Source of the DNA: an uncultured Candidatus Saccharibacteria bacterium
GTDB taxonomy: Bacteria; Patescibacteriota; Minisyncoccia; Phycocordibacterales; JACOZG01
DNA: 64,000 nucleotides
NCBI GenBank assembly: GCA_964399075.1
Contig: CAYNPK010000001.1
Coordinates: forward strand, 268,400 to 332,399
Direction of reading: 5' to 3'
In this document: piece after piece, positions 1-64,000 of the stretch
How the letters are laid out: every line of letters starts with the position of its first letter
Position numbering within the stretch: the stretch's first letter is position 1
Notes under the pieces: generated by a model
What the model was told of the DNA's origin: nothing
Databases searched by the model: none
What the model saw: the letters and a program-made list of their open reading frames with translations, nothing else
Position numbers and translations under genes: made by a program

Positions 1-203
1 GCCAAGAGCGACCGAATATCGTCCATCTAAATCTAAATAATTCTAAGCAAAATAAAATACTAAGTATCGTCTGCGCGATCAAGCTCTACAACCTCTTCTC
101 ATCAGCGCCGAATAAAATCAAAATAGTTTATACTCCTCACTATTCGAATTCCGGATTCACCGAGTGGCTAACCAACAAATTAATTAACAAAATAATAACG
201 CCA

Positions 204-851
204 ATGAGAAAGGGCGTCCAAGCTATCCCCTTCTTCTACCGCGACGAGGCGCGGAGCAAATTAAGCGAGCTAAGCACGGCTGATAATAAAGTGAAGCTAA
301 ACCGCGCCATCAATAGACTGTGGTTAGTCACTGTCGCTGATCTCCACTCTGATCAGGGTTTGGATAGATTAGTAGAAATTATTAAAGAAATTAAAAAAAC
401 TTATCCAGATATTATTAGTGTGATTATTGGCGAGGGCGAAGGGCGCGAGGCGCTGGAAGCGCAAATCGCCGAAGCGCAATTAAGTGATAACATCTTGCTC
501 TTGGGAAATATCAGCGAGACCAGTCGTTATCTCAAGGCCTTCGACCTCTTCCTCCTCACTTCCAAGCAAGAGAATTTACCTTACGCCATACTCGAGGCCG
601 GACTGGCTGAATTAGCCGTGATGGCGCCGGCGCTAGGCGGAATTCCAGAATTAATCGGCGCGGGACGCGCGGGGATTCTAATCAAGCCGGAAGAAACCAC
701 CGAAACGGCCGAAACCATCAAGTGGTTGCTGGCCAACGGCTTAGAGAGGGAGATTCTCGGACGGAATTTGGAGCAGAAAGTGAGGCAAAATTTTTCCACA
801 GCGCAGATGGTCAAGGAAACGGTGGTGGTATATAATGAATTATATGTTTAA
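204..851 (+). CDS. Glycosyltransferase family 1 (GT4) C-terminal domain only, 215 aa. An in-frame stop lies about 35 nt upstream, so the N-terminal Rossmann half is absent. Likely a remnant or split gene.
   Basis: Protein carries the Glycos_transf_1 C-terminal fold (…EGEGREALEAQIAE…LLLG…FLLTS…ENLPYAILEA…GGIPELI). No long ORF in any frame covers 1..203. Confidence 0.55.
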   Translation: MRKGVQAIPFFYRDEARSKLSELSTADNKVKLNRAINRLWLVTVADLHSDQGLDRLVEIIKEIKKTYPDIISVIIGEGEGREALEAQIAEAQLSDNILLLGNISETSRYLKAFDLFLLTSKQENLPYAILEAGLAELAVMAPALGGIPELIGAGRAGILIKPEETTETAETIKWLLANGLEREILGRNLEQKVRQNFSTAQMVKETVVVYNELYV

Positions 852-1395
852 AATAAAATATTCAGGTGGTTTCACCTTAATCGAATTATTAGTTGTCATT
901 TCCATCATCGGCTTGCTCTCAAGCATCGTGCTAACCAGTCTAGGCCAAGCGAGAATTAAGGCTCAAGACAGCAAAAGGGTGCAAGAATTATTAGAAATTC
1001 AAAAAGCGGTAGAACTTTACGCTTTAAATAATGGTGGCATATATCCTTATAGCGATCATTGGTATCCCGTATTGAGTCCAGCAGATGCTAACATTGTGGT
1101 AACTTGTTGGAATTCTTGTGATTATGCACCAGATCCTAGTTTGCATTTACAAACATATCTACAATCTTATCTCAATCAATTGCCTATCCCACCAAATCTA
1201 ACCCAACCTGGAGATACTAATTCGGGTGCTTATTGGTATTCCTCAAACGGCAAAGATTACAAAATTAGTGTTTTCATTAAAAATGAAAATAACATACCAA
1301 CGAGAATGAGCAACACTGACACTTTCAGTTATATATCAACCCCCATTGCTTCAGTTTGGTCATCAGATATTGCTAAAAACTGGACCTACAAATAA
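835..1395 (+). CDS. Type IV pilin / pseudopilin-like protein with prepilin N-terminus
   Basis: Short basic leader, then G|FTLIELLVVISIIGLLSSIVL, the class III signal and N-methylation motif. C-terminal domain contains Cys. Confidence 0.7.
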   Translation: MNYMFKIKYSGGFTLIELLVVISIIGLLSSIVLTSLGQARIKAQDSKRVQELLEIQKAVELYALNNGGIYPYSDHWYPVLSPADANIVVTCWNSCDYAPDPSLHLQTYLQSYLNQLPIPPNLTQPGDTNSGAYWYSSNGKDYKISVFIKNENNIPTRMSNTDTFSYISTPIASVWSSDIAKNWTYK

Positions 1396-1401
1396 AATTT
1401 C

Positions 1402-1956
1402 ATGCCCCGTCGTGGCTTTACTCTCATAGAACTACTGGTGGTGATCTCCATCATCTCGCTTTTGTCGAGCATCTCCTTGGCAGGTCTGAACGAGGCACGA
1501 GTGAAGGCGAGAAATACTGCGATAAATTCTCAAGTATTAGAATATGTTAAAGCCCTAGAACTTTATCGACTTGATAATGATAACTTTCCTAATCCAAATT
1601 CTGTCATTCCAGTGTGTTTGGGTGAATATCCTTCAGGGCCACCAGGGTTAGGGGTATGCGAAAGATGGATAGGTAACAATTTCCAACCACTTAATGCTGG
1701 AACAGCTTACCGAAATAGTCAAGAATTAAAAAATTCTTTGTCAAAATATATTCCTAATTACCCTCCAGTAAGTACGCAGAAGGTGTGGGTAATTGATAAT
1801 GCTTTTGGTTATTTAGGAGCTTGGTACTCACATTCGGCATCAATACCAAACCCCATCATCCAATGGTTTATTAATGGAGCCAATCAAGATTGCATCAGAG
1901 GGGCAATAAAACAACAAATGTTAAAGGCGACATGGTGTCAATTGACACTTTACTAA
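1402..1956 (+). CDS. Type IV pilin / pseudopilin-like protein, tandem paralog
   Basis: MPRRG|FTLIELLVVISIISLLSSI prepilin motif. Cys pair in C-terminal domain. Confidence 0.7.
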   Translation: MPRRGFTLIELLVVISIISLLSSISLAGLNEARVKARNTAINSQVLEYVKALELYRLDNDNFPNPNSVIPVCLGEYPSGPPGLGVCERWIGNNFQPLNAGTAYRNSQELKNSLSKYIPNYPPVSTQKVWVIDNAFGYLGAWYSHSASIPNPIIQWFINGANQDCIRGAIKQQMLKATWCQLTLY

Positions 1957-1962
1957 AAATCT

Positions 1963-3105
1963 CTACCCCACTCCCACAAATTCGTTTTTGATATCATCGC
2001 GGTGGAAACCGCGGGAGCGACGACTCATCCCTGTTAAAATGCCGAGACCGAGAAACTCGGCTAAGAGATGCGAACCGCCATAGCTAACGAGAGGTAAATA
2101 CAAACCGGTAACCGGCAACAAACCCAAGTTCATGCCCACATTGATAATGAAGTGACTCATGAAGAAAATCGCCAAGCCGATGCCGAACAGGGCTTCGAAA
2201 TTAGTTTCCACCATCATCGCAATATGGATAATCCGCCAAACTACCACGCCAAACAAAGCCAGAAGTAGCGTCGCGCCAACGAGACCCCACTCCTCGGCAA
2301 AGGCGGCAAAAACGAAGTCGGTTTGATACTCCGGCAAGAATTTGAGGCGCGATTGGGTGCCTAAACCAACGCCCTTGCCTAACACTTGGCCGGAACCAAT
2401 GGCGATTGTTGACTGAAAAGCGTTATAGCCGGCGCCACGGATGTCAGATAGAGGATGAACGAAAGTGATAATCCGCGCCTTCTGATAGGGTTGGAAAACA
2501 AAGAGCCAAGCAATCAGAAAAGAGACTATTGCTATGCCAAAGACTAAGGCTAAGTGCTTCTTAGAAATGCCGGAAAAAATAATCATCCCCAGCCAGATAA
2601 GAAAGATAATGACCGCCGAACCGAAAGCCGGTTGGATTAAAATTAAAGCAAAAGGTACTAGAGCGTAAGCGCCGGAGATAAGAATATGACGAATGTTGGC
2701 AATCTCAATATGACGGCGTGATAAATATTTAGCCAGAATAAGAATCAGAATCAACTTCATAAAGTCCGCCGGCTGGAAGGCGATCCCCCCCAGAGAGAAC
2801 CAGCGCTCCGCGCCCTTGGCGCTCTGACCAAACCAATTAAGCATCAACACCAGACCAATGCCAGCGCTGTATAGAGTCACCAAGACGCCGGACCGACGCA
2901 GAAAGTGCCAGTCAAGACGACTGGCAATAAAAAAGACGACGAGAGAAATAGCAATCCACATTAATTGCCGATCGAAGTGATAACTATCCTCGGTGAAGGA
3001 GTTCATCGTCAACAAGCCCGCCGTCAATAAGGCCAAGGCGGAACCAACCAAGAGCCAGTCAAAGTGCCGACAGGCCTTGCTTAAATAAACGCGGGCTTGT
3101 TCCAT
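1963..3105 (-). CDS. ftsW: SEDS family peptidoglycan glycosyltransferase (FtsW/RodA)
   Basis: About 10 TM helices. Conserved FtsW/RodA block: GSGQVLGKGVGLGTQSRLKFLPEYQTDFVFAAFAEEWGLVG. Confidence 0.85.
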   Translation of the reverse strand: MEQARVYLSKACRHFDWLLVGSALALLTAGLLTMNSFTEDSYHFDRQLMWIAISLVVFFIASRLDWHFLRRSGVLVTLYSAGIGLVLMLNWFGQSAKGAERWFSLGGIAFQPADFMKLILILILAKYLSRRHIEIANIRHILISGAYALVPFALILIQPAFGSAVIIFLIWLGMIIFSGISKKHLALVFGIAIVSFLIAWLFVFQPYQKARIITFVHPLSDIRGAGYNAFQSTIAIGSGQVLGKGVGLGTQSRLKFLPEYQTDFVFAAFAEEWGLVGATLLLALFGVVVWRIIHIAMMVETNFEALFGIGLAIFFMSHFIINVGMNLGLLPVTGLYLPLVSYGGSHLLAEFLGLGILTGMSRRSRGFHRDDIKNEFVGVG

Positions 3106-3113
3106 AGAAAGAT

Positions 3114-3884
3114 TTAGGGAACTTGTCTTAGGTCAAAGTGAGGATAAAAGTCAAATAGTACCGGCTCGTCGGCAAAAGGCTCCGGCCAAGTGTAAGCGAT
3201 TTCCCTCGCCTCACCACGACCTAAGTTCTCAATCAAGGTGGAGCTAATACCGATGGCGTTATATTCTTGATTGGAGAGCGCAACTACTATTTGGATATTA
3301 GCTAAGTCAACGAAGGAGTCATTACGGACAACGGCCACCAAGCGCGGTGAGGGTAAATTAGTGAAAGATTGACGAGCGATGGCCAACTTAGGAGATTCTT
3401 TGTCAACCCTCTGCCACACCGGTGGCTCTGGCTCACCGGGCACAAAGATGGCGCGCGCCGGCAAACGAGAGCCAACCGCCAGACGGTGATCAAAAACAAT
3501 AAACCGCTCGCCCGGATTAAGGAAGACTTCTCCCTCGCGAAGAGTGATTAAAATATTGTCATCATCAAGAACTCGTAAGAAATATTTGAGACTGGCTAAA
3601 CTATGACCACGATTAGGATTCTCAATCAGAGTCGCCGCGTCATAACGATCAGCGCTGACTTTAAAAATTCTGGTCCAAATAACTTTGGGTGCTTGGACCT
3701 CCAGCTCACAGACCAGAGCACAAGGTCCGCCACAGTCGATACCCAACTCAGCTTGATTCTGAATCCCGTCAAAACAAGAAGGTTGAGGACGATAATAAAT
3801 AAGAATAATCGCCAAGACGGCAACTATAAGTAATACCGCCGCCAACAAATAAAGCAGTCTGCGTCTAGCGCTCCAACTAATCAT
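3114..3884 (-). CDS. Hypothetical membrane-anchored protein with an N-terminal TM and a Cys-containing extracytoplasmic domain. The ORF-track N-terminal extension up to 4046 is rejected because it overlaps 5S rRNA.
   Basis: The internal Met (MISWSARRRLLYLLAAVLLIVAVLAIILIYY) is the first start after the 5S gene. The hydrophobic anchor is followed by a soluble domain. Confidence 0.45.
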   Translation of the reverse strand: MISWSARRRLLYLLAAVLLIVAVLAIILIYYRPQPSCFDGIQNQAELGIDCGGPCALVCELEVQAPKVIWTRIFKVSADRYDAATLIENPNRGHSLASLKYFLRVLDDDNILITLREGEVFLNPGERFIVFDHRLAVGSRLPARAIFVPGEPEPPVWQRVDKESPKLAIARQSFTNLPSPRLVAVVRNDSFVDLANIQIVVALSNQEYNAIGISSTLIENLGRGEAREIAYTWPEPFADEPVLFDFYPHFDLRQVP

Positions 3885-3925
3885 GAATTGATTATAGCAA
3901 AAGTAAAAAGATTTGTTCAGTGCTT

Positions 3926-4035
3926 TGTTCTGGCGGATACCTACTCTCCCCTTGCGAGTACCATCGGCACTATGGCGCTTAACTACTCTGTTCGGAATGG
4001 TAAGAGGTGTGACCACCACGTTGAACCACCAGAAC
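3926..4035 (-). rRNA. rrf: 5S rRNA
   Basis: Reverse complement reads TTCTGGTGG…CCATTCCGAACAGAGTAGTTAAGC…GCCGATGGTACTCGCAAGGGGAGAGTAGGTATCCGCCAG, which fits the 5S consensus. Confidence 0.8.
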
Positions 4036-4097
4036 ACAACACTCAACTAGTAATAAAAAAGCAATGCTGATAATTAATGATTTCCAGATTTCCCAAT

Positions 4098-7057
<2,960 letters not shown>

Positions 7058-7208
7058 CCATTGGGAAATCTAAAAACCATTTTTATCTTTCTTGCTTACT
7101 TTCTTGCTTGATGATTACTTTTACCTGCTCCGTCTCCAACTAAGTAAAAACCCTCTGAACTTGAGTTGTGACGAGCATTTAATTGTCAAAGAAGCTAGCC
7201 TGTTTCAG

Positions 7209-7233
7209 AAAAAACCGCCCCTAGGGGCGGTGG
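7209..7233 (-). terminator. GC hairpin CCGCCCCTAGGGGCGG followed by a T-run on the minus strand. Either a terminator or part of the rRNA leader structure.
   Basis: Perfect 16-nt palindrome. A6 on the plus strand gives T6 on the minus strand immediately 3' of the stem. Confidence 0.5.
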
Positions 7234-7353
7234 AGATAAAGTTCAAAAACCGGAGTTATCGCCACCGCCACTTTGGTTGATTTAATTTATCCATACTGAT
7301 ATTGCCATTCTATAGGAAGACTTATCCCCCGTCAAGCATATCGACAATACCAA

Positions 7354-7385
7354 ACCCACCCCGCGCCTTTCGGCGCGGGGTGGTC
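7354..7385 (-). terminator. Rho-independent terminator-like hairpin downstream of the 7425..8114 gene
   Basis: CCACCCCGCGCC-TTTC-GGCGCGGGGTGG is a perfect 12-bp stem. Confidence 0.55.
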
Positions 7386-7424
7386 TAATTGATTGGGATA
7401 TTATCTAGAAAGTATCCGTATCGT

Positions 7425-8114
7425 TTAGTGATGAGAACCGACTTCCTGACGGAGCTTCTCGATATAGCGTCCAGCCGCTTCGCGGCCACCTAAGCCGAAA
7501 GCTAAACCACCAGCCAAAGCCAACATCGCCACCAAGCCCATAAAGATAGTCTGGAAGAGAGCTGGAGCAATACCGATTTGCAACAAAGCGGCTAAAATAG
7601 CGAAAATCCACACCGCCCATTTGGTAATACCTCCTAAGAACTTAGCCGAACTGATCTTGGCAGCGGCAGCTGACCCAGCAACTATTTTCTGCAAAGCTTC
7701 GGCAATTAAAGCGGCAACCAACAGAATCAAAGCGGCAACAATCACATTAGGCAAGAAGCCCAAAACGATTGTTCGCAAGAAATCAGTTACTTGAGTCAAA
7801 CCAAGCACCTCCACCGAGGCAATCAAGAAAACAACAATGACAAACCACTTAATGAGATTGCCAACAAAGGCGCCGGCATTCAAACGGAAACCGGCTCGGG
7901 CGAGAACTTCATCGGTGCCAACCTGCTCGAAAGCTTGATCAACTTTGAGAGATTTAACAATTTGAGACACCCATCGGCCCAAAATACTACCAATCAACCA
8001 ACCCAAAATAAAGATAATTAAGGCCACCAGAAGGCGAGGCACGAAATTAATCACCCCATACCACAAATCAAAGAAGGACTCTCTGAGTACTTCACCTAAT
8101 TGATCCAAAGACAT
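7425..8114 (-). CDS. Integral membrane protein with repeated conserved TM-helix motifs (MscS-associated TM_helix-like)
   Basis: Several TM segments with repeated …LIKWFVIVVFLIASVEVLGL… type units. No catalytic motifs. Confidence 0.45.
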   Translation of the reverse strand: MSLDQLGEVLRESFFDLWYGVINFVPRLLVALIIFILGWLIGSILGRWVSQIVKSLKVDQAFEQVGTDEVLARAGFRLNAGAFVGNLIKWFVIVVFLIASVEVLGLTQVTDFLRTIVLGFLPNVIVAALILLVAALIAEALQKIVAGSAAAAKISSAKFLGGITKWAVWIFAILAALLQIGIAPALFQTIFMGLVAMLALAGGLAFGLGGREAAGRYIEKLRQEVGSHH

Positions 8115-8226
8115 AATTAATATTTATAATTACTGCTAATAAATAAACTCCTCTGTTAAGAATAATAGCATAAATAAGCTCGAAAAGCGATAAAAACTGG
8201 CTGTGGATAAATTAATCGCCAGAAGA

Positions 8227-8796
8227 TTAAACGCCAAGCTTGTCAATCAAACGCTCGTGGGGATAATCCAAAACATCGCGAACAAACTTATCACAGGCAT
8301 TAAGACGATAGTGGAAATCCGGGGTTTCTAAGACAGCATAGACTAATTCCTTGCCAATCTCCGCCTCCAGACCGTGAACAATACGCTCAATGCTCTTCTT
8401 CTTGAGACCTTGACCGACAATTAGTAAATCCGCTCGACTATCCGTATTCTCAATAAAGATACCAGAGATAATCAATAAGTTAATCTTCCCACAACCCTTA
8501 AACTGTCTAACTAGTTCCCCCTTCCTGGCCACCAGATCATTCTTAAGAATAGCCTTCAATTGCGAGCTGAAGGGGAAAGACTGATCTAATTGCCAGCCTT
8601 TAAGCTTACCCTTACTGCGCTTACCGATGAAACCGATAGAACCAAGCAAATTTAGCTCACGACTAACATTAGACCGGCCAATTCGGCCTCTGGAGGCAAC
8701 CTCTTGATTGCTTAAAATCAAATCCGGATTAAGCAAGAAGAGGCGCATAATCTTAACCTTATTGAGACTACCAAACAGTTTACTTAGATTCTCCAT
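8227..8796 (-). CDS. Hypothetical protein with an N-terminal winged-helix-like segment and a possible nucleotidyltransferase-like core
   Basis: …ISGIFIENTDSRADLLIV… resembles the GS…D.D NTase motif. Weak. Confidence 0.3.
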   Translation of the reverse strand: MENLSKLFGSLNKVKIMRLFLLNPDLILSNQEVASRGRIGRSNVSRELNLLGSIGFIGKRSKGKLKGWQLDQSFPFSSQLKAILKNDLVARKGELVRQFKGCGKINLLIISGIFIENTDSRADLLIVGQGLKKKSIERIVHGLEAEIGKELVYAVLETPDFHYRLNACDKFVRDVLDYPHERLIDKLGV

Positions 8797-8807
8797 TAGC
8801 TTATAGC

Positions 8808-9194
8808 TTACTTCAGCTCCACTTGACCACCAGCCTCTTCGATCTTCTTCTTGAGAGCTTCGGCTTCGTCTTTCTTCAAGCCCTCCTTAAGCAGTGACGG
8901 AGCGGCGTCAACAAGGTCCTTAGCCTCCTTGAGTCCGAGCGCCAAAACTTCTTTAATAGCCTTAATAACTTGGATCTTCTGATCACCAGCCGCCTTAAGA
9001 TGGACAGCAAAACTATCTTTCTCCTCCGCCACTTCCGCGCCGGCGCCACCTTGAGCTGGCCCCATCGCTACCGCTTGAGCGGAAACACCGAAGCGTTCTT
9101 CTAAGACTTTTACCAACTCATTAAGCTCTAAAACACTCAAACCTTCAATTTTGGTTACTAGATCCTGATACTTGCTTGATTTTTCTTCTGCCAT
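8808..9194 (-). CDS. rplL: 50S ribosomal protein L7/L12
   Basis: Ala/Glu-rich hinge. C-terminal domain …[24 protein letters not shown]…. Confidence 0.9.
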
Positions 9195-9218
9195 GTTATT
9201 GTTATTTTTAATTTAAAA

Positions 9219-9722
9219 TTATTTTTTTAATGCAATCTGATTAAGCGCGATCACGAAACGTTGAATTGGCGAATTAATCAAATTAACCAATTGGCCATAC
9301 AACATCTCGCGACTAGGAATAGAAGCGATAGAAACCATCATTCCCACATCAACAAACTTCTTCTCCCACACTCCACCGACAATCTTCACACCACCCTTCG
9401 TCTTCTTCTCAAACTCATAAACTCCCCGAGCCGAGGCTGTGGAATCAGCTATTGCCGACTGGGTAACCGGGAAAGCTAGGGCCAATTCGCCCGGCAACTC
9501 CGGTGCCGTGCCATCAATCTTCAATCCCTCCAGCACTCGGCGAATTAGAGTCTTCTTGGCCACCCGGAAACCAACCCCCCGCTCTCGCAGATCTCGACGC
9601 AAGGCAGTCACATCAGGCACCTTAAGACCGTGGAAGTTAACAAACACTACCGATTCAGCATCACCGAGAACGGTGGCCAAATCCTTAACAATCCCAAGTT
9701 TCTTCTCTTTGGTAATTGCCAT
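9219..9722 (-). CDS. rplJ: 50S ribosomal protein L10
   Basis: MAITKEKK…VVFVNFHGLKVPDVTALRR…GFRVAKKTL. Sits directly upstream of rplL. Confidence 0.9.
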   Translation of the reverse strand: MAITKEKKLGIVKDLATVLGDAESVVFVNFHGLKVPDVTALRRDLRERGVGFRVAKKTLIRRVLEGLKIDGTAPELPGELALAFPVTQSAIADSTASARGVYEFEKKTKGGVKIVGGVWEKKFVDVGMMVSIASIPSREMLYGQLVNLINSPIQRFVIALNQIALKK

Positions 9723-9959
9723 ATAAATTTAATTTGCTAATAAAAATAAGCGTCGATGAGGAAGGACCTCGGCAGGGTTTAATCGCCAATTAAGCGAAAC
9801 CTGCTGTCTACGGCTTATGAACTTAGCCTAAACAAAAACACCTCAATAGTCAAGCGTTCATGAAATATAAGACGAGAAACAAAACACAGATAGCGGTTAA
9901 GACAATAGAAATGAAGCCAACAGCCATTCGCCAAAACATTGAATTAAAATATTTCATGA

Positions 9960-11228
9960 TTAAAACCAACGACGCAAGCGTTGTAAATTTCTAGACCACC
10001 AAGAATCAGCCTTGGGAATAATAATTGTAGCATCTTCTGTCTCTATTTCTATTTCTTCTATGATGTCCTCGTCCGGGATAACTTCATCCGGAGTCAGAAA
10101 AGTGGTTGTTGCCGGTGGAACCCAAACTGGTGCTGGTGGTACAGGAATAACAGCCGGAGACGCTATGACCGGTACGACGGCTAGAGAACCGAAGGAGTCA
10201 GCCGGCGTGCCGTCAGGGTAACGCAAATAAACCAAGATTGGCCCCTCCGTCGGCAAGCCAATCACCGCGCCGGGGAGTTTAAGCGAGGCGCCAGCCGAGA
10301 TAATAGTATCAGAAGGAAAAGTGAAAGTTCCATCAAGAGTTTCCAATCGCCAATCACCCAGATTAACTTCTCGCGAGGAGGGATTAGAAAGTTCTATGTA
10401 CGGACGATTACCGCCAATTACTTCAACAATTTTCAACTTAGGCTCAATTACCTCAATAGAAGTTCGGTAAGTAGATTCTTCTCTACCACTTACCACATTA
10501 GTAATTACCGTGTAATTACCGGGAAATTGATAAATATGCCTAACCTCTGGTCCTTGATCTGATCCGCCGTCGCCGAAGCTCCAGCGATGACGATGGGAAA
10601 TCCCATTCCGTCCGCCGGTTGATTCGATTTTGAAGGCGACTGGCGTGTGGATAGTAGTTAAACGCGGTCGCCCACCGTTAAGCTGCCAAGACGCTTTAAT
10701 ATCGGTCGCCTGATTCAGCGCTTGGGGTGATTTGTGGGCAGAGACGACAGTAGTGCCATCCGTGTTTGCCGGCGGATCATCATCGTCATCATCGTCGCTC
10801 TCCGGAGGCGTCCCGCCAACGCGAATTTCCTGAGTGGCTGTCCAACTAGTCCCAGCTTCACGCAAAGTGACAATAACTGTTAAATTGTGAACACCAGCGC
10901 TACTGTCACGATAATAAAAATGTCTCTGGGAAGAATTTTTACTCATCGTCTTAGATGCCGGATTCCCCGCCTCACTAAGAAATTCGCCAGTAGATGAAGA
11001 AGACTGGAAACTAACATCCGCCGTTTCCGTAATGTTAGTTTTCTCCCCAGCCGAGTTTTGGGTTTGCACCGTCAGAATCTCCGAGAGCTCTCCGGGCGCC
11101 GGGGCCCTCACTTCCGTCACAAACTTAACTTGCGTGACTTGAGCATAAGCAATAACACCCGGCGTACTAATCAAAGCAAGCGCGAGAGCGAGAAAACTAG
11201 ATAGATAAACTAAATTAACTCGCGTCAT
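9960..11228 (-). CDS. Secreted protein with signal peptide, PKD-like domain, poly-Asp linker and Pro-rich C-terminus
   Basis: Signal peptide MTRVNLVYLSSFLALALALISTPGVIAYA. PKD signature WSFGDGGSDQGPEVRHIYQFPGNYTV. DDDDDDD run. Confidence 0.6.
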   Translation of the reverse strand: MTRVNLVYLSSFLALALALISTPGVIAYAQVTQVKFVTEVRAPAPGELSEILTVQTQNSAGEKTNITETADVSFQSSSSTGEFLSEAGNPASKTMSKNSSQRHFYYRDSSAGVHNLTVIVTLREAGTSWTATQEIRVGGTPPESDDDDDDDPPANTDGTTVVSAHKSPQALNQATDIKASWQLNGGRPRLTTIHTPVAFKIESTGGRNGISHRHRWSFGDGGSDQGPEVRHIYQFPGNYTVITNVVSGREESTYRTSIEVIEPKLKIVEVIGGNRPYIELSNPSSREVNLGDWRLETLDGTFTFPSDTIISAGASLKLPGAVIGLPTEGPILVYLRYPDGTPADSFGSLAVVPVIASPAVIPVPPAPVWVPPATTTFLTPDEVIPDEDIIEEIEIETEDATIIIPKADSWWSRNLQRLRRWF

Positions 11229-11231
11229 GAT

Positions 11232-11375
11232 TCAAGAAGCCGGAATAATTAGAGGCGCGAGGAAAGGATCAGGCGGTTCTTGTTTGGCTCTCTCTAGACC
11301 GCCGGTTAGCCACCACAAGATCCCAACGGCAATGAAAATTGCGATGACCCAATATAAGTCTTTAGTCGCGTCCAT
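11232..11375 (-). CDS. Small 47-aa hydrophobic ORF below the ORF-track cutoff, tentative
   Basis: MDATKDLYWVIAIFIAVGILWWLTGGLERAKQEPPDPFLAPLIIPAS. AAGGAAAG lies upstream. Sits between two secreted-protein genes. Confidence 0.25.
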   Translation of the reverse strand: MDATKDLYWVIAIFIAVGILWWLTGGLERAKQEPPDPFLAPLIIPAS

Positions 11376-11417
11376 GTTAATAATTAATAACTTTCCTTAA
11401 TTATAACACAAAAACAC

Positions 11418-11452
11418 CCCGCCATTTGGCGGGGTGTTTTTGCTAATCTTGT
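11418..11452 (-). terminator. Bidirectional rho-independent terminator
   Basis: AAAAACACCCCGCC-ATTTG-GCGGGGTGTTTTTG, with A/T runs on both sides of the stem. Confidence 0.75.
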
Positions 11453-11490
11453 AGATTCAATCCACGAAAACTAGAGGCTTAATTCTCTAA

Positions 11491-13359
11491 TTAAGCAGCA
11501 TCAAGAACAGTCACTGAACCTGATCGATAATCAGGAGCTCCTAATTCAAGAGTTTCTGCTGTACCCCCTAAGTCAGAGTCAGTATTGTACTCAAGTTCAG
11601 TAATGGTTGCTCTAACTGATTCAGGACCAGTCGCAGCGCTAGACTTAACCTCAACTTCAACAGTGAAGGTTCTAGTCTGACCCTTACTGATTCGATAAGA
11701 ATCATCAGCGGTCAAAGTAGCATTGGTGCTAGCGATACTTGTAGAGATAATCTCTGTATCGGCATTGTCCAAAGTGACAGTGAAGTCAGTACCATCTTCG
11801 TTAATGTAGAAGTCGTCCTCGTAAGCAGTCAAGTCAAACTTAAAGGTGAACTTACCAATAGTGTCATCTCCTAGTGAAGAGGTCGTAGCTGATTTTGAAG
11901 TAAATTCAGCGATAAGTCCTTCCATCAAGATAGTGTGAGCTTCGTTAACGGTTAAATCTTCGCTAACCGCTTCGAAGTCCATGTCTTCTCCGTCAACCAC
12001 AACTTCAACAACTGTTAAGGTGGCTGGGAGAGTTAATGTGTCACCACGATTAAAGTCAACCTTAACAGTAAAGGTAACTTCATCATCTTCATCAATCACA
12101 TAATCAACATCGTCGAAGGTGGCGATATCAGAAGTGACAGAAGTCTGATCGAGCAAGGTATTACCTTGGTACAGGTAGGCCCGATACAAAACATCTTCTG
12201 TATCATTACCAGTAACATCAAACTCAACAGCCACTTCAAGAACTTCAACATCGCCATCTTCAGCCTCGACATCAAATTCAAGAACAGTTACACCATTAGT
12301 GCGGGAAGTTTCATCCAAAACAATCTTTTCATCTTCCGGTGAATTGTCACCAATAGATACTGACATGTCGCCAGTGCCGAAGACATCGTCAAAGTCTACT
12401 TCAACTTCTATCGCGTCAGCTGGAGCGTAATCAACAAGACCAAGGCCGTCTGTAAAGCGGACGCCATCAGTATCGAGAGTTACGACAACGGTGTCAGTAT
12501 CGCGAGTACCAGCCATTGAGTCAAGAACAACAAGTTCTAGAGCAATGGTAGCAGTGTCATTTTCGCGAATAATAGTGTTGAGACCGGAGAAGCGGGCGCG
12601 ATATTCGCTACCAACCTCGCTAAAGTCACTGGAACTAGAAAGTGAACCAACTTCTTCTCCGTCAACGAGAAGATTGACTTCGTCAAAGTAGAGCCATGGG
12701 CGGAGATCAAACATGAAGTCAACACGATTGACAGCGATGTCGGAATCCTTAGCCTCGAAGTCTACTTCGATAACGGTTTCACTATCACCAAGGTCAATAG
12801 AGACATCGGAGTCAGTGACAACATCCTCATCCAAGTATCCTTCACCACCTGCTAAGTCACCAGGACCAGGAGTTACTGGATCTGGGTCCGGGGTAACTGG
12901 TGGTGGAGGTAGGACAACTGTTAAATCAGCAGTAACGGCAGCTTGGGTAATAGGACCGTAGTAGCCAGTAGCTGGGGAAATACCCTTGCTAGTCTGATAA
13001 GCAGCCAAGGCTGATTGAGTCTGGGCACCGAAGTAAGCGGTGGCGCCAGCTGGGATCGCAAAGCCTTTGCTGATTAAGAAATTCTGTAAAGCGGTTACTT
13101 GCATGCCCTGACTCTCTAGAGTCAATGGCGCGACGGGAACGGTCATGCTCGGAGCCGGAGCTACTGGAGCAGGAGCGCTAGTACCCATCAGAGCAGCGCG
13201 AACACTGGCTAAAGTATTGGCATCAGCGCCAAAGGAAGTTAGCATCGTGATGATCGCATCTACCTGAATCTGTGGTAGAGCTGCTTGAGCTGGAACAACG
13301 GCAACGCCGAGAGCCAAAGCTACAACAGCGAAACCAACAAACAATTTTTTAATACTCAT
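11491..13359 (-). CDS. Secreted protein with signal peptide, peptidoglycan-binding (PG_binding_1-like) domain, Pro-rich linker and a long acidic D/E/T/V-rich repeat region
   Basis: Signal peptide MSIKKLFVGFAVVALALGVAVVPAQA. …LQNFLISKGF…YFGAQTQSALAAYQ… Extreme acidic composition afterwards. Confidence 0.55.
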   Translation of the reverse strand: MSIKKLFVGFAVVALALGVAVVPAQAALPQIQVDAIITMLTSFGADANTLASVRAALMGTSAPAPVAPAPSMTVPVAPLTLESQGMQVTALQNFLISKGFAIPAGATAYFGAQTQSALAAYQTSKGISPATGYYGPITQAAVTADLTVVLPPPPVTPDPDPVTPGPGDLAGGEGYLDEDVVTDSDVSIDLGDSETVIEVDFEAKDSDIAVNRVDFMFDLRPWLYFDEVNLLVDGEEVGSLSSSSDFSEVGSEYRARFSGLNTIIRENDTATIALELVVLDSMAGTRDTDTVVVTLDTDGVRFTDGLGLVDYAPADAIEVEVDFDDVFGTGDMSVSIGDNSPEDEKIVLDETSRTNGVTVLEFDVEAEDGDVEVLEVAVEFDVTGNDTEDVLYRAYLYQGNTLLDQTSVTSDIATFDDVDYVIDEDDEVTFTVKVDFNRGDTLTLPATLTVVEVVVDGEDMDFEAVSEDLTVNEAHTILMEGLIAEFTSKSATTSSLGDDTIGKFTFKFDLTAYEDDFYINEDGTDFTVTLDNADTEIISTSIASTNATLTADDSYRISKGQTRTFTVEVEVKSSAATGPESVRATITELEYNTDSDLGGTAETLELGAPDYRSGSVTVLDAA

Positions 13360-13639
13360 AAATCACAAATTAATAATAATTAATAATGCTTAATAATTTT
13401 CTTCTTTATTAATCCTCAAGCTGGATAGTCAGCCGATTATCGACAGACGGCCAAGACGACCAGAGAGAGGTTAATAACAAAATGGAAAGGCGTGCGGAAA
13501 ATTTACAGATTACAGAAATAATTCGGTTGTCAAAGAACCCTCCCAATTATAGTATTGACTACTCAAACTAGCAAAAGAAGCTGTGGATAACACTAGCTAA
13601 TTTCACCATCAATACCACTAGTAAAGTATATAGAAAAGC

Positions 13640-14320
13640 TTAATTAGAGTCAATAAGCGAGTAACGACTCCAGCGTCTATCACCTTGGCGCGTGATTAAA
13701 CCACGGTGAACAAGATTCGCCAGCGCGCGTTGGACAGTCTTGGTACTATAAGTAGGAAAGGAGGTAGCAATGTCCTTAATAGACGACTCGCCGTTCTCGC
13801 GGATGTGTCGGAGAATAATCTCTACTCTATCGGTCTTATCAGACATAGGAGAAATAGCAGGCGAACTTTGTCCTTTACTCTCTTTATTTTTTGCTTTTAC
13901 CGCGGGTGCAACAGGAACTGGTTTGCTTTCTGGCTTACTCTTACTCTCTGTCTTAATAGTTAATAAATTCACATCAGGGTTAGATTGGAGCAAGGCTAGA
14001 GGTTCTAGGATTTGTTGCCCTTGCTGTTGTTCCAGTCTCTTAGACAAAGCTAGATATTCTTGCTTGAGGATAGAGAGATTCATTTCCGAAACAGCTGAAC
14101 TTAATAAGGCAACGTCTAGTAGATTAACCAAGCGATTGATTAGTTTGATCGCCACATCAGAACGAGAAGGATCAATCTCTGATTCAATCTGGAGAGCCAG
14201 TTGGCGCATCTGCCACTTGAGGGGCTCGTTATCGTGGAGAAAATTGCTAACGACATACAGAGCACCAGTTAGCTTGTGGGCTCTTAGCTTGTCCTTTTGT
14301 CCTATTAATTCTTCCGTCAT
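13640..14320 (-). CDS. Hypothetical protein with C-terminal winged-helix DNA-binding domain. Start moved to an internal Met to leave a divergent promoter region with ftsK.
   Basis: C-terminus …ILRHIRENGESSIKDIATSFPTYSTKTVQRALANLVHRGLI… The ORF-track start at 14428 would abut the ftsK start at 14431. Confidence 0.4.
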   Translation of the reverse strand: MTEELIGQKDKLRAHKLTGALYVVSNFLHDNEPLKWQMRQLALQIESEIDPSRSDVAIKLINRLVNLLDVALLSSAVSEMNLSILKQEYLALSKRLEQQQGQQILEPLALLQSNPDVNLLTIKTESKSKPESKPVPVAPAVKAKNKESKGQSSPAISPMSDKTDRVEIILRHIRENGESSIKDIATSFPTYSTKTVQRALANLVHRGLITRQGDRRWSRYSLIDSN

Positions 14321-14430
14321 AATGTCCCTTATTATATATAAGACAAATCCACTTGTCCAGAGGGTAAAATCTTGTCTAATAGAGCCCTTATTTCGCCTTA
14401 CTTGCAAGCGGGTGCTATAATTCTCCACAT

Positions 14431-16602
14431 ATGGCCAAACGGAAAAAAGGTGATAAAAAGTTCTCTGGAGAAGAACAAGAAGGGTTAATTAAGAACGAAA
14501 CCAAGCATGGAATTATCGCCGTCGTTTGTGGGGTGCTGGCAATCTTCTTCATCTTGGCCAGTCTCCACCGCGCCGGCGCCGCCGGTGACTTGGCTTATCG
14601 GGGGCTTGGCCATCTCTTCGGCGCCGGCTTCTTTATTATCCCAATAATTTTAATTATCTTGGGCTTATCCTTTTTCCGTTCAACTCGACCCCATTTCATT
14701 ACCGGACGCTTGCTGGCTGGCTTGGGCTTCTTCGTCTCACTATTGGGAATAATCAGTATCTTGTTCCCTGCCGATCCGGCCTGGCGCGCTGGTGGTCTGA
14801 TTGGTCAAGCTATCGCTAGTCCCCTGCAGAAAGTTTTTGCCACCTATAGTTTGTTTCTGTTAGCCGCTTGTATCTTAATTACTCTATTAATAATCTTTGA
14901 TACCAGATTACAACTCGGCTGGCTTAATCCCCTCAAGTGGTGGCGCTTGATTAAAAAACCTAAAGAACAAGAAACAAATAATTTAGTAACAGAGAATAGC
15001 GAAGTTGTTGATACCGAAGTTCCAGCCACACCACCAGCATCAACTACTGATTCTAAAGTTGAATCAGAAGCAAAAACTAAACCAGTTGAGACCGAAGGAT
15101 CAATTTACCAACAATTGGTCAATTGGGGCAGTCGTGGCAATTCCTCCAAGTACACACCACCACCGCTCTCGCTACTAGAGAAAGATAGTGGCAAACCCGG
15201 CGGTGGCGATATTAAAGCAAGCGCCAATATTATCAAACGCACTCTAGCAAACTTCGGTATCGTGGTAGAGATGGACGAGATCTCCATCGGACCCTCCATC
15301 ACTCGCTTCGCTCTTAAGCCCGCCGAGGGAGTTAAGCTCTCGCGCATTATCGCTTTGCAAAATGATTTATCACTGGCTCTGGCTGCTCACCCCATCCGGA
15401 TTGAAGCGCCGATACCGGGCAAGTCTCTGGTGGGAATTGAAATCCCTAATCGCACCAAATCGCTAGTCGGCCTAGCTTCCCTCTTGGGCAATTCTGACTT
15501 TGCCAAATCACCTTACTCTCTAGCAGTCTCTCTAGGACGCGACATCGCCGGGCAAGCCCACTTCGCCAACTTGGCCAAGGCGCCTCACATCCTTATCGCC
15601 GGTACCACCGGCTCGGGTAAGTCGGTAGTGATTCATACTTTCATTACCTCACTACTGTATCGCAATCCGCCAGATCGTTTACGCTTCATTATGATCGATC
15701 CCAAGCGAGTAGAATTAACTCTCTACAATAATATTCCCCATCTCCTTACACCAGTAGTGACTAACGCCAAGAAAACGATTCTGGCGCTAAAGTGGGCAAT
15801 CAAAGAAATGGAAAGACGATATGATGTATTAGAGAAACAAGCCGTCCGTGATATCCAGTCTTATCATCAAAATGCCGAAAAGGATCCGGAAGGTAAGGAG
15901 AAGATGCCCTACTTGGTAATTATTATTGATGAGCTAGCCGACATTATGTCCACTTATCCGCGCGAACTGGAAGCCACGATCGTCAGACTGGCTCAAATGT
16001 CTCGCGCCGTTGGTATCCACTTAGTCCTCTCTACCCAGAGGCCAAGCGTGGAAGTGATTACTGGGCTAATCAAGGCTAACATCCCCGCCCGCATCGCCCT
16101 CCAAGTTGCTTCACAGATTGACTCTCGCACAATCATCGACTCCGCCGGAGCGGAAAAATTATTAGGTTCCGGAGATATGCTCTATCTATCCGGCGATCGA
16201 GGCAAGCCAGTTCGTCTACAGTCAGCTTTCATTTCTGAAGTAGAAGTCAAGAAGATGGTCGCCTATTTAGTTAAGCAACAAGCCGACAATACTGATGGGG
16301 AAAACCCAGAATTAGATTTAACAACCGAAACAAGAGATCAGTCTCCAACCCTTAGCACTCTAAGTCTCGACGAAGAAGCAACTGACGAAGATGACGATGA
16401 ACTCTACGAGGAGGCGCGAGAGCAAGTAATCCAAGCTGGGAAAGCTTCGGCCTCTTATCTCCAGCGCAAACTTAAAGTTGGCTATGCTCGCGCCGCTCGC
16501 CTCTTGGATATGTTAGAAGAACGACAAGTAATCGGACCAGGCGAGGGAGCTAAACAGAGAGAAGTTTATATTAAATATGACTCCACTGATAACCTACTCT
16601 AA
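14431..16602 (+). CDS. ftsK: DNA translocase FtsK/SpoIIIE
   Basis: N-terminal TM domain. Walker A GTTGSGKS. C-terminal gamma winged-helix. Confidence 0.9.
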   Translation: MAKRKKGDKKFSGEEQEGLIKNETKHGIIAVVCGVLAIFFILASLHRAGAAGDLAYRGLGHLFGAGFFIIPIILIILGLSFFRSTRPHFITGRLLAGLGFFVSLLGIISILFPADPAWRAGGLIGQAIASPLQKVFATYSLFLLAACILITLLIIFDTRLQLGWLNPLKWWRLIKKPKEQETNNLVTENSEVVDTEVPATPPASTTDSKVESEAKTKPVETEGSIYQQLVNWGSRGNSSKYTPPPLSLLEKDSGKPGGGDIKASANIIKRTLANFGIVVEMDEISIGPSITRFALKPAEGVKLSRIIALQNDLSLALAAHPIRIEAPIPGKSLVGIEIPNRTKSLVGLASLLGNSDFAKSPYSLAVSLGRDIAGQAHFANLAKAPHILIAGTTGSGKSVVIHTFITSLLYRNPPDRLRFIMIDPKRVELTLYNNIPHLLTPVVTNAKKTILALKWAIKEMERRYDVLEKQAVRDIQSYHQNAEKDPEGKEKMPYLVIIIDELADIMSTYPRELEATIVRLAQMSRAVGIHLVLSTQRPSVEVITGLIKANIPARIALQVASQIDSRTIIDSAGAEKLLGSGDMLYLSGDRGKPVRLQSAFISEVEVKKMVAYLVKQQADNTDGENPELDLTTETRDQSPTLSTLSLDEEATDEDDDELYEEAREQVIQAGKASASYLQRKLKVGYARAARLLDMLEERQVIGPGEGAKQREVYIKYDSTDNLL

Positions 16603-16966
16603 TCCCAAAGCCAATGCTTGGCTAAACTCCAAACGACTGTTAATAATTATTTTCTTTGGCCTAATTGCGATTTATGCTATTTATCAAACTCATGACATTC
16701 TCTTAGGACCGCGACTGTTTATCCAAGATGTGCAGAATGGCAAAACTTACACGGAACCATTAATCACAATCGAGGGCGAGGCAAAAAATATTTCTCACCT
16801 ATTTCTCAACGACAGACAGATCTTCACCAATGAACAAGGTCAATTCCAAGAGAAATTGCTACTCATCCCCGGCTATTCTATAATCAAGCTTGAGGCGAAA
16901 GACAAATTTGGACGATCGGTGAAGCGGATGCTAGCTTTGGTCTACGACCAAAGTTTTAATAATTAA
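16577..16966 (+). CDS. Hypothetical membrane-anchored small protein
   Basis: Single N-terminal TM (LLIIIFFGLIAIYAIY), then a soluble domain. Overlaps the ftsK stop. Confidence 0.4.
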   Translation: MTPLITYSNPKANAWLNSKRLLIIIFFGLIAIYAIYQTHDILLGPRLFIQDVQNGKTYTEPLITIEGEAKNISHLFLNDRQIFTNEQGQFQEKLLLIPGYSIIKLEAKDKFGRSVKRMLALVYDQSFNN

Positions 16967-16988
16967 TTAACAAAAATATTTTATTTAT

Positions 16989-17996
16989 ATGGCGAAAAAG
17001 ACGACGACTGACAAGAGCACAGGAGGATCAATTGATGAGACGATAAAAACGATTGAGACTAAATTCGGCGAAGGATCAATTATGAAGTTGGGCGACAGGC
17101 CCAAAGTGGATGTGGGCGCGATCTCAACTGGCTCATTGGGCTTAGATGTGGCTCTGGGGATCAACGGTTTGCCTCGAGGTAGGATTATCGAAATCTACGG
17201 ACCGGAATCTTCTGGTAAAACAACCTTGGCCCTCCACGTAGTAGCCCAAGCCCAGAAGCATGGTGGCATTTGCGCTTTTATTGACGCCGAACACGCCATG
17301 GACCCGGACTACTCGAAGAAATTGGGCGTAAAAATTGAAGAATTATTAATCTCTCAACCGGACTACGGTGAACAGGCGTTAGAAATTGCCGAGAGTCTAA
17401 TCCGTTCCGGCAAGATTGATGTAATAGTCATTGATTCAGTGGCAGCTCTAACTCCCAAAGACGAAATCGAAGGCGATGTGGGAGCCTATCACGTTGGCAA
17501 GCAAGCGCGACTGATGTCTCAAGCTTTGCGCAAAATGACAGCGATTGTGGCAAGATCGAAGACTGTGGTAATTTTTATCAATCAAATCAGAATGCAAATT
17601 GGCGTCATGTTTGGCAATCCAGAGACTACCCCCGGTGGTAAAGCGCTCAAATTTTACTCTTCCGTACGCCTTGATATTAGAAGAATCGCCCAAATCAAGA
17701 AAGGCGAAGAAGTGGTCGGCGGTCGAGTGCGCGTCAAGGTAGTGAAGAACAAAGTAGCAGCACCGTTTAAAAACGCCGAGTTTGATATCCTCTATAACGA
17801 AGGAATTTCTCCCGAAGGAGAGGTTATTGCGATTGGCGAAAAATGTGGTATCATCGAAAAATCCGGTTCATCTTACACCTATGGCGAAATCAAATTAGGC
17901 CGAGGTTACGACGCGGCTCGAACCTTCCTGAAAGAGAACCCGAAGTTAAAAACCGAATTAATCAATAAGATAAAAGCTGCCCTTGCCACTACTTAA
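16989..17996 (+). CDS. recA: Recombinase RecA
   Basis: [33 protein letters not shown]…FIDAEHA… canonical. Confidence 0.95.
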
Positions 17997-18558
17997 TTAC
18001 AACGAAATCAAAGAACGCCGATTCATCGTCTTGGACGGTGAACCTTTTGAAGTGTTGTCCAGTCATGTGTTCCGCAAGCAACAACGCAAACCGCAAAACG
18101 TCACTAAACTGAAAAATTTAATTACCGGAACAGTGAAAGAGCACTCCTTCCACGCTAGTGACAAAGTGCCAGAAGCAGAAATAGAAGAACAGAAGGCCTC
18201 ATACCTCTACTGCCATCGTGACGAATATTGGTTCTGTGAGACGGCGAACAAGAGTAACCGCTTCAAACTGCCAGCCGAGCAGGTATCAGAGCAAATGAGT
18301 TACCTCTCCCCTAATAGTCCAGTGACTATTCTCTCCTTCGACCAGCGACTTATTGGCGTAAAAATTCCAATCAAAGTTGAGCTCAAAGTTAAGGAAGCGG
18401 CACCAGCCTCTCGCGGTAACACCGTCCAAGGCGGTTCCAAGCGCGTTGTTTTAGAAACCGGCAAAGAATTAGAAGTACCGATGTTTATCAACGAAGGCGA
18501 TATCGTAATTGTTAATACCGACTCCGGTCAATACGTAGAACGAGCCAGCAAGAAGTAA
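17983..18558 (+). CDS. efp: Translation elongation factor P
   Basis: …[16 protein letters not shown]…[24 protein letters not shown] three-domain EF-P pattern. Confidence 0.8.
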
Positions 18559-18592
18559 AATTAGGAGAAAAATTAAAAAAACTGACGTAAAA

Positions 18593-18793
18593 TTATCGCG
18601 AAACAAAAGGCAAGAGAGCCATTAGTCGCGCTCGCTTAATAGCGGTAGATAACTTCCGCTGATGATTAGCACAGACACCACTGCGTTTGTGACTAAGAAT
18701 TTTTGCCGAAGGATCGATAAAACGCTTCAACAATTCAGTGTCTTTGTAGTCAACGCATTTGATATTATTGGTGCAAAGATAGCAATTTTTCAT
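18593..18793 (-). CDS. rpsR: 30S ribosomal protein S18
   Basis: CYLCTNNIKCVDYKDTELLKRFI…RSGVCANHQRKLSTAIKRARLMALLPF. Confidence 0.9.
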   Translation of the reverse strand: MKNCYLCTNNIKCVDYKDTELLKRFIDPSAKILSHKRSGVCANHQRKLSTAIKRARLMALLPFVSR

Positions 18794-18808
18794 AACCTTA
18801 ATTTAAAC

Positions 18809-19261
18809 TTAAAAAGGAATATCGTCCGGATTGATCTCTTCGTCGGGATACTCAATAGACTTGGCTTCGCCCGGAGCTTCAGCCTTGTGGGATTGATCAA
18901 CGGCTTGACTAGAATTAGCAGAAGAACCGCCAGAACTCTTAGGACCAAACTGTACGCGATCAGCAACGATCTCCGTTCGATATTGCTTGTGACCCTCCTT
19001 GTCATCCCAACTTCGAGTCTGCAAACGGCCTTCTACTAGAGCCGACTGACCCTTGCGTAAATACTGCCCAACAATCTCGGCCTGGGGGCCGAAAACAACA
19101 ATATTGTGAAATTGAGAATCCTCTTGCTTCTGGCCTTCTTTGTTTTTCCAAACTCGATTGGTGGCCATCCCCATGGTGCAAACCTTAATACCGGAAGGTA
19201 AGGCGCGGACCTCTGGATCGCGAGTTAAATTGCCGATGATAATTACTTTGTTGAGATACAT
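18809..19261 (-). CDS. ssb: Single-stranded DNA-binding protein
   Basis: OB-fold MYLNKVIIIGNLTRDPEVR…, acidic tail ending DDIPF. Confidence 0.9.
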   Translation of the reverse strand: MYLNKVIIIGNLTRDPEVRALPSGIKVCTMGMATNRVWKNKEGQKQEDSQFHNIVVFGPQAEIVGQYLRKGQSALVEGRLQTRSWDDKEGHKQYRTEIVADRVQFGPKSSGGSSANSSQAVDQSHKAEAPGEAKSIEYPDEEINPDDIPF

Positions 19262-19274
19262 ATTATTTTATTTT

Positions 19275-19760
19275 TTATTTTATTAATAAACCATCAATCT
19301 CTTTGTCGATTTCCTTGTCGATAGCTTCCTTCTGATTATCCTGATTATCTGGTGAGGTCATGACCTGAACGGGAGCTACTCGAGCTGGAACGTTTTGATG
19401 ACTAGTATAATTGCAATCGCGAGGCAGAGATATAAGCAAATGACGAATCAAGAACTGGGATTTACCCATGGTCGAATCCAGGGCGGACGCGGAAGCTCTT
19501 GAGGCCGTAAAACGAAAAACGCCCAAATAGGCTTCAGAGAAAGTGCTCCCTTTGTGCTCGACTACCTTCTTGATCGGATAAGCCAGAGAAGTCATCTTAG
19601 GATTCTCTCTAGCCACCACAGTAATAGCCAACTTATCCATTGGCGTCAAGATCTCCTGTTGGATTATTTCGGTCAATTTTTCTTCCGCGACCAAGGGAGT
19701 AAGGAGGTAGCTTAACTCGTAAGCCCCAGAGTCCTCATTTTTTTCTATATCATCCATGGG
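19275..19760 (-). CDS. rpsF: 30S ribosomal protein S6 with C-terminal extension. Start probably at the internal Met MDDIEK.
   Basis: YELSYLLTP…LAYPIKK…GVFRF S6 pattern. Position in the rpsF-ssb-rpsR cluster. Confidence 0.7.
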   Translation of the reverse strand, partial: PMDDIEKNEDSGAYELSYLLTPLVAEEKLTEIIQQEILTPMDKLAITVVARENPKMTSLAYPIKKVVEHKGSTFSEAYLGVFRFTASRASASALDSTMGKSQFLIRHLLISLPRDCNYTSHQNVPARVAPVQVMTSPDNQDNQKEAIDKEIDKEIDGLLIK

Positions 19761-19794
19761 GCGTATCGTACCAGATAATATCGCGAGATGCAAC

Positions 19795-20574
19795 TCAATT
19801 AAGACGTGGCAAAATAGGCGCTAACTTGAAAACCCGACTAGCGTTAGTTAGAACAATTTCAGCCATTTCCTCCGGAGATAAGCCTCTGATCTCGGCCAAA
19901 CGCTTGATAACTCGCTCAACATACACTGGCTCATTGCGTTTACCACGATAAGGCACGGGTGCCACATAAGGGGCGTCAGTTTCGGCCAACAAGCTCTCAC
20001 TAGGGACAAACTTAATGACTTCATCATAATCATGAGTAAAAGTAATAACTCCCGTAAACGATAAAGTGAAATTTAAATCCAGAAATTGTTGCGCTTGTTT
20101 GATGTCGCCGGAAAAGAAGTGTACGTTCCCAGCAACCCCAGAGAATGATCGCAAAATAGACAAGACATCATCATAAGCTTCTCGAACATGCAACATCAAG
20201 GGCTTGTTAACTTGGAGCGCCAGATCAATTTGCCGGAGAAATAATTCCCGCTGACTAAGCTTATCGCCCGGATTAGATAAACGAAAATAATCCAAACCAC
20301 ACTCCCCGATGGCCGCTACCCTCTTATGTTTAGCCAACTCCTTCAGTTCTTGCCAATCATTCTCATCAAGCTGATTAATTTCCTGCGGATGGACACCGAT
20401 CGAGGCCCAGAAGTTTTGGTGATTAGTTAAATTTACCACTTCGCGACTAGTTTGGAGACCAGTGCCAACATTAATTACTCCGCAACCCACTTCTTCCATT
20501 TTCTTAATCACCGCCTCCAGATCATGATCATAATCAGGAAAATTAAGATGAGCGTGGATATCAATAAGATTCAT
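19795..20574 (-). CDS. tatD: TatD family metal-dependent hydrolase/DNase
   Basis: MNLIDIHAHLNFPDYDHDLEAVI… TIM-barrel TatD motifs. Confidence 0.85.
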   Translation of the reverse strand: MNLIDIHAHLNFPDYDHDLEAVIKKMEEVGCGVINVGTGLQTSREVVNLTNHQNFWASIGVHPQEINQLDENDWQELKELAKHKRVAAIGECGLDYFRLSNPGDKLSQRELFLRQIDLALQVNKPLMLHVREAYDDVLSILRSFSGVAGNVHFFSGDIKQAQQFLDLNFTLSFTGVITFTHDYDEVIKFVPSESLLAETDAPYVAPVPYRGKRNEPVYVERVIKRLAEIRGLSPEEMAEIVLTNASRVFKLAPILPRLN

Positions 20575-20587
20575 TAAAAATAATTTT

Positions 20588-22072
20588 TTACTTCCTCATA
20601 AACAAGGGCGCCTCGGGCATCTTGTTTTCTTTTATTAACTCTTGAATTTTTTTAGCGGTTTCTGGCATGACAACAGCTAAACAGTGGGCTAGGCCAGCGA
20701 TATTCCCGACCAAGGATATAACATCATTTCTAGCAGCATCAGGAGTGGTTTTCCAAAGCTCAAAAGGTTTTCTAGTTTGTATATATAAATCGAGGTTCTT
20801 TATTTCATCCCAAATAAAATCCATAGATTTATTGATCTCAAATTGAGACAAGTGGTCAAAAAATGGTTTATACTTTTCTGCCTCTCCACGAATTTTAAAT
20901 GAATCATCATTAGTAACAACGGGCTTATCTAAATATTTTTCTGCCATCTTCATCACTCTGGACACTAAATTCCCCAAGCCGTTGGCCAAATGAGCATTGT
21001 AAGCCTCTTTTATCAATTCAAGCGTCACCGGACTATCTTCAAAAGGTGTAACATGACGGGCTAAATAATAACGAATAGCGTCAGTGCCATATTCCTCAAC
21101 AACTTCATGAGGGTTAATAACATTACCCAAACTCTTAGACATCTTCTGGCCACCAACTCCAGTCACAAAGCCACGAATTATAATTTGCTTAGAGGGTGGT
21201 AAACCAGCTGACATAAGCATCGCCTGCCACATCGCCGCCTGCTGGCGGAGGTTATCTTTGCCGGCAAATTGGGTTACCGGCCACCAATGCTTAAACTTTT
21301 TCTCATCAGTTGGCCAACCAATAGCGGACAGATAGTTGACCAGAGCGTCGAACCAAACATACATCACCTGATCCGGATCATCGGGAACAGGCACACCCCA
21401 AGGCATCTTCTTGGCCAAGCGCGAGATACTGAAGTCCTCCAAACCTCGCTCAACGAAAGCGCGAATCTCGTTCTGTCGCGAGACTGGTAAGACAAAATTT
21501 GGATTCTTCTCATAAAGCTCGAGAAGAGGTCTCTGATACTTAGAAAACTTAAAAAAATAATTTTCTTCTTCAATAAATTCTAAAGCTAAATTGGGATGGA
21601 GAGGGCATAGATTGTTAACTAACTCTGATTCGGTTTTTTCCAATTCACAACCGACGCAATATTTGACACGATAAGTTTTTTTATAAATATCACCAGCCTT
21701 AACACAAAGCCGCCAAAATTCTTGAGCCGCTCCAACATGATAAGGATCCGTGGTACGAATGAAATTAGTCCCCTCCCACAACCCTAAGGCTGGTAATAAT
21801 TTCTTAAATTCTAGGGCATATTTATCAACATAATCTTGAGGAGAAATACCAGCCACTTGCGCCGCCCGATAAATCTTCAAGCCATGTTCATCAGTGCCGG
21901 TATTAGAAAAAACTTCCCGGCCGGTTAATAAAAAATAGCGAGCAATAATATCAGCGTGGACCAGTTCAGCGGCAAAGCCGATGTGGGGATCGGCATTAAC
22001 GTAAGGTAGGGTGGTGGTAAGGTAAGTTTTAACCGACATCGGCGTGTTGACTACTTTTGCGCTTAGCGACAT
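20588..22072 (-). CDS. metG: Methionyl-tRNA synthetase, minimal form
   Basis: TTTLPYVNADPHIGF (HIGH region) and KMSKSLGNVI. Confidence 0.9.
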   Translation of the reverse strand: MSLSAKVVNTPMSVKTYLTTTLPYVNADPHIGFAAELVHADIIARYFLLTGREVFSNTGTDEHGLKIYRAAQVAGISPQDYVDKYALEFKKLLPALGLWEGTNFIRTTDPYHVGAAQEFWRLCVKAGDIYKKTYRVKYCVGCELEKTESELVNNLCPLHPNLALEFIEEENYFFKFSKYQRPLLELYEKNPNFVLPVSRQNEIRAFVERGLEDFSISRLAKKMPWGVPVPDDPDQVMYVWFDALVNYLSAIGWPTDEKKFKHWWPVTQFAGKDNLRQQAAMWQAMLMSAGLPPSKQIIIRGFVTGVGGQKMSKSLGNVINPHEVVEEYGTDAIRYYLARHVTPFEDSPVTLELIKEAYNAHLANGLGNLVSRVMKMAEKYLDKPVVTNDDSFKIRGEAEKYKPFFDHLSQFEINKSMDFIWDEIKNLDLYIQTRKPFELWKTTPDAARNDVISLVGNIAGLAHCLAVVMPETAKKIQELIKENKMPEAPLFMRK

Positions 22073-23132
22073 CGTTAGCGACTTCCATTAACACCACGGC
22101 AATGGGAATAGACAAAATTAAACCCAGGAGGCCAAAGAGTTTAACCCCAGCCAAGAGCGACAAAATAACAATCAAAGGCGGGACGCCAACAATTTTTTTG
22201 ACCACCAGAGGATAAATGAGGTGGTTCTCAAATTGTTGAATAATAATGTATAACCCCACAACCATTAAGCCGAGAGATAAACTATCAGTGAAGCCCAAGA
22301 AGGCGGCCGGTATCGCTGATAAAATCGGACCAAAATAAGGAATAAGCTCAAACAAAGCGGCTAAAATTGCTAAGGATAAAGCGTGATTAACTCCTAAAAT
22401 GGTTAAGCCCAAAAAGACTAGAACTCCAACAATCAAACCAAGCAAGAGTTGCCCTTGGAGCCAGTAACCAATTTTTAGATAAGATCGTCGCCAAAGATCA
22501 AGCACATAAGGCTCATGACGATTAGGGGTAATTAGACGGAGAAAGTTCTCGATGCCCTTATCTTGCACTGCTAAATAAAAAGAAATAACGATGATTAAAA
22601 TAAAGCTGAAGAAGCCACCGAAGACCAAACTAGCAGTTTGGACAAATCCGCGTGGCACACCAGCAAAGCCAGCTTGCAAGGTGCGCAATAGATCACCAGT
22701 AGACAAATCAGTCCCTAGCCCGTCAGCGAAGCGAGCAATAGAACTATCAGCGCCCAAGATTGAAGATAGGTCGCCAATACGTTCAGGCAAGATTACTGAC
22801 AGTTCAGTCACATCGGAAACGATAGGCAAAACTAAGAAAGGCAGGAGGCCGAAAAACAAACCAAAAGTGATCAAATAAATAATTAAAACAGCCAGAACGC
22901 GTGGCAAGTGCAAACGACTTAATTGCTTTGCGGCCGGCTCCAGAGCAGAGGCAATGATGATTGAGACTAACACGATCAAGATTAGATCGCGCAAGAGATA
23001 TAGCGCCCAGGCAATAATCAAGACCACCGCGATCTTGAGAATACTACCGTAAGAAATAGAAGTTGTCATAATGATAATCTTACTACAAACGAAGAATTCG
23101 CTCAAAGGGGGTCGGCGAAGCAACTGGACCAA
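22029..23132 (-). CDS. AI-2E family transporter (PF01594-like permease). Start likely at the internal Met MTTSISYG.
   Basis: Polytopic membrane protein with the …ELIPYFGP… motif. Confidence 0.7.
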   Translation of the reverse strand: MVQLLRRPPLSEFFVCSKIIIMTTSISYGSILKIAVVLIIAWALYLLRDLILIVLVSIIIASALEPAAKQLSRLHLPRVLAVLIIYLITFGLFFGLLPFLVLPIVSDVTELSVILPERIGDLSSILGADSSIARFADGLGTDLSTGDLLRTLQAGFAGVPRGFVQTASLVFGGFFSFILIIVISFYLAVQDKGIENFLRLITPNRHEPYVLDLWRRSYLKIGYWLQGQLLLGLIVGVLVFLGLTILGVNHALSLAILAALFELIPYFGPILSAIPAAFLGFTDSLSLGLMVVGLYIIIQQFENHLIYPLVVKKIVGVPPLIVILSLLAGVKLFGLLGLILSIPIAVVLMEVANDVAKRKSSQHADVG

Positions 23133-24357
23133 TTAAGGCCAGATTGAGACGCTCGTTAAGAAAAAGATCTCTAGCCAATTGCCGAATTTGAGCCGGAGTC
23201 ACCGCTCGCAAGCGTTTAGCAATAGCCTCCGGCGATGACAATTTGCCTCTAACTATTTCCGCCTCACCATAAAAACCGGCCAAACTGCTGGTTTTCTCTA
23301 AACCTAAAAACAAATTGCCAATCAGTGATTCTTTAGCGCGATTTAATTCTGGGAGTGGCACCAATTTAGTTTTTAATTTATCACACTCGCCAAGAATCGC
23401 CTTGACGATTTCTGGCGCGCGAGAGTTATCAGCGCCAACGGCAACTTGCATTACCCCGTGATCAGTGTAAGCATCGTTAGTGGCTCGCACATAATAAGCG
23501 GCCCCCAGCTCTTCGCGAATTCTCACAAACAAACGCGAACTCATGCTCCCACCAAGAACGGCGGTTAACACTTCTAGGATATCATTCTGTGGATGATTAG
23601 CTGGCAAAGCTCGGAAACCTAAAACCAAGTGGGTTTGATCTGATTTTTTGAATTTAACTAAAGTTTGTGGCTTAGTCTGACTCTCGACAACTGCTAACTT
23701 AGATAGCTTGGCTTGTGGTGTTAGGATCTTGAATTGCTGTTTAACCTTATTGAGCACTGTAGCTTCTAACAAAGGTCCGGCAACAACCACCACTGTAGCA
23801 CCAGCAACATAATGCTCGTTGCGATAAGCCAAAAAATCTTCACGCGTCAGAGAGCGAATAATATCTTTAGTGCCAATCACATCCCAACCAGCCGGCTGAT
23901 CACCATAGAGCAAAGAGAGGAAAATATTTTGGACCTGGCGTTGAGGCATATCTTCATACATATTAATTTCTTCAATGATCACCCCTCGTTCTTTGTCAAG
24001 CTCCGCAAGAGGAATAGTCGAATTAAGATACATATCAGCCAAGAGATCCAAGGCCTGATCAAACAACCGGGGCTGAACACTGGCGTAATAACCAGTATAT
24101 TCTTGAGAAGTAAAGGCGTTAAACTGCGCGCCAAGACTATCGAAGCCGGCGCTAATTAATTGTGGCTTAGGACGCTTCTTTGTACCCTTAAAACACAGGT
24201 GTTCTAAAAAGTGTGAGATGCCATTCTGGTCTTTAAGCTCATATTTAGAACCCGTTTCAGCTAGAATTAAAATATTAGTTGCGAGAGCTTCTGGTCGCGG
24301 AACCAGAATAACTCGGACACCATTAGCTAAAGCGTGCTTAGAAAATTTATTTGCCAT
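23083..24357 (-). CDS. M16 family zinc metallopeptidase (insulinase-like)
   Basis: Inverted zinc motif HFLEHLCFKGT (HxxEH). Confidence 0.8.
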   Translation of the reverse strand: MANKFSKHALANGVRVILVPRPEALATNILILAETGSKYELKDQNGISHFLEHLCFKGTKKRPKPQLISAGFDSLGAQFNAFTSQEYTGYYASVQPRLFDQALDLLADMYLNSTIPLAELDKERGVIIEEINMYEDMPQRQVQNIFLSLLYGDQPAGWDVIGTKDIIRSLTREDFLAYRNEHYVAGATVVVVAGPLLEATVLNKVKQQFKILTPQAKLSKLAVVESQTKPQTLVKFKKSDQTHLVLGFRALPANHPQNDILEVLTAVLGGSMSSRLFVRIREELGAAYYVRATNDAYTDHGVMQVAVGADNSRAPEIVKAILGECDKLKTKLVPLPELNRAKESLIGNLFLGLEKTSSLAGFYGEAEIVRGKLSSPEAIAKRLRAVTPAQIRQLARDLFLNERLNLALIGPVASPTPFERILRL

Positions 24358-25579
24358 CTGACAATGCTAGCACAAAATCGGAATTGATGACCACTCGCTC
24401 CTGCTTACCACTATCTCGGTCGCGGAGAGTAACGGTATTGTCAGCTAGGGTTTGAAAATCGATTGTTAAACAAGCGGGAGTGCCAATTTCATCTTGGCGA
24501 CGATAACGTTTACCAATATTGCCATTGTCATCAAAGCAAACATTAGGAATTACAGACTTAATTTGACTATAAATTTCGCGGGCTTTGTTGACTAAATCGG
24601 ACTTGTTCTTGAGTAAGGGGAAAACAGCAACCCTAATTGGCGCCAGCGCCTTAGGTAGTTTAAGAAAGGTTCTAGTCTCTCCCCCTAAATCATCCTCCGC
24701 ATAAGCGCTAACCAAAATTGCCAGAACTGTCCTATCCACTCCGAGCGATGGCTCGATCACGTGTGGCAAAAATCTATCCTTGCTTGCTTCGTCATAGTAA
24801 GTTAAATCTTGTTTACTGTGTGTTTGATGTTGTCGCAAATCATAATCAGTTCGGTAAGCCAAGCCATAGAGTTCCTTCCGGCCAAAAGGAAAATCAAACT
24901 CAAAATCAATAGTCCGATCAGAATAATGAGCTCGTTCGCCATCAGGCACTTCCAACTCATGAACCTGATCGTGGCTCAAACCAATAACTTCCATCCAGCG
25001 CCACATCGCCTGGCGCCACTCCTCAAAGTACTTTTCCCAATCAGCTGGCTTAATAAAATATTCAACTTCCATTTGCTCAAATTCGCGAGAACGAAAAATA
25101 AAATCCCGTGGTGAAATCTCGTTACGGAAAGCTTTGCCAATTTGAGCAATCCCGAACGGCAACTTAGGATGTTCAGAATCAACTACATTTTTAAAATTAA
25201 CAAAAATACCCTGGGCGGTTTCCGGTCTAAGATAAGAAACCTGTGGTTCTAGAGCACCAACTTGAGTTTGGAACATGACGTTAAAAGGCTTACCAGAATC
25301 TAGCGGATCAGTGAAAGTATCAACATGGCCGGAAGCCTGCCAAACCCTCTGATTCATGATGATCGCTGCGTCGAGACCGTACATATCATCACGATCTTGG
25401 ACAAACATCCGCCACCACAAATTCTTAAGGTTATTTTTAAGCGCAACACCAAGAGGACCATAATCCCAAGTACCAGCCAAACCGCCGTAGATATCCGATC
25501 CAGAATAAATAAAACCTCGTCGCTTGGCGAGAGAGATTATTTTGTCCATTATTAAATTGTTGATTTTATTGGATGACAA
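24347..25579 (-). CDS. glyQS: Glycyl-tRNA synthetase, alpha2 (class II) type
   Basis: …RRGFIYSGSDIYGGLAGTWDYGPLGVALKNNL…. Confidence 0.85.
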   Translation of the reverse strand: MSSNKINNLIMDKIISLAKRRGFIYSGSDIYGGLAGTWDYGPLGVALKNNLKNLWWRMFVQDRDDMYGLDAAIIMNQRVWQASGHVDTFTDPLDSGKPFNVMFQTQVGALEPQVSYLRPETAQGIFVNFKNVVDSEHPKLPFGIAQIGKAFRNEISPRDFIFRSREFEQMEVEYFIKPADWEKYFEEWRQAMWRWMEVIGLSHDQVHELEVPDGERAHYSDRTIDFEFDFPFGRKELYGLAYRTDYDLRQHQTHSKQDLTYYDEASKDRFLPHVIEPSLGVDRTVLAILVSAYAEDDLGGETRTFLKLPKALAPIRVAVFPLLKNKSDLVNKAREIYSQIKSVIPNVCFDDNGNIGKRYRRQDEIGTPACLTIDFQTLADNTVTLRDRDSGKQERVVINSDFVLALSDGK

Positions 25580-27473
25580 GGTCTTGATTAATTTGGAACT
25601 GTGGATCAGCTGTTAAATTAGTATCCAAAGATCGTCGGAGTTCACCAAGAATAGTCTGACGAGTAAAGGTATCCAACCCAGAATAACGAACTGGGCCAAT
25701 TAGCACTGGCGCTTCGCCGACCTGACTGGCGCTCGGTGAAAATTCAATCTGGAAAGCCACCTCGCGCGGAGCAGAATTCAATCCGATACCAGCGCGAACA
25801 TTACCCAGGGTCCACACCACTTCTCCGCCACCACCAGCCGCCTCTTTAAACGAGATATTCTCATTGCTGGGTGTAGAATATCCGGACCATTTGACGTAAG
25901 ACGGGAGGACGGCTGACACCGAGACGTCCTGTAGGTCATTAGAAGAATTAATGAGCGACCAGACGATAGTGTAACTGGTGGTTTGACCAACCTGCGGTGG
26001 CAATCGACCGCGATTTTCTAGGGGTCCGGTAAAGTGTAAAGCTTTAGCGGCTAATTGTAAAACCGAATTGACTAATACTTTCTGACCTAATTTAGTTTCA
26101 ACCACTTCGATATCACCCTTATCGTCAACTCGCTTACCACGAAAGATCGCTTCGATAAGGATTTCGGGATTTTTAATTTGATAGTTATTACCAGAAATCA
26201 AAGACAAGGTAGTGAAAGAATAAGCCAAACTACCCGACTCATCAGGGGCAATTCGCGCCAATTCTGGAACATTAGTCTGGTTCCAAACAACAGTGCTATC
26301 TTGCGAACGATAAAACCCGCGATGAGATAGAACCGAGGCTGGATCCAAAATTTCACCACTAATCTTTAACAATACCTCACCGTCAGTTAGAGGCGTGGTT
26401 AAATTATTATGCCAAGTTAACTCACCTCTTAGACTTTCTCGACTGTTAATACTTATTTCAGAAGCTGAAGAGGTGTTAAGAAGGGAAGCAAGATCAACAA
26501 AGGCTCGTCTAATCGCAACAATCCGGTTAACAGAATCATAAACAACCGCTAACTCATCGCCAGTAGAATTGGGAATGCCAGCTGACACTTGGAAAGATCT
26601 CTGATCTTGATCCTGCCCGGACAAAACCCCCGCAATAGATAGGGAAACCTTAGCCCCAGGCTTCACAACAGGTAAACGCCAAAAGGCATCACCACGAGAT
26701 GGTGAGGGGTAAGCGCTCCTGAAGCTGAATCCCGGCGGATAATCAACCATAACCAATAAGTCAGCCAAATCAGAAGAGGCGCTGGAAGTAAGAGAGATGT
26801 CTAAATTAACTTCCTGGTTAGAATTAACTTCGCTAGGGACGGAAATTTGAAGAGCTAAAGGCGAAGCGCTGACTTTAACTAAGTGGGTTATGGTTGTATC
26901 TAAGATCGCATTAGAATTAGGTAAGCGATATTCTGTTGAGATCTTAACCGGCAAAGTGCTGTCTTGCTGACCGAAAACGATCGCCTTGATTGACTGATTG
27001 TATTGTTCGCCGGGACTAAGATTGCCGAGAGGGAAACGCTCGCGAGTCAAATCTTGAGCAGGAATTTCTGCTGACTTAACTCCTGGCGGATACTCAATAA
27101 TTAAATCAACAAATTCTAGATCGCTATTATTTTGATTAGTAATCGTGACGAGAAGATTTATTTGTTCACCAGAACGAACAGAAGGTGGGCCATCAACTTT
27201 GACAAGAACCTTAGACGACGAGACCACATTACCGCCACGCCAAAATACGGCAAAAGCTAAACCACCCATGATCAAAAAAAATAATAAAGCAACAATTAAT
27301 AATTTCTTTAACAAAGCGGTAGACAAAAATGGGTCAGAAACAGCCTCTTTCCAACCCTTCGGATCGTCATGAGAAATCTGCTCCAGAGGAGAACGGCGAA
27401 CTGGCCTGATCTTGAAAGATCGGCTCTCTAATTGTCGTTTCAGATCGGCAATACTATCATGTTCACTGGGCAT
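25566..27473 (-). CDS. Hypothetical large membrane-anchored protein with a cytoplasmic N-terminus, one TM and repeated beta-sandwich-like extracellular domains
   Basis: TM LLIVALLFFLIMGGLAFAVFW. No catalytic motifs recognised. Confidence 0.4.
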   Translation of the reverse strand: MPSEHDSIADLKRQLESRSFKIRPVRRSPLEQISHDDPKGWKEAVSDPFLSTALLKKLLIVALLFFLIMGGLAFAVFWRGGNVVSSSKVLVKVDGPPSVRSGEQINLLVTITNQNNSDLEFVDLIIEYPPGVKSAEIPAQDLTRERFPLGNLSPGEQYNQSIKAIVFGQQDSTLPVKISTEYRLPNSNAILDTTITHLVKVSASPLALQISVPSEVNSNQEVNLDISLTSSASSDLADLLVMVDYPPGFSFRSAYPSPSRGDAFWRLPVVKPGAKVSLSIAGVLSGQDQDQRSFQVSAGIPNSTGDELAVVYDSVNRIVAIRRAFVDLASLLNTSSASEISINSRESLRGELTWHNNLTTPLTDGEVLLKISGEILDPASVLSHRGFYRSQDSTVVWNQTNVPELARIAPDESGSLAYSFTTLSLISGNNYQIKNPEILIEAIFRGKRVDDKGDIEVVETKLGQKVLVNSVLQLAAKALHFTGPLENRGRLPPQVGQTTSYTIVWSLINSSNDLQDVSVSAVLPSYVKWSGYSTPSNENISFKEAAGGGGEVVWTLGNVRAGIGLNSAPREVAFQIEFSPSASQVGEAPVLIGPVRYSGLDTFTRQTILGELRRSLDTNLTADPQFQINQDLVIQ

Positions 27474-27513
27474 AATTTAATTTGTTTATTATAACACGAG
27501 ATATCAAAATCGC

Positions 27514-28104
27514 TTATAGATGACTGTGTTTGATAGCCTGATTAATAACCTGCACCATAATTTGCCTAGTTTTAGTATCTAAAACTAAAGAGGATTCTGG
27601 CCAATTCCACCCATCTAAAAAAGGCTGGATTAGAGCTTGGGATTTAATATAACCAAGCCTATCAAGCAAGCGCAAAACCATGATGAGCTCGAAGGACTGC
27701 AATTCGATGTGATTAAGATCCGCACGATTAAGAAACAAGAGGTCATCTCGTGTTTGGAAAAAGAGAGTTTGATTTTCTTCCGCTTCCGGAACCAGGCGCA
27801 ATAACAAACTCTTAACTCTTGTGGTCAAATAATGTTTATCCAGCTCGTGACGCAAGATTTCCAAATCTAAACGAGACTCCGCATTAACAATCCGCCAAAA
27901 TTCTCTCCCCTTCACCAGAGAAATCTTGAGGACAGACAAATTTTGCAGATTATAACGTAACTTTGACTTGAGATAGCGCACTCCTTGAGCTAGGGCAGTA
28001 ATCAAACCGAAATCGGGAGTTAGTAAATAAAACAAACGATTAGCCTCACCCAGTGAACGACCGGAGAGAATTATGGCCTCGGTAGTATATATTTTATGAG
28101 ACAT
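27514..28104 (-). CDS. recO: DNA repair protein RecO-like, short form
   Basis: N-terminal OB-fold pattern …EAIILSGRSLGEANRLFYLLTPDFGLITALAQGVRY…. Confidence 0.55.
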   Translation of the reverse strand: MSHKIYTTEAIILSGRSLGEANRLFYLLTPDFGLITALAQGVRYLKSKLRYNLQNLSVLKISLVKGREFWRIVNAESRLDLEILRHELDKHYLTTRVKSLLLRLVPEAEENQTLFFQTRDDLLFLNRADLNHIELQSFELIMVLRLLDRLGYIKSQALIQPFLDGWNWPESSLVLDTKTRQIMVQVINQAIKHSHL

Positions 28105-28107
28105 TAC

Positions 28108-31100
28108 TTAAACAAAAGTAAACTCTTTAGCATTAACAGCAAGCTTGAGAACATCAGCATGTTTAAGCACCAAATCTCGCCGAGCAAGCGACACAGGCAT
28201 AATAGCTAACTCTCCGGGCTTAAGACCTGATTTCTTGCGCCAATCTTGCAATTTGCGAATCAAATCACGCAACTCCCCCTCTTCTTTAAGTTCCGGAGTA
28301 AGTTCAAGATCTAACTCCACCTCGCTTACTAATTCTGGATCAGAAGAGATCTCTTTAACATTTACCTCATCTTTGATTAAGTCTAACAATTGACTATTAT
28401 TCTTAATTTCTAGCGACATCTTTTTAATTTTAAGCCTGGCTAAAGGCTGACGGACTTTAATCCCCGCCTTAGCTCGCGCCTCCAAACCCAAGGAGACAAT
28501 CCGCCTGACCTCAATCATATCTTCAAGCAACCCTTGATCGACAAGATCAACTACTCTAGGCCAAGAATCCAAATGAACGCTTTCTTGATCACCCTCGAGT
28601 TGACGATAGATTTCTTCAGCAACAAAGGGAGTAAACGGCGCCAAAACTCTAGCTAAGATATTAAACACCTGCGCCAAAGTCGCCGAAGCGTTGACTCTTT
28701 CTTCTTTTGCCTCTGGCTTAAAGCGGTCACGAGAACGACGAACATACCAGACTGAAAGATCTTCAATAAAAATATTAATCACCCGCAAGGCCTGATCAAG
28801 TTCATATCTATCCATCGCTTCAGTAACTTCGCCAACTAACTGATTTAAGCGAGCGATAATCCAACGATCTAAGACATGACGGCTAATTATTTTTTTAGCT
28901 ACTGATTGTTCAACATCAGCATAAGTTTGATAAAACAACCAAACATTATCTAAACGATTAATTACCTTGCGGTAAATCTCACCCACTCCTAATTCAGAAA
29001 AGCAGGCATCTTCCGCCTTCAAGAGAGGTGAACTTAGTAAATAAAATCGCAAAGCATCTGCACCGTATTGATTAAGGATCAAGAGCGGGTCAGGAAAATT
29101 ACCTTTGGATTTAGACATCTTCTGACCATCAGAGGCCAAAACACTGCCGGTAGTAACCACATTTTTAAAAGGAATTTTGTTAAATAAAATAGTCGCCACT
29201 ACGTGCATGTAGTAAAACCAAGTCCGAGTTTGAGCAATATATTCTGAGACAAAATCAGCCGGCACGCGACGTCTAGTCTGTTCTTCCCGCTCGAAGGGAT
29301 AATGTTCGGCCGCAAAAGGCATGGAACCAGACTCAAACCAGCAGTCAACCACCTCCGGAATACGAGACATTAGGCCACCACAGTTGCAAGTTAATTTGAT
29401 TTTATCAATATACGGCCGATGAAAATCCAATTCATAATCATGATTGTGAGGCAGAGGTTTGTAAGAGAAATCTTTAACCTCGCCAGTTAACAAGAAATCG
29501 TCGTGAGTTTCTTTAAAATTAGAAGCTTCCGTCACACCCAAACCCAAGGCGCCGGCAAACAGCATGGTAATCGGAGTCTCGTGAGAAATCAATAAAATAT
29601 TTTTGCCTTGATAGCGACCTTCTAGATCATCAATCAAATTCATCATCCGACGCTTGACCGTCATTAGATCTTCGCCATTCGGACAGCCCTTGGTGAACTT
29701 ATCAATCGGGTTAGAAAAATGATGATAATACTCCGCTACCGGTCGACCGTTGAAGTCGCCGAAGTCAACCTCACGCAAACGCTTATCGTAAATTACTGAA
29801 GCAGTAGGCAGAGACAGTTCTCGAGCAATCAGCTCGGTAGTCTCTCTCGTGCGGACAAAGTCTGAAGAAATAATTAAATCAATCTTAGCCTTTTCCAACT
29901 TAGACAACACAGCCTTAATTTGTTCTCGACCCTTATCCGTCAAGTGGTGAGGATTATCGACACGACTACTGACAATATCTTGCACGTTATGATCGGCTTC
30001 GCCATGACGCATTGCCAAATATTTATTACCAGCGCTAATCGCCTCTTCTTGGAGCTCTACTAGGGAGCTAATCACTTTAACAAACTGACACTGATCACAC
30101 TTCCAAATCGGCAAGGGTGTGGCCCAAAATCGATTACGAGAAATATTCCAATCTGGCGCCCCTGCCATACTCTTGGCAAAGCGACCAAACTTAAGATGTT
30201 CTGGAATCCAATTAATTTCCTGATTCAATTCTCGTAAACGAGGCTTAAGATCCTGAATTTTAATAAACCAAGATGGCACAGCGTAATAATAAAGCGGGGT
30301 CTCGCAACGATAACAATGCGGATAAGAGTGAACAATTTTTTGCTTATCGAATAAAATATCACGCTTGGCTAAAAATTTAATAATCTCAATATCCGTCACT
30401 TGATGATTGTCCTTAGGCTTAACTAGTTGACCGGCAAAATCTTTAACTTCCAGCTGGAAACGCCCGGTATGATCAACATGGACAACAATAGGCAAATTTT
30501 CCTTCTTAGCCAGCGCCATGTCGTCCTCACCAAAAGCCGGAGCGATGTGGACAATGCCGGTACCATCAACAGTATTAACAAAATCAGCGCCACAAACTCG
30601 ACCTTCAGTTAGATAATAAGCAAAAGGCGGTTTATATTTTTTACCAATTAAATCTCGCCCTAAAAATTCTTCCTCAATAGAATAATCTGATTTAATAGAA
30701 GCCAGGAGACGATCTTTAGCCAAGATAAAATATTCTTGGCCAATTTTAACTTTCACATAAGAAATCTGCGGACCAACAGCAACCGCCGTATTGCCTGGCA
30801 AAGTCCAAGGCGTTGTTGTCCACACCAGAAGATAAGTACCCGGCTCGTCAAGCAATTCAAATTTAACAAAAACAGAGATATCAGAAATGTCTTTGTAACT
30901 ATTATCCATCGCGATTTCCGCATTAGCCAAGGGCGTCTCGCAACGAGGACAATAGGGCAAAACTCTAGTGCCTTCGTATAATAAACCCAACTTATTCATC
31001 TCGCTCAAAGCCCACCACACTGACTCGATATAAGTGTTATCCATCGTCTTATAAGAACCAGCGAAGTCAACCCAACGTCCCATGCGCTCTATCACCTTCT

Positions 31101-31548
31101 GCCAATCTGCGACATAAGTGAGAACTTTGTCTCTAGCAGTTTGATTAAATTTATCAATCCCCAATTCTTCAATCTGCTTTTTGCCAGAAATCTTTAATTC
31201 CTTTTCCACGATATTCTCTACTGGCAAACCATGACAATCCCAGCCCCAACGACGCGCCACCCTCTTCCCTCGCATTGTTTGATAGCGGGGAATCACGTCT
31301 TTAATCGCGCTCGCCAAGATGTGGCCATAATGTGGTGTACCGGTAGCAAAAGGCGGTCCGTCGTAGAAGACAAATTCCTCGTCACTGACATTTTTAGCCA
31401 ATGACTTTTCAAAAATTTGCTGTTCTTGCCAAAACTTAAGAATTCTCTCTTCTCGCTTGGCCACTTCTGATTTTTCCGGCAAATTATTCGCCATAATTAA
31501 GTCTATCCTAGCATTTTTTGGCCAGAAAAAAAGCCCGCCGGAATACAC
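28108..31548 (-). CDS. ileS: Isoleucyl-tRNA synthetase carrying an about 195-aa histidine-phosphatase (PGAM-like) domain insertion. Likely true start at the internal Met MANNLPEK (31494).
   Basis: HIGH region PHYGHILAS and KMSKSKGN. Editing-domain blocks. The insertion …LAMRHGEADHN…LLISHETPI… lies between the KCDQC and CNCGG zinc-knuckle halves (about 29461..30048). Confidence 0.9.
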   Translation of the reverse strand: MYSGGLFFWPKNARIDLIMANNLPEKSEVAKREERILKFWQEQQIFEKSLAKNVSDEEFVFYDGPPFATGTPHYGHILASAIKDVIPRYQTMRGKRVARRWGWDCHGLPVENIVEKELKISGKKQIEELGIDKFNQTARDKVLTYVADWQKVIERMGRWVDFAGSYKTMDNTYIESVWWALSEMNKLGLLYEGTRVLPYCPRCETPLANAEIAMDNSYKDISDISVFVKFELLDEPGTYLLVWTTTPWTLPGNTAVAVGPQISYVKVKIGQEYFILAKDRLLASIKSDYSIEEEFLGRDLIGKKYKPPFAYYLTEGRVCGADFVNTVDGTGIVHIAPAFGEDDMALAKKENLPIVVHVDHTGRFQLEVKDFAGQLVKPKDNHQVTDIEIIKFLAKRDILFDKQKIVHSYPHCYRCETPLYYYAVPSWFIKIQDLKPRLRELNQEINWIPEHLKFGRFAKSMAGAPDWNISRNRFWATPLPIWKCDQCQFVKVISSLVELQEEAISAGNKYLAMRHGEADHNVQDIVSSRVDNPHHLTDKGREQIKAVLSKLEKAKIDLIISSDFVRTRETTELIARELSLPTASVIYDKRLREVDFGDFNGRPVAEYYHHFSNPIDKFTKGCPNGEDLMTVKRRMMNLIDDLEGRYQGKNILLISHETPITMLFAGALGLGVTEASNFKETHDDFLLTGEVKDFSYKPLPHNHDYELDFHRPYIDKIKLTCNCGGLMSRIPEVVDCWFESGSMPFAAEHYPFEREEQTRRRVPADFVSEYIAQTRTWFYYMHVVATILFNKIPFKNVVTTGSVLASDGQKMSKSKGNFPDPLLILNQYGADALRFYLLSSPLLKAEDACFSELGVGEIYRKVINRLDNVWLFYQTYADVEQSVAKKIISRHVLDRWIIARLNQLVGEVTEAMDRYELDQALRVINIFIEDLSVWYVRRSRDRFKPEAKEERVNASATLAQVFNILARVLAPFTPFVAEEIYRQLEGDQESVHLDSWPRVVDLVDQGLLEDMIEVRRIVSLGLEARAKAGIKVRQPLARLKIKKMSLEIKNNSQLLDLIKDEVNVKEISSDPELVSEVELDLELTPELKEEGELRDLIRKLQDWRKKSGLKPGELAIMPVSLARRDLVLKHADVLKLAVNAKEFTFV

Positions 31549-31590
31549 ATCCCGACGGGCCTGGGTCCGAAGACCCGAATGGAGGCCAAA

Positions 31591-31884
31591 TCACTTTTTC
31601 CTCCTCCGCCTCACTGTCTTGGTTGTCTGCAGTTCTCTGCGCGTCCTCTCGGGCCAGGGCTTAGGTGGTGACGACCCAAAACAAAATTCAATATCCGAGA
31701 GCCCCAGCTGTCTTTTCAAATCCTCCATTTGCTTGGCTCTAGCTTCAGCGGCGCAGACGGGACAGATACAAACAGAGCCACCAAGGACCGGGTTCTCCGG
31801 AGTGGATCCGCGAGCCGGTTCTGCGCCGAGGCAACGACTGTGTTCATTTCGGATACAGTTGTAACAAACTCTTAGAACCACCAT
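31591..31884 (-). CDS. Small zinc-ribbon protein with a highly basic C-terminal tail, GC-rich
   Basis: CYNC…CICPVC is a four-Cys ribbon. Ends RRRRKK. Strong RBS GGAGG 7 nt upstream of ATG. Confidence 0.5.
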   Translation of the reverse strand: MVVLRVCYNCIRNEHSRCLGAEPARGSTPENPVLGGSVCICPVCAAEARAKQMEDLKRQLGLSDIEFCFGSSPPKPWPERTRRELQTTKTVRRRRKK

Positions 31885-31944
31885 GATTGATCCTCCATTA
31901 TCACAACAAGGTTCATTTCTATTTTCAGATTACCGCAAAATCAT

Positions 31945-31985
31945 CAATAAAACAAGAAGAAAACCCCGGGCAAAATGACGCTCGG
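31945..31985 (-). terminator. Hairpin terminator downstream of DGR target 2
   Basis: AAACCCCG-(14 nt)-CGGGGTTT, then a T-rich run on the minus strand. Confidence 0.55.
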
Positions 31986-32038
31986 GGTTTCAAAAAACCT
32001 AAGGTTCTAAAAGTTTTAATGACCAAAGTTTCGAAGCG

Positions 32039-32486
32039 CTACTTGATGCGACGGCCAGCGAACCACCAGTCGCCATTCCAGCCATTGTCGCAGCAGTTGA
32101 CGTACACGTCGCGCTCGTCGTTCCAGTGGTTGAAGGCGATGTAGCACCATTCACCGCTTTCGTCCTTCCAGTGAGTGAAGTTGGGATACTGGTTGGCAAA
32201 ATCCGGGTCGGCCTCGTTCACCGCCGCCAGATCGTCGGGAAAGGCGGGGGCGAGACCCTGCAGTTCGCACTCATTCTCCAGATCGGCATCGGTCACGTAG
32301 CGGAAGAGGGGGGAAGAAAATGACCTCTGACTCTTCTCCAATACCACGGGGCATTTTAGCCACTACTTCGGGCTCGATGTACTGAACTCGACGAGTGGCA
32401 TCGAGTACCCCCTGGGAAGTGAGAGTGCGGTTGACTGGGACTCCCGAAACAACAACTAGACCGTTTCGTAGTTCCTGGATAATCAC
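32039..32486 (-). pseudogene. DGR target gene 2, a truncated paralog of target 1 carrying VR2. Interrupted by a +1 frameshift at a C6 tract (32308..32313). Putative GTG start after an AAAGGAGAG RBS.
   Basis: Two overlapping ORFs (32271..32549 and 32039..32347) together reproduce the target-1 C-terminal two-thirds. A tract one C shorter would fuse them in frame. Confidence 0.6.
32045..32138 (-). repeat. DGR variable repeat VR2, remote from the cassette
   Basis: 94-bp match to TR with 7-8 mismatches, all at TR adenines on the coding strand. The 3' block GGTTCGCTGGCCGTCGCA is identical. Confidence 0.8.
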
Positions 32487-32576
32487 AACACTCTCCTTTC
32501 GTTTTCTGGTTGTTTTCAGTTCCTGCGGGTTGGCACAAACCACACCCAAATCAAAGAACTCTGTTATCTGTTTAGT

Positions 32577-32605
32577 AAACTATGCTCTAATAATTAATCT
32601 GTCAA
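32577..32605 (-). promoter_or_regulatory. Sigma70-like promoter for target 2 (TTGACA-17-TAGTTT), homologous to the target-1 promoter
   Basis: The minus strand reads cTTGACAgattaattattagagcaTAGTTT. It is followed by a 5' UTR conserved with target 1. Confidence 0.45.
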
Positions 32606-32610
32606 GAGAC

Positions 32611-34257
32611 CTACATCTTCTCCGGAACCGTGATGCCTAAGAGATCCAAGCCGTTCTCAAGCACTTGCGCCACGGCGTTGGTCAAAGCCAAGCGATAATT
32701 TTCTTCCTCATTGCCGATAATTTTATTAACCGCGTAATAAGAATTGAAAGCAGAAGCTAATTCAGTTAAATAAGTAATTAAATAATTAGGCGAGTAGTCA
32801 GAAGCGGAGCGTTCGACAACTTCCGGGAAACGATACAAAATTCTCTCCACCAGACTAATCGCACTCCCCTCTCTTTCTGTTTCTTTAGCGAGAATATCCA
32901 AATCAATTTTCTTGTTCGCCTTAGCTACTACCGCTTTGGCCCGGACGCAAGTGTATTGCAAGTAAGGACCGGAGTCGCCTTCGAAGGAGAGAGATTTAGC
33001 AAAATCAAAAATAATATCCTTACCGGGCGATTGACGCAAAATGGAATATTTAAGCGCGGCAATTGCTACCTGCGTAGCAATCTTCTCTTTGTCTGTCTCA
33101 CTTAATTCTCTATCAGAAATTTTTTCCTCCACCAGACTCTCCACATCGGAAATCAACGATTCGCCAGTAATCACATTGCCCTTTCTTGATGACATTTTAC
33201 CCGTGGCAAGTTTGAGCATTCCGTGGGACAAATGCTTCGTTCGCTTAGCAACTTCTGGACGGATTTCCCACAAGGCTCGAAGTACAACCTTAAAATAAGC
33301 GTCCTGCTCATTGGCCGTAATAATAATCGATTCGTCAGCGGGATACTTCTCAAACTTTCGCAAAGCATGAGCAATGTCCTTGGACTCATAAGTCGGTACG
33401 CCTTGCTTGGTCACAAAAACTCGCGTATGGAGATTGGGTTCGAATTTCTCCCCTTCAAACACGATCGCACCGCCACTTTCTTTAAAAATCCCTTTTCCCA
33501 AAAACTCTTTGGTAATCGCCGTCGCCTCACCAGCCACCTCGCTTTCAAAAAAATAAAAATCAAATTTTGTCCCAAGCTTCTTATATAATTCCTCAAAGTG
33601 CTCAAGGCTCACTCTCTTGCCCCAAACATAAATCGTGGAGAGCTCTTCATCGTTCTTATCATACAATTTTTTATTTATCTCCTTGATCTCCTCTGTTGCC
33701 TGAACGTCAGTCTCATAAGCTTCCGCTCCGAGAGCGTAAGCTTTGCCGATATATTCCACCTGTTCACTCAAGCTTGACTCAATGACGCCACCCAGCTTCG
33801 TTATCCCCCAGACCGCCTTAGCAACATGCAAACCAACATCGCCCTGATAAGTATTACGCTTCACTTCGGCACCGTTCTTCTCGATTAGACGCGAGAGCGA
33901 TTCGCCGATCACGTTACCCATCAAGTGGCCAATGTGAAGAGGCTTCAATATGTTAGTATTAGTATATTCAATAATTACTTTCTTATTCTTTAAATTATCA
34001 CTCTGGCCAAAATTATTTTTTTTCTGATTGATCTCAATGATAGCTTGAGTAAAAAATTCAGGCGAGAAATAGAAATTAATAAAACCGCCAACAACAGCTA
34101 CTCTCTCCAGCCAAGCTGGTTTCTCTTTATTTATCTTAACCGCTAATTCTGTCGCCAAGCCACGCGCGTGGCATGAATAGTCACCATGATCTAAATTGCC
34201 AGGATGTTCAAATTTAAACGAGTCGCCCACCAATTTCTGTAATTCTTCAATAATCAT
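32611..34257 (-). CDS. argS: Arginyl-tRNA synthetase
   Basis: …KPLHIGHLMGNVIGE… HIGH region and …KMSSRKGNVI…. Confidence 0.9.
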   Translation of the reverse strand: MIIEELQKLVGDSFKFEHPGNLDHGDYSCHARGLATELAVKINKEKPAWLERVAVVGGFINFYFSPEFFTQAIIEINQKKNNFGQSDNLKNKKVIIEYTNTNILKPLHIGHLMGNVIGESLSRLIEKNGAEVKRNTYQGDVGLHVAKAVWGITKLGGVIESSLSEQVEYIGKAYALGAEAYETDVQATEEIKEINKKLYDKNDEELSTIYVWGKRVSLEHFEELYKKLGTKFDFYFFESEVAGEATAITKEFLGKGIFKESGGAIVFEGEKFEPNLHTRVFVTKQGVPTYESKDIAHALRKFEKYPADESIIITANEQDAYFKVVLRALWEIRPEVAKRTKHLSHGMLKLATGKMSSRKGNVITGESLISDVESLVEEKISDRELSETDKEKIATQVAIAALKYSILRQSPGKDIIFDFAKSLSFEGDSGPYLQYTCVRAKAVVAKANKKIDLDILAKETEREGSAISLVERILYRFPEVVERSASDYSPNYLITYLTELASAFNSYYAVNKIIGNEEENYRLALTNAVAQVLENGLDLLGITVPEKM

Positions 34258-34290
34258 TAGAGTTATCCTATCAAAAAAAATAGCTACAAG

Positions 34291-34716
34291 CTATCGCCCC
34301 GTGGAACCCCAGCGTCCTTGACCACGACTAGAATCAGACAGTTCTGGCACTTCTTCGAGCTCGGCAATCGCCACCGGGTAAATAATAAGTTGGGCGATTT
34401 TGTCACCGGTCTTGATCGCGTAAGATCGATTACTTAAATTTACCAAATGGATATTATACTCGCCACGATAACCAGCGTCATAGACACCACCCATGGTATG
34501 CAAACCGGCCTTAGCAATACTTCCCTTATCTTTCACAATACCAGCGTAACCATTCGCAAATTCCAAAGCAAAACCCAGAAAGAAAATATGATGCTCCCCC
34601 GGCTTAAGCTCATAATCTTCCAGGGAATACAAATCTAAACCAACATCGCCAGGATGAGCATAGCTCGGCAATTTAGCTTCCGGACTCAATTGTTTAATTT
34701 TTATCTTTAAATCCAT
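34291..34716 (-). CDS. dut: dUTP diphosphatase
   Basis: …AHPGDVGLDLYS…AGYRGEY…. Confidence 0.85.
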   Translation of the reverse strand: MDLKIKIKQLSPEAKLPSYAHPGDVGLDLYSLEDYELKPGEHHIFFLGFALEFANGYAGIVKDKGSIAKAGLHTMGGVYDAGYRGEYNIHLVNLSNRSYAIKTGDKIAQLIIYPVAIAELEEVPELSDSSRGQGRWGSTGR

Positions 34717-34717
34717 T

Positions 34718-35428
34718 TCAGATTTTCAGATTATTTTTAACTATTTCGAATACTCGCTCATGGACCGCCTCCGGCGGTAAACAAACCTGACCTCGACAAC
34801 ACTCAACTCTAACCCAATCCTTACTTCCCTTAGCCAAGTGGAGAGCGCTAGAGCAAGAATTCTTCAAATGAATCAGGTTATCTTCGGCAACGTCCTTCCG
34901 GCCTCGCAAATATTTTTTACTTCTCTGGAGAACTTTTTGTTCCAACCACTTCTTACTGACTTCAAACGGCACATCAAGATAAATAACCAAGTTTGGACGC
35001 GGAATTTTAAACACTCCGTATTCCATCTTATCAAGCCAAGTCAAGAAATCGCGACGCTGGCTTAAATTATCGATTTTACCCCCCTGATGAATTTGATTGG
35101 CGCTAACATAGCGATCAACCACAACGACATAGCCTGCCTCTAACCATTTAGCAATCAACTGACTTGATTCGAAGCGGTCCGCGGCGTACAGCACAGAAGC
35201 CACGCGAGGATCAGTTTGAATAAAGTCACCGTATTGGCCTGACAAATATTCGCCAATCAATTGACCAAAAAAGTTATCGTAATAGCGAGGAAAATCAATC
35301 GTTTTAACTTTTATTTTTTCTTTTTTTAATCTTTGGACCAGTAATTTAGTTTGCGTCGCCTTACCAGAACCATCGATTCCATCAATCACAATTAGTTTAC
35401 CTTTAATTTTAGAAATTCTAGACATCAT
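34718..35428 (-). CDS. tmk: Thymidylate kinase with Cys-containing C-terminal extension
   Basis: P-loop IVIDGIDGSGKATQ. C-terminal …VECCRGQVCLPPEAVHE…. Confidence 0.85.
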   Translation of the reverse strand: MMSRISKIKGKLIVIDGIDGSGKATQTKLLVQRLKKEKIKVKTIDFPRYYDNFFGQLIGEYLSGQYGDFIQTDPRVASVLYAADRFESSQLIAKWLEAGYVVVVDRYVSANQIHQGGKIDNLSQRRDFLTWLDKMEYGVFKIPRPNLVIYLDVPFEVSKKWLEQKVLQRSKKYLRGRKDVAEDNLIHLKNSCSSALHLAKGSKDWVRVECCRGQVCLPPEAVHERVFEIVKNNLKI

Positions 35429-35432
35429 TACT

Positions 35433-36620
35433 TTATTTTGATTTATTTTTCTTAATTTGCAATTTTAAAACCTTATCAATCTTCTTGGCAATCTGCTTCA
35501 TCTTCTCGGCCCTAGCGCCACGCGTTGTCTCGGCCGCCGTACCCAGACGAATGCCGGAGGGGTCAACTGGCGGACGCGAATCAAAGGGAATAGCATTCTT
35601 GTTAACAATAATCCCGCAAGCTTCTAAAGCCTCGCTAGCCATCCCACCGCTAACACCTGCCCCATCCTGCCAAGTGTCAACTAAAATCAAGTGGCTATCA
35701 GTACCACCTGAGACTAGACGCCAACCATACCTTCGAAGTTCATTTCCCAGAGTCTTGGCGTTCTCTATCACTCGTTGGGCGTACTTTTTGAAGTCGGGGC
35801 GGGAAGCTTCAGCCAGAGCCACAGCCACAGCGGCAATTTGATTGATATGCGGTCCACCCTGCAAGCCGGGGAAAACAGCTTTGTTAATTTTTTTGATTAA
35901 TTCCTGTCGGCAAAAAATCAACGCCGCTCGCGGACCACGCAGAGTCTTATGGGTAGTAGTGGTCACCACATCAGCATATTTAAACGGCGAAGGATAGGCG
36001 CCACCAGCAATCAAACCAGCGACGTGCGACATGTCCACCATTAAGTAAGCGCCACAACTATCGGCGATATGGCGAAATTTTTTAAAATTAATTTTACGAG
36101 GATAAGCTGTGTAGCCAGCCACGATAATCGCCGGCTTCTCGCGACGAGCAATTTTTTCTAAATCATCATAATTCAACTGTTCCGTCTTCTGACTAACGCC
36201 GTAAGGAATTTGTTGCCAAATTTTACCGGTAGCCGAGACGAAATGGCCATGCGTTAGATGTCCACCCTGATCAAGTGACATACCCATAATTTTTCCACCA
36301 AGTGGCACTAGTCCAAGATAGACCGCTAAATTAGCCGGCGAGCCGGAAAGTGGCTGAACGTTAACATTCCAGACCTTAGGTTTTAATTGATAGAGTTTAA
36401 GAGCGCGAGCTTGACACAATTTTTCCACCTCATCAACAATTTCATTACCGCCATAATATCGAGCTTCTGGATAACCCTCGGCGTACTTATTATTAAATTC
36501 CGAACCAAGCGCCAGTAAAACATCCCGAGAAACATAATTCTCCGAAGCGATTAAATTAATAACCCGCTTCTGCCTTGCCCGCTCCATTTTAATTAGTTTT
36601 TCGACTTGTTTGTCTTGCAT
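35433..36620 (-). CDS. glyA: Serine hydroxymethyltransferase
   Basis: …VTTTTHKTLRGPR… PLP-lysine region. SGGTDSHL. Confidence 0.9.
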   Translation of the reverse strand: MQDKQVEKLIKMERARQKRVINLIASENYVSRDVLLALGSEFNNKYAEGYPEARYYGGNEIVDEVEKLCQARALKLYQLKPKVWNVNVQPLSGSPANLAVYLGLVPLGGKIMGMSLDQGGHLTHGHFVSATGKIWQQIPYGVSQKTEQLNYDDLEKIARREKPAIIVAGYTAYPRKINFKKFRHIADSCGAYLMVDMSHVAGLIAGGAYPSPFKYADVVTTTTHKTLRGPRAALIFCRQELIKKINKAVFPGLQGGPHINQIAAVAVALAEASRPDFKKYAQRVIENAKTLGNELRRYGWRLVSGGTDSHLILVDTWQDGAGVSGGMASEALEACGIIVNKNAIPFDSRPPVDPSGIRLGTAAETTRGARAEKMKQIAKKIDKVLKLQIKKNKSK

Positions 36621-36658
36621 AAAGTCAATACTAGCAGAGTTTAAGTTAAGAGACTATA

Positions 36659-37582
36659 ATGAAAATAATGTATCTTCCTTACACACAACGTTCTCCGGAT
36701 AATCAATATCAACGCCTATTGCGCGATATTTTAGAACAGGGAACATTGACCCCAAGCCAGCAGGGTACAGACGCTATAACATTAATAGCCCCCAAACCCT
36801 TACGCTTTCGCCTAGAGAACGGATTTCCGATGATCACCGAGCGTAACTTAAACCCTAAGCCATCCGAACATTTACCTGTGACTATCTGGCAACAAGCCAT
36901 AGGCGAAATTTGCGCTTTTATAAATGGCGCCAGAACCCAAACAAAATTGGAACAATTTGGCTGTTATTGGTGGCGACATTGGGTAACAGAAGAAAAATGT
37001 CGCAAACGCAATTTAGAACCAGGTGATCTAGGCCCAGGTTCTTATGGTGCCGCTTTTCATGATTTTCCCACCATAGAAGGTGATACTTTTAATCAATTTG
37101 CGCACTTAGTGGAACAACTTAAAGAAGAACCGCAACTGCGCACCCATTTTGTAACACCCTGGATTCCGCAATACATAGTCCGAGGCAAAGGCAAACAACA
37201 AAAAGTAGTCGTCGCTCCTTGTCACGGCTGGGTTCACGCAAGAATTATTAATAACAAGCTAACCCTCCACATGTTCCAGCGCTCCGCCGATGTCCCCGTC
37301 GGTGTTCCAGCTAATATGATACAATATGCCGCCCTGACTTTAATGCTCGCGAAGGTAACAGGAGTAGAACCCTATGAATATATCCACAGCTTCTCTGACA
37401 CCCACATTTATGTTGACCAGAAACCAGCGGTAGAAATAATGCTAAACCGAGAGCCAAGAGCCTTCCCAACCATTACTCTCAACCCAACCAAAACAGATCT
37501 TTTCGCTTTCCGTAAAGAAGATTTCACTCTGACTGACTACGAGCCTCATCCGGGAATCAAAGAGATTCCAGTGGCTATTTAA
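36659..37582 (+). CDS. thyA: Thymidylate synthase (ThyA type)
   Basis: Active site …VVAPCHGWVH… (PCH motif). Confidence 0.9.
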   Translation: MKIMYLPYTQRSPDNQYQRLLRDILEQGTLTPSQQGTDAITLIAPKPLRFRLENGFPMITERNLNPKPSEHLPVTIWQQAIGEICAFINGARTQTKLEQFGCYWWRHWVTEEKCRKRNLEPGDLGPGSYGAAFHDFPTIEGDTFNQFAHLVEQLKEEPQLRTHFVTPWIPQYIVRGKGKQQKVVVAPCHGWVHARIINNKLTLHMFQRSADVPVGVPANMIQYAALTLMLAKVTGVEPYEYIHSFSDTHIYVDQKPAVEIMLNREPRAFPTITLNPTKTDLFAFRKEDFTLTDYEPHPGIKEIPVAI

Positions 37583-37585
37583 ATT

Positions 37586-38077
37586 ATGATTTCCATCATC
37601 GCCGCTATCGCCGAAAATAATTGCATCGGTATCAACAACAAACTCCCCTGGCACTTACCTGGCGATTTGAAAAATTTTGCCCGTCTAACTAGCAACAAAA
37701 CAGTCGTTATGGGAATGAATACTTATAAATCAATTGTAAATGCCTTAGGAAAGTCTTTGCCTAATCGCACCAACATCATTCTAACTTTTGAAATTAACCA
37801 AAACATTAAGGAGCGACAGATGAAATCTTGGGAAGAAGTGAGGAAACTAGCTGAAACTGAAGAAGTCTTCGTTATCGGCGGGGGAAGCGTTTATAAACAA
37901 GCACTTGATTTCGCAAACCGTCTGTACATCACTCGCGTCCACGCCAAACCATTCGGCGATACATTCTTTCCACCGATTGAATTAAACAAATGGGAATTAA
38001 AAAGCTCTCAACCCGCCATCAAACAACCCAATGACGAATGTGACTATACTTTCGAGATCTATGAACGACAAAAATAA
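37586..38077 (+). CDS. folA: Dihydrofolate reductase
   Basis: MISIIAAIAENNCIGINNKLPWHLPGDLKNF…. Confidence 0.85.
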   Translation: MISIIAAIAENNCIGINNKLPWHLPGDLKNFARLTSNKTVVMGMNTYKSIVNALGKSLPNRTNIILTFEINQNIKERQMKSWEEVRKLAETEEVFVIGGGSVYKQALDFANRLYITRVHAKPFGDTFFPPIELNKWELKSSQPAIKQPNDECDYTFEIYERQK

Positions 38078-38537
38078 ATTTATCAATCTCTCTTCTGTCC
38101 GCCGTCAAGATCAACGTCAAGTAATGGAAGCTATTAACAAACAAGGTCATTGTCCTTTTTGTCGAGAAAATTTGGAAAAATATCATAAAAATCCAATTCT
38201 CAAGGAAGGTAAATTTTGGTTACTTACCGAAAATCAGTGGCCCTACGAAAAGATCAAACATCAACTATTAGCAATTTATAAAACCCACATTGAACATATT
38301 AAAGATTTAGACCCAGAAGCGGGCAAAGAATTAATTGTGCTGTTCGCCGAGGAAACCAAAAAACGAAAGATTCCAGGCGGTGGTTTGGCAATGCGCTTCG
38401 GGAATAATCCAAAATTAGGAAATTACGGTTCAAGTGTCCAACATCTTCATGCCCACCTTATCGAACCAGATTTGGCCGCTCTGGCTTCAGACGAAGCGTG
38501 GCGTTTCAAATTCGGTCAATCTAAAAATTCCACATAA
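38031..38537 (+). CDS. HIT family protein. Probable start at the internal Met near 38061.
   Basis: CPFC…VQHLHAHLI histidine triad. Confidence 0.7.
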   Translation: MTNVTILSRSMNDKNKFINLSSVRRQDQRQVMEAINKQGHCPFCRENLEKYHKNPILKEGKFWLLTENQWPYEKIKHQLLAIYKTHIEHIKDLDPEAGKELIVLFAEETKKRKIPGGGLAMRFGNNPKLGNYGSSVQHLHAHLIEPDLAALASDEAWRFKFGQSKNST

Positions 38538-39358
38538 ACAACCTCTACCCCTTGAGAGCGCAGGATGCTTTCACCATCCAAGGCACCATAACCGCGATTA
38601 TAATAAAGTTTTTTGATGCCAGAGTAAGCTATTAATTTGGCGCAGGGCGGGCAAGGAAAATCGGAGCAATACAACTCACAACCTGCGAGTGAAATCCCCC
38701 TCCTGGCCGCCTCGGCAATAACACCAGCCTCGGCGTGAATCACGGTTGAAAGATCGACACCTTGTCCTTGTTTAAAAAGATTACGCGGATCACCATCAAT
38801 GTAAGGCAAATGTTCTGAGGGTACGTGCCGATTGTGATTCCGCAAAACTTCTTGACCGTCCTTCAGGACAATCGCCCCCACTCGTCGCCACCAACAAGAA
38901 CTTTTATCCCCTTCATCCTTAGCTTGAGCCATAATTTTTTTATCAAATTCTTGACTAGAAATTTTGATATCCGGACTAATCGGCCGTGGCGCTGAAACCA
39001 GATGCTTATCCCAACGAAGAAAAATGCTGTCAAAAATGATTTGCCGTCCAGAAAAATAAACTTCAGCCAAAGAAAGCGACACATCCTCTCGAGGCATAAT
39101 GATCTCTCCTTTACCTTCACTAAGAAATTTCAATTTAGCCTCGTCCAAAATTTCCACTGTCTTAAAAATTCCGAGCGCCAGAACAGCTTGGCGCATTAGC
39201 TCTGGATCCAGAGCTCGAATTTCTTTACGCAAATAATCAAATTTAGCAATCACTTCCGGCCCAAAAATATAGAGACTGTTGGCATCGCGATATTTTTCAA
39301 AAAACCGCCTATATCCCTCGTGAAGAACCGGAACATAGGCGATAATAACTCGTTTCAT
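38516..39358 (-). CDS. dCMP deaminase-domain protein with an about 150-aa N-terminal extension
   Basis: C-terminal HAEAGVIAEA…CSDFPCPPCAKLI zinc-binding CDA fold. Confidence 0.75.
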   Translation of the reverse strand: MKRVIIAYVPVLHEGYRRFFEKYRDANSLYIFGPEVIAKFDYLRKEIRALDPELMRQAVLALGIFKTVEILDEAKLKFLSEGKGEIIMPREDVSLSLAEVYFSGRQIIFDSIFLRWDKHLVSAPRPISPDIKISSQEFDKKIMAQAKDEGDKSSCWWRRVGAIVLKDGQEVLRNHNRHVPSEHLPYIDGDPRNLFKQGQGVDLSTVIHAEAGVIAEAARRGISLAGCELYCSDFPCPPCAKLIAYSGIKKLYYNRGYGALDGESILRSQGVEVVYVEFLD

Positions 39359-39363
39359 CTAAT

Positions 39364-39966
39364 CTATTTGGCTTGATTCAAAACTTCTTGCAAGGTACTA
39401 ATCAATTTCGGCGTTAGAGTTTGTTCCAATTTTTTAGCGGTATTGATCTGAAGTAAACGCAATTTGGCGCTGGTAGTGGTAGTAGCCATTCGTTTAAGCA
39501 CCACCACGCGACCGCAATATTGTCCAAGTGCCTTAATCTGAGTTTTAGTATAAGAATCCTCGGTGGCAATAAGCAAATCCGGCTTGATAATTTTAATCAG
39601 TGACCATTTAGGTGCCTTCAGGGGTTTGAGGACAACCAAATCAACCGAGCGTAAATGGGTTAAAATTTCCAATCGCTCTTGTTCTGGCACCACTGGTCGC
39701 TCTGGCCCCTTGCGAGCTTTAACCTTCTCATCGCTATCGACACCAACAACAAGCAAGTCTCCATGTTTTTTGGCAGCCTCCAAATAACGAGCATGCCCAA
39801 TATGAACCATGTCAAAAGTCCCTTGAGTAAGCACGATCCGCAAACCTAAGCCCTTGCAATGGTAAATAAATTTGGCCAATTTTTTATAATCGGCAATAAT
39901 TCGGTTATTAGAACGAGCGCTGTCACCAAAAACAGCTTTTTCCACCACAAGATTTATGTCTCCCAT
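39364..39966 (-). CDS. Cytidylyltransferase-like nucleotidyltransferase (HxGH family)
   Basis: …TQGTFDMVHIGHARYLEAAKKHGDLLVVGVDSD…. Confidence 0.6.
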   Translation of the reverse strand: MGDINLVVEKAVFGDSARSNNRIIADYKKLAKFIYHCKGLGLRIVLTQGTFDMVHIGHARYLEAAKKHGDLLVVGVDSDEKVKARKGPERPVVPEQERLEILTHLRSVDLVVLKPLKAPKWSLIKIIKPDLLIATEDSYTKTQIKALGQYCGRVVVLKRMATTTTSAKLRLLQINTAKKLEQTLTPKLISTLQEVLNQAK

Positions 39967-39970
39967 TTTG

Positions 39971-40399
39971 CTATTTTACCACCTCAATCCCCATAGAGCG
40001 AGCGGAGCCGGCGATAATCTTCATCGCCTGATCAACATCAGTAGTATTAAGATCAGACAGCTTCTTCTCTGCTACCTCGCGTAGTTGAGCTTGGGTAATT
40101 TTACCAATTTTCTTAGTATTAGGGCGTCCGGAACCTTTCTCCTGCCCGAGACTCTTCAACAGTAAATTAGAGGCTGGTGAAGTTTTTAAAATAAAGTCAA
40201 AACTCCTATCCTGATAAACAGAGATAATCACCGGCACCACCTCACCAGCCATCTTAGAAGTGGCGGTGTTAAATTTAGTAACAAATTCGCCAATGTTAAT
40301 ACCGGCTTGACCAAGAGCTGGACCAACCGGCGGAGCCGGAGTGGCTTTACCGGCGGGAATCACTAATTTAACTTGTTTGACTGGTTTTTTTTCTGCCAT
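39971..40399 (-). CDS. rplK: 50S ribosomal protein L11
   Basis: [36 protein letters not shown]…. Confidence 0.9.
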
Positions 40400-40415
40400 A
40401 TATAATGAATCTAAC

Positions 40416-40961
40416 TTAAATTTTCTTAACTTGCAAGAAGTCTATTTCTACCGGCGTCTCACGACCAAACATCGAAACCAGCACTTTAACTTTACCCCTA
40501 TCCTCATCAATCTCATTAACCTTACCCTCAAAATCTTTAAAGGGCCCGTCGACAATTTGCACCGCCTCATCAACAATTAAATCAATCTTGTGTTTGATGT
40601 GATCAGCATTCATACGAGAAAATAGATTATCTACTTCTGATTTATCCAGAGGCACTGGCACCACGCCAGAGCCAACAAAACCGGTTACCCGCGGAGTATT
40701 GCGAACCACGTACCAAGAATCATCAGTGACAACCATATCAACCAGAACATAACCTGGGTAAATTTTTTCCTCCATAGTTATTCGCTTACCGCCCTTAACC
40801 TTGACCTTCTTTTCAATTGGCACAATGACGTTAAAAATTTTATGACCCATATCTAAAGAGTCAATTCGCTGTTTCAAATTACGCGCCACGGCGTTCTCAT
40901 AACCAGCGTAAGTATGGATCGCGTACCAATTTCGCTCTGGATGAAGTTCTTGCTTGCTCAT
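40416..40961 (-). CDS. nusG: Transcription antitermination factor NusG
   Basis: …[14 protein letters not shown]…KOW …[18 protein letters not shown]…. Confidence 0.9.
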
Positions 40962-40984
40962 GTTAATTAATGAAAAAAATAAAA

Positions 40985-41161
40985 TTAAATAACCAAACGC
41001 AAAATAGAATTAAAAACTAAATCAGCTAAACCCAGTAAAGAGGCTATGACTAAAGAAAAAACAATCACCACTGCTGTATAAGCAATGATTTGTTGACGGC
41101 TAGACCAATTAACATGCTTTAATTCAGCTCTAGTGCCCTTAATGTAAGCGGTAAGATTCAT
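40985..41161 (-). CDS. secE: Preprotein translocase subunit SecE (58 aa, below ORF-track cutoff)
   Basis: MNLTAYIKGTRAELKHVNWSSRQQIIAYTAVVIVFSLVIASLLGLADLVFNSILRLVI. Sits directly upstream of nusG. Confidence 0.6.
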   Translation of the reverse strand: MNLTAYIKGTRAELKHVNWSSRQQIIAYTAVVIVFSLVIASLLGLADLVFNSILRLVI

Positions 41162-41200
41162 GATTGAATAATTAATTATTTAACACTTTTTAATATGATA

Positions 41201-41770
41201 TTAGGGCTGAAGAATATCTTCCGTTTGACCATCAATAGAGATGATCACCTCATTGACAGCGGGAAACTGCTTAAGCGTCTCGGTAATTTGAGCGCGGATG
41301 GCTGTTACGGCGCAAGCGCCACCAATCTGATGTCCTAACTCCGAACTAAAATCGACCGAAGCGATACCGTCCACAATAGACAGAGACTGAATCTTAACAC
41401 CAGAATTAATAGAAGTGGCAAAACCACGAGCAATCTCATCTTCACTTGGACCAGCCAATAATTCTTCTAGAGCCGCTCGCGCTATTGCCGGAGTTTTCTG
41501 GATTCTTCGGCTAGTTGGATAAACTCGTTCACAATACAACATCTCCGGATCTTGTTCGGAATTACTAAAGAAAACTCTGACTACCTGTGGCTGAATCTCG
41601 ATAGGAGGAACTGAGGGAATCGGGGTTTGCTCCTCAATATCAATAATCGGCGGTTCCGACTCCAATTCCGGGCTAGACTCAATAACGCTTGACTGCCAAG
41701 CGAAAGCCACAACAGACAGGATAACAATAGCGCCAACCGCGATAACAATATTACGAACATTTGTAGCCAT
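41201..41770 (-). CDS. GerMN-domain-like secreted/membrane-anchored protein
   Basis: N-terminal TM, Pro-rich spacer, …VVRVFFSN…LYCERVYP… GerMN-like. Confidence 0.45.
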   Translation of the reverse strand: MATNVRNIVIAVGAIVILSVVAFAWQSSVIESSPELESEPPIIDIEEQTPIPSVPPIEIQPQVVRVFFSNSEQDPEMLYCERVYPTSRRIQKTPAIARAALEELLAGPSEDEIARGFATSINSGVKIQSLSIVDGIASVDFSSELGHQIGGACAVTAIRAQITETLKQFPAVNEVIISIDGQTEDILQP

Positions 41771-41881
41771 GTCTTCAATTAAACACTTTTTTTACTAAAA
41801 TTGCAACTTTTAAAGTTTTAAATAAAAAAGGGAAGAGCGATTGTCGTTAGACAACCGCTCTGGATTCAGCCGGAATCAGGA

Positions 41882-42097
41882 TCAGCGAAGTTTGGGTGCG
41901 ACGTCAGGATCGGGAGTTTTGATAGCAGTTGCATTCTCCCGTTTGATAGCATCGTACACCTCTTTTCTGTGGACAGAGATCTCGCCAGGAGCGGTAATCC
42001 CCAACCGCACTTTGTCACCACGGATGTCCACGATGGTGATCTCAATGTTATCACCAATCATGATCGTCTGATCCCGTTGCCGCGACAACACTAACAT
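41882..42097 (-). CDS. csrA: Carbon storage regulator CsrA (71 aa). The ORF-track upstream extension is rejected. AAGGAGG RBS 7 nt before ATG.
   Basis: [55 protein letters not shown] matches the CsrA fold signature (…MIGD…G.NAP….V.R.E). Confidence 0.8.
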
Positions 42098-42232
42098 GGC
42101 AAACCTCCTTATTTGCCAAACACCAAATGAAATGATCCAAATCGACGCCAATTTACTTATAACAAAAAACCAGCCGTTGCGCAAGTACACAACGGCTGGT
42201 GGGTAAGCAGGGGTAGGCCAACCCCTACTTAA

Positions 42233-42736
42233 TCAATGCAAAGGAGACAGTCTAGCGGAGGGACCCTCCACAAAGACTCGATAGGTTCCCAGAACAATGG
42301 TGTGGCCGTTCTGACCCCTGTCGATAACCTGGATTTCTCCACCATGAGGAACAGGGAAAACCTGGTCTCGAGGGGATTCACGATTGCGATCTCGGCCAGC
42401 GCCGAAAATCACAGACATGAGAGGATTCCCGTCGAGAACCAGTTCTGCGGAGCATGAGTGAACGCGACTCACCTGTAAGGTGGCTACGCCACGCGCCACC
42501 CTAAGCTCCCCTCCGGGTCCCAGCAAGACCCCATTACTACTTCCGTTTCCATTTTTTCCACGCGTCTTCTTCCGAGACATGAGAACTCCATTTCTTTTCT
42601 CTTTTTGAGTTTTCCCATTACCATTTACCACTAGGACACGATGTGAAAAAGTTTGTTCGATCGATATGGCCTCCTTGCTAAAAAGAACAACCCCCACGCC
42701 AACCTTATTTATAACTCTATCACTATCTGTTGTCAA
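42233..42736 (-). CDS. Hypothetical GC-rich ORF immediately upstream of csrA. Possible divergent FliW-like partner. Low confidence.
   Basis: Position mirrors the conserved fliW-csrA arrangement. C-terminal …GEIQVIDRGQNGHTIVL… weakly resembles the FliW …PIVIN..T..GKQVIL… Middle is low-complexity. Confidence 0.25.
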   Translation of the reverse strand: MTTDSDRVINKVGVGVVLFSKEAISIEQTFSHRVLVVNGNGKTQKEKRNGVLMSRKKTRGKNGNGSSNGVLLGPGGELRVARGVATLQVSRVHSCSAELVLDGNPLMSVIFGAGRDRNRESPRDQVFPVPHGGEIQVIDRGQNGHTIVLGTYRVFVEGPSARLSPLH

Positions 42737-43820
42737 TCAAAATGGGAAAGGCAATATTGAGAGCCTCCAGAACTTTAGTTTTGGCTTCCAGTAAAGGCAA
42801 CTTCATAGTAGCACCAACAGCAGCGCGATGACCACCGCCACCGACGAGAGTGACAAATTTAGTTAAGTCAAAAACCTGACCATCTCTAGTCCGAGCGCTT
42901 AATTTAACTTGACCAGCTTGCCACTCAAACAAAGTGATGCCAATGTCCCAACCTCGAACTGATTTTAAAATATTAGCAATAGACACACCCCGAGAGGCAT
43001 TCTCATCGAGGTGATGACTCGCTAATTCTTGATGAGACAAAGCCACGATAGCTACCCTATCGCCACGATAAGTTTGAATGGAACTAAACGCCAAACCCTG
43101 GAGATGGAGCGATTCAGGATTATTATTATTTTCTAACTTAAAAATCGTCTGATGATAATCAGGGACAATACTAGCCAAGCGCGAGGCTACCAGCAAAGTG
43201 TTGGGAGTGGTAGCCGGGTATTTGAATCCGCCAGTATCAGTATAAATTCCAAGAAATAAACAAGTGGCCATGTCAGGGGTAATTTCCGCTCCCCAAGCGA
43301 CAAATAATTCGTAGAGAATTTGAGCAGTCGCTGGATAATCAGCTAGAATTAAATTAATTTTAGCAAAAGGCGCATTCGTCAAATGATGATCAATCAAAAT
43401 AGTAGTCATCGTGTCGGGGAAATTTACTGGACCAAGATCAGTCACTCGTCTAATATCAGAAATATCTAACATGATAAACAAATCAAATTCACTTGGTTCA
43501 ATTTCCAAATAATTTTTAGCAACAATCACTTCCGCCCCGGGTAGAAACTCGGCGAAATCCGGCACTGGGGAATCACCCTTGATCACCATCACCTCCTTCC
43601 CCAACCCCCGCAAATAATGAAACATCGCCAGAGAGCTACCAACGCTATCAGGATCGGGGTGGGGGTGGAAGTGCAACAACACTCGCTTGGCGCGATTGAT
43701 AGCAGAGAAAATCTCTGTCGCTTTATCGGTAAATGAGTTGGGCATAATTAACTTAGAACAGTATACCACCACTTTGAGATCTGTGGATGATTTTCTGCTT
43801 AAGTTTCCAGCCATTACCAT
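42723..43820 (-). CDS. nrnA: DHH/DHHA1 phosphoesterase (NrnA-like). Likely start at the internal Met MPNSFTDK (about 43745), which removes the overlap with the RT gene.
   Basis: …TTILIDHHLT… (DHH) and …VGGGGHRAAVG… (DHHA1). Confidence 0.8.
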   Translation of the reverse strand: MVMAGNLSRKSSTDLKVVVYCSKLIMPNSFTDKATEIFSAINRAKRVLLHFHPHPDPDSVGSSLAMFHYLRGLGKEVMVIKGDSPVPDFAEFLPGAEVIVAKNYLEIEPSEFDLFIMLDISDIRRVTDLGPVNFPDTMTTILIDHHLTNAPFAKINLILADYPATAQILYELFVAWGAEITPDMATCLFLGIYTDTGGFKYPATTPNTLLVASRLASIVPDYHQTIFKLENNNNPESLHLQGLAFSSIQTYRGDRVAIVALSHQELASHHLDENASRGVSIANILKSVRGWDIGITLFEWQAGQVKLSARTRDGQVFDLTKFVTLVGGGGHRAAVGATMKLPLLEAKTKVLEALNIAFPILIDNR

Positions 43821-44784
43821 GTGTCAGCATCCCCAAATATGATTGCGCTACTTCCGGCCGGCTAGCGACCATTTCTAATCGTTTCAACATTCTTCTCTTT
43901 GTTACTGTTCGCAGAACACGATATCTAGGAAAATTTACCCAACCAAGAAAATCAACACCCGAAGCAATCGTTTTCACAAAGACTTTATTCGGATGTAATT
44001 CTAACTTCAATTTTTCTGCCAAAAAATCACTAATTTTAGGTGTCATTTCTAGTAAATAATCTTGATCACAATCGATAATTACAAAATCGTCAGCGTAACG
44101 AAGATAGTGTCTAGCTTTTAATTGATGCTTCATAAACTGATCTAGTTCACTCAGGTAAATATTAGCGAAAAGTTGCGAGGTGAGATTACCAAGGGGTAAA
44201 CCCTTCTTCGAGACACCAGAGTTAAAACTGCAAACTACTTTTTCAATCAAACAGAAGATATTTTTATCTAAGATTTCTCCTTTCAATAAACCAAGCAATA
44301 TTTCTTGATCAATACTAGCGAAAAATTTACGAATATCGCACTTCAATACCCACACTGCTTTAGTATTATTGCGACAAAGTTTGAAAGTTTTATCAGCAAA
44401 TTTTCTGACCGCTTTATGCGTACCTTTGCCATTTCGACAAGAATAAGAATCGTAAATAAATCGAGAGTGGAAATACGGATAGAGAATTCGATAGATAGCC
44501 CGGTGAACCACACGGTCGCGAACATTGGCTTTGTGAATCTGGCGAGGCTTGGGATCGGAAATACGGAAAGCGCGATAGGAAGAATGCTGATAGGTTTGTT
44601 GAGTTAACTCTTGGTTTAATGCTAGGATATTATCCGCCAGCCGAAGCGAGAATGTTTGCACCTCACGCTTGCCTCGTTTGCCACGCGCGAAATCTCGCCA
44701 AGCTAGAAATAAATTATCAACCGAAATAACATCGTTATACTTATGACTCAACCCTTTCCCTCTAAGACCCCCCCCCCAGCGCAA
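43753..44784 (-). CDS. DGR-type reverse transcriptase. TTG start. An alternative TTG at 44751 is preceded by an AGAGGG SD.
   Basis: RT motifs: N-terminal …DNLFLAWRDFARGKRGKREV…, …DSYSCRNGKGTHKA…, DGR-hallmark GLPLGNLTSQLFANIYL and LRYADDFVI (YxDD). Confidence 0.9.
   Translation of the reverse strand: MRWGGGLRGKGLSHKYNDVISVDNLFLAWRDFARGKRGKREVQTFSLRLADNILALNQELTQQTYQHSSYRAFRISDPKPRQIHKANVRDRVVHRAIYRILYPYFHSRFIYDSYSCRNGKGTHKAVRKFADKTFKLCRNNTKAVWVLKCDIRKFFASIDQEILLGLLKGEILDKNIFCLIEKVVCSFNSGVSKKGLPLGNLTSQLFANIYLSELDQFMKHQLKARHYLRYADDFVIIDCDQDYLLEMTPKISDFLAEKLKLELHPNKVFVKTIASGVDFLGWVNFPRYRVLRTVTKRRMLKRLEMVASRPEVAQSYLGMLTHGNGWKLKQKIIHRSQSGGILF
44768..44777 (-). repeat. Homopolymeric tract (C10 on plus, G10 on RT coding strand) at the RT 5' end
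   Basis: Seen directly. Encodes GGG in the long ORF, or lies just 5' of the SD if the downstream TTG start is used. Confidence 0.9.
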
Positions 44785-44786
44785 AT

Positions 44787-45173
44787 TTGAGCATCATCCA
44801 ACGACTTTTGCAAACTTATTGTTTGTGGCAGGAATTCGTTAAACATTTCCAAAAGACTAGCAAATATTCTCTGGGGATCAAAATTGATCAATTATTAGTG
44901 GAAGTTTTGGAATTAACCAGCGCGGCCAGCTTCTCGCCCAAAGAAGAAAAACTACCCTATGTGAAGCGCGCGATTATTAAATTAGACACTCTTAAATTTC
45001 TACTTCAAGTGGCCTGGGAAACAGGGTCATTGAACGAGAAGAGGTTCGCGTCCTTGTCACAACCACTAGCCGAGATTGGGAAGATGTTAGGTGGATGGCG
45101 CGGGCAACTCTTGAGACAGCTACCAATTACATCAAAACAAAACTCTCCCAGCATGAAGCCGAGAGAGAAATAA
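44787..45173 (+). CDS. Avd-like four-helix-bundle accessory protein (TIGR02436-like). Encoded on the opposite strand to the RT and targets.
   Basis: C-terminal half …LDTLKFLLQVAWETGSLNEKRFASLSQPLAEIGKMLGGW… fits the Avd consensus (…eigkmLngl…). N-terminal half is degenerate. TTG start. Confidence 0.5.
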   Translation: MSIIQRLLQTYCLWQEFVKHFQKTSKYSLGIKIDQLLVEVLELTSAASFSPKEEKLPYVKRAIIKLDTLKFLLQVAWETGSLNEKRFASLSQPLAEIGKMLGGWRGQLLRQLPITSKQNSPSMKPREK

Positions 45174-45178
45174 AGCAA

Positions 45179-45272
45179 GTTGCGACGGCCAGCGAACCAC
45201 CAGTTGTCATTCCAGTCATTGTCGTTGCAGTTGACGTTCACGTTGCGCTCGTCGTTCCAGTGGTTGAAGGCG
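45179..45272 (-). repeat. DGR template repeat (TR). Non-coding; the 78-aa ORF 45005..45241 is its spurious translation.
   Basis: The coding-strand sense is AAC-rich (…AAC GTG AAC GTC AAC TGC AAC GAC AAT GAC TGG AAT GAC AAC…). It is a 94-bp near-identical copy of VR1 and VR2. Confidence 0.85.
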
Positions 45273-45533
45273 TATTGTATAAAGTACCGCCCAAGTCATC
45301 ACCTCTTGTCGCCAAAACCGGGCGATTTGAGATTGCATATTATCCGGCATCTCCAATGCCTTAGCACTCTATACCAAGTAGCTTCATTTTTTATTGAAGT
45401 GTCTTCGCAAGCCCTCCACCAGCAATCGTAATTGCCAGAGTTCTCAACTTGCGGATACTGGATTCGGTGGCGAAAGTCGTAACTATTCGCATATTCACCG
45501 ACTACCGCAACCATCCTAGCACAAACGAAAAGG

Positions 45534-45576
45534 GCCCCGCATCTCATCTGTGGTTAGACAGAAAAATGCGGGGCCC
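45534..45576 (-). terminator. Rho-independent terminator downstream of target 1
   Basis: GGGCCCCGCAT-(loop)-ATGCGGGGCCC 11-bp stem, then TTTTCGTTT on the minus strand. Confidence 0.65.
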
Positions 45577-45629
45577 AAGGACTAAGGTCAAAGGATCTAA
45601 AAGATCCAATGGCCAAAGTCCACAAAGAA

Positions 45630-46247
45630 CTACTTGCGACGGCCAGCGAACCACCAGCTGTCATTCCAGTCATTGTCGTTGCAGTAGACGTTCACGTTGC
45701 GCTCGTCGTTCCAGTGGTTGAAGGCGATAAAACGCCACTTGCCATCCTCGCCCTTCCAGTGGGTACCGTTCGGTTTCTCCTTCGCGAAATTGGGATCGGC
45801 GGCATTGACGGCCGCCAAATCGTCTGGGAAAGCGGGTACGAGACCGCGGAGATCAAATTCCTTCTCGAGCTCATCGTCGCTCACGTAACGGCCGAGGTGG
45901 AAGAAGAAAACCCCCGCCTCTTCGCCGGTGCCCCTGGGCATGGAATCCACCACCTCGCTGTCGGTATACTGCCTTCTGCCGGTGGCGTCGAGTACCTCCT
46001 GGGGAGTGAGGCTACGGTTAATCGGGACGCGACGGATGATGAGGTTGCTCTGGACCTCCACCCGCCGACGAAACTCCTGGACCACTGCGTCAGCGAACTC
46101 GGGCTGTCCGAGCACTGTCTGCACCGCCACTGACTCGAACTCTTTGCCGTGCTTTTCGAGCCACACTCGGCAATTGTTCAGAAATTTGTCGATCTGACCG
46201 GCAGTCGTGGTTTTGGACTCTCTGGATGGGGTCATGGATTTCGCCAT
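45630..46247 (-). CDS. DGR target protein 1 (205 aa). No signal peptide or TM. The ORF-track start at 46307 is rejected as translated 5' UTR.
   Basis: AAAGGAGGA RBS 6 nt before ATGGCGAAATCC (MAKSMTPS…). C-terminus …FNHWNDERNVNVYCNDNDWNDSWWFAGRRK is encoded by VR1. Confidence 0.7.
   Translation of the reverse strand: MAKSMTPSRESKTTTAGQIDKFLNNCRVWLEKHGKEFESVAVQTVLGQPEFADAVVQEFRRRVEVQSNLIIRRVPINRSLTPQEVLDATGRRQYTDSEVVDSMPRGTGEEAGVFFFHLGRYVSDDELEKEFDLRGLVPAFPDDLAAVNAADPNFAKEKPNGTHWKGEDGKWRFIAFNHWNDERNVNVYCNDNDWNDSWWFAGRRK
45634..45726 (-). repeat. DGR variable repeat VR1, covering the last about 30 codons of target 1
   Basis: Differs from TR at only two positions, both TR adenines on the coding strand. 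Ends 1 nt before the stop codon. Confidence 0.85.
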
Positions 46248-46335
46248 GGCGTCATCCTCCTTTCGTTTTCTGGTCGTTTCTAGTTCCCGCGGGTTGGCAC
46301 TCGCCAATCCAAATCAAAGAACAGGTACTCTCCTT

Positions 46336-46364
46336 AGTATATACTATTGGGAAGAGGTTGTCAA
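46336..46364 (-). promoter_or_regulatory. Near-consensus sigma70 promoter for target 1 (TTGACA-17-TATACT)
   Basis: The minus strand reads cTTGACAacctcttcccaatagtaTATACTaagg. Confidence 0.55.
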
Positions 46365-46505
46365 GAGCAGATAACCAAAACTAAAATAAGCCTTAAAACA
46401 AGGCTAGATTCGATAAATATGACTATATTGTATCAAACAAAAACCCCCCTGCCACCAGCAGAGGGGTGAGGGCCCGAGGTGTTCTGTAGGATCACCTTCT
46501 TTCTG

Positions 46506-46724
46506 TCACTTGGGAACAGTGACCACCCGTCGAGAAGCCACCGCTTCACAGTAACCAGAGATGTCCTTGGGAAGTACGCCGGACTCATTGTATCGGAGCA
46601 TGATCTGCCTAGCAACCTCCTTTCTAACATCATCATTACCGAACATTCTCTTAGACAGAATCAGGTCTACCAATTCTAAGGGTGATAGACTTAGATTCTC
46701 CACCATTCCCTTAAAGGCCTCCAT
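46506..46724 (-). CDS. Hypothetical small protein (72 aa)
   Basis: ORF with terminator hairpin (46445..46470) downstream. Sits directly downstream of the GNAT gene. Confidence 0.35.
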   Translation of the reverse strand: MEAFKGMVENLSLSPLELVDLILSKRMFGNDDVRKEVARQIMLRYNESGVLPKDISGYCEAVASRRVVTVPK

Positions 46725-46754
46725 GACTTTCCTCCTTGAAAAGTGCCAAAGTAA

Positions 46755-47291
46755 TTATATCACTGATGCCTGATTAATTACCAATTTTGTTTCGGGAATT
46801 ATTGATCCACTGTTCATCTTAAAGCGGTCATCGACAAAAATCTCTCCCGTATCTAGGAATCCGAGCTTTTTATAAAACCTAAGAGCCTTCTCGTTGTAAA
46901 CAGCAACTTTCACAATTATATCTTTGTCTTTGCTAAAAAACTTTAAAGCTTCAGTCCAAAATATTTTGCCAATTCCCATTCTTTGATACTCCGGCAGTAC
47001 ATAAAGAGCTTTCAATTCCCCAACATCTTCATGTTTGATTAGACGACAAACCCCCACCACCCTTTCACCATCTTTTGCGTTTAAAAATTTTTCATTGCTG
47101 GGCAAGTTCATAATCTGCTTTTTCTTTTTCTCTAACACCTCAGCCGTTTTACTATTCTGAAAAAAAATTTCAATATCTTTCTTGCTTATTCCATATTCTT
47201 CGTTTGGATAAGTATCAAGCCAAGTAAGATAAAAAACTTCACTATTACCCAAAACATCTTCTGGCTTTGCATCCTGGATGGTTATATTCAT
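46755..47291 (-). CDS. GNAT family N-acetyltransferase
   Basis: …VGELKALYVLPEYQRMGIGKIFWTEAL… acetyl-CoA binding motif A. Confidence 0.8.
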   Translation of the reverse strand: MNITIQDAKPEDVLGNSEVFYLTWLDTYPNEEYGISKKDIEIFFQNSKTAEVLEKKKKQIMNLPSNEKFLNAKDGERVVGVCRLIKHEDVGELKALYVLPEYQRMGIGKIFWTEALKFFSKDKDIIVKVAVYNEKALRFYKKLGFLDTGEIFVDDRFKMNSGSIIPETKLVINQASVI

Positions 47292-47319
47292 ACAAAAAAG
47301 TATAACATCTATCTCTTAG

Positions 47320-47391
47320 GGTGCCTGGAGGGAATCGAACCCTCATTACCGCCTCCACAGGGCGGAGTTTTACCACTAAACTACAGGCACC
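47320..47391 (-). tRNA. tRNA-His (GTG) with genome-encoded G-1. No encoded CCA.
   Basis: gGTGCCTG…anticodon loop CTGTGGA…TTCGATTCCCT…CAGGCACc. G-1 pairs with the C73 discriminator. Confidence 0.85.
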
Positions 47392-47396
47392 ATGTT

Positions 47397-47942
47397 TTAT
47401 TGATAAGTTGGCGACTCTTCCTTTATACCAGATTGGTGATTGGCTAGTCTAGCTAGGGCGTACAAGATTGAAGACAAACGATTGAGATAAGCCAAACTAT
47501 GCTCACCCACCGCCTCCGGACAAGCTACCACGCGTCGTTCCGCTCGACGAGCAATGGTACGAGCGTAATCCAAGTAAGCCGAAAGTGGAGTACCACCAGA
47601 AACGAAGAAGGATTTAATTGGTGGTAATATTTTTTCAATCTCGCCAATTAAGTGACCTAGAGCTTCCACCTTATCACCACTAACCGTTTTGGGGGCGCCA
47701 GCCAACTCGGCTTGGATGATAAACAAATTCTGTTGAACTTCATTCAGAACATCTAGCACTGCGCGCCCGACACAAACAAACTTCTTGGCTTCAGCTTCCA
47801 CCTTACACACTCCGAGCCAGGAATTAACCTCATCAACAGTCCCCAAGGCTTCAATCAAGGCCGAGCTCTTAGCCAAGCGTTGTTTGCAAGCAAACAAACT
47901 GGTGTCACCTTTATCACCTCGACCAGTATACAACATACCCAA
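47397..47942 (-). CDS. PduO-type ATP:cob(I)alamin adenosyltransferase family protein
   Basis: MGMLYTGRGDKGDTSLF…RLAKSSALIEALGTVDEVNSWLG. Confidence 0.75.
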   Translation of the reverse strand: MGMLYTGRGDKGDTSLFACKQRLAKSSALIEALGTVDEVNSWLGVCKVEAEAKKFVCVGRAVLDVLNEVQQNLFIIQAELAGAPKTVSGDKVEALGHLIGEIEKILPPIKSFFVSGGTPLSAYLDYARTIARRAERRVVACPEAVGEHSLAYLNRLSSILYALARLANHQSGIKEESPTYQ

Positions 47943-48028
47943 ACAGCTTAGCTTGTTTGAAACGCTATTTCAAGGGAAAAATAAAGTAGAACGGAAAAGC
48001 GCCCCCCTATGATAAGAAGAGCGCTGTT

Positions 48029-48349
48029 TTACAGCCAGAAGCGACATGTGGGGAAAAGCAGACCCTGCACCTGCTTTTTCATGTGGCCATCTGGCTTCTT
48101 GGGTGGCGGTGGTGAATGAGGAGAGAGATCCGGCTGTGATTCTGGACGAGCGTCAAAGCTGACGCCATGCTCAAGCCAGATCTGCTCCGCCGAAACATCA
48201 CAACCGTAAAACTGAAGGCAAAACCGATGTCGGGCATTATTTAAAGCCTGCTGTCTTGTTTTTGCCCTGGTGGTAATAAAAAAGGTGGACTCACCATTCC
48301 TGTCGACGACGAAGACTTTCCAGACAATGGCCGGTAATGCCATCGGCAC
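48029..48349 (-). CDS. Hypothetical GC-rich small protein with Pro-rich C-terminus. Possibly horizontally acquired.
   Basis: GAAAGGGG RBS. N-terminal …VWKVFVVDRNGESTFFITTRAKTRQQALNNAR… resembles a small alpha/beta antitoxin-like fold. Weak. Confidence 0.35.
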   Translation of the reverse strand: MPMALPAIVWKVFVVDRNGESTFFITTRAKTRQQALNNARHRFCLQFYGCDVSAEQIWLEHGVSFDARPESQPDLSPHSPPPPKKPDGHMKKQVQGLLFPTCRFWL

Positions 48350-48501
48350 ACCCCTTTCTTGTTAAAGAACCAAGATCAAATCAACATTTAACGATCTAAT
48401 ATAATTATACACTAACTATCTAGAAAAAGCAAGTGGAGTAATTCTTACCTCACATTAGAGCAGAAATTATTGCTAGAGCGACAATAAAAATTAGAAGATA
48501 T

Positions 48502-49719
48502 TTAATTATTTCCGGCATGAACAATAATTTTAACAAAACGACGTTTGCCAATTTTTAAGATCAAATCAGCTTGGGGAGAGAAATCAGGATCAGTAATTTT
48601 AACCTCCTCCTCATCACGCACCGCTCCGGCCAACACCAGCCGACGCCATTCGGCCTTGGAGGCGACAACGCCAGCCTTAATTAAATCAGCAACTAGAGAT
48701 TGAGGATCACTAAGCGTGACTATTTGGAGATCTTCTGGCAAACCACTCTGTTGGAAGACTTGATTAAATTCTGCTTCGGCCAATTTAGCTGACTCAATGC
48801 CGTAAAATTGTTTAACAACTTCCAGAGCCGCGCGCGCCTTAGCTAACCTCGGACCTAGAGCCATAATGCTTTCGATCTCTCCAAGCGGAATTCTAGTGTT
48901 GTTAACCAAAAAGATTTTAATCATCTCATCGGGTTGAGCCATAATCGCACCAAACAATTCCTGGGGTGGAGAAGAGAGGAAGACGCCCGTGCCCTTGCTC
49001 TTAGACATCAGCTCGCCAGTTTTGGGATTAGCGATCAAGCCGGCGACAACAATAAACTTCTCCTTATCTTTCAAGCGCTTCATCAAAGTCCGGCCAGCTA
49101 GAGCATTGAAGGTTTGATCCGTGCCACATAATTCCACATCAACATCCATGGCCACGCTGTCGTAACCCTGCATCAGAGGATAGAGAAATTCGTGCAGGTG
49201 GATAGGTTTGCCACTCTCTAACCTCTGCTCAAACATATCTCGCTCCAGCATTTGCTGAACAGTAAAGTTGCTAGCCAGATCAAGAACTTGCTCGAAATTT
49301 AATTGCCCCAACCAATTTGAATTGAATCTTATTTGCACCGGATTCTCGCTATCCTCAAAGTCAACTAAATTTTTGACTTGATTCTTCCAGTTTTTAAAAT
49401 TTTCTTGCACCTGTTCTCTAGTTTGTCGAGGTCGAGCAGATAGCTTATCGCCCGGATCACCGATCATGGCTGTAAAGTCACCAATGAGGAAAATCACCTC
49501 GTGGCCGAGCTTCCGGAAATCTTCCAATAACAATAAATTTTGCGCGTGTCCAAGATGGAGAGAAGTGGAAGTAGGATCCATGCCGATATAAAATCTTAAT
49601 TTTTCGCCCGACAAGAGACGCTTGAACAAACTCTCTTTAGAAGGCAAAACCTCAACGATAATACCGCGATTAAAAATCTCTTCTATTTTCGCTTTGTCGG
49701 TAACAATTGGTGTGGGCAT
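48502..49719 (-). CDS. tyrS: Tyrosyl-tRNA synthetase
   Basis: …HLGHAQNLLLL… (HIGH) and …ELMSKSKGTG… (KMSKS). C-terminal S4-like. Confidence 0.9.
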   Translation of the reverse strand: MPTPIVTDKAKIEEIFNRGIIVEVLPSKESLFKRLLSGEKLRFYIGMDPTSTSLHLGHAQNLLLLEDFRKLGHEVIFLIGDFTAMIGDPGDKLSARPRQTREQVQENFKNWKNQVKNLVDFEDSENPVQIRFNSNWLGQLNFEQVLDLASNFTVQQMLERDMFEQRLESGKPIHLHEFLYPLMQGYDSVAMDVDVELCGTDQTFNALAGRTLMKRLKDKEKFIVVAGLIANPKTGELMSKSKGTGVFLSSPPQELFGAIMAQPDEMIKIFLVNNTRIPLGEIESIMALGPRLAKARAALEVVKQFYGIESAKLAEAEFNQVFQQSGLPEDLQIVTLSDPQSLVADLIKAGVVASKAEWRRLVLAGAVRDEEEVKITDPDFSPQADLILKIGKRRFVKIIVHAGNN

Positions 49720-49729
49720 ATAAAATTAG

Positions 49730-49811
49730 TGCGCGGGAGAGGATTTGAACCTCCACGCCTTACGGCACACGCACCTCAAGCGTGCTTGGCTACCAGTTAC
49801 AACACCCGCGC
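49730..49811 (-). tRNA. tRNA-Leu (GAG), type II with long variable arm
   Basis: GCGCGGG…anticodon loop TTGAGGT…variable arm…GGAGGTTCAAATCCTCT…CCCGCGCa. Confidence 0.8.
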
Positions 49812-49881
49812 GCGATAAAAAACTCTAGCTCTACCTATCTAACCCTATCAGTATTAAGCTTAAGGCTTTTGAACAAAAAAC

Positions 49882-50289
49882 TCAAATAGTTGGTGGCGTG
49901 GGTTCAGACTCTGGTTCAGATTCCGGCTCGGATTTAGTTACAACAGTTTGAACATTACGCATGGCCCGTCGAACTTCTTTGGCAAACTTATCACGAATAT
50001 AATAAAGCTTACTTCGACGAACCTTAGCTCGACGCAAGACTTCCACCCGATCGATTAGTGGCGAATACAGAGGAAAAATTTTTTCCACCCCCACTCCGGA
50101 GGCTACTTTACGAACAGTAAAGGTCGCCCCAGGTTCAGCGCCATGCTTCCTAGCGATGACCAAACCCTCGAAGGCTTGCAGGCGAGTTTTGCCCTTCTCT
50201 TGGATTTTCTGCCAGACTCGAACAGTATTCCCAGCGGAAATATCCAAGGCGCGTCGCTTCTCTATATCAATAGGAGAAAACTTAATCAT
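49882..50289 (-). CDS. rplS: 50S ribosomal protein L19 with C-terminal (SEPE)3 repeat tail
   Basis: …RVWQKIQEKGKTRLQAFEGLVIARKHG…. Confidence 0.9.
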   Translation of the reverse strand: MIKFSPIDIEKRRALDISAGNTVRVWQKIQEKGKTRLQAFEGLVIARKHGAEPGATFTVRKVASGVGVEKIFPLYSPLIDRVEVLRRAKVRRSKLYYIRDKFAKEVRRAMRNVQTVVTKSEPESEPESEPTPPTI

Positions 50290-50335
50290 ACGAGATTAAA
50301 ATTTAGCATAAGCCTATCAAATTAGCAAGTGGGGT

Positions 50336-50377
50336 AAAAAAGGAAGACCCCGGGCCTTATTTCGGCGCGGGGTCTTA
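50336..50377 (-). terminator. Rho-independent terminator
   Basis: AAGACCCCG-(loop)-CGGGGTCTT, then TTTTTT on the minus strand. Confidence 0.6.
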
Positions 50378-50403
50378 GGGGGTGGGAGATCAACAGTCAG
50401 AGA

Positions 50404-50610
50404 TCAGTGGCTCTGGGGAACAGCCGTCGCCCTTGACTCACCGGATAGCACAGCCAAGGATGGCAGGCCATCAACCTGACTTCGTGGCACAACCACCCAG
50501 CTACCGTCGATAAGCCCCTTGATCACTCGATCTCTGGTTCCCTCATCGGGGCCAAGTGATTCGATCAGGGCCCGAAAGGTTGCGGTGGTAAACTCATCAC
50601 CCTTCATCAT
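50404..50610 (-). CDS. Hypothetical GC-rich small protein (68 aa). Start at MMKGDEF after an AAAGGAGA RBS.
   Basis: The ORF-track start extended 13 codons upstream. RBS and terminator define a compact standalone gene. Confidence 0.4.
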   Translation of the reverse strand: MMKGDEFTTATFRALIESLGPDEGTRDRVIKGLIDGSWVVVPRSQVDGLPSLAVLSGESRATAVPQSH

Positions 50611-50688
50611 CAATCTCCTTTTGTATGAACCACAAAACACATAGACCATTAAACTCTAACACTGATCATAAAGTAAATTTGATCGCTG

Positions 50689-51378
50689 TCAATCAGAAGG
50701 GGAAAGGGAACGTAGTCGCTTCAACACTCCAGCAAGATCATCTGGAAGCGCAGATTCAATTTTAAGCACCTTACCGGCTGGTGAAATAAATTCCACACTA
50801 GTGGCGTGGAGAGCTTGGCGATTAAGAACAAAAGGAAGATTGGCTAGTTGATGAACTGGAGAATAGAGAGCGTCGCCAACGATGGGGTAACCAATGGCCT
50901 TGAAGTGAACTCGGATCTGGTGAGTCCGACCAGTTTTGGGCCAAGCCTCAACCATCGAGTAATCACCCAAGTTCTCTAAGACACTATACTCTGTCACCGC
51001 CTCGCGCAATTTACCAACCGCTCCCCGACCGGCAATTCGTCGTCGCGGATCCCTGCGACTCCGACCAACAGGCAAATCAATTATTCCGCCCGGTGGCTGA
51101 CCGAAGACTAAAGCTAAATATCTTTTCTTAATCCCGTCGGTCTGAAATAATTTCTTAAAATAATCATGGACTATTTGATTTTTAGCGATAAGTAGCACGC
51201 CAGTTGTGTCCTTATCTAGACGATGAGCCAATTGAGCGGTGGGATATTTCTCCAGTAACCAATCAGCTATCGTTACCTCTCCAGCAGGAGTAAATTGATC
51301 ACGATGAACAACTACCCCGGCCGGCTTGTCAACCGCCAAAATATCTTCGTCTTCATAAATAATTTTTAGCGTTAACAC
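50689..51378 (-). CDS. RluA family pseudouridine synthase
   Basis: …HRLDKDTTGVLLIAKN… catalytic Asp motif. Confidence 0.85.
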   Translation of the reverse strand: MLTLKIIYEDEDILAVDKPAGVVVHRDQFTPAGEVTIADWLLEKYPTAQLAHRLDKDTTGVLLIAKNQIVHDYFKKLFQTDGIKKRYLALVFGQPPGGIIDLPVGRSRRDPRRRIAGRGAVGKLREAVTEYSVLENLGDYSMVEAWPKTGRTHQIRVHFKAIGYPIVGDALYSPVHQLANLPFVLNRQALHATSVEFISPAGKVLKIESALPDDLAGVLKRLRSLSPSD

Positions 51379-51382
51379 TTAG

Positions 51383-51455
51383 TGGGCGATGCAGGACTCG
51401 AACCTGCGACCTACCCGGTGTAAACGGGTTGCTCTGCCAACTGAGCTAATCGCCC
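51383..51455 (-). tRNA. tRNA-Val (TAC)
   Basis: GGGCGATTAGCTCAGTTGGCAGAGC…anticodon loop TTTACAC…GGTTCGAGTCC…ATCGCCCa. Confidence 0.8.
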
Positions 51456-51500
51456 AACCATTTAACAATACCGAAATGGTAATTAAATGCAATATGCTGA

Positions 51501-51572
51501 TGCTCTCGGTAGGAATCGAACCTACATTAAGGGATTAGAAGTCCCTCGTTCTATCCATTGAACTACGAGAGC
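51501..51572 (-). tRNA. tRNA-Arg (TCT)
   Basis: GCTCTCGTAGTTCAATGGATAGAAC…anticodon loop CTTCTAA…GGTTCGATTCC…CGAGAGCa. Confidence 0.8.
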
Positions 51573-51606
51573 TTAATTAATGACTATCATTTTGACTATA
51601 GGCTAC

Positions 51607-51948
51607 TTACAGCGCCGGGTCAACAATAGTCAGCACTGAATCCAAAAGTGACTGGTAACGCTCATCTCGGCCCTCAAGATATTGTACCAAATGTTCCAGA
51701 TCTCGCTCTAAAGAGAGCGTTGGAGCGGTGGGTAACGGAACTGAAGCTAAATCTGATTGCGAAGAATGCCAGCGCCAAAAAATCCAAGTAGCTAGGAGTA
51801 ATAAAACTAAGAGACTAATAAACCAAAGCACTAGCAACCGTCGCCAGTCGCGAATGGGGTTGATAACCAACTTCAGATGGTCACGGTTGCGCCAGTTATC
51901 AAAACAACAAGGCCATTTAGGAAAATCGATTGATTTATTCATTGTCAT
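51607..51948 (-). CDS. Hypothetical single-TM protein at the end of the pilM/N/O operon
   Basis: TM LLVLWFISLLVLLLLATWIFW. Position suggests a pilus-assembly accessory (PilP-like). Unproven. Confidence 0.3.
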   Translation of the reverse strand: MTMNKSIDFPKWPCCFDNWRNRDHLKLVINPIRDWRRLLVLWFISLLVLLLLATWIFWRWHSSQSDLASVPLPTAPTLSLERDLEHLVQYLEGRDERYQSLLDSVLTIVDPAL

Positions 51949-52516
51949 TATCCCAACTTAATAATTCCAAAACAAAATTTGCCGTCCACCGATGCGCCTC
52001 AGCCTCAATAATCGGCTCTGATCGCAACACTGTTTGAGTTAAACGTACCTTGTGAGGCAAACTCTCCAGTAAACTAAAGAAGTGTTGGAGATTAGCAAAA
52101 GATCCACCAGCTTGAGCCCGCAAAACTACTGTTTTCGGACCCTCTTCATTAATTGTTGCGGCCGTCATAGTGAAATTAAGATCCAATCCTGTTGCTAATT
52201 GTTCTAAACGTTCAATAAAAAATGGCAGGGTCTGATCGGTGACAAAGTAAGGTTTAAGCGTCGACTCCGCGACCTCAAGCTGTCCCATCAATGATCGCAA
52301 AGACAACAATTCATCTTTCTCAACCTTAATCAACGCCAACTTCTCTCGAGAAGAGATAATATTCGACTTCTCTCTCTCAAGACTCCAAACCAAGAAAGCC
52401 ACCGAAGCTAAACCGATAAGGCAGATAGCCACAACCCAAAGCCCCAGAGACGAGCTGGGGGAAATTTTTGATTGTGAATTTCTAAATGGGGTCATGGATA
52501 TTGATAATAATAACAA
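51935..52516 (-). CDS. PilO-like type IV pilus assembly protein
   Basis: N-terminal TM, coiled coil, C-terminal alpha/beta domain. Operon context pilM-pilN-pilO. Confidence 0.5.
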   Translation of the reverse strand: MLLLSISMTPFRNSQSKISPSSSLGLWVVAICLIGLASVAFLVWSLEREKSNIISSREKLALIKVEKDELLSLRSLMGQLEVAESTLKPYFVTDQTLPFFIERLEQLATGLDLNFTMTAATINEEGPKTVVLRAQAGGSFANLQHFFSLLESLPHKVRLTQTVLRSEPIIEAEAHRWTANFVLELLSWDNDNE

Positions 52517-53030
52517 AAGGGCTGGCTCTATCTTTAATCAAATTGGAAACTGGTGATTCAATCGTAGTGAAAACGTCATCGCCATCGAGAATAGCCACGA
52601 AGTCAAGTAGATTTTGACGCCAATCAGAAAAGCCTTCAAGTCTAAGATTGACCTCGTCGACCCCAACTCTCTCATAATTAAACTGGGTAATTTTTACCCC
52701 TTCCGGCAATTGATTAATAATTCTCTCTAACAAAAAAGACAGCTCCAGAGAGGGCGAAATCGCTTCCAAAATAATTCCACTTCGCTGTTTCAAATCAGTA
52801 ACTCTGGACTTAAGCTCTTCCGATTCGGCACTAGAAACTGCCGAGCGTTCGGCTTGTAAAGCGCGCTCCAGCGCCACAGCATCAGCTTTGATTAAAACAT
52901 AAGCCGTGGCTAGTAAAATTAAGATGATAATAACGAGAGAGAGAAATAAACCAACAGCAACTAACCGACGACGAGAGAGATAGTCGTGGAAAACCTGTTT
53001 GATTTTTTCTGGCGGTAATAAATTAATCAT
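52482..53030 (-). CDS. PilN-like type IV pilus assembly protein
   Basis: MINLLPPEKIKQ… (INLLP motif), then a TM and coiled coil. Confidence 0.6.
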   Translation of the reverse strand: MINLLPPEKIKQVFHDYLSRRRLVAVGLFLSLVIIILILLATAYVLIKADAVALERALQAERSAVSSAESEELKSRVTDLKQRSGIILEAISPSLELSFLLERIINQLPEGVKITQFNYERVGVDEVNLRLEGFSDWRQNLLDFVAILDGDDVFTTIESPVSNLIKDRASPFVIIINIHDPI

Positions 53031-54120
53031 GATAAAAATTCTTCAAAGCCAAACCAATAGCGGTAACATACTTTAGCGACTCATTAAGGTGGAGAGGTGG
53101 CACCAATTGCTTAGAGTCAAACATGTTGGTCCAAGCATTACCCAACTCCACTGGCAAATCTAAATTTCCACCAAGATATTCCAATAAACCTGGCAAAGTA
53201 GATTGTCCACCACAAATGATAATTCGATCTATTGGTTTACCCGATTGATAAACCAAACCACGATGACTATCCCAGAAATTATGAAAGCGAGCAATCTCAT
53301 CTCGCAAAACAGAAATAATCGGCGCTAAAATAGCTAAAGTCTTAGTGTTGCCGTTAGTAATTAAAATGCCATGCTTCATTTTATAATCCTCGGCTTCGGC
53401 AAAAGAAAAATTAAGATTTTTTTGCAAAGCGTTAGTAATAAGATCACCACCAACATTAGAAACCGTGGAAGTTAGTAACACCGACCTGCCAGAGACCACG
53501 AAAAAGCTAGTCCGAGTGCGTCCGATATCAGTAATCAAAAAGGTTTTATTAGTTCTCTCTATCTGGACCAGAGCACGAGCAATAGCGTGAGTCTCAATCT
53601 CACTACTAAGTGGCGTCAATCCAGCGTCCGTAATTACCTCAACGTAATCTTCCACTTCACGCCTGGGAAAAACAGAAACCGCCAATTGATATTGACGACT
53701 CTTATCTGTTGCTGATTCACTAATGATCTCGTAATCAAACAACACTTGTGCCACCGGTAGAGGCACATGTTCTTCTAATTGCAATTCAATACTCTGACGC
53801 AAATCATGCCGATTGAGCGCCGGCAAAGCAAGTTTGACGATGTAAGCCCGTTCTTCCGGCAAAGCAAAGTGGACGTAATTCAAATGATACTTCTCTCTAA
53901 GCTTAACCAGAGCCTGCTTAAGTGCCATCTTGTCTTTAATTTGCCCCAACTCCAGAACTCCCGGCGAGATCGCCTCTTCGCCAAAGGTAGCTAGTTGAAA
54001 ATATTGAGAACTAGGAACAACGTCAACAAATTTAACCGAGCGGTCAGAAATATCCAAACCGCTTGCGCGCATCTGCAAATATTTCGGTGGTGGAAAAAAT
54101 TTCATCAAGACACCTGACAT
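53023..54120 (-). CDS. pilM: Type IV pilus assembly protein PilM (actin-like ATPase fold)
   Basis: …GLDISDRSVKFV… and the actin-like ASKHA blocks. Confidence 0.8.
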   Translation of the reverse strand: MSGVLMKFFPPPKYLQMRASGLDISDRSVKFVDVVPSSQYFQLATFGEEAISPGVLELGQIKDKMALKQALVKLREKYHLNYVHFALPEERAYIVKLALPALNRHDLRQSIELQLEEHVPLPVAQVLFDYEIISESATDKSRQYQLAVSVFPRREVEDYVEVITDAGLTPLSSEIETHAIARALVQIERTNKTFLITDIGRTRTSFFVVSGRSVLLTSTVSNVGGDLITNALQKNLNFSFAEAEDYKMKHGILITNGNTKTLAILAPIISVLRDEIARFHNFWDSHRGLVYQSGKPIDRIIICGGQSTLPGLLEYLGGNLDLPVELGNAWTNMFDSKQLVPPLHLNESLKYVTAIGLALKNFYHD

Positions 54121-54169
54121 CGTGAGTTCATTATAACAATCAAGTGGAACTTATGCACTTATGTGAACA

Positions 54170-57100
54170 TTACAAATCACCTTCCAACTTATTCGTCCCC
54201 CGTCCTGAATCCAGAATTTTGCCAACTTGATTGCGAACCCCCACTAAATCCAAGATATCAATCACACCGTCACGATTGATATCATAGAAGAAGTTAGTCG
54301 AATCAAGTTTTTGATTAAAACTGTCTCGGACTTTAATCAAATCACTCTGATCAACTTTACCATCCTGATTAACATCACCCAAGAGGGCGCCGACCTGCCA
54401 AGTGGGCGATAATCCGCCATCTTCCGCCACTAAGAGATTGCCAGAAGGATCAGTTAGATTTTGGAGTCGAATAGTGACAATCTGACCATCAGGAATCTCT
54501 TTGAGTTTCAAAACTAGTTCACCCAAACCTTCGCGGACTCGATGATTCATGATTTCTATAGACTGAATCAAATCATTGCGCACCACGGAGGGGTAACCTA
54601 AAGACAAGCTAACCGTATCTTTAGAAACCTGATTGGGGGTTGGTGTAACTAATTCATTAAAGACGAAACTAATCTCTTGGGGTCCAAGTTGGCGAGGCTC
54701 TACTGTTAATTGCCTCATTGTTAAATCTATGGGGAAAGTGAAGGTTCTCCCATCAAGAGAAATGTGTTTGAGGAGAGATCGAGCAAATTTTTCTACTCTA
54801 GGTTGAATAGTATCCGGCTTACCAATGGTAATATTTACCACAGACGACTCGGCTTTGTTTCCAGCAGCGTCATAAGCCTTAGCTTGGAGAGAAAATCGTG
54901 AATTAGGGGCAGGTGGAGTGGAAGTGTCCCAAACAAATTTGTAAGGGAAAGTGTCAACAGAATCAACCAATTGACCATCAATATAAAGCTCTACCTTGGT
55001 AACCATCACATCATCAGTGGCCATAATTTCTACCACTGGACGATCTGAATAATTAAAGAGGTCACCATTTTTGGGATCCAAAATACTCACCTCTGGTGGT
55101 TCTTGATCATTTTCTTCGAGTTCGAGTAAGTAGATTTGAGGATAGTCATGGCGATAATCAGCCCAAACAAATTTGTTGCCATCAAGATTGGGATTCACGT
55201 GACCAGAAGACGGATAACGGTAAACAATATTTTCTATCCCAGTGGCTAAATTATACGAAAAAAGAGCAGATCCCCCCGAAACAGGCGCCCGCCACAAGAC
55301 ACGCCCAGAATCAATGAGGGGAAGAGATTGATCAGACGAAGTTGGAGATAAACGACGCTCTTCCTTAGAAATTAAATCATACAAATAAATTTGATAATAA
55401 TAATTCCGATCATCCCCCCAAACCACCTTATTACCACTAATATCGGGGCTATATTTACTGGCATTTGGAGGAGGTGGGGGCAATAATTCTTCAGCGCCAG
55501 TATTTAAATCATGTACATGGACCTTTTGATTTGATGACATGTATACCATTTTATTACCATCGCGACGAATAACCTGACTCCAACTCAAACCCGTTGGTGT
55601 TTCCAAAATTCGTTCAGTATTAGTGTTTAAATCATACAAGGCAAATTGATAATCATATCTGGGATAAGGAGAAGGTTGCGTCCAAATGACTAAATGATCT
55701 TTAATAGTGGGGAGCCAATAGCTACGTCCGGGTTCAGAAGAAGAAATAACCCGACTAGTGTTTGTACTCAAGTCATAAACACGAAGATCTGTAGAACTGT
55801 TATACGGTGATCCAACATAGTCCAACCACACTACTTTATCACCGTCAATAGAGGGATAAAATTGCTGCCTTACTGAGGCATCGGGAAATAAGCGACGCTC
55901 GGTTCCAGTTTTTAAATCATAAAGATAAATTTGTGCATTACCATGACGAGAGTCCGACCAAACCACCTTATCACCATCAACATCTGGCCAAGCTTGATTT
56001 GAAGAAGTTGGCGATAGTCGGCGAGCGCCTCCCCTATCTATCCACACATCATAAATCTGGAATTGGGAAATACGACCAGCAGTATCGCGAGCGGTAACTC
56101 TGATAGTGTAATAAGCAGATTCCAAATTAAGACCTTGTTTCTGGTTAATATCATTTAGATCTATTCTAGCCAAGAGACTGTTATTGGATAGAGGTTGAGT
56201 AGAGCCAGATACCGGCACATTAACCCATTCCAGAGTCTTGGGTGAATCAGAAGAGGTGCCCATTTGTCGACTAATCTCCACGGTATGACGAGAGAAATTG
56301 GAGCCGGTGATCTTGCCCTTGAGATTGACTATCGAGTCGGTCTGGATGGTGCGACTCTTGGGCTCGGTAATGATGGGTGCCAGGGGTCTAGTTCCCGCTT
56401 GTTTATGATCATCAGCTAGTTTGAGAGAATTAAAAATGTTAATCAAACCATAGCCAGTATCAATATCTTTACCGGGGGGACCAATATCTTCGGATCCCTG
56501 TCTCATCAACTGCCTGACTTCCTCATTGGTTAAATTAGGGTTATGAGACCAGATTAGGGCTGCCAAACCAGCGACATGAGGCGTGGCCATGGAGGTGCCA
56601 GTCATTATGCAATAATTAGCTATCTTCAAATTATAATTAGGGGGGCAATCAAAAGATATTGCGGATTTAAGAGAAAGAATTGATTCTCCAGGTGCAGTTA
56701 ATTCTATTTTATCAGCTCTCTGGTGAGGCTCGCCACGCCTGGGAAAATACATGTTAAAATCTATGGTATCAACACTTATCACTAAATCAAGAGCGCTTGG
56801 GTCATAATCTAGAATCGTGTAAGACGGTAGATTCGGAGCACTGGCAACGATAAGCATTCCCTTATTGTGTTGATATTTGATCGCATCTACTATTGCCCTA
56901 CTTCGCCCAATACCATAATAACTATTGTTAGAAATTTTAGCTCCCATATCAGCAGCATATTGGAGAGCTCTGACAATGGCGACAAGGGAGAAGGAACCCT
57001 CCGCGCCACTATGCACATTTAACGCCATGACCTTTCCTTGCCAACTAACGCCAACCACGCCAAGCTCATTGTTGCCAGTAGCGCCAATGATCCCTGCCAC

Positions 57101-58042
57101 ATGAGTACCGTGACCAATATGGTCTACGGGGTCATTATTATTATCACCAAAATTCCAGCCATAATAGTCATCAATGTAGCCGTTGCCGTCATCATCAATC
57201 CCGTTACCAGGGATCTCACCGGGATTGGTCCAAATATTATCTTTAATATCGGGATGGCGATAGTCAACCCCGCTGTCAATCACCGCTACAATGATATCTT
57301 CCGAGCCGGTGGTAAAGCCCCAGCCTTCTTCGGCGTCAATTCTTTTCAAGCCCCAGAGATCTTCAATGCGAGAATTTACATTACCAGAAGAAAGCCAGAA
57401 GGGGTCATTGGGCGTGGCGGAGGCGGTGAGCTCAGCTAGGTAATTGGGTTCAACGACTTCGATATTGGGATCAGCATGGTAATCAGCCAGAACTTGCGCG
57501 AAGTTAAGCACCGGTTGGCTAATCTTGTTATCAGTAGAAATTTTGGGTTGCAATCTCTCTGGCATGTCACTAGTCTGGAATTGAGAGGGAGTAGCTAAGG
57601 ACTTTAGGTCTTGGACTCCAGAGGGTAGAGATAGAGTAGTGCTGGGGCCGGGCAAGGTTAGGATGTAATAATCAAAGAGCGGGTCAGAGAGGTCAGAACT
57701 GGGCATGGGCACCGCTAAGCGTTCTAACTTACTGGCTTGATACTTAGCATTAAGTTGCCTTAAGGAATTGAGACTAGTATCGGCAGAGGTGGATTTAGTG
57801 CCAAGTTTACTCTTGGCTTCTTTGGTAAACTTGATAATGATTTGATTACTTAAGAATTGAGCTGGAGCCGGTTCTCCCTTAGTGGGAGTGGCGAGGGTGC
57901 CAAGTGAGGCTGGAGCTTGATGGCGATCAAAGAGGCTGAATAGTTGATCAAGTGCCGGTGGTTTAAACCAGATTAATAAAGTGATAAAGATAATAGCGAG
58001 AATGAGAAGAATCAGTAACAGAGTGCGGATACGATGAGACAT
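54170..58042 (-). CDS. Giant secreted subtilisin-like serine protease (S8) with beta-propeller repeats and C-terminal dockerin-like Ca-binding repeats
   Basis: Catalytic triad motifs VAVIDSGVDYRHPDI, HGTHVAGIIG and GTSMATPHVAG. The C-terminus reads DVNQDGKVDQSDL…DINRDGVIDILDL. Confidence 0.8.
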   Translation of the reverse strand: MSHRIRTLLLILLILAIIFITLLIWFKPPALDQLFSLFDRHQAPASLGTLATPTKGEPAPAQFLSNQIIIKFTKEAKSKLGTKSTSADTSLNSLRQLNAKYQASKLERLAVPMPSSDLSDPLFDYYILTLPGPSTTLSLPSGVQDLKSLATPSQFQTSDMPERLQPKISTDNKISQPVLNFAQVLADYHADPNIEVVEPNYLAELTASATPNDPFWLSSGNVNSRIEDLWGLKRIDAEEGWGFTTGSEDIIVAVIDSGVDYRHPDIKDNIWTNPGEIPGNGIDDDGNGYIDDYYGWNFGDNNNDPVDHIGHGTHVAGIIGATGNNELGVVGVSWQGKVMALNVHSGAEGSFSLVAIVRALQYAADMGAKISNNSYYGIGRSRAIVDAIKYQHNKGMLIVASAPNLPSYTILDYDPSALDLVISVDTIDFNMYFPRRGEPHQRADKIELTAPGESILSLKSAISFDCPPNYNLKIANYCIMTGTSMATPHVAGLAALIWSHNPNLTNEEVRQLMRQGSEDIGPPGKDIDTGYGLINIFNSLKLADDHKQAGTRPLAPIITEPKSRTIQTDSIVNLKGKITGSNFSRHTVEISRQMGTSSDSPKTLEWVNVPVSGSTQPLSNNSLLARIDLNDINQKQGLNLESAYYTIRVTARDTAGRISQFQIYDVWIDRGGARRLSPTSSNQAWPDVDGDKVVWSDSRHGNAQIYLYDLKTGTERRLFPDASVRQQFYPSIDGDKVVWLDYVGSPYNSSTDLRVYDLSTNTSRVISSSEPGRSYWLPTIKDHLVIWTQPSPYPRYDYQFALYDLNTNTERILETPTGLSWSQVIRRDGNKMVYMSSNQKVHVHDLNTGAEELLPPPPPNASKYSPDISGNKVVWGDDRNYYYQIYLYDLISKEERRLSPTSSDQSLPLIDSGRVLWRAPVSGGSALFSYNLATGIENIVYRYPSSGHVNPNLDGNKFVWADYRHDYPQIYLLELEENDQEPPEVSILDPKNGDLFNYSDRPVVEIMATDDVMVTKVELYIDGQLVDSVDTFPYKFVWDTSTPPAPNSRFSLQAKAYDAAGNKAESSVVNITIGKPDTIQPRVEKFARSLLKHISLDGRTFTFPIDLTMRQLTVEPRQLGPQEISFVFNELVTPTPNQVSKDTVSLSLGYPSVVRNDLIQSIEIMNHRVREGLGELVLKLKEIPDGQIVTIRLQNLTDPSGNLLVAEDGGLSPTWQVGALLGDVNQDGKVDQSDLIKVRDSFNQKLDSTNFFYDINRDGVIDILDLVGVRNQVGKILDSGRGTNKLEGDL

Positions 58043-58115
58043 ATTTTATTGATTATTTAATATGTCTTCATTGTAACAAGTGGTGGAGGTGGAGGGCAAG
58101 GATTGGTGTGAGATT

Positions 58116-58520
58116 TTAATGACGCCTATCAATGTAACTCTTTAAAATTAAAGCTGCTGCTGAAGCATCGTTCTCGTCAGTTTCACCTTGAAGTCGTCTA
58201 GCTTCCACACTAGTAAACCACTCCAGTTCGTAATCAATAGGAGTCGATAATGTTTTTTCTAATTTTTGCTTAAATCGCTCAATCTCCAACATAATCGGAT
58301 TTGACTTGCCGGCTAAACTACGAGACTCCCCAATAACCACACCGGCAACTCCTTGCTCCTGACAAATTTTGCTAATCTGCTTAACTAGATTATCAATAGA
58401 AGAATTAGCTAAAACACAAAAAGGCAGAGCGAAATAACCACTTTCGTCTGTGAGAGCCACTCCCACTCGTTTGGCTCCATAATCAATACCTAGTAATCTT
58501 TTGCTTTTACTTTTAATCAT
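58116..58520 (-). CDS. ruvX: Holliday junction resolvase-like RuvX/YqgF
   Basis: …LLGIDYGAKRVGVALTDESG…. Confidence 0.85.
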   Translation of the reverse strand: MIKSKSKRLLGIDYGAKRVGVALTDESGYFALPFCVLANSSIDNLVKQISKICQEQGVAGVVIGESRSLAGKSNPIMLEIERFKQKLEKTLSTPIDYELEWFTSVEARRLQGETDENDASAAALILKSYIDRRH

Positions 58521-58544
58521 CTTTAGAGTAAAATAACAAACATT

Positions 58545-58760
58545 ATGGATTTAGTACAATTGCAACAATTAATTGAGGGGCATTTCGTTTTGTTTTCCAT
58601 TTTGATTATTTGGACTATGGTTTGGAAAGGAGTCGCCTTGTGGAAGGCCGCGAGACTCAATCACCGCAAGTGGTTCATCGCCATACTTATCGTCAACAGC
58701 CTTGGCATCTTAGATTTAATTTACATCTTCTTCATTGCTCAACCACGAGAGCGAGAGTAA
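58545..58760 (+). CDS. Small two-TM membrane protein (PLD-nuclease N-terminal-domain-like)
   Basis: …VALWKAARLN…LGILDLIYIFF…. Confidence 0.4.
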   Translation: MDLVQLQQLIEGHFVLFSILIIWTMVWKGVALWKAARLNHRKWFIAILIVNSLGILDLIYIFFIAQPRERE

Positions 58761-59617
58761 GCCCATTCACCAAGCCAAGTTAACAAAATTCCCAAAATAA
58801 ATAATAATAAAGCGTAATAAATTAAATTATTATTACTAATACTAAATTCTCTAAGACCCTGCCCGGGCCAAATTTTCCTTATTGAGCCACTCATCAGACC
58901 AGCTAAAATAACAATGACTAAATCGTGATAATGGCGCAAGAGCCACAACAAGCCACGGACAAAGAAGGCTAAGCCAATAATCCCACCGGAAATAAATACT
59001 ACTAAAACAAACAAATCACGTTCAGCCACGGCTCTCAAGATAAATTCATATTTGCCCAACAGCAACAAGACAAAGGAACCAGAAATACCGGGCAAAATCA
59101 TCACCGAAAAAGCAATTAAACCACTCAAAAAAATCGTCAAATTATCAGTTGGAGTTTCTATAGGAATAATCCCCACAAAGTAATAAGCAGAAATTAAGCT
59201 TAAAATGAAGAGGGGGAGATAACTTATTCTCCAGCGTTGAACCCGTCGCAGGACCACAACGATAGAAGCTAGAACTAGTCCAAAGAAAAAAGATTTGATG
59301 AGAATAGGTTGCGTCTGCCACAACCAAACAAAGGTTGGCGCCAAACCAAACACGGCGGTGAGTAATCCTAAACCCAAAGGGACAATGAAGCCAAAAGGAA
59401 TTTCCTGATAGGCGCGACGGAAATTAAAAGCTACTAAACTTCGGGGAACAATGCCGGTAATAGTCTTAATGAAAGCGAGCAAATTCTCATAAATCCCGAA
59501 AACAAAAGCAATAGTACCACCAGAAACACCGGGAACCAGATCGGCCATCCCCATCACAAAACCGGTAAAATAAAATCTTAAGGTTTTAAAAATGATTTTT
59601 GATTTATTTACATTCAT
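58739..59617 (-). CDS. DUF368 family membrane protein (proposed undecaprenyl-phosphate translocase family)
   Basis: Signature …GMADLVPGVSGGTIAFVFGIYE…. Confidence 0.8.
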   Translation of the reverse strand: MNVNKSKIIFKTLRFYFTGFVMGMADLVPGVSGGTIAFVFGIYENLLAFIKTITGIVPRSLVAFNFRRAYQEIPFGFIVPLGLGLLTAVFGLAPTFVWLWQTQPILIKSFFFGLVLASIVVVLRRVQRWRISYLPLFILSLISAYYFVGIIPIETPTDNLTIFLSGLIAFSVMILPGISGSFVLLLLGKYEFILRAVAERDLFVLVVFISGGIIGLAFFVRGLLWLLRHYHDLVIVILAGLMSGSIRKIWPGQGLREFSISNNNLIYYALLLFILGILLTWLGEWAYSRSRG

Positions 59618-59626
59618 GACTATTGA

Positions 59627-60862
59627 CTATTCATAACGCAAGGCCTCAATCGGACTTTTGTCTGCCGCGCGTTTAGCCGGATAAAGACCGAAGATGACAC
59701 CAACTCCGGCAGAAACTAAGACGCCCAAGATCGCCGCCTCGACAGGAAAAGTAAACGCCCAACCATCAGCCACCACTTTAGCTAAAACAAGCGAAGCGAC
59801 GAAAGAAATGAAAGCGCCGACAATGATACCAATCACACCGCCGGTGGTAGTTAAGACAATCGCTTCCCACAAAAATTGTCGAAGAATCGTTCGGCGCGTC
59901 GCGCCCAGCGCCTTGCGCAAACCAATTTCTTGAGTTCTCTCGGTTACCGAAACCAACATGATATTCATCACCCCAATCCCGCCAACCACCAGAGAAATTG
60001 CCACCACCGAAGCCAGGAAGGATGTTAAAATAAGCATAATAGTCGAAATCTGATCGATTAATCCCTGTTGAGTCATAACGGAAAAATCATCCTTTTGTCC
60101 CGGATGAAGGCCGTGAGACTCGCGCAGAGTAGCTACAATATCATGCTCCAACCGCTCAACACTGGAAGGACTGTCGGCTTTAGCAATAATCCGATGAAAA
60201 TAATTAGTCCCCAGCAAATAAGTTTGAGCCGTGGTGTATGGCATCAGAACTAGATCATCAATGTCAAACATGCTTCGCTGACCAGTCTTGGGATAAACAC
60301 CAATGATTCTAAATTGGGTATCTTTAATTGTAATCCGTTCACCGAGAGCGTCAGAAGCGCCAAATAATTCTTCTTTAACCTTAGAGCCAATAATCACGAC
60401 CCGAGAACGATTCTGAACATCCATATCAGAAAAGATAGTCCCCGGTGAAGGATAAACATTGAAAGTGGAACCAAAAAATTCCGCAATGGCACCAATCATG
60501 TAGGCTGGTCTATAGGTTTCCCCTCGGTAGGCAAGGCCACCGGGCACTACTACCACCGGCATCAGATCACTAAGATTGGGCACATTAGTTTTTCTACGGA
60601 GAGCGGTGATATCTCGATTGGTTAAAGAGTCGGAGAAAATTACCGACGGATCAGTCATGTCACCTGGTAAAATAACGACCGTCTCGGCCCCCATCTGGTT
60701 GACTTCGCTTAAAATTAAACCTTGAGCGCCTTGTCCCAAAGACATGATGATGATTATCGAAGCGACTCCAATAACAATGCCAAGAATAGTTAAAAATGAT
60801 CGAGCTTGATTAACCCGAATGGAGGCGAGGGCGAAACGTAAGGTATGTTTAAGCTTACTCAT
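59627..60862 (-). CDS. ABC transporter permease, FtsX/MacB type
   Basis: N-terminal TM, large periplasmic domain, C-terminal FtsX 3-TM bundle. Confidence 0.85.
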   Translation of the reverse strand: MSKLKHTLRFALASIRVNQARSFLTILGIVIGVASIIIIMSLGQGAQGLILSEVNQMGAETVVILPGDMTDPSVIFSDSLTNRDITALRRKTNVPNLSDLMPVVVVPGGLAYRGETYRPAYMIGAIAEFFGSTFNVYPSPGTIFSDMDVQNRSRVVIIGSKVKEELFGASDALGERITIKDTQFRIIGVYPKTGQRSMFDIDDLVLMPYTTAQTYLLGTNYFHRIIAKADSPSSVERLEHDIVATLRESHGLHPGQKDDFSVMTQQGLIDQISTIMLILTSFLASVVAISLVVGGIGVMNIMLVSVTERTQEIGLRKALGATRRTILRQFLWEAIVLTTTGGVIGIIVGAFISFVASLVLAKVVADGWAFTFPVEAAILGVLVSAGVGVIFGLYPAKRAADKSPIEALRYE

Positions 60863-60874
60863 TTGTTTGATTGA

Positions 60875-61594
60875 TTATTTAACAAATCCTGAAGAGGCCT
60901 GACGACGACTTTTAACCTTACTATCTTCAATAATTTTGCCATCAAAAATTTTAATAATCCTCTCGGCGTATTCTGCAGTATACGCCTCGTGAGTAATTAA
61001 CATAATAGTATGACCATGATCGGAGTGGAGTTTCTGCAAAATTTCCATCACGGCGCCACCAGAGATAGAGTCAAGATTGCCAGTTGGTTCATCAGCAAAG
61101 ATCACTCGTGGATCATTAACTAAGGCTCTAGCAATTGCCGTACGCTGTTTTTCCCCACCGGAGAGTTTGTAAGTCTGATAGTCACTGCGGTGACTAAGCC
61201 CCACCCTTTCAATCGCCTGGCTAATTCTTTTTGACCATTCGGATTCTGGTCGACGAGAATAAAGCAAAGGTAACTGAACATTTTCATAAACAGTATTACG
61301 ACCCAATAAATTGAAAGACTGGAAGACAAAGCCCATTTCTTCGTTCCTTACTCTGGCAATTTCATCATCAGAATACTGACTAAATTTTTTTCCGTTAAAT
61401 TTATAAACTCCATCCGTGTAATCAGCCAGAAAACCCAAGATATGAAGTAGGGTTGACTTACCCGAGCCTGAGGGTCCCACAATCGAAACAAATTCCCCCC
61501 GATCGATATTGAAAGAAAGTCCACGTAGAACTTCCGTCTTAGCTTCATCACTCTCGTAAGTCTTAACCAGATTGGCGACTTCAAACAAGGCCAT
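60875..61594 (-). CDS. ABC transporter ATP-binding protein (MacB/LolD-like)
   Basis: Walker [10 protein letters not shown]. Signature [15 protein letters not shown]. Walker B IFADEPTG. Confidence 0.9.
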
Positions 61595-61613
61595 ATGACA
61601 ATTTGCAGTCTAA

Positions 61614-63104
61614 CTAACGAAGACGCTGCAACTCTTCGTCTTTAATAAAAGTAATAACCGTATCTCCATCGTGTAAACCAGAGGTAATTTCCACTCGACC
61701 ATCAGAACCGCGTAAACCAAGTTCGACTTCTTGCTCCCGAACTTTATCATCAGAAATTAAACGAACGAAAGTTCGCCCCTCTGACCGGATAATTGCCCGA
61801 CCTGGAACGGCCAAAACTCCGTCTCGAGATTCAGAAGAAATATCAACATCAGCCGACATGCCAACTTTAATTACCGAACTTTCGTCAACAAAATAAAGTT
61901 TGGTTTTAAAAACCGTAATCCCATCACGGACTTCAGCCACCGGTGAGACATAAGCCACCCTTAAAACAAAATTCTTATCCGGAAAAGCAGCAAAAGTGGC
62001 AAGAGCTTGATCGCCGACATTAACATTAGCAATATCTGCTTCGGGAATATATAAAACCACATGATAATCTTTATCAGAAATTAGAGAGATAGCTGGAGCG
62101 CCCGGTAAAACTGCTTCACCAACAGACACCGACACCGAACGGACTACTCCGCCAAACGGCGCAACAATTGTTAAGCGCGATAGGGCAATTTGTGCTGAAC
62201 GGACCACCGCGCGAGCTTGGGCCACCAAGGCTTCTTGAGTAGCAATCTGCTCTGAACTTGAACCCTCCAAACTTAGAGCTCTATCCGCTTCAGCTTGATC
62301 TCTGACCGCTAGCGCTTGTTCGTAAGCTCGACGATTGGCGACATAACTACTAGACCGAGTATTGGGAATTTCCACCAACCAGTCAATATCTCGGCCACGC
62401 ACAAAATCTTCTGGAAACTGGAGATATAATCCTTTAGTGCCTAATGCTTGCGGGCTAGACGTAGAAACTTCACCATTGCCAGATTCTAAACCAGAATAAC
62501 TGAAAGAGTAGCCAGACGAAGCAGAAGATTTGTACAAAGAAATATGATATTCTCCCTCATCGATAGCTTTATAAGAACCAGAAACTGTCGGTGGAGTAAA
62601 AGTCCAATCATCATTCTCATAAGAATTACCGACAAAATAAGCTTCTAAATCAGATGTTAAGAGTGTCTGACGGGCACTCTCTAGCGCCGTTTCTGCCACC
62701 TGCAGACGAGTAGACGCTGCGCGTTCTTGAATCACCGAGGAACCGGCTCTCATTTCCGCCAAGCGAGCTTCTTGGGCTCTTAGCGCCGCTTGCGCGTTAA
62801 CTAAATCAGTTTCTTTAGCAATGCGATCAAGAGAAGCCAAAGTTAAACCCGGAGAGACGAGCTCCCCCTCCCTCACCGCCACCTGTGACACGGTGCCAGA
62901 AACTTCAAAAGACAGCGTAACATCCTCATCCACCGCAACCACACCGGTGCCACTGACAACTTCACTTACCGTGGTGTGGCGAACTATCTCGGATTCAAAA
63001 TCAGCCTCACTGGAACGCAAAAAGACGTACCAAACAATGACCAAGATTACGACCACAATAATCCAAGTCCACGGCTTCTTAGCAAAATAAATAAATCTAG
63101 TCAT
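61614..63104 (-). CDS. HlyD/MacA-like periplasmic adaptor subunit
   Basis: N-terminal TM, long coiled-coil hairpin, C-terminal beta-barrel. Operon with the ABC pair. Confidence 0.7.
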   Translation of the reverse strand: MTRFIYFAKKPWTWIIVVVILVIVWYVFLRSSEADFESEIVRHTTVSEVVSGTGVVAVDEDVTLSFEVSGTVSQVAVREGELVSPGLTLASLDRIAKETDLVNAQAALRAQEARLAEMRAGSSVIQERAASTRLQVAETALESARQTLLTSDLEAYFVGNSYENDDWTFTPPTVSGSYKAIDEGEYHISLYKSSASSGYSFSYSGLESGNGEVSTSSPQALGTKGLYLQFPEDFVRGRDIDWLVEIPNTRSSSYVANRRAYEQALAVRDQAEADRALSLEGSSSEQIATQEALVAQARAVVRSAQIALSRLTIVAPFGGVVRSVSVSVGEAVLPGAPAISLISDKDYHVVLYIPEADIANVNVGDQALATFAAFPDKNFVLRVAYVSPVAEVRDGITVFKTKLYFVDESSVIKVGMSADVDISSESRDGVLAVPGRAIIRSEGRTFVRLISDDKVREQEVELGLRGSDGRVEITSGLHDGDTVITFIKDEELQRLR

Positions 63105-63490
63105 TATTCAGAAACTTTTGATATTTTCAACTTTATTTCTGTTTGATCCTCAGAAACACTAATTAGCGTAATCTCATAATCGTGCCAGCGCTTGGCTTCC
63201 CCAGCACCATCTAGCTCTTGATAAATAGCTAATTGATCTGTTCTATCGTCTTCTGATAAGTTTAAAATATAAACACCAGTGGTAGCCGAAAATGAAGAAT
63301 CCGGCTGACTTGAAGAATTCTCGTGTCCGTAAGATAAATATTTAATAATTAAATTATTAAACACCACTTGTTCTTCTCCAAGTTTCAAAGTTAATTTCTG
63401 ATTAGAATTATTAGACATAAAATTAAAAACCATCGCGACTATGATCAAGACTGATACTACAACAATTAGACCGTAAACAACAATTTTCAT
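63104..63490 (-). CDS. Hypothetical N-terminally anchored small protein
   Basis: TM VVYGLIVVVSVLIIVAMVF. Confidence 0.35.
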   Translation of the reverse strand: MKIVVYGLIVVVSVLIIVAMVFNFMSNNSNQKLTLKLGEEQVVFNNLIIKYLSYGHENSSSQPDSSFSATTGVYILNLSEDDRTDQLAIYQELDGAGEAKRWHDYEITLISVSEDQTEIKLKISKVSE

Positions 63491-63502
63491 ATTTTCTAGT
63501 TT

Positions 63503-63997
63503 CTAGTGTAGAGTCCAACCACCGTCAACCGCCAACACTTGGCCGGTAATATAATTAGACTTATCAGAAGCCAAGAATACCACCGCTTGGGCAATATCAT
63601 CTGGAGTACCCATTTGCTTCCAGGGAATACCGGCAATTGTTCCATTCTTCATCTCTTCCGTCATCGCTCCTGTTGCCCCCGACGTATCAATCGCGCCCGG
63701 CGCGACGGCGTTAACGTTTATTTTCCTATCAGCCAGTTCTAAGGCCAGAGCTCTTATCAAACCGTTAACACCGCTCTTAGAAGCGCAATAATGCGTCAGC
63801 CCCTCAAAGCCAATCAAGGAAGCAATCGAGGAAATGTTAACAATTTTCCCACCAGCCTTCATCTCTTTCACCGCCGCTTGAGAACACAAGAAAACGCTTT
63901 TTAGATTAACATCCAGCACCTTATCCCAATCAGCCTCCTTCATTTCAGTAAAAGAGACGAAAGGGAAAATACCAGCGTTATTCACCAAGATATCCAA
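63503..63997 (-). CDS. SDR family oxidoreductase (FabG-like), C-terminal part only. The gene continues past the window end.
   Basis: NNAG motif at the very start of the visible ORF. …SSIASLIGFEGLTHYCASKSGVNGL… contains the YxxxK catalytic dyad. Confidence 0.8.
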   Translation of the reverse strand: MDILVNNAGIFPFVSFTEMKEADWDKVLDVNLKSVFLCSQAAVKEMKAGGKIVNISSIASLIGFEGLTHYCASKSGVNGLIRALALELADRKINVNAVAPGAIDTSGATGAMTEEMKNGTIAGIPWKQMGTPDDIAQAVVFLASDKSNYITGQVLAVDGGWTLH

Positions 63998-64000
63998 CTT

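Follow-up and report, generated by a model that had tools for sequence, protein, structure and literature searches.

A predicted histidine phosphatase embedded in the CP3 zinc hairpin of a type-2 isoleucyl-tRNA synthetase, and its recurrence in Patescibacteria

We describe a type-2 isoleucyl-tRNA synthetase (IleRS) whose catalytic domain contains what its sequence predicts to be a catalytically intact histidine phosphatase, an arrangement that appears, as far as we found, to be undescribed. Aminoacyl-tRNA synthetases (aaRSs) are among the best-studied enzymes, and domains added to them are catalogued as markers of new functions; a targeted literature search for a histidine phosphatase within an IleRS found no prior description, in agreement with the preliminary description of this DNA. 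Newly seen alongside the insert are a stand-alone phosphatase gene beside insert-less ileS, insertions in two further IleRS loops, tandem copies and inserts in ValRS.

The gene lies on the minus strand of the analysed stretch of 64,000 nucleotides, here called the window, as a single unbroken ORF spanning 28108..31548. Read from a GTG the ORF encodes 1146 aa, the length first given for the protein, but translation likely starts at M19 (nt 31494), giving a product of 1128 aa that is 100% identical to a database protein (P0121). Residue numbers throughout follow the 1146-aa ORF. The features of the synthetase and its insert are as follows.

28108..31494, minus strand: ileS, type-2 isoleucyl-tRNA synthetase with inserted domain, 1128 aa from M19
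31321..31332, minus strand: HYGH (HIGH-type motif), ORF residues 73-76, conserved in relatives
29107..29121, minus strand: KMSKS loop, ORF residues 810-814, reading KMSKS in 104 of 120 relatives, with the middle Ser always kept
29452..30039, minus strand: inserted branch-1 histidine-phosphatase domain with linkers, ORF residues 504-699, 196 aa

The ORF is, by its sequence, a working-looking type-2 IleRS, predicted to charge tRNA-Ile specifically with isoleucine. The NCBIfam ileS model TIGR00392 scores 885.6 bits over the whole protein against an equivalog cut-off of 621.4, which places it in that family, and the closest PDB matches are IleRS2 and eukaryote-type IleRSs (E 3e-229 to 1e-200, with 3e-229 for 8c8v). 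Residues 217-411, the CP1 editing domain, match isolated IleRS editing domains (1wk8, E 3.6e-32), and Pfam assigns Anticodon_1 to residues 894-1036 and the type-2 C-terminal DUF5915 to residues 1077-1109. In the full-length AlphaFold/AF2 model (pLDDT 92.9, pTM 0.87) the IleRS body is intact, with target-normalised TM scores of 0.93 to 1ILE and 0.81 to 8c8v. The protein shares with the type-2 enzymes of Priestia megaterium (IleRS2, 8c8v) and Thermus thermophilus (1ILE) the Rossmann core with HYGH and KMSKS, CP1 editing, CP2, the CP3 zinc hairpin, the anticodon-binding domain and the DUF5915-type C-terminus, but both of these lack the 196-residue phosphatase insert, and no solved or described IleRS has one. 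Assignment to the mupirocin-resistant MupA/MupB enzymes (NF000257, NF000258) was rejected at about 752 bits against a cut-off of 1900, a score that reflects general type-2 IleRS resemblance only.

When aligned with P. megaterium IleRS2 (8c8v), query residue 503 falls on chain residue 478 and query residue 700 on chain residue 479. As these chain residues are adjacent, the 196-aa insertion is a clean one in an otherwise normal type-2 IleRS. The preliminary description had placed about 195 aa in the zinc-knuckle region, which the alignment bears out and refines to the CP3 subdomain; its coordinates, 29461-30048, cover the same stretch shifted by 9 nt from 29452-30039. The insert interrupts the CP3 zinc hairpin at its tip, midway between the two Cys pairs. 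The two halves had also been said to be contiguous in other type-2 IleRSs, which proved imprecise, as the pairs of insert-less type-2 enzymes are 34-37 residues apart.

30088..30099, minus strand: first half of the CP3 zinc knuckle, C484-D-Q-C487, translation checked
29380..29388, minus strand: second half of the CP3 zinc knuckle, C721-N-C723, translation checked
30121..30159, minus strand: CP2-CP3 linker APDWNISRNRFWA, directly N-terminal of the hairpin that carries the insertion

The linker corresponds to residues 453-ARDWNVSRNRYWG-465 of yeast IleRS, a segment lining the tRNA CCA / reveromycin pocket (PMC7955072; CP3 of the yeast enzyme comprises residues 459-526).

The identity of the inserted domain is clear at the family level. 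Pfam His_Phos_1 (PF00300) matches residues 513-679 (nt 29512-30012) over profile positions 4-170 of 194, with E 9.9e-36 and 123.7 bits against a gathering threshold of 21.7. This match is far beyond chance and, together with the ileS score, confirms the original observation of an IleRS with a complete inserted histidine-phosphatase domain. Within the full-length model the insert is an independently folded alpha/beta domain (pLDDT 94-98) that leaves the synthetase body whole, and modelled alone it reaches pLDDT 95.5 (AF2). Foldseek relates the insert model to GpgP, PhoE, PspA and CobC with probability 1.00 and TM 0.70-0.76. The predicted catalytic residues are listed here.

30001..30009, minus strand: RHG motif (R514, H515, G516), with H515 the predicted phospho-accepting His
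29851..29853, minus strand: R566, second phosphate-binding Arg, in the motif S-x3-R-T-x-E-T, invariant in relatives
29770..29772, minus strand: E593, predicted general acid/base, in the motif RLREVDFG, 99% conserved
29581..29583, minus strand: H656, distal catalytic His, in the motif LLISHE, invariant and aligned with the SH of CobC and PspA

The RHG and distal His signatures, already named in the preliminary description, fall in register with the catalytic residues of characterised structures: RHG aligns with the RH of CobC (6nru) and H9 of PspA (4ij5), and E593 with the L-x-E-x3-G motif of both. R514 and H515 are invariant and G516 is 97% conserved among 120 relatives, and the full catalytic set (R514, H515, R566, E593 and H656) is 99-100% conserved across 118-120 of them. 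The inserted phosphatase is thus likely, on sequence grounds, to be active.

The insertion is not peculiar to this genome. The same architecture occurs in all 120 best full-length relatives (52-69% identical, from Paceibacteria-type Patescibacteria), with PF00300 found in 120/120, and a profile of the insert matches 531 representative clusters at E<=1e-30. This taxonomic breadth is based on protein searches; a single-protein scan of species genomes gave 5 relevant loci. A chimeric assembly or a mis-called gene fusing IleRS and phosphatase, for which the unusual length is the one argument, has a negligible probability. The reading frame is continuous and base composition uniform (GC 0.37-0.46 across the gene), in-frame IleRS sequence flanks the insert on both sides and an identical protein is on record from a contig of 353 kb. 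Moreover, the architecture is common to more than 120 clusters from NCBI, JGI, ENA and Logan, some of them on 10-25 contigs. A large Patescibacteria clade has this build as a rule, so the chimeric assembly against which the preliminary description had guarded is excluded.

Conservation within these relatives also bears on whether the domain acts as an enzyme. All four zinc-knuckle Cys are kept in 98/120 relatives; of the remaining 22, most have none of the four left but retain the insert. This pattern might mean that the insert assumes a structural role, as a non-catalytic structural or regulatory module that binds phosphate, a nucleotide or a partner protein, or that stabilises CP3 in place of the zinc knuckle. 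We consider such a module very unlikely. Inserts are 41% identical among relatives against 60% for the IleRS core, so the insert evolves faster, yet R514, H515, R566 and H656 within it are invariant and E593 is 99% conserved, and the same residues are retained in the stand-alone proteins and in every extra copy. Catalytic residues that stay fixed while their domain diverges are the pattern expected from selection on catalysis.

We also compared the insert with phosphatases of assigned function. The label 'PGAM-like' used at first holds for superfamily and fold, which the insert shares with dPGM, but the domain should not be filed as a mutase, as it falls short of the dPGM cut-offs: NF038349 (dPGM_arch) gives 100.2 against 225, TIGR01258 (pgm_1) 23.8 against 81.7, and the remaining dPGM models 15-36 bits against 305-409. 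Also rejected were CobC alpha-ribazole phosphatase (TIGR03162, 88.0 against 162.9 bits) and PspA phosphoserine phosphatase (NF045917, 66.4 against 350 bits). PhoE (1h2e), CobC (6nru), PspA (4ij5) and GpgP Rv2419c (4pza, 6s2q) share the fold of the insert, with catalytic residues in register, and these small branch-1 phosphatases resemble it in size (~190-200 aa) and in their short cap region. They are free-standing, whereas the insert is embedded in an aaRS and its relatives are embedded in or lie beside one; at 22-27% identity, the insert is about equally distant from phosphatases of very different small molecules. The net charge of the inserts averages -2.5 and is -7 here; the inserts are not basic and in this respect show no hint of binding nucleic acid by themselves. 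Among PADLOC-DB profiles, no defence family matched the insert at E<=0.01. PADLOC gave one weak match for a stand-alone relative, which is probably spurious.

They bear on the main alternative to the charging-linked role proposed below, a metabolic origin. A housekeeping small-molecule phosphomonoesterase of the PhoE/CobC/PspA/GpgP type may have moved from a neighbouring gene into permissive surface loops and been kept for a metabolic need of these reduced genomes rather than for any benefit to aminoacylation, with fusion ensuring only co-expression; we regard this as a real possibility, short of an even chance. Among solved structures, its closest relatives all act on small molecules and are ~200 aa long, the top NCBIfam matches are archaeal-type dPGM, CobC and PspA, and the acidic to neutral charge of the inserts also suits such a captured enzyme, although the equivalog cut-off is reached for no known metabolic phosphatase. 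Capture would make this a clear natural case in which an essential enzyme has taken a neighbouring gene into one of its loops, and metabolic reconstructions would be affected, the activity being hidden under the gene name ileS.

Gene order speaks to the same question. Stand-alone members of the subfamily, ~190 aa long, adjoin insert-less ileS in 8/10 loci examined, and in seven of these eight they lie directly upstream of ileS, with spacing from 1 nt to overlap; one of the ten is located elsewhere. Here the neighbours of ileS are the following.

32611..34257, minus strand: argS, arginyl-tRNA synthetase, upstream neighbour (Pfam)
27514..28104, minus strand: recO-like gene, downstream neighbour (Pfam RecO_N)

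The stand-alone phosphatase gene sits between argS and ileS in L008, L010, L012, L020 and L021, and the order argS-(phosphatase)-ileS-recO is also found in L003, L008, L010, L012 and L021. Adjacency of the stand-alone gene to ileS may point to a source of the insert. As the argS-X-ileS-recO block includes functionally unrelated genes, this adjacency may reflect ancestry and not shared function, which fits capture of a metabolic enzyme. In the window no remnant of a stand-alone phosphatase was found, either in the argS-ileS spacer or elsewhere, so the insert is the only copy in the stretch, a further point in favour of capture. An Rfam search of the argS-ileS spacer gave nothing significant.

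The phosphatase occurs at several places in synthetases. We distinguish three separate IleRS insertion sites, CP3 (site A) and two further loops around the KMSKS region (sites B and C), and find two tandem copies at CP3 as well. In the IleRSs that were mapped, all three sites lie within or just past the second half of the catalytic domain.

29251..29289, minus strand: site B loop REEQTRRRVPADF, empty here, with a phosphatase inserted in P0291, P0339 and P0274 (BLAST mapping of core segments)
28876..28923, minus strand: site C loop YADVEQSVAKKIISRH, following KMSKS where the anticodon-binding helices begin, empty here

Site C holds a second phosphatase domain in P0291, P0303, P0339 and P0373, and in our model its loop is the least confident internal block (pLDDT 66). 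One variant with both site B and site C occupied occurs on 6 contigs in a non-Patescibacteria-like context without adjoining argS. At least 14 clusters of ValRS carry the domain, which in ValRSs of other Patescibacteria occupies the corresponding CP3 position, and one ValRS-like fragment has four phosphatase domains. Nearly all of the 150 best subfamily members lie within or beside IleRS or ValRS, and a fingerprint of conserved residues is common to the stand-alone and inserted forms. By these sequence comparisons the domain is a distinct phosphatase subfamily of ~190 aa, almost always tied to IleRS or ValRS. In a neighbour-joining tree of ~180 domain copies the ValRS copies mostly cluster and the stand-alone and CP3 copies are intermixed; as the tree is poorly resolved, we use it neither to count insertions and fissions nor to infer their direction, beyond the three distinct sites.

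This distribution is hard to reconcile with a simple capture. That sites A and C are exposed loops agrees with it, but the domain occupies at least three sites in IleRS, occurs in tandem and is found at an equivalent ValRS site in other lineages, which a single accident of adjacency hardly explains. Also awkward for capture are the site-B plus site-C variant in its unrelated context and the confinement of nearly all the best subfamily members to IleRS and ValRS or their immediate neighbours. Broad conservation in Patescibacteria, several sites and copies, the ValRS parallel and replacement by an adjacent gene argue for selection rather than accident, and the recurrent pairing points to a connection, so far undescribed, of a phosphatase with tRNA charging.

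Our best guess, a tentative one, is that the insert is a phosphomonoesterase which, placed beside the synthetic active site, strips a phosphate that blocks aminoacylation. In this mechanism H515 would be the nucleophile, R514, R566 and H656 would hold the phosphate and E593 would serve as acid/base, with phosphate removal proceeding via a phospho-histidine intermediate. Binding and choice of the substrate would fall to the IleRS and the repair chemistry to the phosphatase, which would do this work in trans in those relatives that encode it as a gene of its own. Two targets are candidates, a (pyro)phosphate at the 3' terminus of the tRNA CCA, as made by toxSAS toxins, and a phospho-serine of the KMSKS loop. 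Pyrophosphorylation of the tRNA CCA end prevents charging, and hydrolases restore it (10.1101/2021.04.30.441581; PMC11559606). The kinases HipA and HipT place a phosphate on the Ser of KLSKR/KMSKS in other class I synthetases (PMC6581861).

Several observations count for a role linked to charging, including the position of the insert after the CP2-3 linker (a lining segment of the CCA pocket in the yeast enzyme), the placement of all three mapped sites with respect to the catalytic domain, and the recurrent coupling to IleRS and ValRS through three sites, tandem copies and an adjacent gene. Others count against it: the distance to diverse small-molecule phosphatases with no equivalog cut-off reached, the non-basic inserts, and the presence of 2-4 copies, which repair in cis does not obviously need. 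Neither a tRNA-modifying toxin nor a Hip-like kinase with specificity for the Ile or Val systems is known to us, and none was found in the window. A bolder version, which we think less likely than not, would make the insert a built-in unblocking module and the enzyme the first aaRS to repair its own reaction partners (a CCA 3'-(pyro)phosphate or the phospho-Ser of its own KMSKS), having arisen repeatedly in IleRS and in ValRS among ultra-small bacteria to give immunity to toxins that attack translation. Action of the phosphatase on the tRNA end or on its own synthetase would represent a new layer of translation quality control or toxin defence, and would also hint at a toxin or stress not yet known in these symbionts.

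The small alarmone hydrolases that reverse CCA pyrophosphorylation by toxSAS resemble the insert only in this proposed job, removal of a 3'-(pyro)phosphate for recharging (10.1101/2021.04.30.441581). They are free-standing antitoxins with the HD-domain RSH fold and unrelated to the insert, whose activity on tRNA is a proposal.

A different kind of protection would be on-target detoxification, in which the phosphatase destroys a phosphate-bearing inhibitor or toxic nucleotide aimed at IleRS and ValRS. Examples would be a phosphorylated mimic of the aminoacyl-adenylate or an adenine nucleotide with a 3'-phosphate, and the arrangement would resemble that of resistance domains located on a drug target or beside it. 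The tie to two synthetases with closely analogous substrates would suit this idea, and catalytic additions to IleRS exist: the N-acetyltransferase class NF040702 is one, and relative P0226 has a partial HD phosphohydrolase domain in the same protein in addition to the phosphatase. We nonetheless judge it improbable. To our knowledge there is no phosphate-containing inhibitor of IleRS or ValRS, and the IleRS inhibitors mupirocin and reveromycin are without phosphate. Histidine phosphatases cleave phosphomonoesters and not the links found in adenylate mimics, which are diesters or phosphoramidates, and the failure of PADLOC to match the insert is a further point against detoxification.

Two known architectures resemble the one described here. 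The IleRS with N-acetyltransferase (NF040702, ileS_w_GNAT) likewise carries an extra catalytic domain, but a GNAT and not a phosphatase, and its model gives our ORF protein 312 bits against a cut-off of 1999. The bifunctional RNase H / acid phosphatase (NF005567, PRK07238; mycobacterial Rv2228c/RnhC type) likewise joins a nucleic-acid enzyme to a CobC-like phosphatase, whose role is unsettled, and is the second-best NCBIfam match of the insert (92 bits against a cut-off of 326). It is an end-to-end fusion, whereas in the IleRS the phosphatase is inserted within the catalytic domain. RNase H-phosphatase fusions also appeared among the sequence matches of our protein search.

A single minus-strand open reading frame runs from a GTG at 31548 to 28108 of the window and encodes 1146 residues, by which residues are numbered here. 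M19 at 31494 is likely the start codon, giving a protein of 1128 aa that matches a database protein (P0121, on record from a 353-kb contig) over its full length. By its sequence this protein is an isoleucyl-tRNA synthetase (IleRS), scoring 885.6 bits against NCBIfam TIGR00392 (cut-off 621.4), and its closest solved structures are all type-2 IleRS: P. megaterium IleRS2 (8c8v, E 3e-229), T. thermophilus 1ILE, and the yeast and Candida enzymes. Within the same protein, Pfam His_Phos_1 spans residues 513-679 (E 9.9e-36), bearing out the histidine-phosphatase domain that the preliminary description had placed inside the synthetase. Membership tests assign the protein to both type-2 IleRS and histidine-phosphatase branch 1, GC content is even along the whole ileS gene, and the anatomy of an IleRS with a phosphatase insert is secure.

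The alignment to 8c8v ends at residue 503 (chain residue 478) and restarts at residue 700 (chain residue 479). Since the two chain residues are adjacent, residues 504-699 form a clean insertion, in agreement with the roughly 195 aa first estimated:

29452-30039, minus strand, phosphatase insertion (ORF residues 504-699, 196 aa, by alignment to 8c8v)

The insertion falls between C484-x2-C487 and C721-x-C723. These Cys pairs had been thought contiguous in other type-2 IleRS; in insert-less enzymes they in fact lie 34-37 residues apart. The catalytic core halves of P. megaterium IleRS2 are residues 40-168 and 513-632 (PMC10485003), so residue 478 lies in the connective-peptide region between them, which puts the phosphatase at the tip of the CP3 zinc hairpin. 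Directly N-terminal to the first Cys pair, APDWNISRNRFWA is the counterpart of the yeast IleRS CP2-CP3 linker, 453-ARDWNVSRNRYWG-465. Yeast CP3 comprises residues 459-526, and the yeast linker contributes to the pocket that receives the tRNA 3' CCA end and that reveromycin A occupies (PMC7955072). All four CP3 cysteines (30088-30099 and 29380-29388 in the window) are retained in 98 of 120 insert-bearing relatives. The other 22 lack the complete set, most having lost all four together, and still keep the phosphatase insert, which suggests that the zinc site can be given up when an insert is present.

All 120 best matches to the full protein (52-69% identity, 1108-1330 aa) combine PF00300 with IleRS domains, and independent searches recovered fragments with identical insert junctions. 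We therefore reject an assembly artefact; the survey of related IleRS proposed in the preliminary description found the insertion to be recurrent. Where named, the sources of these 120 are Candidatus Nomurabacteria, Taylorbacteria, Zambryskibacteria, Paceibacterota, Parcubacteria and Patescibacteria, and some of the sequences entered GenBank and UniRef years ago, labelled only 'isoleucine--tRNA ligase'. One relative (P0226, 1330 aa) carries, besides the CP3 insert, a partial HD (metal-dependent phosphohydrolase) domain at C-terminal residues 1137-1179; it is known from a single 5.6-kb contig, and the HD part could be read-through into the next gene. A search of 1.84 billion representative proteins with a profile of the insert yielded 531 clusters at E<=1e-30. 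Sorting the domain copies by hand in the best 150 proteins gave 106 clear and 6 probable CP3 inserts in IleRS and 20 true stand-alone proteins (159-210 aa, most 188-205), the remainder being a few copies at other sites plus fragments.

In an alignment of 118-120 full-length relatives, five residues never vary (R514, H515, R566, E626 and H656); conservation is 99% at E593 and R634 and 97% at G516 and N521. The HYGH and KMSKS motifs of the synthetase are also retained, and identity to the window protein is 41% in the insert versus 60% in the IleRS core. R514/H515, R566, E593 and H656, all 99-100% conserved, are in register with the catalytic set of CobC (6nru) and PspA (4ij5), whose H9 has been mutated in 4ij6; the catalytic signatures noted at the outset thus align. 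A purely structural role for the insert is less likely because the catalytic residues are invariant.

An AlphaFold2 model of the full-length protein, built on a 118-sequence alignment, has a mean pLDDT of 92.9 (94-98 in the insert region) and a pTM of 0.87; superposition gives TM 0.93 (2.6 A) for 1ILE and TM 0.81 for 8c8v. Modelled alone, the insert reaches pLDDT 95.5 with unchanged secondary structure. The prediction, a check proposed in the first reading, thus has the insert folding independently and the IleRS body intact. The insert model matches small phosphatases of branch 1, namely GpgP, PhoE, PspA, a riboflavin-pathway phosphatase and CobC with TM 0.70-0.76 at 22-27% identity. Among NCBIfam models, the insert reached no curated equivalog cut-off (dPGM_arch 100 bits versus 225, CobC 88 versus 163, PspA 66 versus 350, pgm_1 24 versus 82). 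It is a bona fide superfamily member but, judged by these profile scores, not assignable to a known enzyme. The original 'PGAM-like' label therefore holds for the superfamily, and a mutase identity is rejected on the dPGM_arch and pgm_1 scores. The dPGM, CobC, PspA, MupA/B and GNAT-type IleRS identities were likewise all rejected, their cut-offs not being reached.

Stand-alone and inserted forms share a conserved fingerprint beyond the catalytic residues. We looked up genomic positions for ten stand-alone members. Seven (loci L008, L010, L012, L014, L015, L020 and L021) sit immediately upstream of an ileS that lacks the insert and point the same way, with gaps from 1 nt down to a short overlap and the usual order argS, stand-alone phosphatase, ileS, then recO. 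Another adjoins ileS convergently (L019), one adjoins argS with an unidentified fragment downstream, and one lies elsewhere, not beside ileS (L016). The IleRS at L008 has 51% identity to the window core, an intact zinc hairpin and no insert. Gene order at the stand-alone loci is shared with locus L003 and with the window, which reads argS, ileS with the insert, recO, a DUF11-type protein, a class II synthetase and an M16 peptidase. The argS-ileS spacer of the window occupies the position of the stand-alone gene in relatives; we found no phosphatase remnant and no significant Rfam match in it.

31549-32610, argS-ileS spacer (1.06 kb; GC 0.55-0.57 versus ~0.42 in the surroundings)
32039-32347, minus strand, only ORF in the spacer (102 aa, no Pfam match)

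Mapping by BLAST onto the window IleRS core revealed three insertion sites, the CP3 hairpin being site A:

Site B, in the loop that follows WFESG...HYPFE (REEQTRRRVPADF in the window)
Site C, in the loop that follows KMSKS, where the anticodon-binding helices begin (YADVEQSVAKKIISRH in the window)

Several relatives carry multiple copies: two in tandem at site A (P0321), at A and C (P0303, P0373), at B and C (P0291, P0339) or at A and B (P0274). These multi-copy IleRSs score as ileS equivalogs, and RHG, Arg, Glu and the distal His are kept in every domain copy. A fragment with four copies (P0255), 24% identical to the window IleRS, is probably a ValRS. P0399 is a ValRS (NF004349 849 bits versus 704; Val_tRNA-synt_C present) with two phosphatase copies, one at the CP3-equivalent site, where at least 13 further ValRS-fragment clusters, some named Candidatus Gracilibacteria or Doudnabacteria, also carry the domain. 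A PemK/MazF-type toxin gene (L017 162-596) lies directly upstream of P0399; it may bear on the idea of toxin pressure, or be coincidence. The P0291 cluster has six members, one contig each, the longest 1.06 Mb. Its gene (L018 8001-12260) neighbours pyruvate:ferredoxin oxidoreductase, adenylosuccinate synthetase, DAHP synthase and an SLH-domain protein. This gene neighbourhood seems foreign to Patescibacteria, which suggests that the phosphatase-IleRS pairing arose in another phylum as well.

In the best 150 proteins and the loci examined, the phosphatase subfamily is linked to IleRS or ValRS in nearly all cases. Based on these links, the repeated insertion at different loops and the strictly conserved catalytic residues, we argue that physical coupling to IleRS/ValRS is under selection. 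In the IleRSs mapped, sites A, B and C all lie within the second half of the catalytic domain or shortly behind it, and site A follows the counterpart of the yeast linker lining the CCA pocket. From this coupling and these positions we infer a function, tentatively favouring a phosphomonoesterase that would remove a phosphate blocking aminoacylation. By analogy, the block could be a pyrophosphorylated tRNA 3' CCA end, as made by toxSAS toxins, at least one of which (FaRel2) picks particular tRNAs and whose modification is reversed by unrelated hydrolases that restore charging (PMC11559606; 10.1101/2021.04.30.441581). It might instead be a phosphorylated serine of the KMSKS loop, as HipA and HipT phosphorylate the KLSKR/KMSKS-loop serine of GltX and TrpS (PMC6581861).

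The main rival, only slightly less likely in our view, makes the domain a housekeeping phosphatase for small molecules that was captured from the gene next door. Because unrelated functions are mixed in the argS-X-ileS-recO block, adjacency may tell only of the origin of the insert; the most similar structures belong to metabolic phosphatases, and the inserts are acidic to neutral. Detoxification of an inhibitor by the phosphatase is less likely, as we know of no suitable IleRS/ValRS inhibitor.

A targeted literature search found no description of a histidine phosphatase in IleRS, and sequences with this architecture are already public, with automatic domain annotation. Other synthetases with added catalytic domains are a near analogy but lack a phosphatase inserted in the catalytic domain; the RNase H/acid phosphatase fusion is another, but is not an insertion into a synthetase catalytic domain. 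We rate the protein as a known kind, a synthetase with an accessory domain, in a new form, with a phosphatase inside the catalytic domain. We expect its conservation, its recurrence and the Rosetta-stone gene pair to surprise specialists, and the question lends itself to direct tests.

A 30-kb part of the window has five aminoacyl-tRNA synthetase genes on the same strand, and among them only IleRS carries the phosphatase:

20588-22072, MetRS-type
24347-25579, class II with HGTP anticodon domain
28108-31494, IleRS
32611-34257, ArgRS
48502-49719, Tyr/Trp-type

The window holds no 16S rRNA, and its 23S and 5S genes may belong to an unlinked rRNA operon. The subtilase listed with them is a large protease, either secreted or displayed on the cell surface, encoded by a very small genome.

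3928-4033, minus strand, 5S rRNA
4090-7065, minus strand, 23S rRNA, full length
54170-58042, minus strand, 1290-aa protein with subtilase, bacterial Ig and type I dockerin domains

Follow-up and report, generated by a model that had tools for sequence, protein, structure and literature searches.

A second, non-adjacent variable repeat of a Patescibacteria-type DGR in a frameshifted paralogue of its adjacent target gene

Introduction

Can one DGR cassette serve, in addition to the target gene beside it, a second gene from which it is separated by a row of housekeeping genes, and what has become of that second gene if its reading frame is broken? This question is raised by a stretch of DNA of 64,000 nucleotides (the window, in which all positions are counted from the first letter) that holds a DGR cassette and, well away from it, a further copy of the cassette's repeat. 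A model-made first-pass annotation had described the distant copy as a remote second target, lying in a truncated and frameshifted paralogue of the first. DGRs of the CPR type, with the gene order TR-(avd)-RT, were reportedly described by Paul et al. in 2017, as cited by Wu et al. 2018. This order, termed architecture B3, is found in 90% of CPR DGRs and is almost absent elsewhere (Wu et al., PMC5758913). Here, we will describe the cassette and its adjacent target, the repeat family and the gene around the distant copy, then the broken reading frame and the flanking signals of that gene, and finally weigh the explanations for its present state and compare the element with known systems.

The DGR cassette and target 1

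With its TR-(avd)-RT order, the cassette at 43.7-46.3 kb belongs to the Patescibacteria-type DGRs of class B3, and it has two variable repeats, VR1 next to it and VR2 at a distance. It comprises a DGR-type reverse transcriptase (RT), an adenine-specific pair of template repeat (TR) and VR, an Avd protein and a VR placed in a C-type-lectin fold, and on the minus strand its parts follow one another in the order target 1 with VR1, 360 nt, TR, antisense avd and RT. The RT gene (43753..44784, minus strand, coordinates as in the ORF list) matches RVT_1 with E = 1.3e-22, the model libraries used being without a DGR-specific RT model, and its translation contains the motifs LGNLTSQ and YADD; protein synthesis probably begins at the in-frame TTG at 44751, past a G10 homopolymer. 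The avd gene (44787..45173, plus strand) lies on the opposite strand between TR and RT and encodes a 128-aa Avd homologue, which scores 44.5 bits against PF22296 (bAvd; cut-off 40) and reaches E = 2e-16 against NF033474 (DGR Avd), a match under that model's cut-off of 80 bits. No second RT or avd was detected anywhere in the window, and no Rfam family in either target leader or around the TR.

Target 1 (45630..46247, minus strand) encodes a protein of 205 aa, in which a three-helix domain at the N-terminus is followed by a C-terminal domain with a C-type-lectin (CLec) fold. More than 200 homologues, each about 200 aa long, were found in metagenomes, none of them informatively named or carrying any Pfam domain. 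Variation within the family clusters in the last roughly 35 residues, and the C-terminal scaffold residues (W, F, G, R) are conserved family-wide. On the strength of LYVE-1, intimin, SUMF2 and Lcl-C, the target family is a compact CLec-fold variable protein.

A search of species-representative genomes with aligned target homologues yielded 80 loci, nearly all labelled Patescibacteria. About 40 of these have the TR-(avd)-RT order, with the antisense position of avd kept and the TR located 300-440 nt past the target stop codon, and in the related cis pairs TR and VR differ by 8-24 mismatches, almost all on adenines. The published CPR/Patescibacteria B3 DGRs (PMC5758913; clade 2 of Roux et al. 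2021, PMC8144416) likewise have a reverse-strand avd between TR and RT in the same gene order, the same host phylum and a small target with a C-terminal VR. In contrast to these, the present element adds a second, non-adjacent target, and its target family was matched by no Pfam or NCBIfam model.

A repeat family that differs at adenines only

Repeat finding in the window returned one 93-nt family with three copies, all on the minus strand. The TR occupies 45180..45272; of its 93 nt, 26 are adenines, most of which belong to AAC/GAC codons when read in the target frame, and VR1 (45634-45726) lies within target 1. The third copy, VR2 (32046..32138), provides the last 31 codons of target 2 up to the conserved block TGGTGGTTCGCTGGCCGTCGCA and is in register with the TR, so that the third copy some 13 kb from the TR that the first-pass annotation had reported is indeed there. 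The 18-nt 3' block named in that annotation, GGTTCGCTGGCCGTCGCA, occurs in three exact copies on the minus strand, at 32047, 45181 and 45635, with 0.02 matches expected by chance from shuffled sequences. A possible fourth copy at 10173 was rejected as a chance similarity, since it has 3 mismatches, sits inside an unrelated 422-aa ORF and has flanks without similarity.

Read on the coding strand, VR1 differs from the TR by two substitutions (A>T and A>G), and VR2 differs by seven core substitutions (five A>G and two A>T) and an eighth, A>T, at the last shared (boundary) base. All of these, that is 2/2 in VR1 and 7/7 core plus one boundary mismatch in VR2, fall on TR adenines, as had been claimed for VR2; given that 26 of the 93 TR bases are A, the probability of this for the seven core mismatches is P = 6.9e-5. 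The first-pass annotation had staked its reading on a careful alignment of TR and VR2, and in this alignment the 67 TR positions other than A show 0 mismatches. Its total of 7-8 mismatches and its TT>CA dinucleotide are both real, and only the split needs correcting: on the plus strand T>C occurs five times instead of four, and T>A three times with the boundary base counted. When every A of the TR is masked to N, the resulting pattern has exactly three sites without mismatch in the window, namely the TR, VR1 and VR2, and no match in shuffled sequence.

The substitution sites of VR1 and VR2 do not overlap, and at both VR1-specific positions VR2 has the base of the TR and not that of VR1, so that a conversion from VR1 is excluded. 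As the substitutions all fall on adenines and form disjoint sets, the suggestion that VR2 was mutagenised independently of VR1 is well borne out. The three copies are identical throughout the GC-rich block TGGTGGTTCGCTGGCCGTCGCA and part after it, where the TR reads CTTGC..., VR1 reads AGTAG, which includes its stop codon, and VR2 reads CGC ATC AAG TAG, 3 nt having been inserted just where the TR homology ends on its 3' side.

As a side observation, adenine substitutions are fewer at both VR1 (2) and VR2 (7-8) than in any one of 38 related cis pairs (8-24), and given these low numbers the DGR element may be near-quiescent.

The gene around VR2

Target 2 (32039..32486, minus strand) is a short-form paralogue of target 1 that encodes 148 aa once one C is removed. 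It starts with a GTG at 32486, ahead of which lies AAGGAG, and as assembled it is divided into two reading frames of 71 aa and roughly 100 aa, the 71-aa upstream product being a called gene in both NCBI and Logan. The frame is broken at a C6 tract (32308..32313, minus strand; G6 on the plus strand), where C5 would restore ...EVIFFPLFRYVTDAD..., which aligns with ...GVFFFHLGRYVSDDE... of target 1. Removal of one base gives one continuous ORF, (M)IIQELRNG...WWFAGRRIK, just as the first-pass annotation had proposed, and the restored protein is 62% identical to residues 55-204 of target 1; at the nucleotide level, repeat finding gave 266 nt of similarity at 76% between the two host genes. The description of the VR2 host gene as a shorter, frameshifted paralogue is therefore apt, and so is the estimate that it is about 57 aa shorter (53 residues missing at the N-terminus and 5 aa deleted internally, less one inserted Ile). 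What target 2 lacks is the N-terminal helical domain and five further residues, including the family-invariant Arg72. Among the 45 family-conserved columns, defined as those at least 90% conserved, it retains 38 and target 1 retains 42.

Outside the VR, the two targets are separated by a saturated synonymous divergence (pS 0.74) and a much lower non-synonymous one (pN 0.23), with both sides of the frameshift alike. Third codon positions differ at 67 of 116 sites outside the VR (58%) and at 0 of 31 inside it (P about 2.5e-12), and the changes inside the VR are 9 non-synonymous and 0 synonymous. Judged from these differences, target 2 is an ancient paralogue that has evolved under purifying selection, and the view of it as a recent truncated copy is wrong. 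Because synonymous divergence is saturated outside the repeat and absent inside, VR2 was rewritten from the TR long after the duplication; VR2 has thus evolved in concert with the TR, and on this codon comparison repeated or recent overwriting of VR2 from the TR is the only explanation for the contrast between outside and inside.

Among 5.8 billion proteins we found no intact orthologue of target 2, the best match being target 1 of the same genome (61%), and a scan of JGI metagenomes with the A-masked TR and then with a target 2 pattern tolerant of C5 or C6 gave no match. Three other short forms of the family (L062, L072 and L082) begin just ahead of the CLec domain and never have a nearby RT, and one of them, L062, also adjoins argS and ileS. 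They were rejected as orthologues of target 2, having another start residue and being no closer to it than the full-length proteins are, for which reasons the truncations look independent.

The broken frame and the present state of VR2

The C6 tract and the consensus of VR2 are the same in Logan contigs of three sequencing runs, which are 100% identical to the window over 5.4 kb (SRR11845627), 3.9 kb (SRR11845628) and 7.8 kb (SRR11845629). These are consecutive accessions, possibly of one sample, and the comparison is one of consensus contigs. Since the assemblies of the three runs agree on the length of this frame-breaking tract, the frameshift is not an assembler artefact, and the long neighbours of target 2, ileS (1146 aa) and argS (548 aa), are unbroken, as would not be expected of an indel-prone assembly. 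The Logan contigs also cross VR2 unbroken, whereas one contig terminates within the TR and those of two runs break at 32661; the shared consensus and the unbroken contigs argue against strong heterogeneity of VR2 within the population.

The most likely state of target 2 is that of a target inactivated or switched off not long ago, whose sequence still shows the mark of its last homing event. Because pN stays far lower than pS before and after the break, any relaxation of selection would be too recent to see; pN/pS is unable to date a recent inactivation, and for the reading as a recent pseudogene the frameshift is the sole evidence. This mark has survived on an allele that is unable to make a full-length protein.

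Promoter, leader and hairpins

Upstream of target 2, a promoter-like TTGACA-17-TAGTTT (32577..32605, minus strand) was recognised by eye, with a perfect -35 and a weak -10 element (3/6 consensus positions), and scans for consensus promoters and terminators called nothing at target 2. Target 1 has TTGACA-17-TATACT, so that of the promoter proposed to be common to both genes the motif at target 2 is present as described and the -10 element at target 1 is a different one. The conserved 5' UTR, in turn, can be specified as a 57-nt leader block (32493..32549, minus strand) that is 82% identical to the target 1 leader at 46257-46313, and a related leader signature, GTTCTTTGAT, is found across the target family.

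Past target 1 lies a long interrupted hairpin (45579..45621, minus strand) of 43 nt and 15 bp with T-rich internal loops, which extends from 9 to 51 nt past the stop codon and has a folding z of -3.9. Comparable hairpins are found in 41 of the 64 target flanks of relatives, where they start 2-15 nt past the stop codon, differ in sequence while sharing one architecture, and have a mean z of -2.0. Past target 2 there is a weak, residual AT-rich hairpin of 8 bp (32003..32024, minus strand), 15-36 nt past the stop codon, whose z of -0.4 is no better than that of shuffled sequence; the apical stem has been lost and the 3' arm is incomplete. Further downstream, minimum-free-energy and centroid structures both give a GC hairpin that resembles a terminator and has a T-rich run behind it (31961..31990, minus strand). 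The hairpin/terminator layout that the two targets had been said to share is in this way preserved in its terminator part and essentially lost at VR2 in its post-VR part. The stand-alone targets of relatives fold no worse on average than the cis targets, and about half of them are without a long hairpin.

The DGR of Bordetella phage BPP-1 (mtd-avd-TR-brt), which provides the mechanistic model, differs from the present element in several respects. The BPP-1 element is phage-borne, whereas the present element is cellular and has its avd antisense and downstream of the TR. The post-VR hairpin of target 1 has its counterpart in the inverted repeat that follows the IMH of BPP-1 (PMC5758913), but it is long, has T-rich loop interruptions and starts about 9 nt past the stop codon. 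In addition, TR and VR of the present element are identical across the whole GC block, with donor and recipient differing only past it.

Explaining the second target

We consider it likely that one DGR cassette serves two genes and that target 2 is a long-maintained trans target which was recently knocked out or switched off. By analogy with BPP-1, a complex of RT and Avd would copy the TR transcript into cDNA, placing random bases opposite template adenines, and this cDNA would replace any genomic site with a GC-rich 3' block that matches and with homology on the 5' side. Such a cDNA intermediate would be diffusible, for which reason VR2 could be rewritten in the same way as the adjacent VR1. 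Target 2 retains only the C-type-lectin domain, the C-terminal surface of which is varied, and judging from its flanks it seems to be equipped with a promoter, a leader, a ribosome-binding site and a terminator of its own. Purifying selection kept the gene, and over that time the TR would have overwritten its final 93 nt again and again. The allele of the sampled population has a fixed 1-nt insertion in the C tract, a degenerate post-VR hairpin and 3 extra nt where the TR homology ends on its 3' side; these three features make recent inactivation or switching off the most likely state, and its homing signals may be starting to decay.

It would be otherwise if the extra C were a sequencing or assembly error and target 2 an intact, expressed gene, giving the element two working targets. 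The position of the break in a homopolymer is what such an error would look like, the low pN in both halves and the many family-conserved residues kept are those of a functional gene, and promoter, ribosome-binding site and terminator are all present. However, the NCBI contig and the contigs of the three runs agree over 3.9-7.8 kb with the C6 included, the two long neighbouring genes are unbroken, and neither a C5 version nor a close intact orthologue turned up in the 5.8 billion proteins or the JGI metagenomes, and we regard this explanation as very improbable. The C tract might instead be real and act as a slipped-strand on/off switch, or allow +1 ribosomal slippage on CCC-CCU, so that target 2 would be expressed by only some of the population or only weakly. 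The break lies exactly at a C6 run encoding Pro-Pro with the signatures of selection intact on both sides, and 33 of 34 cassettes of the same lineage have far longer simple repeats where avd and RT meet. We nevertheless think a switch of this kind improbable, because C6 is short for efficient slippage, because G/C runs of 6 or more number 15 in 64 kb with roughly 11 expected by chance (our own estimate), and because the length of the tract is constant among the assemblies of the three runs, with no orthologue found to show that the tract is conserved. The contingency loci of Neisseria, Haemophilus and Campylobacter are similar in that a frame-breaking G/C homopolymer lies in the gene of a variable surface-type protein; the present tract, in contrast, has just 6 nt and no length variation among the three runs' assemblies.

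The likeness of VR2 to the TR could also be attributed to common descent or to ordinary gene conversion between paralogues, without any retrohoming, as targets 1 and 2 are paralogous and the C-terminal scaffold is conserved throughout the family. Neither process would account for third positions that differ at 58% outside the repeat and nowhere inside it, or for the placing of every VR2 difference from the TR on an adenine, and we hold this to be extremely unlikely. A more serious competitor is that VR2 is a dead relic, that is, a past target which has lost its cis elements for homing and is decaying together with its frameshifted gene. Its degenerate hairpin, the insertion at the 3' junction, the weak -10 element and the frameshift can all be read in this way, as can the identical VR2 consensus in the three runs. 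Yet the 67 non-adenine sites are without a single change, so any loss of competence must be recent, and the hairpin may not be required at all, as about half of the relatives' stand-alone targets have no long one; a dead relic is therefore possible but, in our estimate, rather unlikely. With a long-maintained trans target as the preferred explanation, VR2 may still be competent for homing today, and the loss of function of target 2 would be recent.

Simple-sequence repeats at the avd/RT junction

The G10 homopolymer mentioned above (44768..44777, minus strand) is part of the cassette and lies where the divergent avd and RT genes meet, in a junction of roughly 100 nt. In 33 of 34 related cassettes this junction contains either a G8-G11 tract or a tetranucleotide array, (TTGG)7, (CTGG)10 or (TGAC)13, set against a background of 0.042 such repeats per kb, and in the searchable literature we found no mention of this repeat. 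The occurrence of differing repeat units at one position suggests selection in favour of a slippage-prone tract that would control RT and/or avd. A placement of the repeat in frame behind an upstream start codon was considered and rejected, as it showed no consistent pattern (RT at 13/34 loci, avd at 17/34).

These junction repeats make repeat-based switching plausible in the lineage, and one can imagine two layers of programmed variation, in which the DGR hypermutates the lectin tips and simple-sequence tracts gate expression, although we give this idea little credence. If it were true, the C6 tract would be a reversible off state of target 2 and the junction array a switch for the diversifier itself, and target 2 would be a silenced reserve receptor, the VR of which is still rewritten while the gene is off, and not a dead gene.

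Distance and rarity of the second target

The distance from VR2 is 13.0 kb to the TR and about 11-11.6 kb to the RT, and the housekeeping genes argS, thyA, SHMT, tmk and dut lie between VR2 and RT. In the survey by Wu et al. 2018, a target is non-adjacent if it differs from the TR by A-to-N changes only, lies outside other DGRs and has further genes between itself and the cassette (PMC5758913), all of which is true of VR2. The label 'remote', used by the first-pass annotation, is reserved in the field for targets more than 100 kb away, which were found only outside the CPR set (PMC5758913), and 'non-adjacent' is the appropriate term here. Nor is the arrangement as uncommon as had been supposed: 45 of the 372 surveyed DGRs (12%) have non-adjacent targets, located from a few kb to Mb away (PMC5758913), and metagenome surveys miss such distant targets by design (Roux et al., PMC8144416). 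According to work cited in PMC5758913, avd-TR-brt supplied in trans works. A second target at this distance is a documented arrangement and a normal variant of the element type, and the accepted picture of how DGRs work is left unchanged by it.

The same arrangement, one TR with several distant VRs, is known from the DGRs of Treponema denticola (seven targets), Legionella and cyanobacteria (PMC5758913, PMC4891356, PMC7517822), and as in the present element each VR has its own set of adenine substitutions and the targets are paralogous proteins with a CLec fold. The present case differs from these in that the distance is only 13 kb and the second target is both domain-truncated and frameshifted. 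Its particular value lies in being a clean natural case, in which VR2 is in perfect register with the TR at non-adenine positions and the remainder of the paralogue is at synonymous saturation; a CPR bacterium would here have kept up homing in trans over a long time. For annotation, it means that the 448-bp stretch between argS and ileS can be entered as a DGR variable-protein gene served in trans.

Stand-alone copies are common in this CPR target family as a whole. Among its 67 assessable genes, 42 lie no more than 3 kb from an RT or avd and 25 (37%) stand alone, that is, they have at least 5 kb of downstream sequence with neither RT nor avd in it. On a 652-kb Moranbacteria contig, one target is located 206 kb from the cassette; 15 of its 16 mismatches to the cassette TR are on adenines, and its post-VR flank is also shared with that cassette. 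This places a CPR copy well beyond the 100 kb at which the 2018 survey had targets only outside the CPR set.

A repeat tract between avd and RT

In the window, avd and RT diverge from a very short junction that holds a G10 homopolymer (44768-44777). Of 34 related DGR cassettes from Patescibacteria (L003-L080, handles for related loci found by scanning species-representative genomes with an alignment of target homologues), 33 carry at this junction either a G tract (G8-G11) or an array of tetranucleotides, the latter being (TTGG)7, (CTGG)10 or (TGAC)13, set against a background density of 0.042 such repeats per kb. The repeat looks like a conserved slippage-prone tract and, judging from sequence, could serve as a switch of RT and/or avd expression. 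In the related cassettes no upstream in-frame start is consistently found at the repeat, and we found no mention of it in the searchable literature.

Conserved elements flanking the targets

The target genes themselves are framed by elements that recur between species. The 5' leaders of target 1 and of target 2, its shorter frameshifted paralogue (window 46257-46335 and 32493-32570, respectively), are 82% identical despite saturated synonymous sites of the genes. Directly past the promoter is a GTTCTTTGAT box, which is common to many relatives (upstream regions in L005, L029, L038, L073, L080 and others), and in many of them the leader also contains a long hairpin (GGTCATAGCGAAAAG...CTCGCTATGACC is one example) ahead of a conserved GGAGGATGACGCCATG start region; a comparison of the target leaders with Rfam gave no family match. 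At the other end of the gene, just beyond its stop codon, target 1 has a long hairpin (window 45579-45621), as do most targets of this family (41 of 64 flanks among the targets in L003-L082). These hairpins begin 2-15 nt past the stop codon and are built from 9-16 bp arranged as short helices with T-rich internal loops between them; their shape is kept between species, whereas their sequences are not (mean z = -2.0, the folding score relative to shuffled sequence).

Divergence of variable repeats and further related loci

VR1 (window 45634-45726) carries two substitutions relative to the TR and VR2 (32046-32138) seven to eight, and both are nearer their TR than all 38 cis TR/VR pairs of related species, which show 8-24 differences. 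These low counts may mean that mutagenesis is weak, that homing was recent and TR-like sequence was selected for, or that conversion took place without mutagenesis.

A target far from its cassette is also present in a Moranbacteria genome, where two of the related loci, L061 and L067, share the 652-kb contig CAVURJ010000001.1 and the target gene is located 206 kb from the DGR cassette. Fifteen of its 16 mismatches to the TR of that cassette fall on adenines, and the flank after the VR is near-identical. This contig represents a CPR genome with a DGR target more than 100 kb away, a class that a 2018 survey found only outside its CPR set (PMC5758913). In a Moraniibacteriota genome, the short-form target of L056 (~9940-10010) has its conserved start region (GGATGACGCCATG, MTHVVTPSD) out of frame with the remainder of the gene and a C6 run at the junction of the two, which makes it a further case in this target family of a reading frame broken at a homopolymer. 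In two further loci, L015 and L066, a repeat resembling a TR lies after the target, and its mismatches are reported as adenine-only (18/18 and 12/13). No recognisable avd or RT is located within 10 kb of either, and both loci may represent cassettes that have decayed or been rearranged.

Genomic surroundings of target 2

The Logan contigs of SRR11845627 and SRR11845628 both stop at exactly window 32661, inside the 3' end of argS and upstream of the promoter of target 2 by ~55 nt, whereas that of SRR11845629 continues through this position; this suggests that part of the population has a strain variant or rearrangement there. The interval from target 2 to ileS contains a 97-aa Cys-rich ORF (CxxC...C...CxC..C; window 31591-31884, minus strand), which three Logan assemblies annotate as a gene and which has no Pfam or NCBIfam match; with a GC content of 57% it is, like target 2, GC-rich compared with its flanks (~43%). 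The neighbouring isoleucyl-tRNA synthetase (1146 aa; window 28108-31548, minus strand) has a histidine-phosphatase domain (His_Phos_1) inserted between its tRNA-synt_1 segments, according to the precomputed Pfam matches of the identical Logan gene.

What the first reader, a model, noticed from the sequence alone, without database searches (positions are those of the whole stretch)
41830..42740. csrA with a possible FliW-like upstream partner in a GC-rich islet of an apparently non-flagellated small genome
There is a clear 71-aa CsrA with a perfect AAGGAGG RBS. Directly upstream on the same strand is a 150-167-aa ORF.

The ORF's position mirrors the widespread fliW-csrA pair. Its C-terminal motif weakly resembles FliW.

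The islet is about 50-58% GC against an about 44% background, which suggests horizontal acquisition. CsrA-type post-transcriptional control is unexpected in this kind of organism. No flagellar genes are visible in the window.
Basis: partly seen in the sequence, partly recalled or inferred. Interest (0 to 1): 0.55.

Follow-up and report, generated by a model that had tools for sequence, protein, structure and literature searches.

The report
Borrowed csrA gene, no FliW partner
A tiny-genome, non-flagellated Patescibacteria bacterium carries a stand-alone copy of the RNA-binding regulator gene csrA that came from the flagellar gene cluster of a planctomycete-like donor, and the unknown gene upstream of it is not the usual partner FliW.

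Summary
The sequence facts hold. A 71-aa CsrA lies at 41882-42097 on the minus strand, with AAGGAGG 6 nt before its ATG. A same-strand ORF lies upstream at 42233-42580 (115 aa from ATG, 167 aa from TTG at 42736). Both sit in a modest GC-rich patch: csrA 50.5%, ORF 54.9%, host genes 43.4%.

The FliW reading fails. Pfam, NCBIfam, hhalign against a FliW alignment, an unfiltered FliW HMM on all six frames, Smith-Waterman with shuffles, and fold searches all find nothing. The ORF has no homologue among about 15 billion proteins. A strong intrinsic terminator separates it from csrA.

The horizontal-transfer reading holds for csrA. The host is a Paceibacteria (CPR) chromosome. None of 80 related species has csrA within 10 kb of nusG. 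The closest CsrAs (53/55 core residues, 79-84% nt) are from Phycisphaerae/Planctomycetota. In all five loci examined there, csrA follows a 149-150-aa fliW, and in four of them flagellin-family genes flank it.

The CsrA keeps its RNA-binding residues and the FliW-docking I51/N55. Its Shine-Dalgarno sequence sits in an AAGGAG hexaloop hairpin, so it is probably a self-repressing orphan regulator.

This is a new member of a known kind and of moderate interest.

The parts
41882..42097 (-). csrA coding sequence, 71 aa, of the FliW-type with an extended C-terminus
   Evidence: Pfam PF02599 at 8.5e-25 and NCBIfam equivalog at 90 bits. The best PDB match is 5dmb_D, the Geobacillus CsrA solved in complex with FliW. 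Residues L2, L4, R6, I40, V42, R44, V47, I51 and N55 are present. The core is 53/55 identical to Phycisphaerae P0005.
42097..42118 (-). Hairpin in the csrA leader, UGGCAAAU-AAGGAG-GUUUGCCA. The Shine-Dalgarno sequence (AAGGAGG, 42104-42110) sits in a hexaloop of ANGGAN form and the A of the AUG is in the stem. It is a candidate site for CsrA binding its own mRNA.
   Evidence: Found by the hairpin scan. It appears in both the RNA minimum-free-energy and centroid structures. The function is inferred.
42136..42138 (-). Second GGA in the csrA leader (UUUGGAUCA), about 29 nt upstream of the Shine-Dalgarno GGA
   Evidence: Read from the sequence. A role as a second CsrA site is inferred only.
42169..42200 (-). 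Intrinsic terminator between the upstream ORF and csrA, with a 14-pair stem followed by TTTTTTGTT
   Evidence: inverted repeat I7, 11-nt perfect arms.
41834..41861 (-). Intrinsic terminator just after the csrA stop, with a 12-pair stem followed by TCCCTTTTTT
42233..42580 (-). Upstream ORFan ('ORF X'), 115 aa from the ATG, pI 10.7. It has a basic Gly/Asn-rich N-terminal tail and a predicted all-beta core. The open frame continues upstream to a TTG at 42736 (167 aa), but those 52 codons have host-like composition.
   Evidence: It is not FliW. Whether it is really coding is uncertain.
42586..42589 (-). GGAG, a Shine-Dalgarno-like core 5 nt upstream of the ORF X ATG, in the context AAAUGGAGUUCUCAUG

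Best explanation
The locus is an orphan csrA that was acquired horizontally.

Origin. The gene belongs to the CsrA clade of Phycisphaerae/Planctomycetota. In all five loci examined there, csrA directly follows fliW, and in four of them flagellin-family genes flank it. Here only csrA, and perhaps a remodelled piece of its leader, is recognisable. It sits in a Paceibacteria (CPR) chromosome between a DHH-family phosphoesterase gene and a Germane-domain gene that precedes secE-nusG-rplK. No FliW or flagellin is visible.

Organisation. csrA is a single-gene unit bracketed by two intrinsic terminators.

Likely mechanism (inferred). A CsrA dimer binds GGA motifs in mRNA leaders and blocks ribosome access. 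The clearest candidate target is its own mRNA, whose Shine-Dalgarno sequence sits in an AAGGAG hexaloop. That would give negative autoregulation. Host genes in this window carry Shine-Dalgarno cores only at the chance rate, so few other leaders offer a Shine-Dalgarno-overlapping GGA site of this kind.

The upstream ORF. It is an unrelated ORFan, also foreign in composition. It is either a hitch-hiking gene of unknown function or a chance open frame in GC-rich foreign DNA. It is not FliW.
For: - Identity of csrA.
- Functional residues are intact, including the FliW-docking I51/N55 defined in PMC7829508.
- The host is a Paceibacteria: NusG is 73-87% identical to Vogel-/Taylor-/Nomurabacteria and Paceibacterota MAGs, and the window holds housekeeping genes and PilM/PilN.
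- Relatives lack the genes: 0 of 80 species have csrA or ORF X within +/-10 kb of nusG, and they carry other genes upstream of secE.
- Nearest CsrAs: 91% identity over 89% of the length. All four named hits are Planctomycetota. All five examined contexts are fliW-csrA, and four also hold flagellin-family genes.
- DNA identity is 81-84% over about 165 nt, starts exactly at the ATG, and nothing else in the 12-kb donor locus matches the window.
- Composition: csrA synonymous-codon score 0.093 and ORF X 0.245, against a host minimum of 0.307 and mean of 0.66.
- Shine-Dalgarno cores occur in 4 of 44 genes, which equals the chance rate of 9.8%, and two of the four are csrA and ORF X.
- Terminators and the Shine-Dalgarno hairpin.
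- Purifying selection: dN/dS 0.02-0.03 against the nearest donors. Five of six window-specific changes at donor-invariant sites are synonymous.
- The junctions are reproduced at 100% identity in assemblies of two separate sequencing runs.
- csrA without FliW is common on mobile DNA: 65 viral contigs carry it and PHROG 9500 matches.
Against: - Only 64 kb of a contig of at least 353 kb is visible, so fliW, flagellin or a second csrA could lie elsewhere in the genome.
- Relatives were examined only around nusG, not genome-wide.
- Synonymous sites against the nearest donor are near saturation (pS 0.65-0.73). The transfer is therefore not very recent or the true donor is unsampled, and selection within the CPR lineage cannot be separated cleanly from selection in the donor lineage.
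- No promoter was recognised between the upstream terminator and csrA.
- Folding energy of the 83-nt csrA leader stretch that contains the hairpin is not better than shuffles (z = -0.69), and any Shine-Dalgarno sequence contains GGA. The autoregulation step is therefore inference only.
- No integrase, flanking repeats or attachment site mark an insertion.
Confidence: 0.72

Rival explanations
1. ORF X is a new protein partner or antagonist of CsrA. It would be a functional analogue of FliW or CesT, acquired with csrA or recruited later, and possibly repressed by CsrA through its AUGGAG Shine-Dalgarno sequence.
For: - It occupies the position and strand that fliW holds in all five donor-clade loci, with a similar size and gap.
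- Like csrA, it is foreign in composition and has a Shine-Dalgarno core in a genome that otherwise lacks them.
- Its leader contains an A-N-GGA motif over the Shine-Dalgarno core.
- AlphaFold gives a seven-strand beta fold with core pLDDT of 60-72 from a single sequence.
Against: - It has no homologue anywhere, so there is no co-occurrence evidence.
- A strong terminator separates it from csrA.
- None of 65 viral csrA loci and none of the donor loci has anything like it.
- It is very basic (pI 10.7), whereas PMC7829508 describes the FliW surface near the RNA-binding interface as negatively charged.
- The ORF length is not significant for this GC content.
Confidence: 0.1
2. ORF X is a descendant of the donor's fliW that has diverged beyond recognition.
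For: The position, strand and approximate size match fliW in the donor clade. Synonymous sites in csrA are near saturation, so a fliW under relaxed constraint could have lost all detectable similarity.
Against: - hhalign probability is 0.27%.
- An unfiltered FliW HMM scores at most 0.2 bits in any of the six frames.
- The Smith-Waterman score is below the shuffle mean.
- blastn and tblastn find nothing.
- The model's best fold matches are FN3/Ig-like beta-sandwiches and no FliW appears in the top hits, though the model is of low confidence.
- FliW is 69-100% conserved across the donor clade, so a functional copy would be detected.
- Neutral decay would not keep a frame open.
Confidence: 0.05
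3. ORF X is not a gene. It is a chance open frame in a GC-rich remnant of foreign DNA, and the terminator at 42200-42169 simply ends the transcript of the DHH gene.
For: - No homologue exists in about 15 billion proteins, in 1.84 billion representatives or in the metagenome scan.
- An open stretch of at least 115 codons appears in 14.7% of dinucleotide shuffles of the 420-nt segment, and one of at least 128 codons in 7.7%.
- The AlphaFold model is weak, with mean pLDDT 58.
Against: - GGAG lies 5 nt before the ATG.
- The GC-by-codon-position order, GC1 > GC3 > GC2, is the same as in host genes.
- The frame stays open for 52 further AT-rich codons upstream.
- The predicted beta-sandwich core has pLDDT of 60-72.
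- Gene callers in the public collection call it.
Confidence: 0.3
4. The islet is an assembly or binning artefact, a planctomycete fragment joined into a CPR contig.
For: The composition is foreign and the nearest relatives are planctomycete.
Against: - Identical junctions appear in contigs assembled from two separate runs, SRR11845628 and SRR11845629, and in an NCBI contig of 352,935 bp.
- csrA is only 79-84% identical in DNA to any planctomycete copy, and its GC3 is partly shifted toward the host value.
- Both flanks are host-like within a few hundred bases.
Confidence: 0.02

Closest known systems
FliW-CsrA-flagellin partner-switch module of flagellated bacteria (Bacillus subtilis, Campylobacter jejuni, Geobacillus thermodenitrificans PDB 5DMB; here the Phycisphaerae loci L083-L087 and L153-L155)
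   Same: The CsrA is of this type. It has an extended C-terminus and I51/N55, its best solved relative is 5dmb_D, and its core is 53/55 identical to Phycisphaerae CsrAs that follow fliW. An ORF of similar size sits upstream on the same strand.
   Different: There is no FliW, since the upstream ORF fails every FliW test. There is no flagellin or any other flagellar gene in the window. A terminator separates the upstream ORF from csrA. The C-terminal tail is 12 aa shorter than in the nearest relatives. The host is a non-flagellated CPR lineage.
Orphan csrA/rsmA copies carried by phages, plasmids and integrative elements (PHROG 9500 'CsrA-like regulator'; 65 IMG/VR contigs found here)
   Same: It is a stand-alone csrA with no FliW nearby, acquired horizontally, that could rewire host post-transcriptional control.
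   Different: No phage, plasmid or integrase genes flank it here. It lies among chromosomal housekeeping genes. The viral copies are more distant (44-80% aa identity) than the planctomycete chromosomal ones.
Escherichia coli CsrA with autoregulation and CsrB/CsrC sponge RNAs
   Same: The fold family and RNA-binding residues are the same. A GGA-containing leader element overlaps the gene's own Shine-Dalgarno sequence, which is the arrangement that lets E. coli CsrA repress its own translation (from my own knowledge: Yakhnin et al. 2011).
   Different: No sponge RNA was detected: there is no Rfam hit and no GGA enrichment next to csrA. The C-terminus is of the FliW-type. The host shows almost no Shine-Dalgarno usage.

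Membership tests
CsrA/RsmA (PF02599) | Profile match above the curated threshold over the whole domain | tested here: met
   Pfam 86.9 bits against a cut-off of 27, covering profile positions 1-52 of 53. NCBIfam NF002469 scores 90 bits against 73, and TIGR00202 scores 83.5 against 70.1.
CsrA/RsmA (PF02599) | RNA-binding residues in strands beta1 and beta5 (L2, L4, R6, V/I40, V42, R44, I/V47) | tested here: met
   L2, L4, R6, I40, V42, R44 and V47 are all present. L2, L4, R6 and R44 are invariant across the 12-sequence alignment A2. The list of key residues comes from established knowledge (Mercante 2006, as cited in PMC7829508).
CsrA/RsmA (PF02599) | Binding of GGA-containing RNA as a homodimer | not testable with these tools
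   This needs a gel-shift assay or a structure.
FliW-regulated CsrA subclass | C-terminal extension beyond the roughly 61-aa E. coli type, with V/I51 and N55 conserved | tested here: met
   The protein is 71 aa and has I51 and N55. The criteria come from PMC7829508. The best PDB hit is 5dmb_D.
FliW-regulated CsrA subclass | A cognate fliW gene in the genome, usually directly upstream | tested here: not met
   No FliW signal appears in any frame of 41800-42800 or anywhere in the 64-kb window. The rest of the genome was not available.
FliW (PF02623), tested on the upstream ORF | Sequence or profile similarity to FliW | tested here: not met
   No Pfam or NCBIfam hit at E <= 1 and E <= 10 respectively. 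hhalign against a 25-sequence FliW alignment gives probability 0.27%. hmmsearch --max scores at most 0.2 bits. The Smith-Waterman score is 26 against a shuffle mean of 28.1.
FliW (PF02623), tested on the upstream ORF | The FliW fold | tested here: inconclusive
FliW (PF02623), tested on the upstream ORF | Position directly upstream of csrA on the same strand | tested here: met
   The position and strand match the donor loci. However, a 14-bp-stem terminator lies between the ORF and csrA, so co-transcription is doubtful.
CsrB/RsmZ-type sponge RNA, considered for the GC-rich segment | Many GGA motifs in hairpin loops, and a match to a known RNA family | tested here: not met
   There are 14 GGA motifs against 11.2 expected (P = 0.2). 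No Rfam match above chance was found. Folding is no better than shuffles.
Horizontally acquired islet | Foreign composition, absence from relatives at the same place, and nearest homologues in a distant phylum | tested here: met
   composition; 0 of 80 relatives; Planctomycetota as nearest homologues.
Horizontally acquired islet | Mobility hallmarks such as an integrase, flanking direct repeats, or insertion next to a tRNA gene | tested here: not met
   Only short repeats at the chance level are present. No integrase or transposase is nearby. The nearest tRNA gene is 5 kb away.

The most novel reading that the evidence does not exclude
A CPR epibiont has captured the flagellar translational repressor of a planctomycete, possibly its host lineage, and re-used it without FliW or flagellin. 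In a cell whose own genes do not use Shine-Dalgarno sequences, CsrA would act only on a tiny set of GGA/Shine-Dalgarno-bearing foreign leaders. The neighbouring ORFan would be either its new protein antagonist or its regulated target, making a two-gene imported regulatory module of a new kind.
Probability: 0.1. Interest if true: 0.7.

Novelty: new member of a known kind. Interest (0 to 1): 0.36.

Why it matters
- It is a clean case of a flagellar-locus regulator being uncoupled from its partner FliW and its target flagellin, and kept intact in a minimal, non-motile symbiont-type genome.
- The donor clade (Phycisphaerae) gives a lead on which organisms this CPR lineage has exchanged DNA with, and perhaps lives on.
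- Host genes in this window lack Shine-Dalgarno sequences. It is therefore an open question what a repressor that acts by occluding Shine-Dalgarno sequences can regulate here.
- For annotation, it warns against naming a gene fliW from its position next to csrA alone.

Tried and rejected
- Any homologue of the ORF. Only the ORF itself was found in 5.8 billion clusters. The one other hit among 1.84 billion representatives is a junk tandem-repeat protein. Phages, plasmids, the PDB and the metagenome scan gave nothing.
- The ORF region as a DGR template or variable repeat. Rejected, because the TR and VR copies lie at 45180-45272, 45634-45726 and 32047-32138.
- The ORF region as a CsrA sponge RNA. 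Rejected.
- A larger transfer that included the nearby Cob_adeno_trans gene, which also lies near csrA in the donor. Rejected, because the two proteins are only 40% identical and the window gene has host-like GC.
- Polymorphism-based dN/dS on the ORF. Not possible, because the two other contigs are 100% identical to the window.
- The state of the locus before insertion in a close relative. Not found. Relatives differ upstream of secE, and the only metagenome hit to the Germane-domain gene is not syntenic.
- A search of the afdb50 structure library. The library was unavailable.
- Taxa behind the published csrA expression in ultra-small prokaryotes. Not given in the supplements that are held.
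Full report
**1. What is there**

On the minus strand, 41882-42097 encodes a 71-aa protein, [71 protein letters not shown]. It is an unambiguous CsrA. Pfam PF02599 matches at 8.5e-25. The NCBIfam equivalogs score 90 and 83.5 bits, above their cut-offs. AAGGAGG lies at 42104-42110, 6 nt before the ATG.

Upstream on the same strand is an open frame at 42233-42736. It is 167 aa from a TTG that overlaps the end of the DHH-family gene. It is 115 aa from the ATG at 42580, which is the start used by public gene calls.

Host genes average 0.434 +/- 0.036, csrA is 0.505, the 115-codon ORF is 0.549, and 200-nt windows peak at 0.54-0.57. The patch is unusual but not unique. The ORF is in the top 1.3% of 348-nt windows, alongside rRNA and the two DGR target genes.

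**2. Transcript architecture**

csrA is bracketed by two intrinsic terminators.
- The upstream one, at 42200-42169, has a 14-pair stem followed by TTTTTTGTT and lies between the ORF stop and csrA.
- The downstream one, at 41861-41834, lies just after the csrA stop.

csrA therefore looks like a single-gene unit and is not coupled to the ORF. No sigma-70-like promoter was recognised in the 70 nt before csrA, so its transcription start is unknown.

The Shine-Dalgarno sequence lies in the hairpin UGGCAAAU-AAGGAG-GUUUGCCA, with the A of the AUG in the stem. This hairpin is present in both the minimum-free-energy and centroid structures. A second GGA (UUUGGAUCA) lies about 29 nt upstream.

**3. The host**

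NusG, 1 kb away, is 73-87% identical to NusG of Vogelbacteria, Taylorbacteria, Nomurabacteria and Paceibacterota MAGs. The window carries:
- 23S and 5S rRNA and four tRNA genes;
- aminoacyl-tRNA synthetases, RecA, FtsK, FtsW and PilM/PilN;
- a DGR.

It has no flagellar genes by Pfam or by tblastn with six planctomycete flagellar proteins. It is a CPR chromosome, not a mobile element.

**4. Is the upstream ORF FliW? No.**

- Pfam at E <= 1 and NCBIfam at E <= 10 give no FliW hit.
- hhalign against an alignment of 25 Phycisphaerae FliWs gives probability 0.27%.
- A FliW HMM run with all filters off against every stop-free fragment of all six frames of 41800-42800 scores at most 0.2 bits.
- The Smith-Waterman score is 26, below the shuffle mean of 28.1.
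- tblastn and blastn against the donor fliW find nothing.

The ORF has no homologue at all.
- It finds only itself in 5.8 billion clusters.
- Among 1.84 billion representatives it finds only itself and a junk tandem-repeat protein.
- Phages, plasmids, PHROGs, PADLOC, the PDB and JGI metagenome contigs give nothing.

Whether it is a real gene is open.
- For: a GGAG 5 nt before the ATG; the host-like GC-by-codon-position order, GC1 > GC3 > GC2; and a foldable-looking beta core.
- Against: an open stretch this long arises in 8-15% of dinucleotide shuffles of the GC-rich segment.

**5. Where csrA came from**

The best non-self CsrA hits are 91% identical over 89% of the length. In the 55-residue core, 53 residues are identical. 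All hits that carry an organism name are Phycisphaerae, Planctomycetota or Tepidisphaeraceae.

I examined the genomic context of five of them (P0005, P0006, P0021, P0083, P0033).
- In every case csrA follows a 149-150-aa fliW, with a gap of about 160-245 nt.
- In four cases flagellin-family genes flank it, and in three of those flgK also lies upstream.

DNA identity to the window is 81-84% over about 165 nt. It begins exactly at the ATG. Nothing else in the 12-kb donor locus matches the window. The donor leader is strongly conserved and also presents AAGGAAGGAG between GGC...GCC arms. The window leader has the same layout in AT-richer form, so a vestige of the leader may have come with the gene.

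Conversely, none of 80 related Paceibacteria species has csrA or the ORF within +/-10 kb of nusG. Where the neighbourhood can be read, relatives carry other genes upstream of secE: SIMPL, FKBP, MurB, FolD, DoxX and membrane proteins.

csrA and the ORF are both outliers in composition. Their synonymous-codon host/donor scores are 0.093 and 0.245, below all 50 host genes (minimum 0.307, mean 0.66). Only 4 of 44 ATG-start genes have a four-base Shine-Dalgarno core at -20 to -4, which equals the random rate of 9.8%. Two of the four are csrA and the ORF.

The 52 codons between the TTG and the ATG of the ORF are host-like (GC 0.385). The foreign segment therefore runs roughly from 41880 to 42590.

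The junctions are reproduced at 100% identity in contigs from two separate sequencing runs and in an NCBI contig of 353 kb. A chimera is therefore unlikely.

Direction of transfer follows from numbers. The planctomycete clade is large and sits in a conserved fliW-linked context, whereas the CPR gene is a cluster of one.

**6. How old, and is it maintained?**

Synonymous sites against the nearest donors are close to saturation (pS 0.65-0.73). The window gene falls within the divergence range of the planctomycete genes among themselves (nt identity 0.79-0.81, against 0.74-0.83). The transfer is therefore not very recent, or the true donor is unsampled.

dN/dS is 0.02-0.03. Five of the six window-specific changes at donor-invariant sites are synonymous. 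Together with intact RNA-binding residues (L2, L4, R6, I40, V42, R44, V47), this argues that the gene is kept functional. The share of that constraint acting inside the CPR lineage cannot be isolated.

The FliW-docking residues I51 and N55 (PMC7829508) are retained. The best solved relative is the Geobacillus CsrA crystallised with FliW, 5dmb_D. The C-terminal tail is still alignable (TPDPDV against TPDDI) but is 12 aa shorter.

**7. Most likely mechanism**

Shown: the gene is an intact FliW-type CsrA, a single-gene unit, with its Shine-Dalgarno sequence in an ANGGAN-type hexaloop.

Inferred from established knowledge: CsrA binds single-stranded GGA motifs around Shine-Dalgarno sequences (summarised in PMC6546359), and E. 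coli CsrA represses its own translation (my own knowledge). On that basis the protein probably represses its own translation. It may also repress the few other leaders with GGA/Shine-Dalgarno elements, possibly including the ORF's AUGGAG.

No antagonist is evident.
- There is no FliW.
- There is no sponge RNA. No Rfam hit was found, and GGA is not enriched (14 against 11.2 expected, P = 0.2).

Stand-alone csrA is common on mobile DNA. Sixty-five IMG/VR contigs carry csrA with no FliW within 4 kb, and PHROG 9500 matches. This locus therefore fits a known pattern.

**8. Comparison with what is known, and verdict**

This is a new member of a known kind: an orphan, horizontally acquired csrA. Its unusual recipient is a CPR bacterium whose genes do not use Shine-Dalgarno sequences, and its donor context is clearly traceable to the planctomycete fliW-csrA locus, which in most examined copies sits among flagellin genes.

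The literature held here barely touches CsrA in CPR. One paper lists csrA among highly expressed genes of ultra-small groundwater prokaryotes (PMC9938205).

Its FliW idea is not.

Limits of this work:
- Only 64 kb of the genome was visible.
- Relatives were checked only near nusG.
- The ORF's coding status and every regulatory step are untested.

Noticed in passing
window 43753-46307 and 32039-32347: A DGR with two targets. The RT is at 43753-44784 (-), Avd at 44787-45173 (+) and the TR at 45180-45272. VR1 is at 45634-45726, at the 3' end of ORF 45630-46307 (-), with 2 mismatches. A second VR lies 13 kb away at 32047-32138 in ORF 32039-32347 (-), with 7 mismatches. Every mismatch falls at a TR adenine on the coding strand. 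These targets account for the other GC-rich patches in the window.
   Followed up: partly
window 28108-31548 (-): The isoleucyl-tRNA synthetase-like gene (1146 aa) carries a histidine-phosphatase domain (His_Phos_1, residues 513-679) inserted between the halves of its catalytic domain.
   Followed up: no
whole window (44 ATG-start genes): Host genes have essentially no Shine-Dalgarno sequences. Only 4 of 44 have a GGAG/GAGG/AGGA core at -20 to -4, equal to the random rate of 9.8%. AAGGAGG is not enriched in the window (13 occurrences against 9.6 expected). No 16S rRNA gene is in the window, so the anti-Shine-Dalgarno sequence could not be checked.
   Followed up: partly
window 3928-7065 (-): 23S and 5S rRNA genes are present without an adjacent 16S rRNA gene. 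The next gene upstream of the 23S is protein-coding.
   Followed up: no
protein P0004 (metagenome, contig 1824 bp): A 118-aa protein made of two CsrA domains in tandem on one chain, in effect a covalent CsrA dimer. It turned up among the CsrA hits.
   Followed up: no
L083-L087 and L153-L155, the 50 nt before csrA: The csrA leader of the Phycisphaerae/Planctomycetota clade is strongly conserved (GCAUCGGCAUGGCCAAGGAAGGAGCCGAGGAUG) and carries several GGA motifs. This suggests autoregulation in the donors as well.
   Followed up: no
L088-L152 (IMG/VR viral contigs): Sixty-five viral contigs encode CsrA (44-80% aa identity to the window protein), and none has a FliW within 4 kb. One contig carries two copies (L127 and L128).
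   Followed up: partly
window 54170-58042 (-): A 1290-aa subtilase with bacterial Ig-like domains and a C-terminal dockerin domain. It lies next to PilM/PilN-like pilus assembly genes at 52482-54120.
   Followed up: no

Follow-up and report, generated by a model that had tools for sequence, protein, structure and literature searches.

[quoted passage not shown] In an arrangement termed "B3", template repeat (TR), accessory gene and reverse transcriptase (RT) follow one another as TR-(avd)-RT, avd being encoded on the other strand. This layout has been reported in 90% of the DGRs of CPR bacteria (Wu et al. 2018, PMC5758913), and CPR DGR targets are typically without a recognisable domain, signal peptide or transmembrane (TM) segment (Roux et al. 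2021, PMC8144416). In the 64,000-nucleotide stretch of DNA analysed here (the window), we found a locus that shares gene order, inverted avd and host group with the B3 elements of Wu et al. (2018, PMC5758913), and that resembles the CPR DGRs of Roux et al. (2021, PMC8144416), including their 'DGR clade 2', in its domain-less target with a C-terminal variable repeat (VR), nothing essential being different. We are highly confident that this locus is a genuine, complete chromosomal DGR of the CPR (Patescibacteria) type, with the order target-TR-(avd)-RT. For its host group the element is unremarkable, although its TR lies inside a conserved structured RNA of which we found no description in the literature or in Rfam.

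Architecture and genomic setting

The core of the locus is formed by the TR (45272 to 45180, minus strand), avd (44787-45173, plus strand) and the RT gene (44784 to 43753, minus strand). This cassette order with inverted avd is common to 24 RT-related CPR loci, and homologues of target gene 1 are likewise adjoined by such cassettes. The initial annotation had read the region as a complete DGR, a reading which is upheld by the [I/L]GxxxSQ motif of the RT, by Avd, by mismatches restricted to adenines, by the C-type-lectin-like end of the target and by A-biased homologous cassettes; all of the parts it listed are in the sequence, with small corrections of detail such as the length of the repeat. 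Its view that the placement of the cassette was unusual does not hold, the layout being the published CPR architecture B3 (PMC5758913).

The cassette is flanked by housekeeping genes, including those for CsrA and for the neighbours already annotated, namely a DHH/DHHA1 (NrnA-like) phosphoesterase, GNAT and tRNA-His, while a second variable repeat, VR2, is adjoined by ArgRS/IleRS. From its ArgRS neighbours, of which the nearest named ones are labelled Patescibacteria, Parcubacteria, Paceibacterota and Zambryskibacteria, we judge the host to be a member of the Patescibacteria (CPR); the relatives of the RT and of the target carry matching CPR labels. Both targets are co-oriented with the direction of replication, as deduced from GC skew, which in E. 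coli is the orientation more favourable to retrohoming (PMC12875486).

Reverse transcriptase and Avd

The RT gene (43753..44784, minus strand) encodes 343 aa from a TTG, with an alternative TTG at codon 12, and its ORF contains all of the motifs on which its identification had been based (FARGKRGKREV, GLPLGNLTSQ and RYADD). Pfam RVT_1 matches the ORF with E=1e-22, and LGNLTSQ corresponds to the DGR-type [I/L/V]GxxxSQ motif, in the place of which group II and retron RTs have a QGxxxSP-type motif. Among PDB sequences, the top solved-structure match was 8ub7_A, a 328-aa reverse transcriptase (150 bits, E=6e-43) which, from its sequence and length, we take to be the Bordetella phage bRT, whereas the best group II-like or retron RTs reached at most 72 bits. 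These sequence comparisons support placing the enzyme with DGR RTs and not with group II intron or retron RTs. Its relatives are restricted to CPR, genomes of which carry them at 44-62% identity.

The avd gene (44787..45173, plus strand; 128 aa) is antisense to the TR RNA. Its annotation as Avd-like is confirmed by Pfam bAvd (44.5 bits vs. a 40-bit cut-off), and NCBIfam DivGenRetAVD was its best and sole NCBIfam match, at 60 bits and under the 80-bit cut-off; no match for Avd was found among PDB sequences. The plus-strand orientation of avd, divergent from the RT gene, had not been mentioned in the initial annotation. As the start codons of RT and avd lie on opposite strands only 2 nt apart, the promoter of each gene must lie inside the coding region of the other.

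Template and variable repeats

The repeat, present as TR at 45180..45272 and as VR1 at 45634..45726 (both minus strand; 98% identity), is 93 nt and not 94 nt long. The TR encodes AFNHWNDERNVNVNCNDNDWNDNWWFAGRR and contains 26 adenines. Exactly as first reported, TR and VR1 differ at two positions, both of them TR adenines (45232 A->T and 45204 A->G, minus-strand sense), a result that is weak when taken alone (2/2 at A, p about 0.08). VR2 (32046..32138, minus strand), located 13.5 kb from the cassette in a truncated, frameshifted target paralogue, shows seven core differences from the TR (plus one at the 3' edge), every one at a TR adenine and every one nonsynonymous. When mismatches among TR, VR1 and VR2 were tabulated, the check that had been suggested, 9/9 fell at TR adenines (p about 1e-5, with A making up 26/93, or 28%, of the TR). 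The same restriction recurs in homologous cassettes elsewhere, where 575/633 mismatches in 43 TR/VR pairs are at TR adenines.

The 24 adenines in the coding part of the TR occupy codon position 1 (9) or position 2 (15) and never position 3, nine codons are AAC/AAT, and adenine changes cannot create a stop codon; with 15 A-containing codons, about 1e14 protein variants are theoretically accessible. At 93 nt the TR is short, the closest relatives of the RT with mapped TR/VR pairs having repeats of 104-144 nt. With regard to possible IMH and IMH* elements, both TR and VR end in a GC-rich stretch, GGTTCGCTGGCCGTCGC, and their homology stops after CGCAA; the VR1 flank resembles that of VR2, and neither resembles the TR flank.

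Target genes and VR flanks

Target gene 1 (45630..46247, minus strand; 205 aa) has a near-consensus promoter (46336..46364, minus strand; TTGACA-17-TATACT) and an AAGGAGG preceding its ATG, and in homologues both the promoter, which resembles TTGACA / TGTATAAT, and the start region, GGAGGATGACGCCATG, are conserved. VR1 does form the 3' end of this gene, as annotated, and encodes its last 30 residues, which are exactly the residues at which the target family alignment is hypervariable. Structure prediction, which had been proposed as a check, gave a confident model with an N-terminal domain of three helices and a minimal C-type-lectin fold at the C-terminus, on which the variable residues are predicted to be displayed. 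The ~205-aa family matches no Pfam or NCBIfam model, Pfam FGE-sulfatase and DUF1566 among those without a match in the target, and may equal one of the 'UVR1-6' classes of Wu et al. Its GC content is far above that of the host in every case. In 19-residue Kyte-Doolittle windows, none of which exceeds 0.63, neither a TM segment nor a hydrophobic signal sequence was seen, and the target protein would be cytoplasmic. The initial annotation was correct about this absence and mistaken in calling it unusual (PMC8144416): since the B3 layout and export-signal-free targets are both already published for CPR, neither feature is out of the ordinary.

Target 2 (32039..32500, minus strand) is a paralogue without the N-terminal helical domain, and its reading frame is split where a C6 run (32308-32313) shifts it by +1; removal of one C gives back a 148-aa reading frame. 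The inverted repeat flanking its VR is degraded.

The hairpin and terminator annotated after VR1 are both present. The 3' flank of VR1 (45570..45629, minus strand) is a CTTNG array that forms a long imperfect hairpin and contains GGATCTTTTAGATCC at 45593-45607, and the strong terminator hairpin of target gene 1 (45529..45577, minus strand) has an 11-bp GC-rich stem and then a T run. Nowhere in the window is CTTNG denser than in this flank, although one coding region equals it, and VR 3' flanks across the family contain on average 3.1 CTTNG per 60 nt vs. 0.41 in shuffles, at a spacing of 7-8 nt. We propose that the array acts as a target-site element.

The TR-containing RNA

Upstream of the TR lies a structured 5' domain of ~225 nt (45277..45499, minus strand) made up of eight helices, one of which, a long-range helix of 12 bp (45374-45363 paired with 45288-45277), stops 5 nt short of the TR. 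RNAalifold analysis of 33 sequences yielded 51 pairs in this domain, 44 of them with compensatory changes; 94.1% of cells in the consensus were paired, compared with 78.3% in shuffles (0/500) and 37-48% when the consensus was slid, and the window sequence satisfies 49/51 pairs. A covariance model of the 3' half of the domain has a single match in the window (45272-45386, 86 bits) and also matches 16 non-training CPR DGR loci (E<=1e-3); the TR has been mapped in 15 of these loci, and in them the end of the match is never more than a few nt away from where the TR begins. The domain itself has no match in Rfam.

A putative extended -10 promoter for the RNA (TGcTAGGAT; 45513..45521, minus strand) is suggested by sequence alone, and a TGnTAnnnT element recurs at the equivalent position in the majority of the family loci inspected. 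The TR may be bracketed by a duplex between AAATGAAGC (45381..45389, minus strand) and the complementary GCTTTATTT (45168..45176, minus strand), the latter overlapping the avd stop codon. Two positions of this putative duplex show G:C to A:T covariation across family loci, and at the terminal pair T occurs in 5/6 GAAA variants (Fisher p=4e-4, not corrected for phylogeny). A terminator scan further detected, 13 nt 3' of the TR and antisense to the 3' end of avd, a 10-bp stem-loop with a U tract (45133..45167, minus strand), which is found in related loci (8 consensus pairs, 7 with compensatory changes) and might serve Avd binding, termination of the TR RNA, or both. In a preprint (bioRxiv 10.1101/2023.10.23.563531), stem-loops 3' of the TR and TR-bracketing duplexes are predicted widely in DGRs.

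Alternative explanations

VR1 is changed at 2/26 adenines, as opposed to 7-19 differences per pair in homologous cassettes (41 full-length TR/VR pairs), and is therefore unlike a typical recent product of mutagenic homing (P(<=2 changes) = 5e-6 if every A changes with p=0.5). Because it is so atypically close to the TR, current activity is unproven, and VR2, the sole well-diversified VR, resides in an apparently broken gene. These observations, together with the truncation, the frameshift and the degraded flank of target 2, are what would be expected of a real DGR that is now silent or decaying, in which VR1 was recently reset near to the TR by ordinary recombination, gene conversion or non-mutagenic homing and VR2 is a pseudogene fossil. 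Against this, neither the RT nor the avd ORF is interrupted and no motif has been lost, the TR RNA retains nearly all of its consensus pairs and its 3' stem-loop, target 1 has retained its promoter, ribosome-binding site, VR flank array and terminator, and both VR1-TR differences are still at adenines; we regard decay as unlikely, though deserving of serious consideration, and the element may be active now. The extreme position of VR1 within the family could also reflect an artefact of assembly, with uniform, full-coverage TR k-mers threaded into a heterogeneous VR1 and the one extra C in the C6 run of target 2 being a homopolymer error, and the window is indeed part of a 353-kb NCBI contig whose protein homologues are almost all from metagenomes and MAGs. 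Such threading is hard to reconcile with the two A-site differences retained by VR1, with the clean joining of its flanks and with VR2, which shares TR k-mers and was nonetheless assembled with 7-8 differences, and we consider it quite improbable.

DGRs were first discovered in phages, and the composition of the target genes sets them apart (58% GC vs. 44%). An element borne by a phage or another mobile element, which would switch tropism by diversifying a receptor-binding protein in the manner of Bordetella phage BPP-1, has to be considered. No phage genes are present in the flanks of the cassette or beside VR2, however, the composition of RT and avd is host-like, the 205-aa target has no tail-fibre-like region, homologous cassettes have differing housekeeping neighbours in differing CPR genomes, and the target family had no confirmed match among 2.9 million IMG/VR viral contigs, all of which makes a phage origin very improbable indeed. 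An ordinary segmental duplication beside an unrelated group II intron or retron RT can draw on the NCBIfam scan, in which the top model for the RT was a group II intron RT/maturase (147 bits, far under the 300-bit cut-off) and no DGR RT model was returned. It is effectively refuted, and its probability is negligible: every one of the 9-10 mismatches falls on an adenine (p about 1e-5), the adenines are confined to codon positions 1 or 2, the RT scores twice as high against the bRT-like PDB chain as against any group II or retron RT, Avd is adjacent to the RT, the architecture with A-restricted mismatches recurs in dozens of loci, and Rfam revealed neither an intron RNA nor a retron msr/msd in the region.

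Proposed mechanism

Under the preferred reading of a complete CPR-type DGR, the minus strand would give rise to a discrete RNA of ~370 nt that begins near 45505 and ends near 45133; in 5' to 3' order it would contain the structured domain of ~225 nt, the TR of 93 nt and a short tail bearing the stem-loop and U tract. RT and Avd would assemble on this RNA and copy the TR into cDNA with misincorporation opposite the 26 template adenines, and the cDNA would then take the place of the homologous VR with which the target gene ends. In this way as many as 15 codons could be recoded, giving about 1e14 possible proteins, and the changes would fall on the ligand-binding face of a small protein with a C-type-lectin fold, which has no export signal and is served by a near-consensus promoter and a ribosome-binding site. 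The truncated, frameshifted paralogue 13.5 kb away would record past diversification by the same TR.

A more far-reaching proposal, which we advance only tentatively, is that CPR-type DGRs combine an RNA scaffold arranged unlike the Bordetella paradigm with a different target-site signal and a non-exported lectin-fold binder. The template may then occupy the central part of a self-contained non-coding RNA of ~370 nt, whose large covarying 5' domain may be closed onto the short 3' tail by the AAAUGAAG/CUUCAUUU duplex, and sense-strand CTTNG arrays with 7-8-nt spacing may mark the targets. The CTTNG motif of the VR flanks is the same as an invariant single-stranded CUUGG of the TR RNA, and if this proposal is true, one surface of the RT or of the Avd pentamer could read the motif both in the RNA and at the target, where the lagging-strand template is single-stranded. 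Diversification would yield a lectin-fold binder that is abundant and not exported, and that is kept at about 58-60% GC whatever the composition of the host.

Comparison with known systems

TvpA of Treponema denticola and LdtA of Legionella carry export signals, as lipoproteins or surface proteins, whereas the present target is without an export signal and differs in the three helices of its N-terminal domain. No sequence similarity to TvpA, LdtA and archaeal AvpA was detected, the Pfam scan having given no FGE-sulfatase or DUF1566 match. The DGR of Bordetella phage BPP-1, ordered mtd-avd-TR-brt, is phage-borne, while the element described here is chromosomal and its avd is inverted and placed between TR and RT. 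According to Handa and colleagues in 2018, the essential RNA parts of BPP-1 reportedly consist of an upstream segment of about 20 nt and a downstream spacer of about 140 nt. Both an upstream and a downstream segment are documented for BPP-1 (Handa et al. 2018). In contrast to BPP-1, the present RNA has a large structured part (~225 nt) 5' of the TR and only ~45 nt, with a terminator-like hairpin, on the 3' side. The two systems differ at the target as well, in that CTTNG arrays flank the VR here and a GC-rich 8-bp hairpin does so in BPP-1, and that a small, signal-free protein takes the place of the trimeric tail-fibre tip.

Results

The initial annotation had described a complete diversity-generating retroelement (DGR), and this proved correct: the element is a CPR DGR of the B3 type. 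The ORF at 43753..44784 (minus strand, 343 aa), identified there as the reverse transcriptase (RT), carries the FARGKRGKREV, GLPLGNLTSQ and RYADD motifs and matches Pfam RVT_1. Among all PDB sequences its top match was 8ub7_A, a 328-aa reverse transcriptase (9 entries; 150 bits, E=6e-43, residues 16-303), in which ...GIPIGSLTSQLFANVY... aligns opposite ...GLPLGNLTSQLFANIY... of the window RT, and the next-ranked group II intron-like and retron-type RTs scored at most 72 bits. While the title of this entry reads just 'Reverse transcriptase', from its length and sequence we take it to be the Bordetella phage bRT. Opposite bRT Arg74 and Ile181, two residues reported to influence adenine mutagenesis, the window RT has Arg and Leu, respectively. 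The NCBIfam scan of the RT returned no DGR RT model, the top match being a group II RT/maturase far under cut-off, an outcome that says nothing against DGR membership.

The Avd-like gene at 44787..45173 likewise matches Pfam bAvd (44.5 bits vs. a gathering score of 40), and its sole and best NCBIfam match is DivGenRetAVD, at 60 bits, under the 80-bit cut-off. It occupies the plus strand, divergent from the RT and starting 2 nt from the annotated RT start, an orientation absent from the initial annotation. Where RT and avd diverge there is a C10 run (44768-44777, read as G10 on the minus strand), located between their starts or within them and, in the RT as annotated, inside codons 1-6; slippage could vary its length and might switch RT expression or frame. 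An alternative TTG start of the RT is found at codon 12, downstream of this run.

The template repeat (TR) is present at 45180-45272 and is repeated as variable repeat VR1 at 45634-45726, although its length is 93 nt rather than the 94 nt first reported. As had been noted, VR1 differs from the TR at two positions, both TR adenines in the RT/target sense (45232 A->T and 45204 A->G). A scan of the whole window revealed one further TR copy only, VR2, at 32046-32138 on the same strand, with seven core mismatches and an eighth at the 3' edge, each of them falling on a TR adenine. When the alignment of TR, VR1 and VR2 was tabulated by TR base, every mismatch fell on an adenine; with A accounting for 26 of the 93 TR bases, finding 9/9 mismatches at A has p ~1e-5. 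In the coding part of the TR all 24 adenines occupy codon position 1 or 2 and nine codons are AAC/AAT, a stop codon is unreachable, and the 15 variable codons allow ~1e14 possible proteins. The coding changes in VR2 (N->D, N->Y, N->C, D->G, D->G, N->D) are all nonsynonymous.

VR1 indeed forms the end of a 205-aa gene at 45630..46247 (minus strand; target 1), which is preceded by a strong AAGGAGG site and a TTGACA-17-TATACT promoter and followed, as proposed, by a small hairpin (45593-45607) and then an 11-bp GC-rich terminator hairpin (45529-45577). The protein gave zero Pfam or NCBIfam matches, but at least 208 relatives at 48-63% identity were found, all of ~200 aa and all 'hypothetical', the named ones belonging to Patescibacteria, and a metagenome scan confirmed 341 additional encoding loci. 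The family alignment is well conserved except for the final ~30 residues, where a conserved F.RW.G.R.V.V.R.D.DW.D.WWFAGVRK pattern is interleaved with hypervariable positions. An AlphaFold2 model built from 48 sequences (pLDDT 90.8, pTM 0.75) has three helices at the N-terminus (residues 16-67) and then an alpha/beta domain, for which Foldseek gave a match without significance. Since Kyte-Doolittle hydropathy is at most 0.63 in every 19-residue window and the N-terminus is hydrophilic, target 1 has no classical export signal, as originally stated; from these features we infer that the protein would be cytoplasmic. Among family loci long enough to judge, some adjoin an RT/avd cassette and others lie remotely among unrelated housekeeping genes.

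The paralogue that carries VR2 (target 2, 32039..32500, minus strand) shares the promoter and leader of target 1 but not its N-terminal helical domain, and its downstream inverted repeat is partly deleted. A single surplus C in a C6 run (32308-32313) breaks its reading frame; deleting this base restores a 148-aa frame. This lesion may be genuine, as in a pseudogene, may act as a slippage-prone switch or may stem from sequencing; target 2 is either a decaying paralogue or the bearer of a homopolymer sequencing error. The 5' leader of both targets was considered as a regulatory RNA and rejected, the ~75-nt leader being common to the window's two paralogues only; across species, upstream conservation is restricted to the promoter and the GGAGGATGACGCCATG start region. 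This start region (46245-46262; alignment A3) is conserved across species at the nucleotide level. At 8 nt ahead of the target start codon it holds another ATG in a different frame, from which a very short overlapping ORF runs (MTPWRNP* in the window).

On the strand of the RT, ~230 nt upstream of the TR are strongly conserved across the family, with a TGnTAnnnT extended -10 element directly after the target terminator. RNAalifold analysis of 33 sequences of this 5' domain (45277-45499) yielded 51 pairs in 8 helices, 44/51 with compensatory changes. By explicit count, 94.1% of cells were paired vs. 78.3% in shuffles (0/500 reaching the observed value) and 37-48% with slid partners, and the covariation score was 0.619 vs. 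0.303 and 0.11-0.19, respectively; the window sequence itself fits 49 of the 51 consensus pairs. A 12-bp long-range helix (45374-45363 with 45288-45277) stops 5 nt before the TR, and directly before it lies CUUGG, the sole invariant run of the domain, which is single-stranded. This is the same pentamer as in the arrays flanking the VRs described below.

For the 3' half of the domain we built a covariance model (104 positions, 22 pairs), which has a single match in the window, at 45272-45386 (86 bits), and at E<=1e-3 it matched 16 non-training loci (L001-L008, L010, L011, L015, L016, L020, L021, L024 and L033), many of which have non-homologous targets. All 16 matches are on the RT strand, and in the 15 loci with a mapped TR the match stops no more than a few nt from where the TR starts. 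In L024 the domain (2974-3077, 105.6 bits) and avd (3213-3569) are located ~2.4 kb upstream of the RT, apart from the mapped A-biased repeat pair (5076-5189 / 5497-5610); this locus may be a rearranged or double cassette. Searching Rfam 15 gave no match in the cassette, tRNA-His alone being found, and the searchable literature, which gave Bordetella work only, contained no description of the domain that we could find.

On the other side of the TR, 13 nt 3' of it and within the antisense of the avd 3' end, a 10-bp stem-loop is followed by UUUUGUUUUG (45167-45133). A hairpin and U tract occur at the equivalent place in most related loci, and 7/8 consensus pairs show compensatory changes in 32 family sequences. 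The hairpin may double as a terminator keeping transcription from antisense avd. A putative duplex further connects the two flanks: AAAUGAAG at 45389-45381, a conserved stretch of the 5' domain, is complementary to CUUCAUUU at 45176-45168, right after the TR. This duplex was spotted by eye and then checked separately. At its terminal pair, 5/6 GAAA variants have U opposite (Fisher p 4e-4, ignoring phylogeny), the same holds for 3/3 G->A variants at the G5:C4 pair, and in the window the helix is longer by one G:C pair. A global RNAduplex search between the TR flanks scored no better than shuffles. For a possible second duplex, GGTGGTGG with CCAACCACC (the antisense of avd MLGGW), the T:A -> C:G association is suggestive but not free of exceptions, and avd coding constrains the sequence. 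As judged from conservation and covariation, the TR would form a large duplex-closed loop within a discrete RNA of ~370 nt.

Immediately 3' of each VR, on the minus strand, lies an array of the pentamer CTTNG (45570-45629 and 31979-32038), and such arrays are also found in the VR flanks of comparison loci L001-L009, L016, L018, L022 and L027 and of loci encoding the ~205-aa target family (L036-L121). Across 68 non-redundant family loci, the 60 nt past the stop codon contain a mean of 3.1 CTTNG vs. 0.41 in mononucleotide shuffles (maximum 0.68 in 200 shuffles), with a CTT-to-CTT spacing peak of 7-8 nt. The stretch 45570-45629 has the top CTTNG density of the window across both strands, tied with one coding region; a second dense spot (2489-2569) is within a membrane-protein ORF and looks like chance. 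Among non-homologous targets of related CPR loci, 16/25 VR flanks are in the top 0.75% of CTTNG density of their locus, inverted remote VRs included. No array is present 3' of the TR. Although the 45570-45629 array folds into a long imperfect hairpin, RNAalifold on a MAFFT alignment of the VR 3' flanks gave no consensus structure, so a consensus hairpin was rejected; by these analyses the flank signal is a direct motif array and not a covarying helix. GGA-containing motifs (TTGGA) are common in the arrays.

The targets are also anomalous in composition. They are the top two ORFs of the window by GC3 (0.74-0.77 vs. a median of 0.405; RT, 0.35), with a GC content of 0.58 vs. 0.44 overall, and in 84/84 homologous loci with enough flanking DNA the target exceeded its flanks, typically 0.55-0.63 vs. 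0.32-0.50. The third-position shift is from T3 to C3. Adenine avoidance was dismissed as the cause because third positions are depleted in A and T alike and enriched in C, and translational selection because L10 and L7/L12 have GC3 of 0.48-0.51 and C3 of 0.14-0.16 vs. 0.74-0.77 and 0.43-0.49 in the targets. Nor is GC-richness a general trait of B3 targets, as it is unsystematic among the non-homologous targets of L001-L026.

As to the genomic context, the placement of the cassette between nrnA and the GNAT/tRNA-His region was borne out, with a DHH/DHHA1 phosphoesterase directly downstream of the RT and GNAT and tRNA-His upstream of the target. Other neighbours are a cobalamin adenosyltransferase, upstream of the target, and CsrA (41882-42100, minus strand), 1.6 kb downstream of the RT. 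VR2 is flanked by IleRS and ArgRS. The IleRS (28108-31548, minus strand, 1146 aa) contains a complete histidine-phosphatase domain (His_Phos_1, PGAM-like, RHGE motif; residues 513-679), inserted (~29512-30012) inside the class I catalytic domain, which Pfam consequently matches in two stretches. The closest named relatives of the ArgRS are in the Patescibacteria group, Parcubacteria group, Candidatus Paceibacterota and Zambryskibacteria (top non-self identity 67%). RT relatives at 44-62% identity are chiefly MAGs with CPR labels (Adlerbacteria, Yanofskybacteria, Daviesbacteria, Nomurabacteria and others), and those at 36-39% come from Woesearchaeota, Methanosarcinaceae and one cyanobacterial MAG. 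The target family had no confirmed match in the IMG/VR viral collection. Based on the CPR-type relatives, the housekeeping flanks and this lack of a viral match, we consider the element to be cellular and chromosomal.

Discussion

As a DGR the element is ordinary for its host, one more CPR DGR among many catalogued. In 24 RT-related loci avd adjoins the RT on its upstream side and runs on the opposite strand. Just past the avd position, 20 RT-related CPR loci have a TR whose mismatches are restricted to A; most of these have the VR another 410-520 nt upstream, on the strand of the RT, and in 5/20 the VRs are remote and inverted. The order TR-(avd)-RT was defined as architecture B3 by Wu et al. 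2018 (PMC5758913), and Roux et al. 2021 (PMC8144416) describe the targets of CPR 'clade 2' DGRs as typically devoid of any transmembrane or other conserved domain that could be recognised, leaving open whether they are genuinely non-membrane-bound. Both features that the initial annotation had called unusual are therefore the published norm for this host group (Wu et al. 2018; Roux et al. 2021).

What does stand out is the near-identity of VR1 and TR. Only 2/26 adenines are changed, vs. 7-19 in homologous cassettes (41 full-length TR/VR pairs), and the probability of two or fewer changes is 5e-6 at p=0.5 per adenine; in the family, 575 of 633 TR/VR mismatches are at A (43 pairs counted). All protein and RNA parts of the cassette look intact. 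It is possible that VR1 was recently reset without mutagenesis through recombination with the TR, that a heterogeneous VR was collapsed during assembly, or that VR1 records a low-mutagenesis event.

CPR DGRs are, to our knowledge, the least understood DGR group, and the window provides a clean, fully delimited CPR cassette with promoter, structured RNA, TR, terminator, Avd, RT and one intact and one decayed target. We found no prior description of the delimited RNA scaffold, of the target-flank motif array or of the compositional anomaly of the target family. The 5' RNA domain and the CTTNG arrays are candidates for the features that direct cDNA synthesis and the recognition of targets in this clade, testable in reconstituted systems like those now used in E. 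coli, and are possible search handles for TRs and remote targets in metagenomes.

Handa et al. predicted 'Avd-binding stem-loops just downstream of TR' and TR-bracketing duplexes in 207/278 Avd-containing DGRs, CPR included, in a survey that examined 40 nt upstream of the TR and no more (bioRxiv 10.1101/2023.10.23.563531). A more distant element, in a Woesearchaeota MAG (L029; RT 39% identical), has a 93-nt TR (5831-5923) and three VRs, each differing at 10 adenines; it shares with the window the AAAATTCA...GTGG motif upstream of the TR, whereas CTTNG arrays are missing. Both targets of the window are co-directional with the replication direction deduced from GC skew, an orientation that favours retrohoming in E. 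coli (PMC12875486). We propose that the CTTNG array may be this clade's counterpart of the IMH-distal or cruciform element of Bordetella. While in the Bordetella element the scaffold lies 3' of the TR, the covarying 5' domain suggests that here most of the scaffold for protein binding would be on its 5' side.
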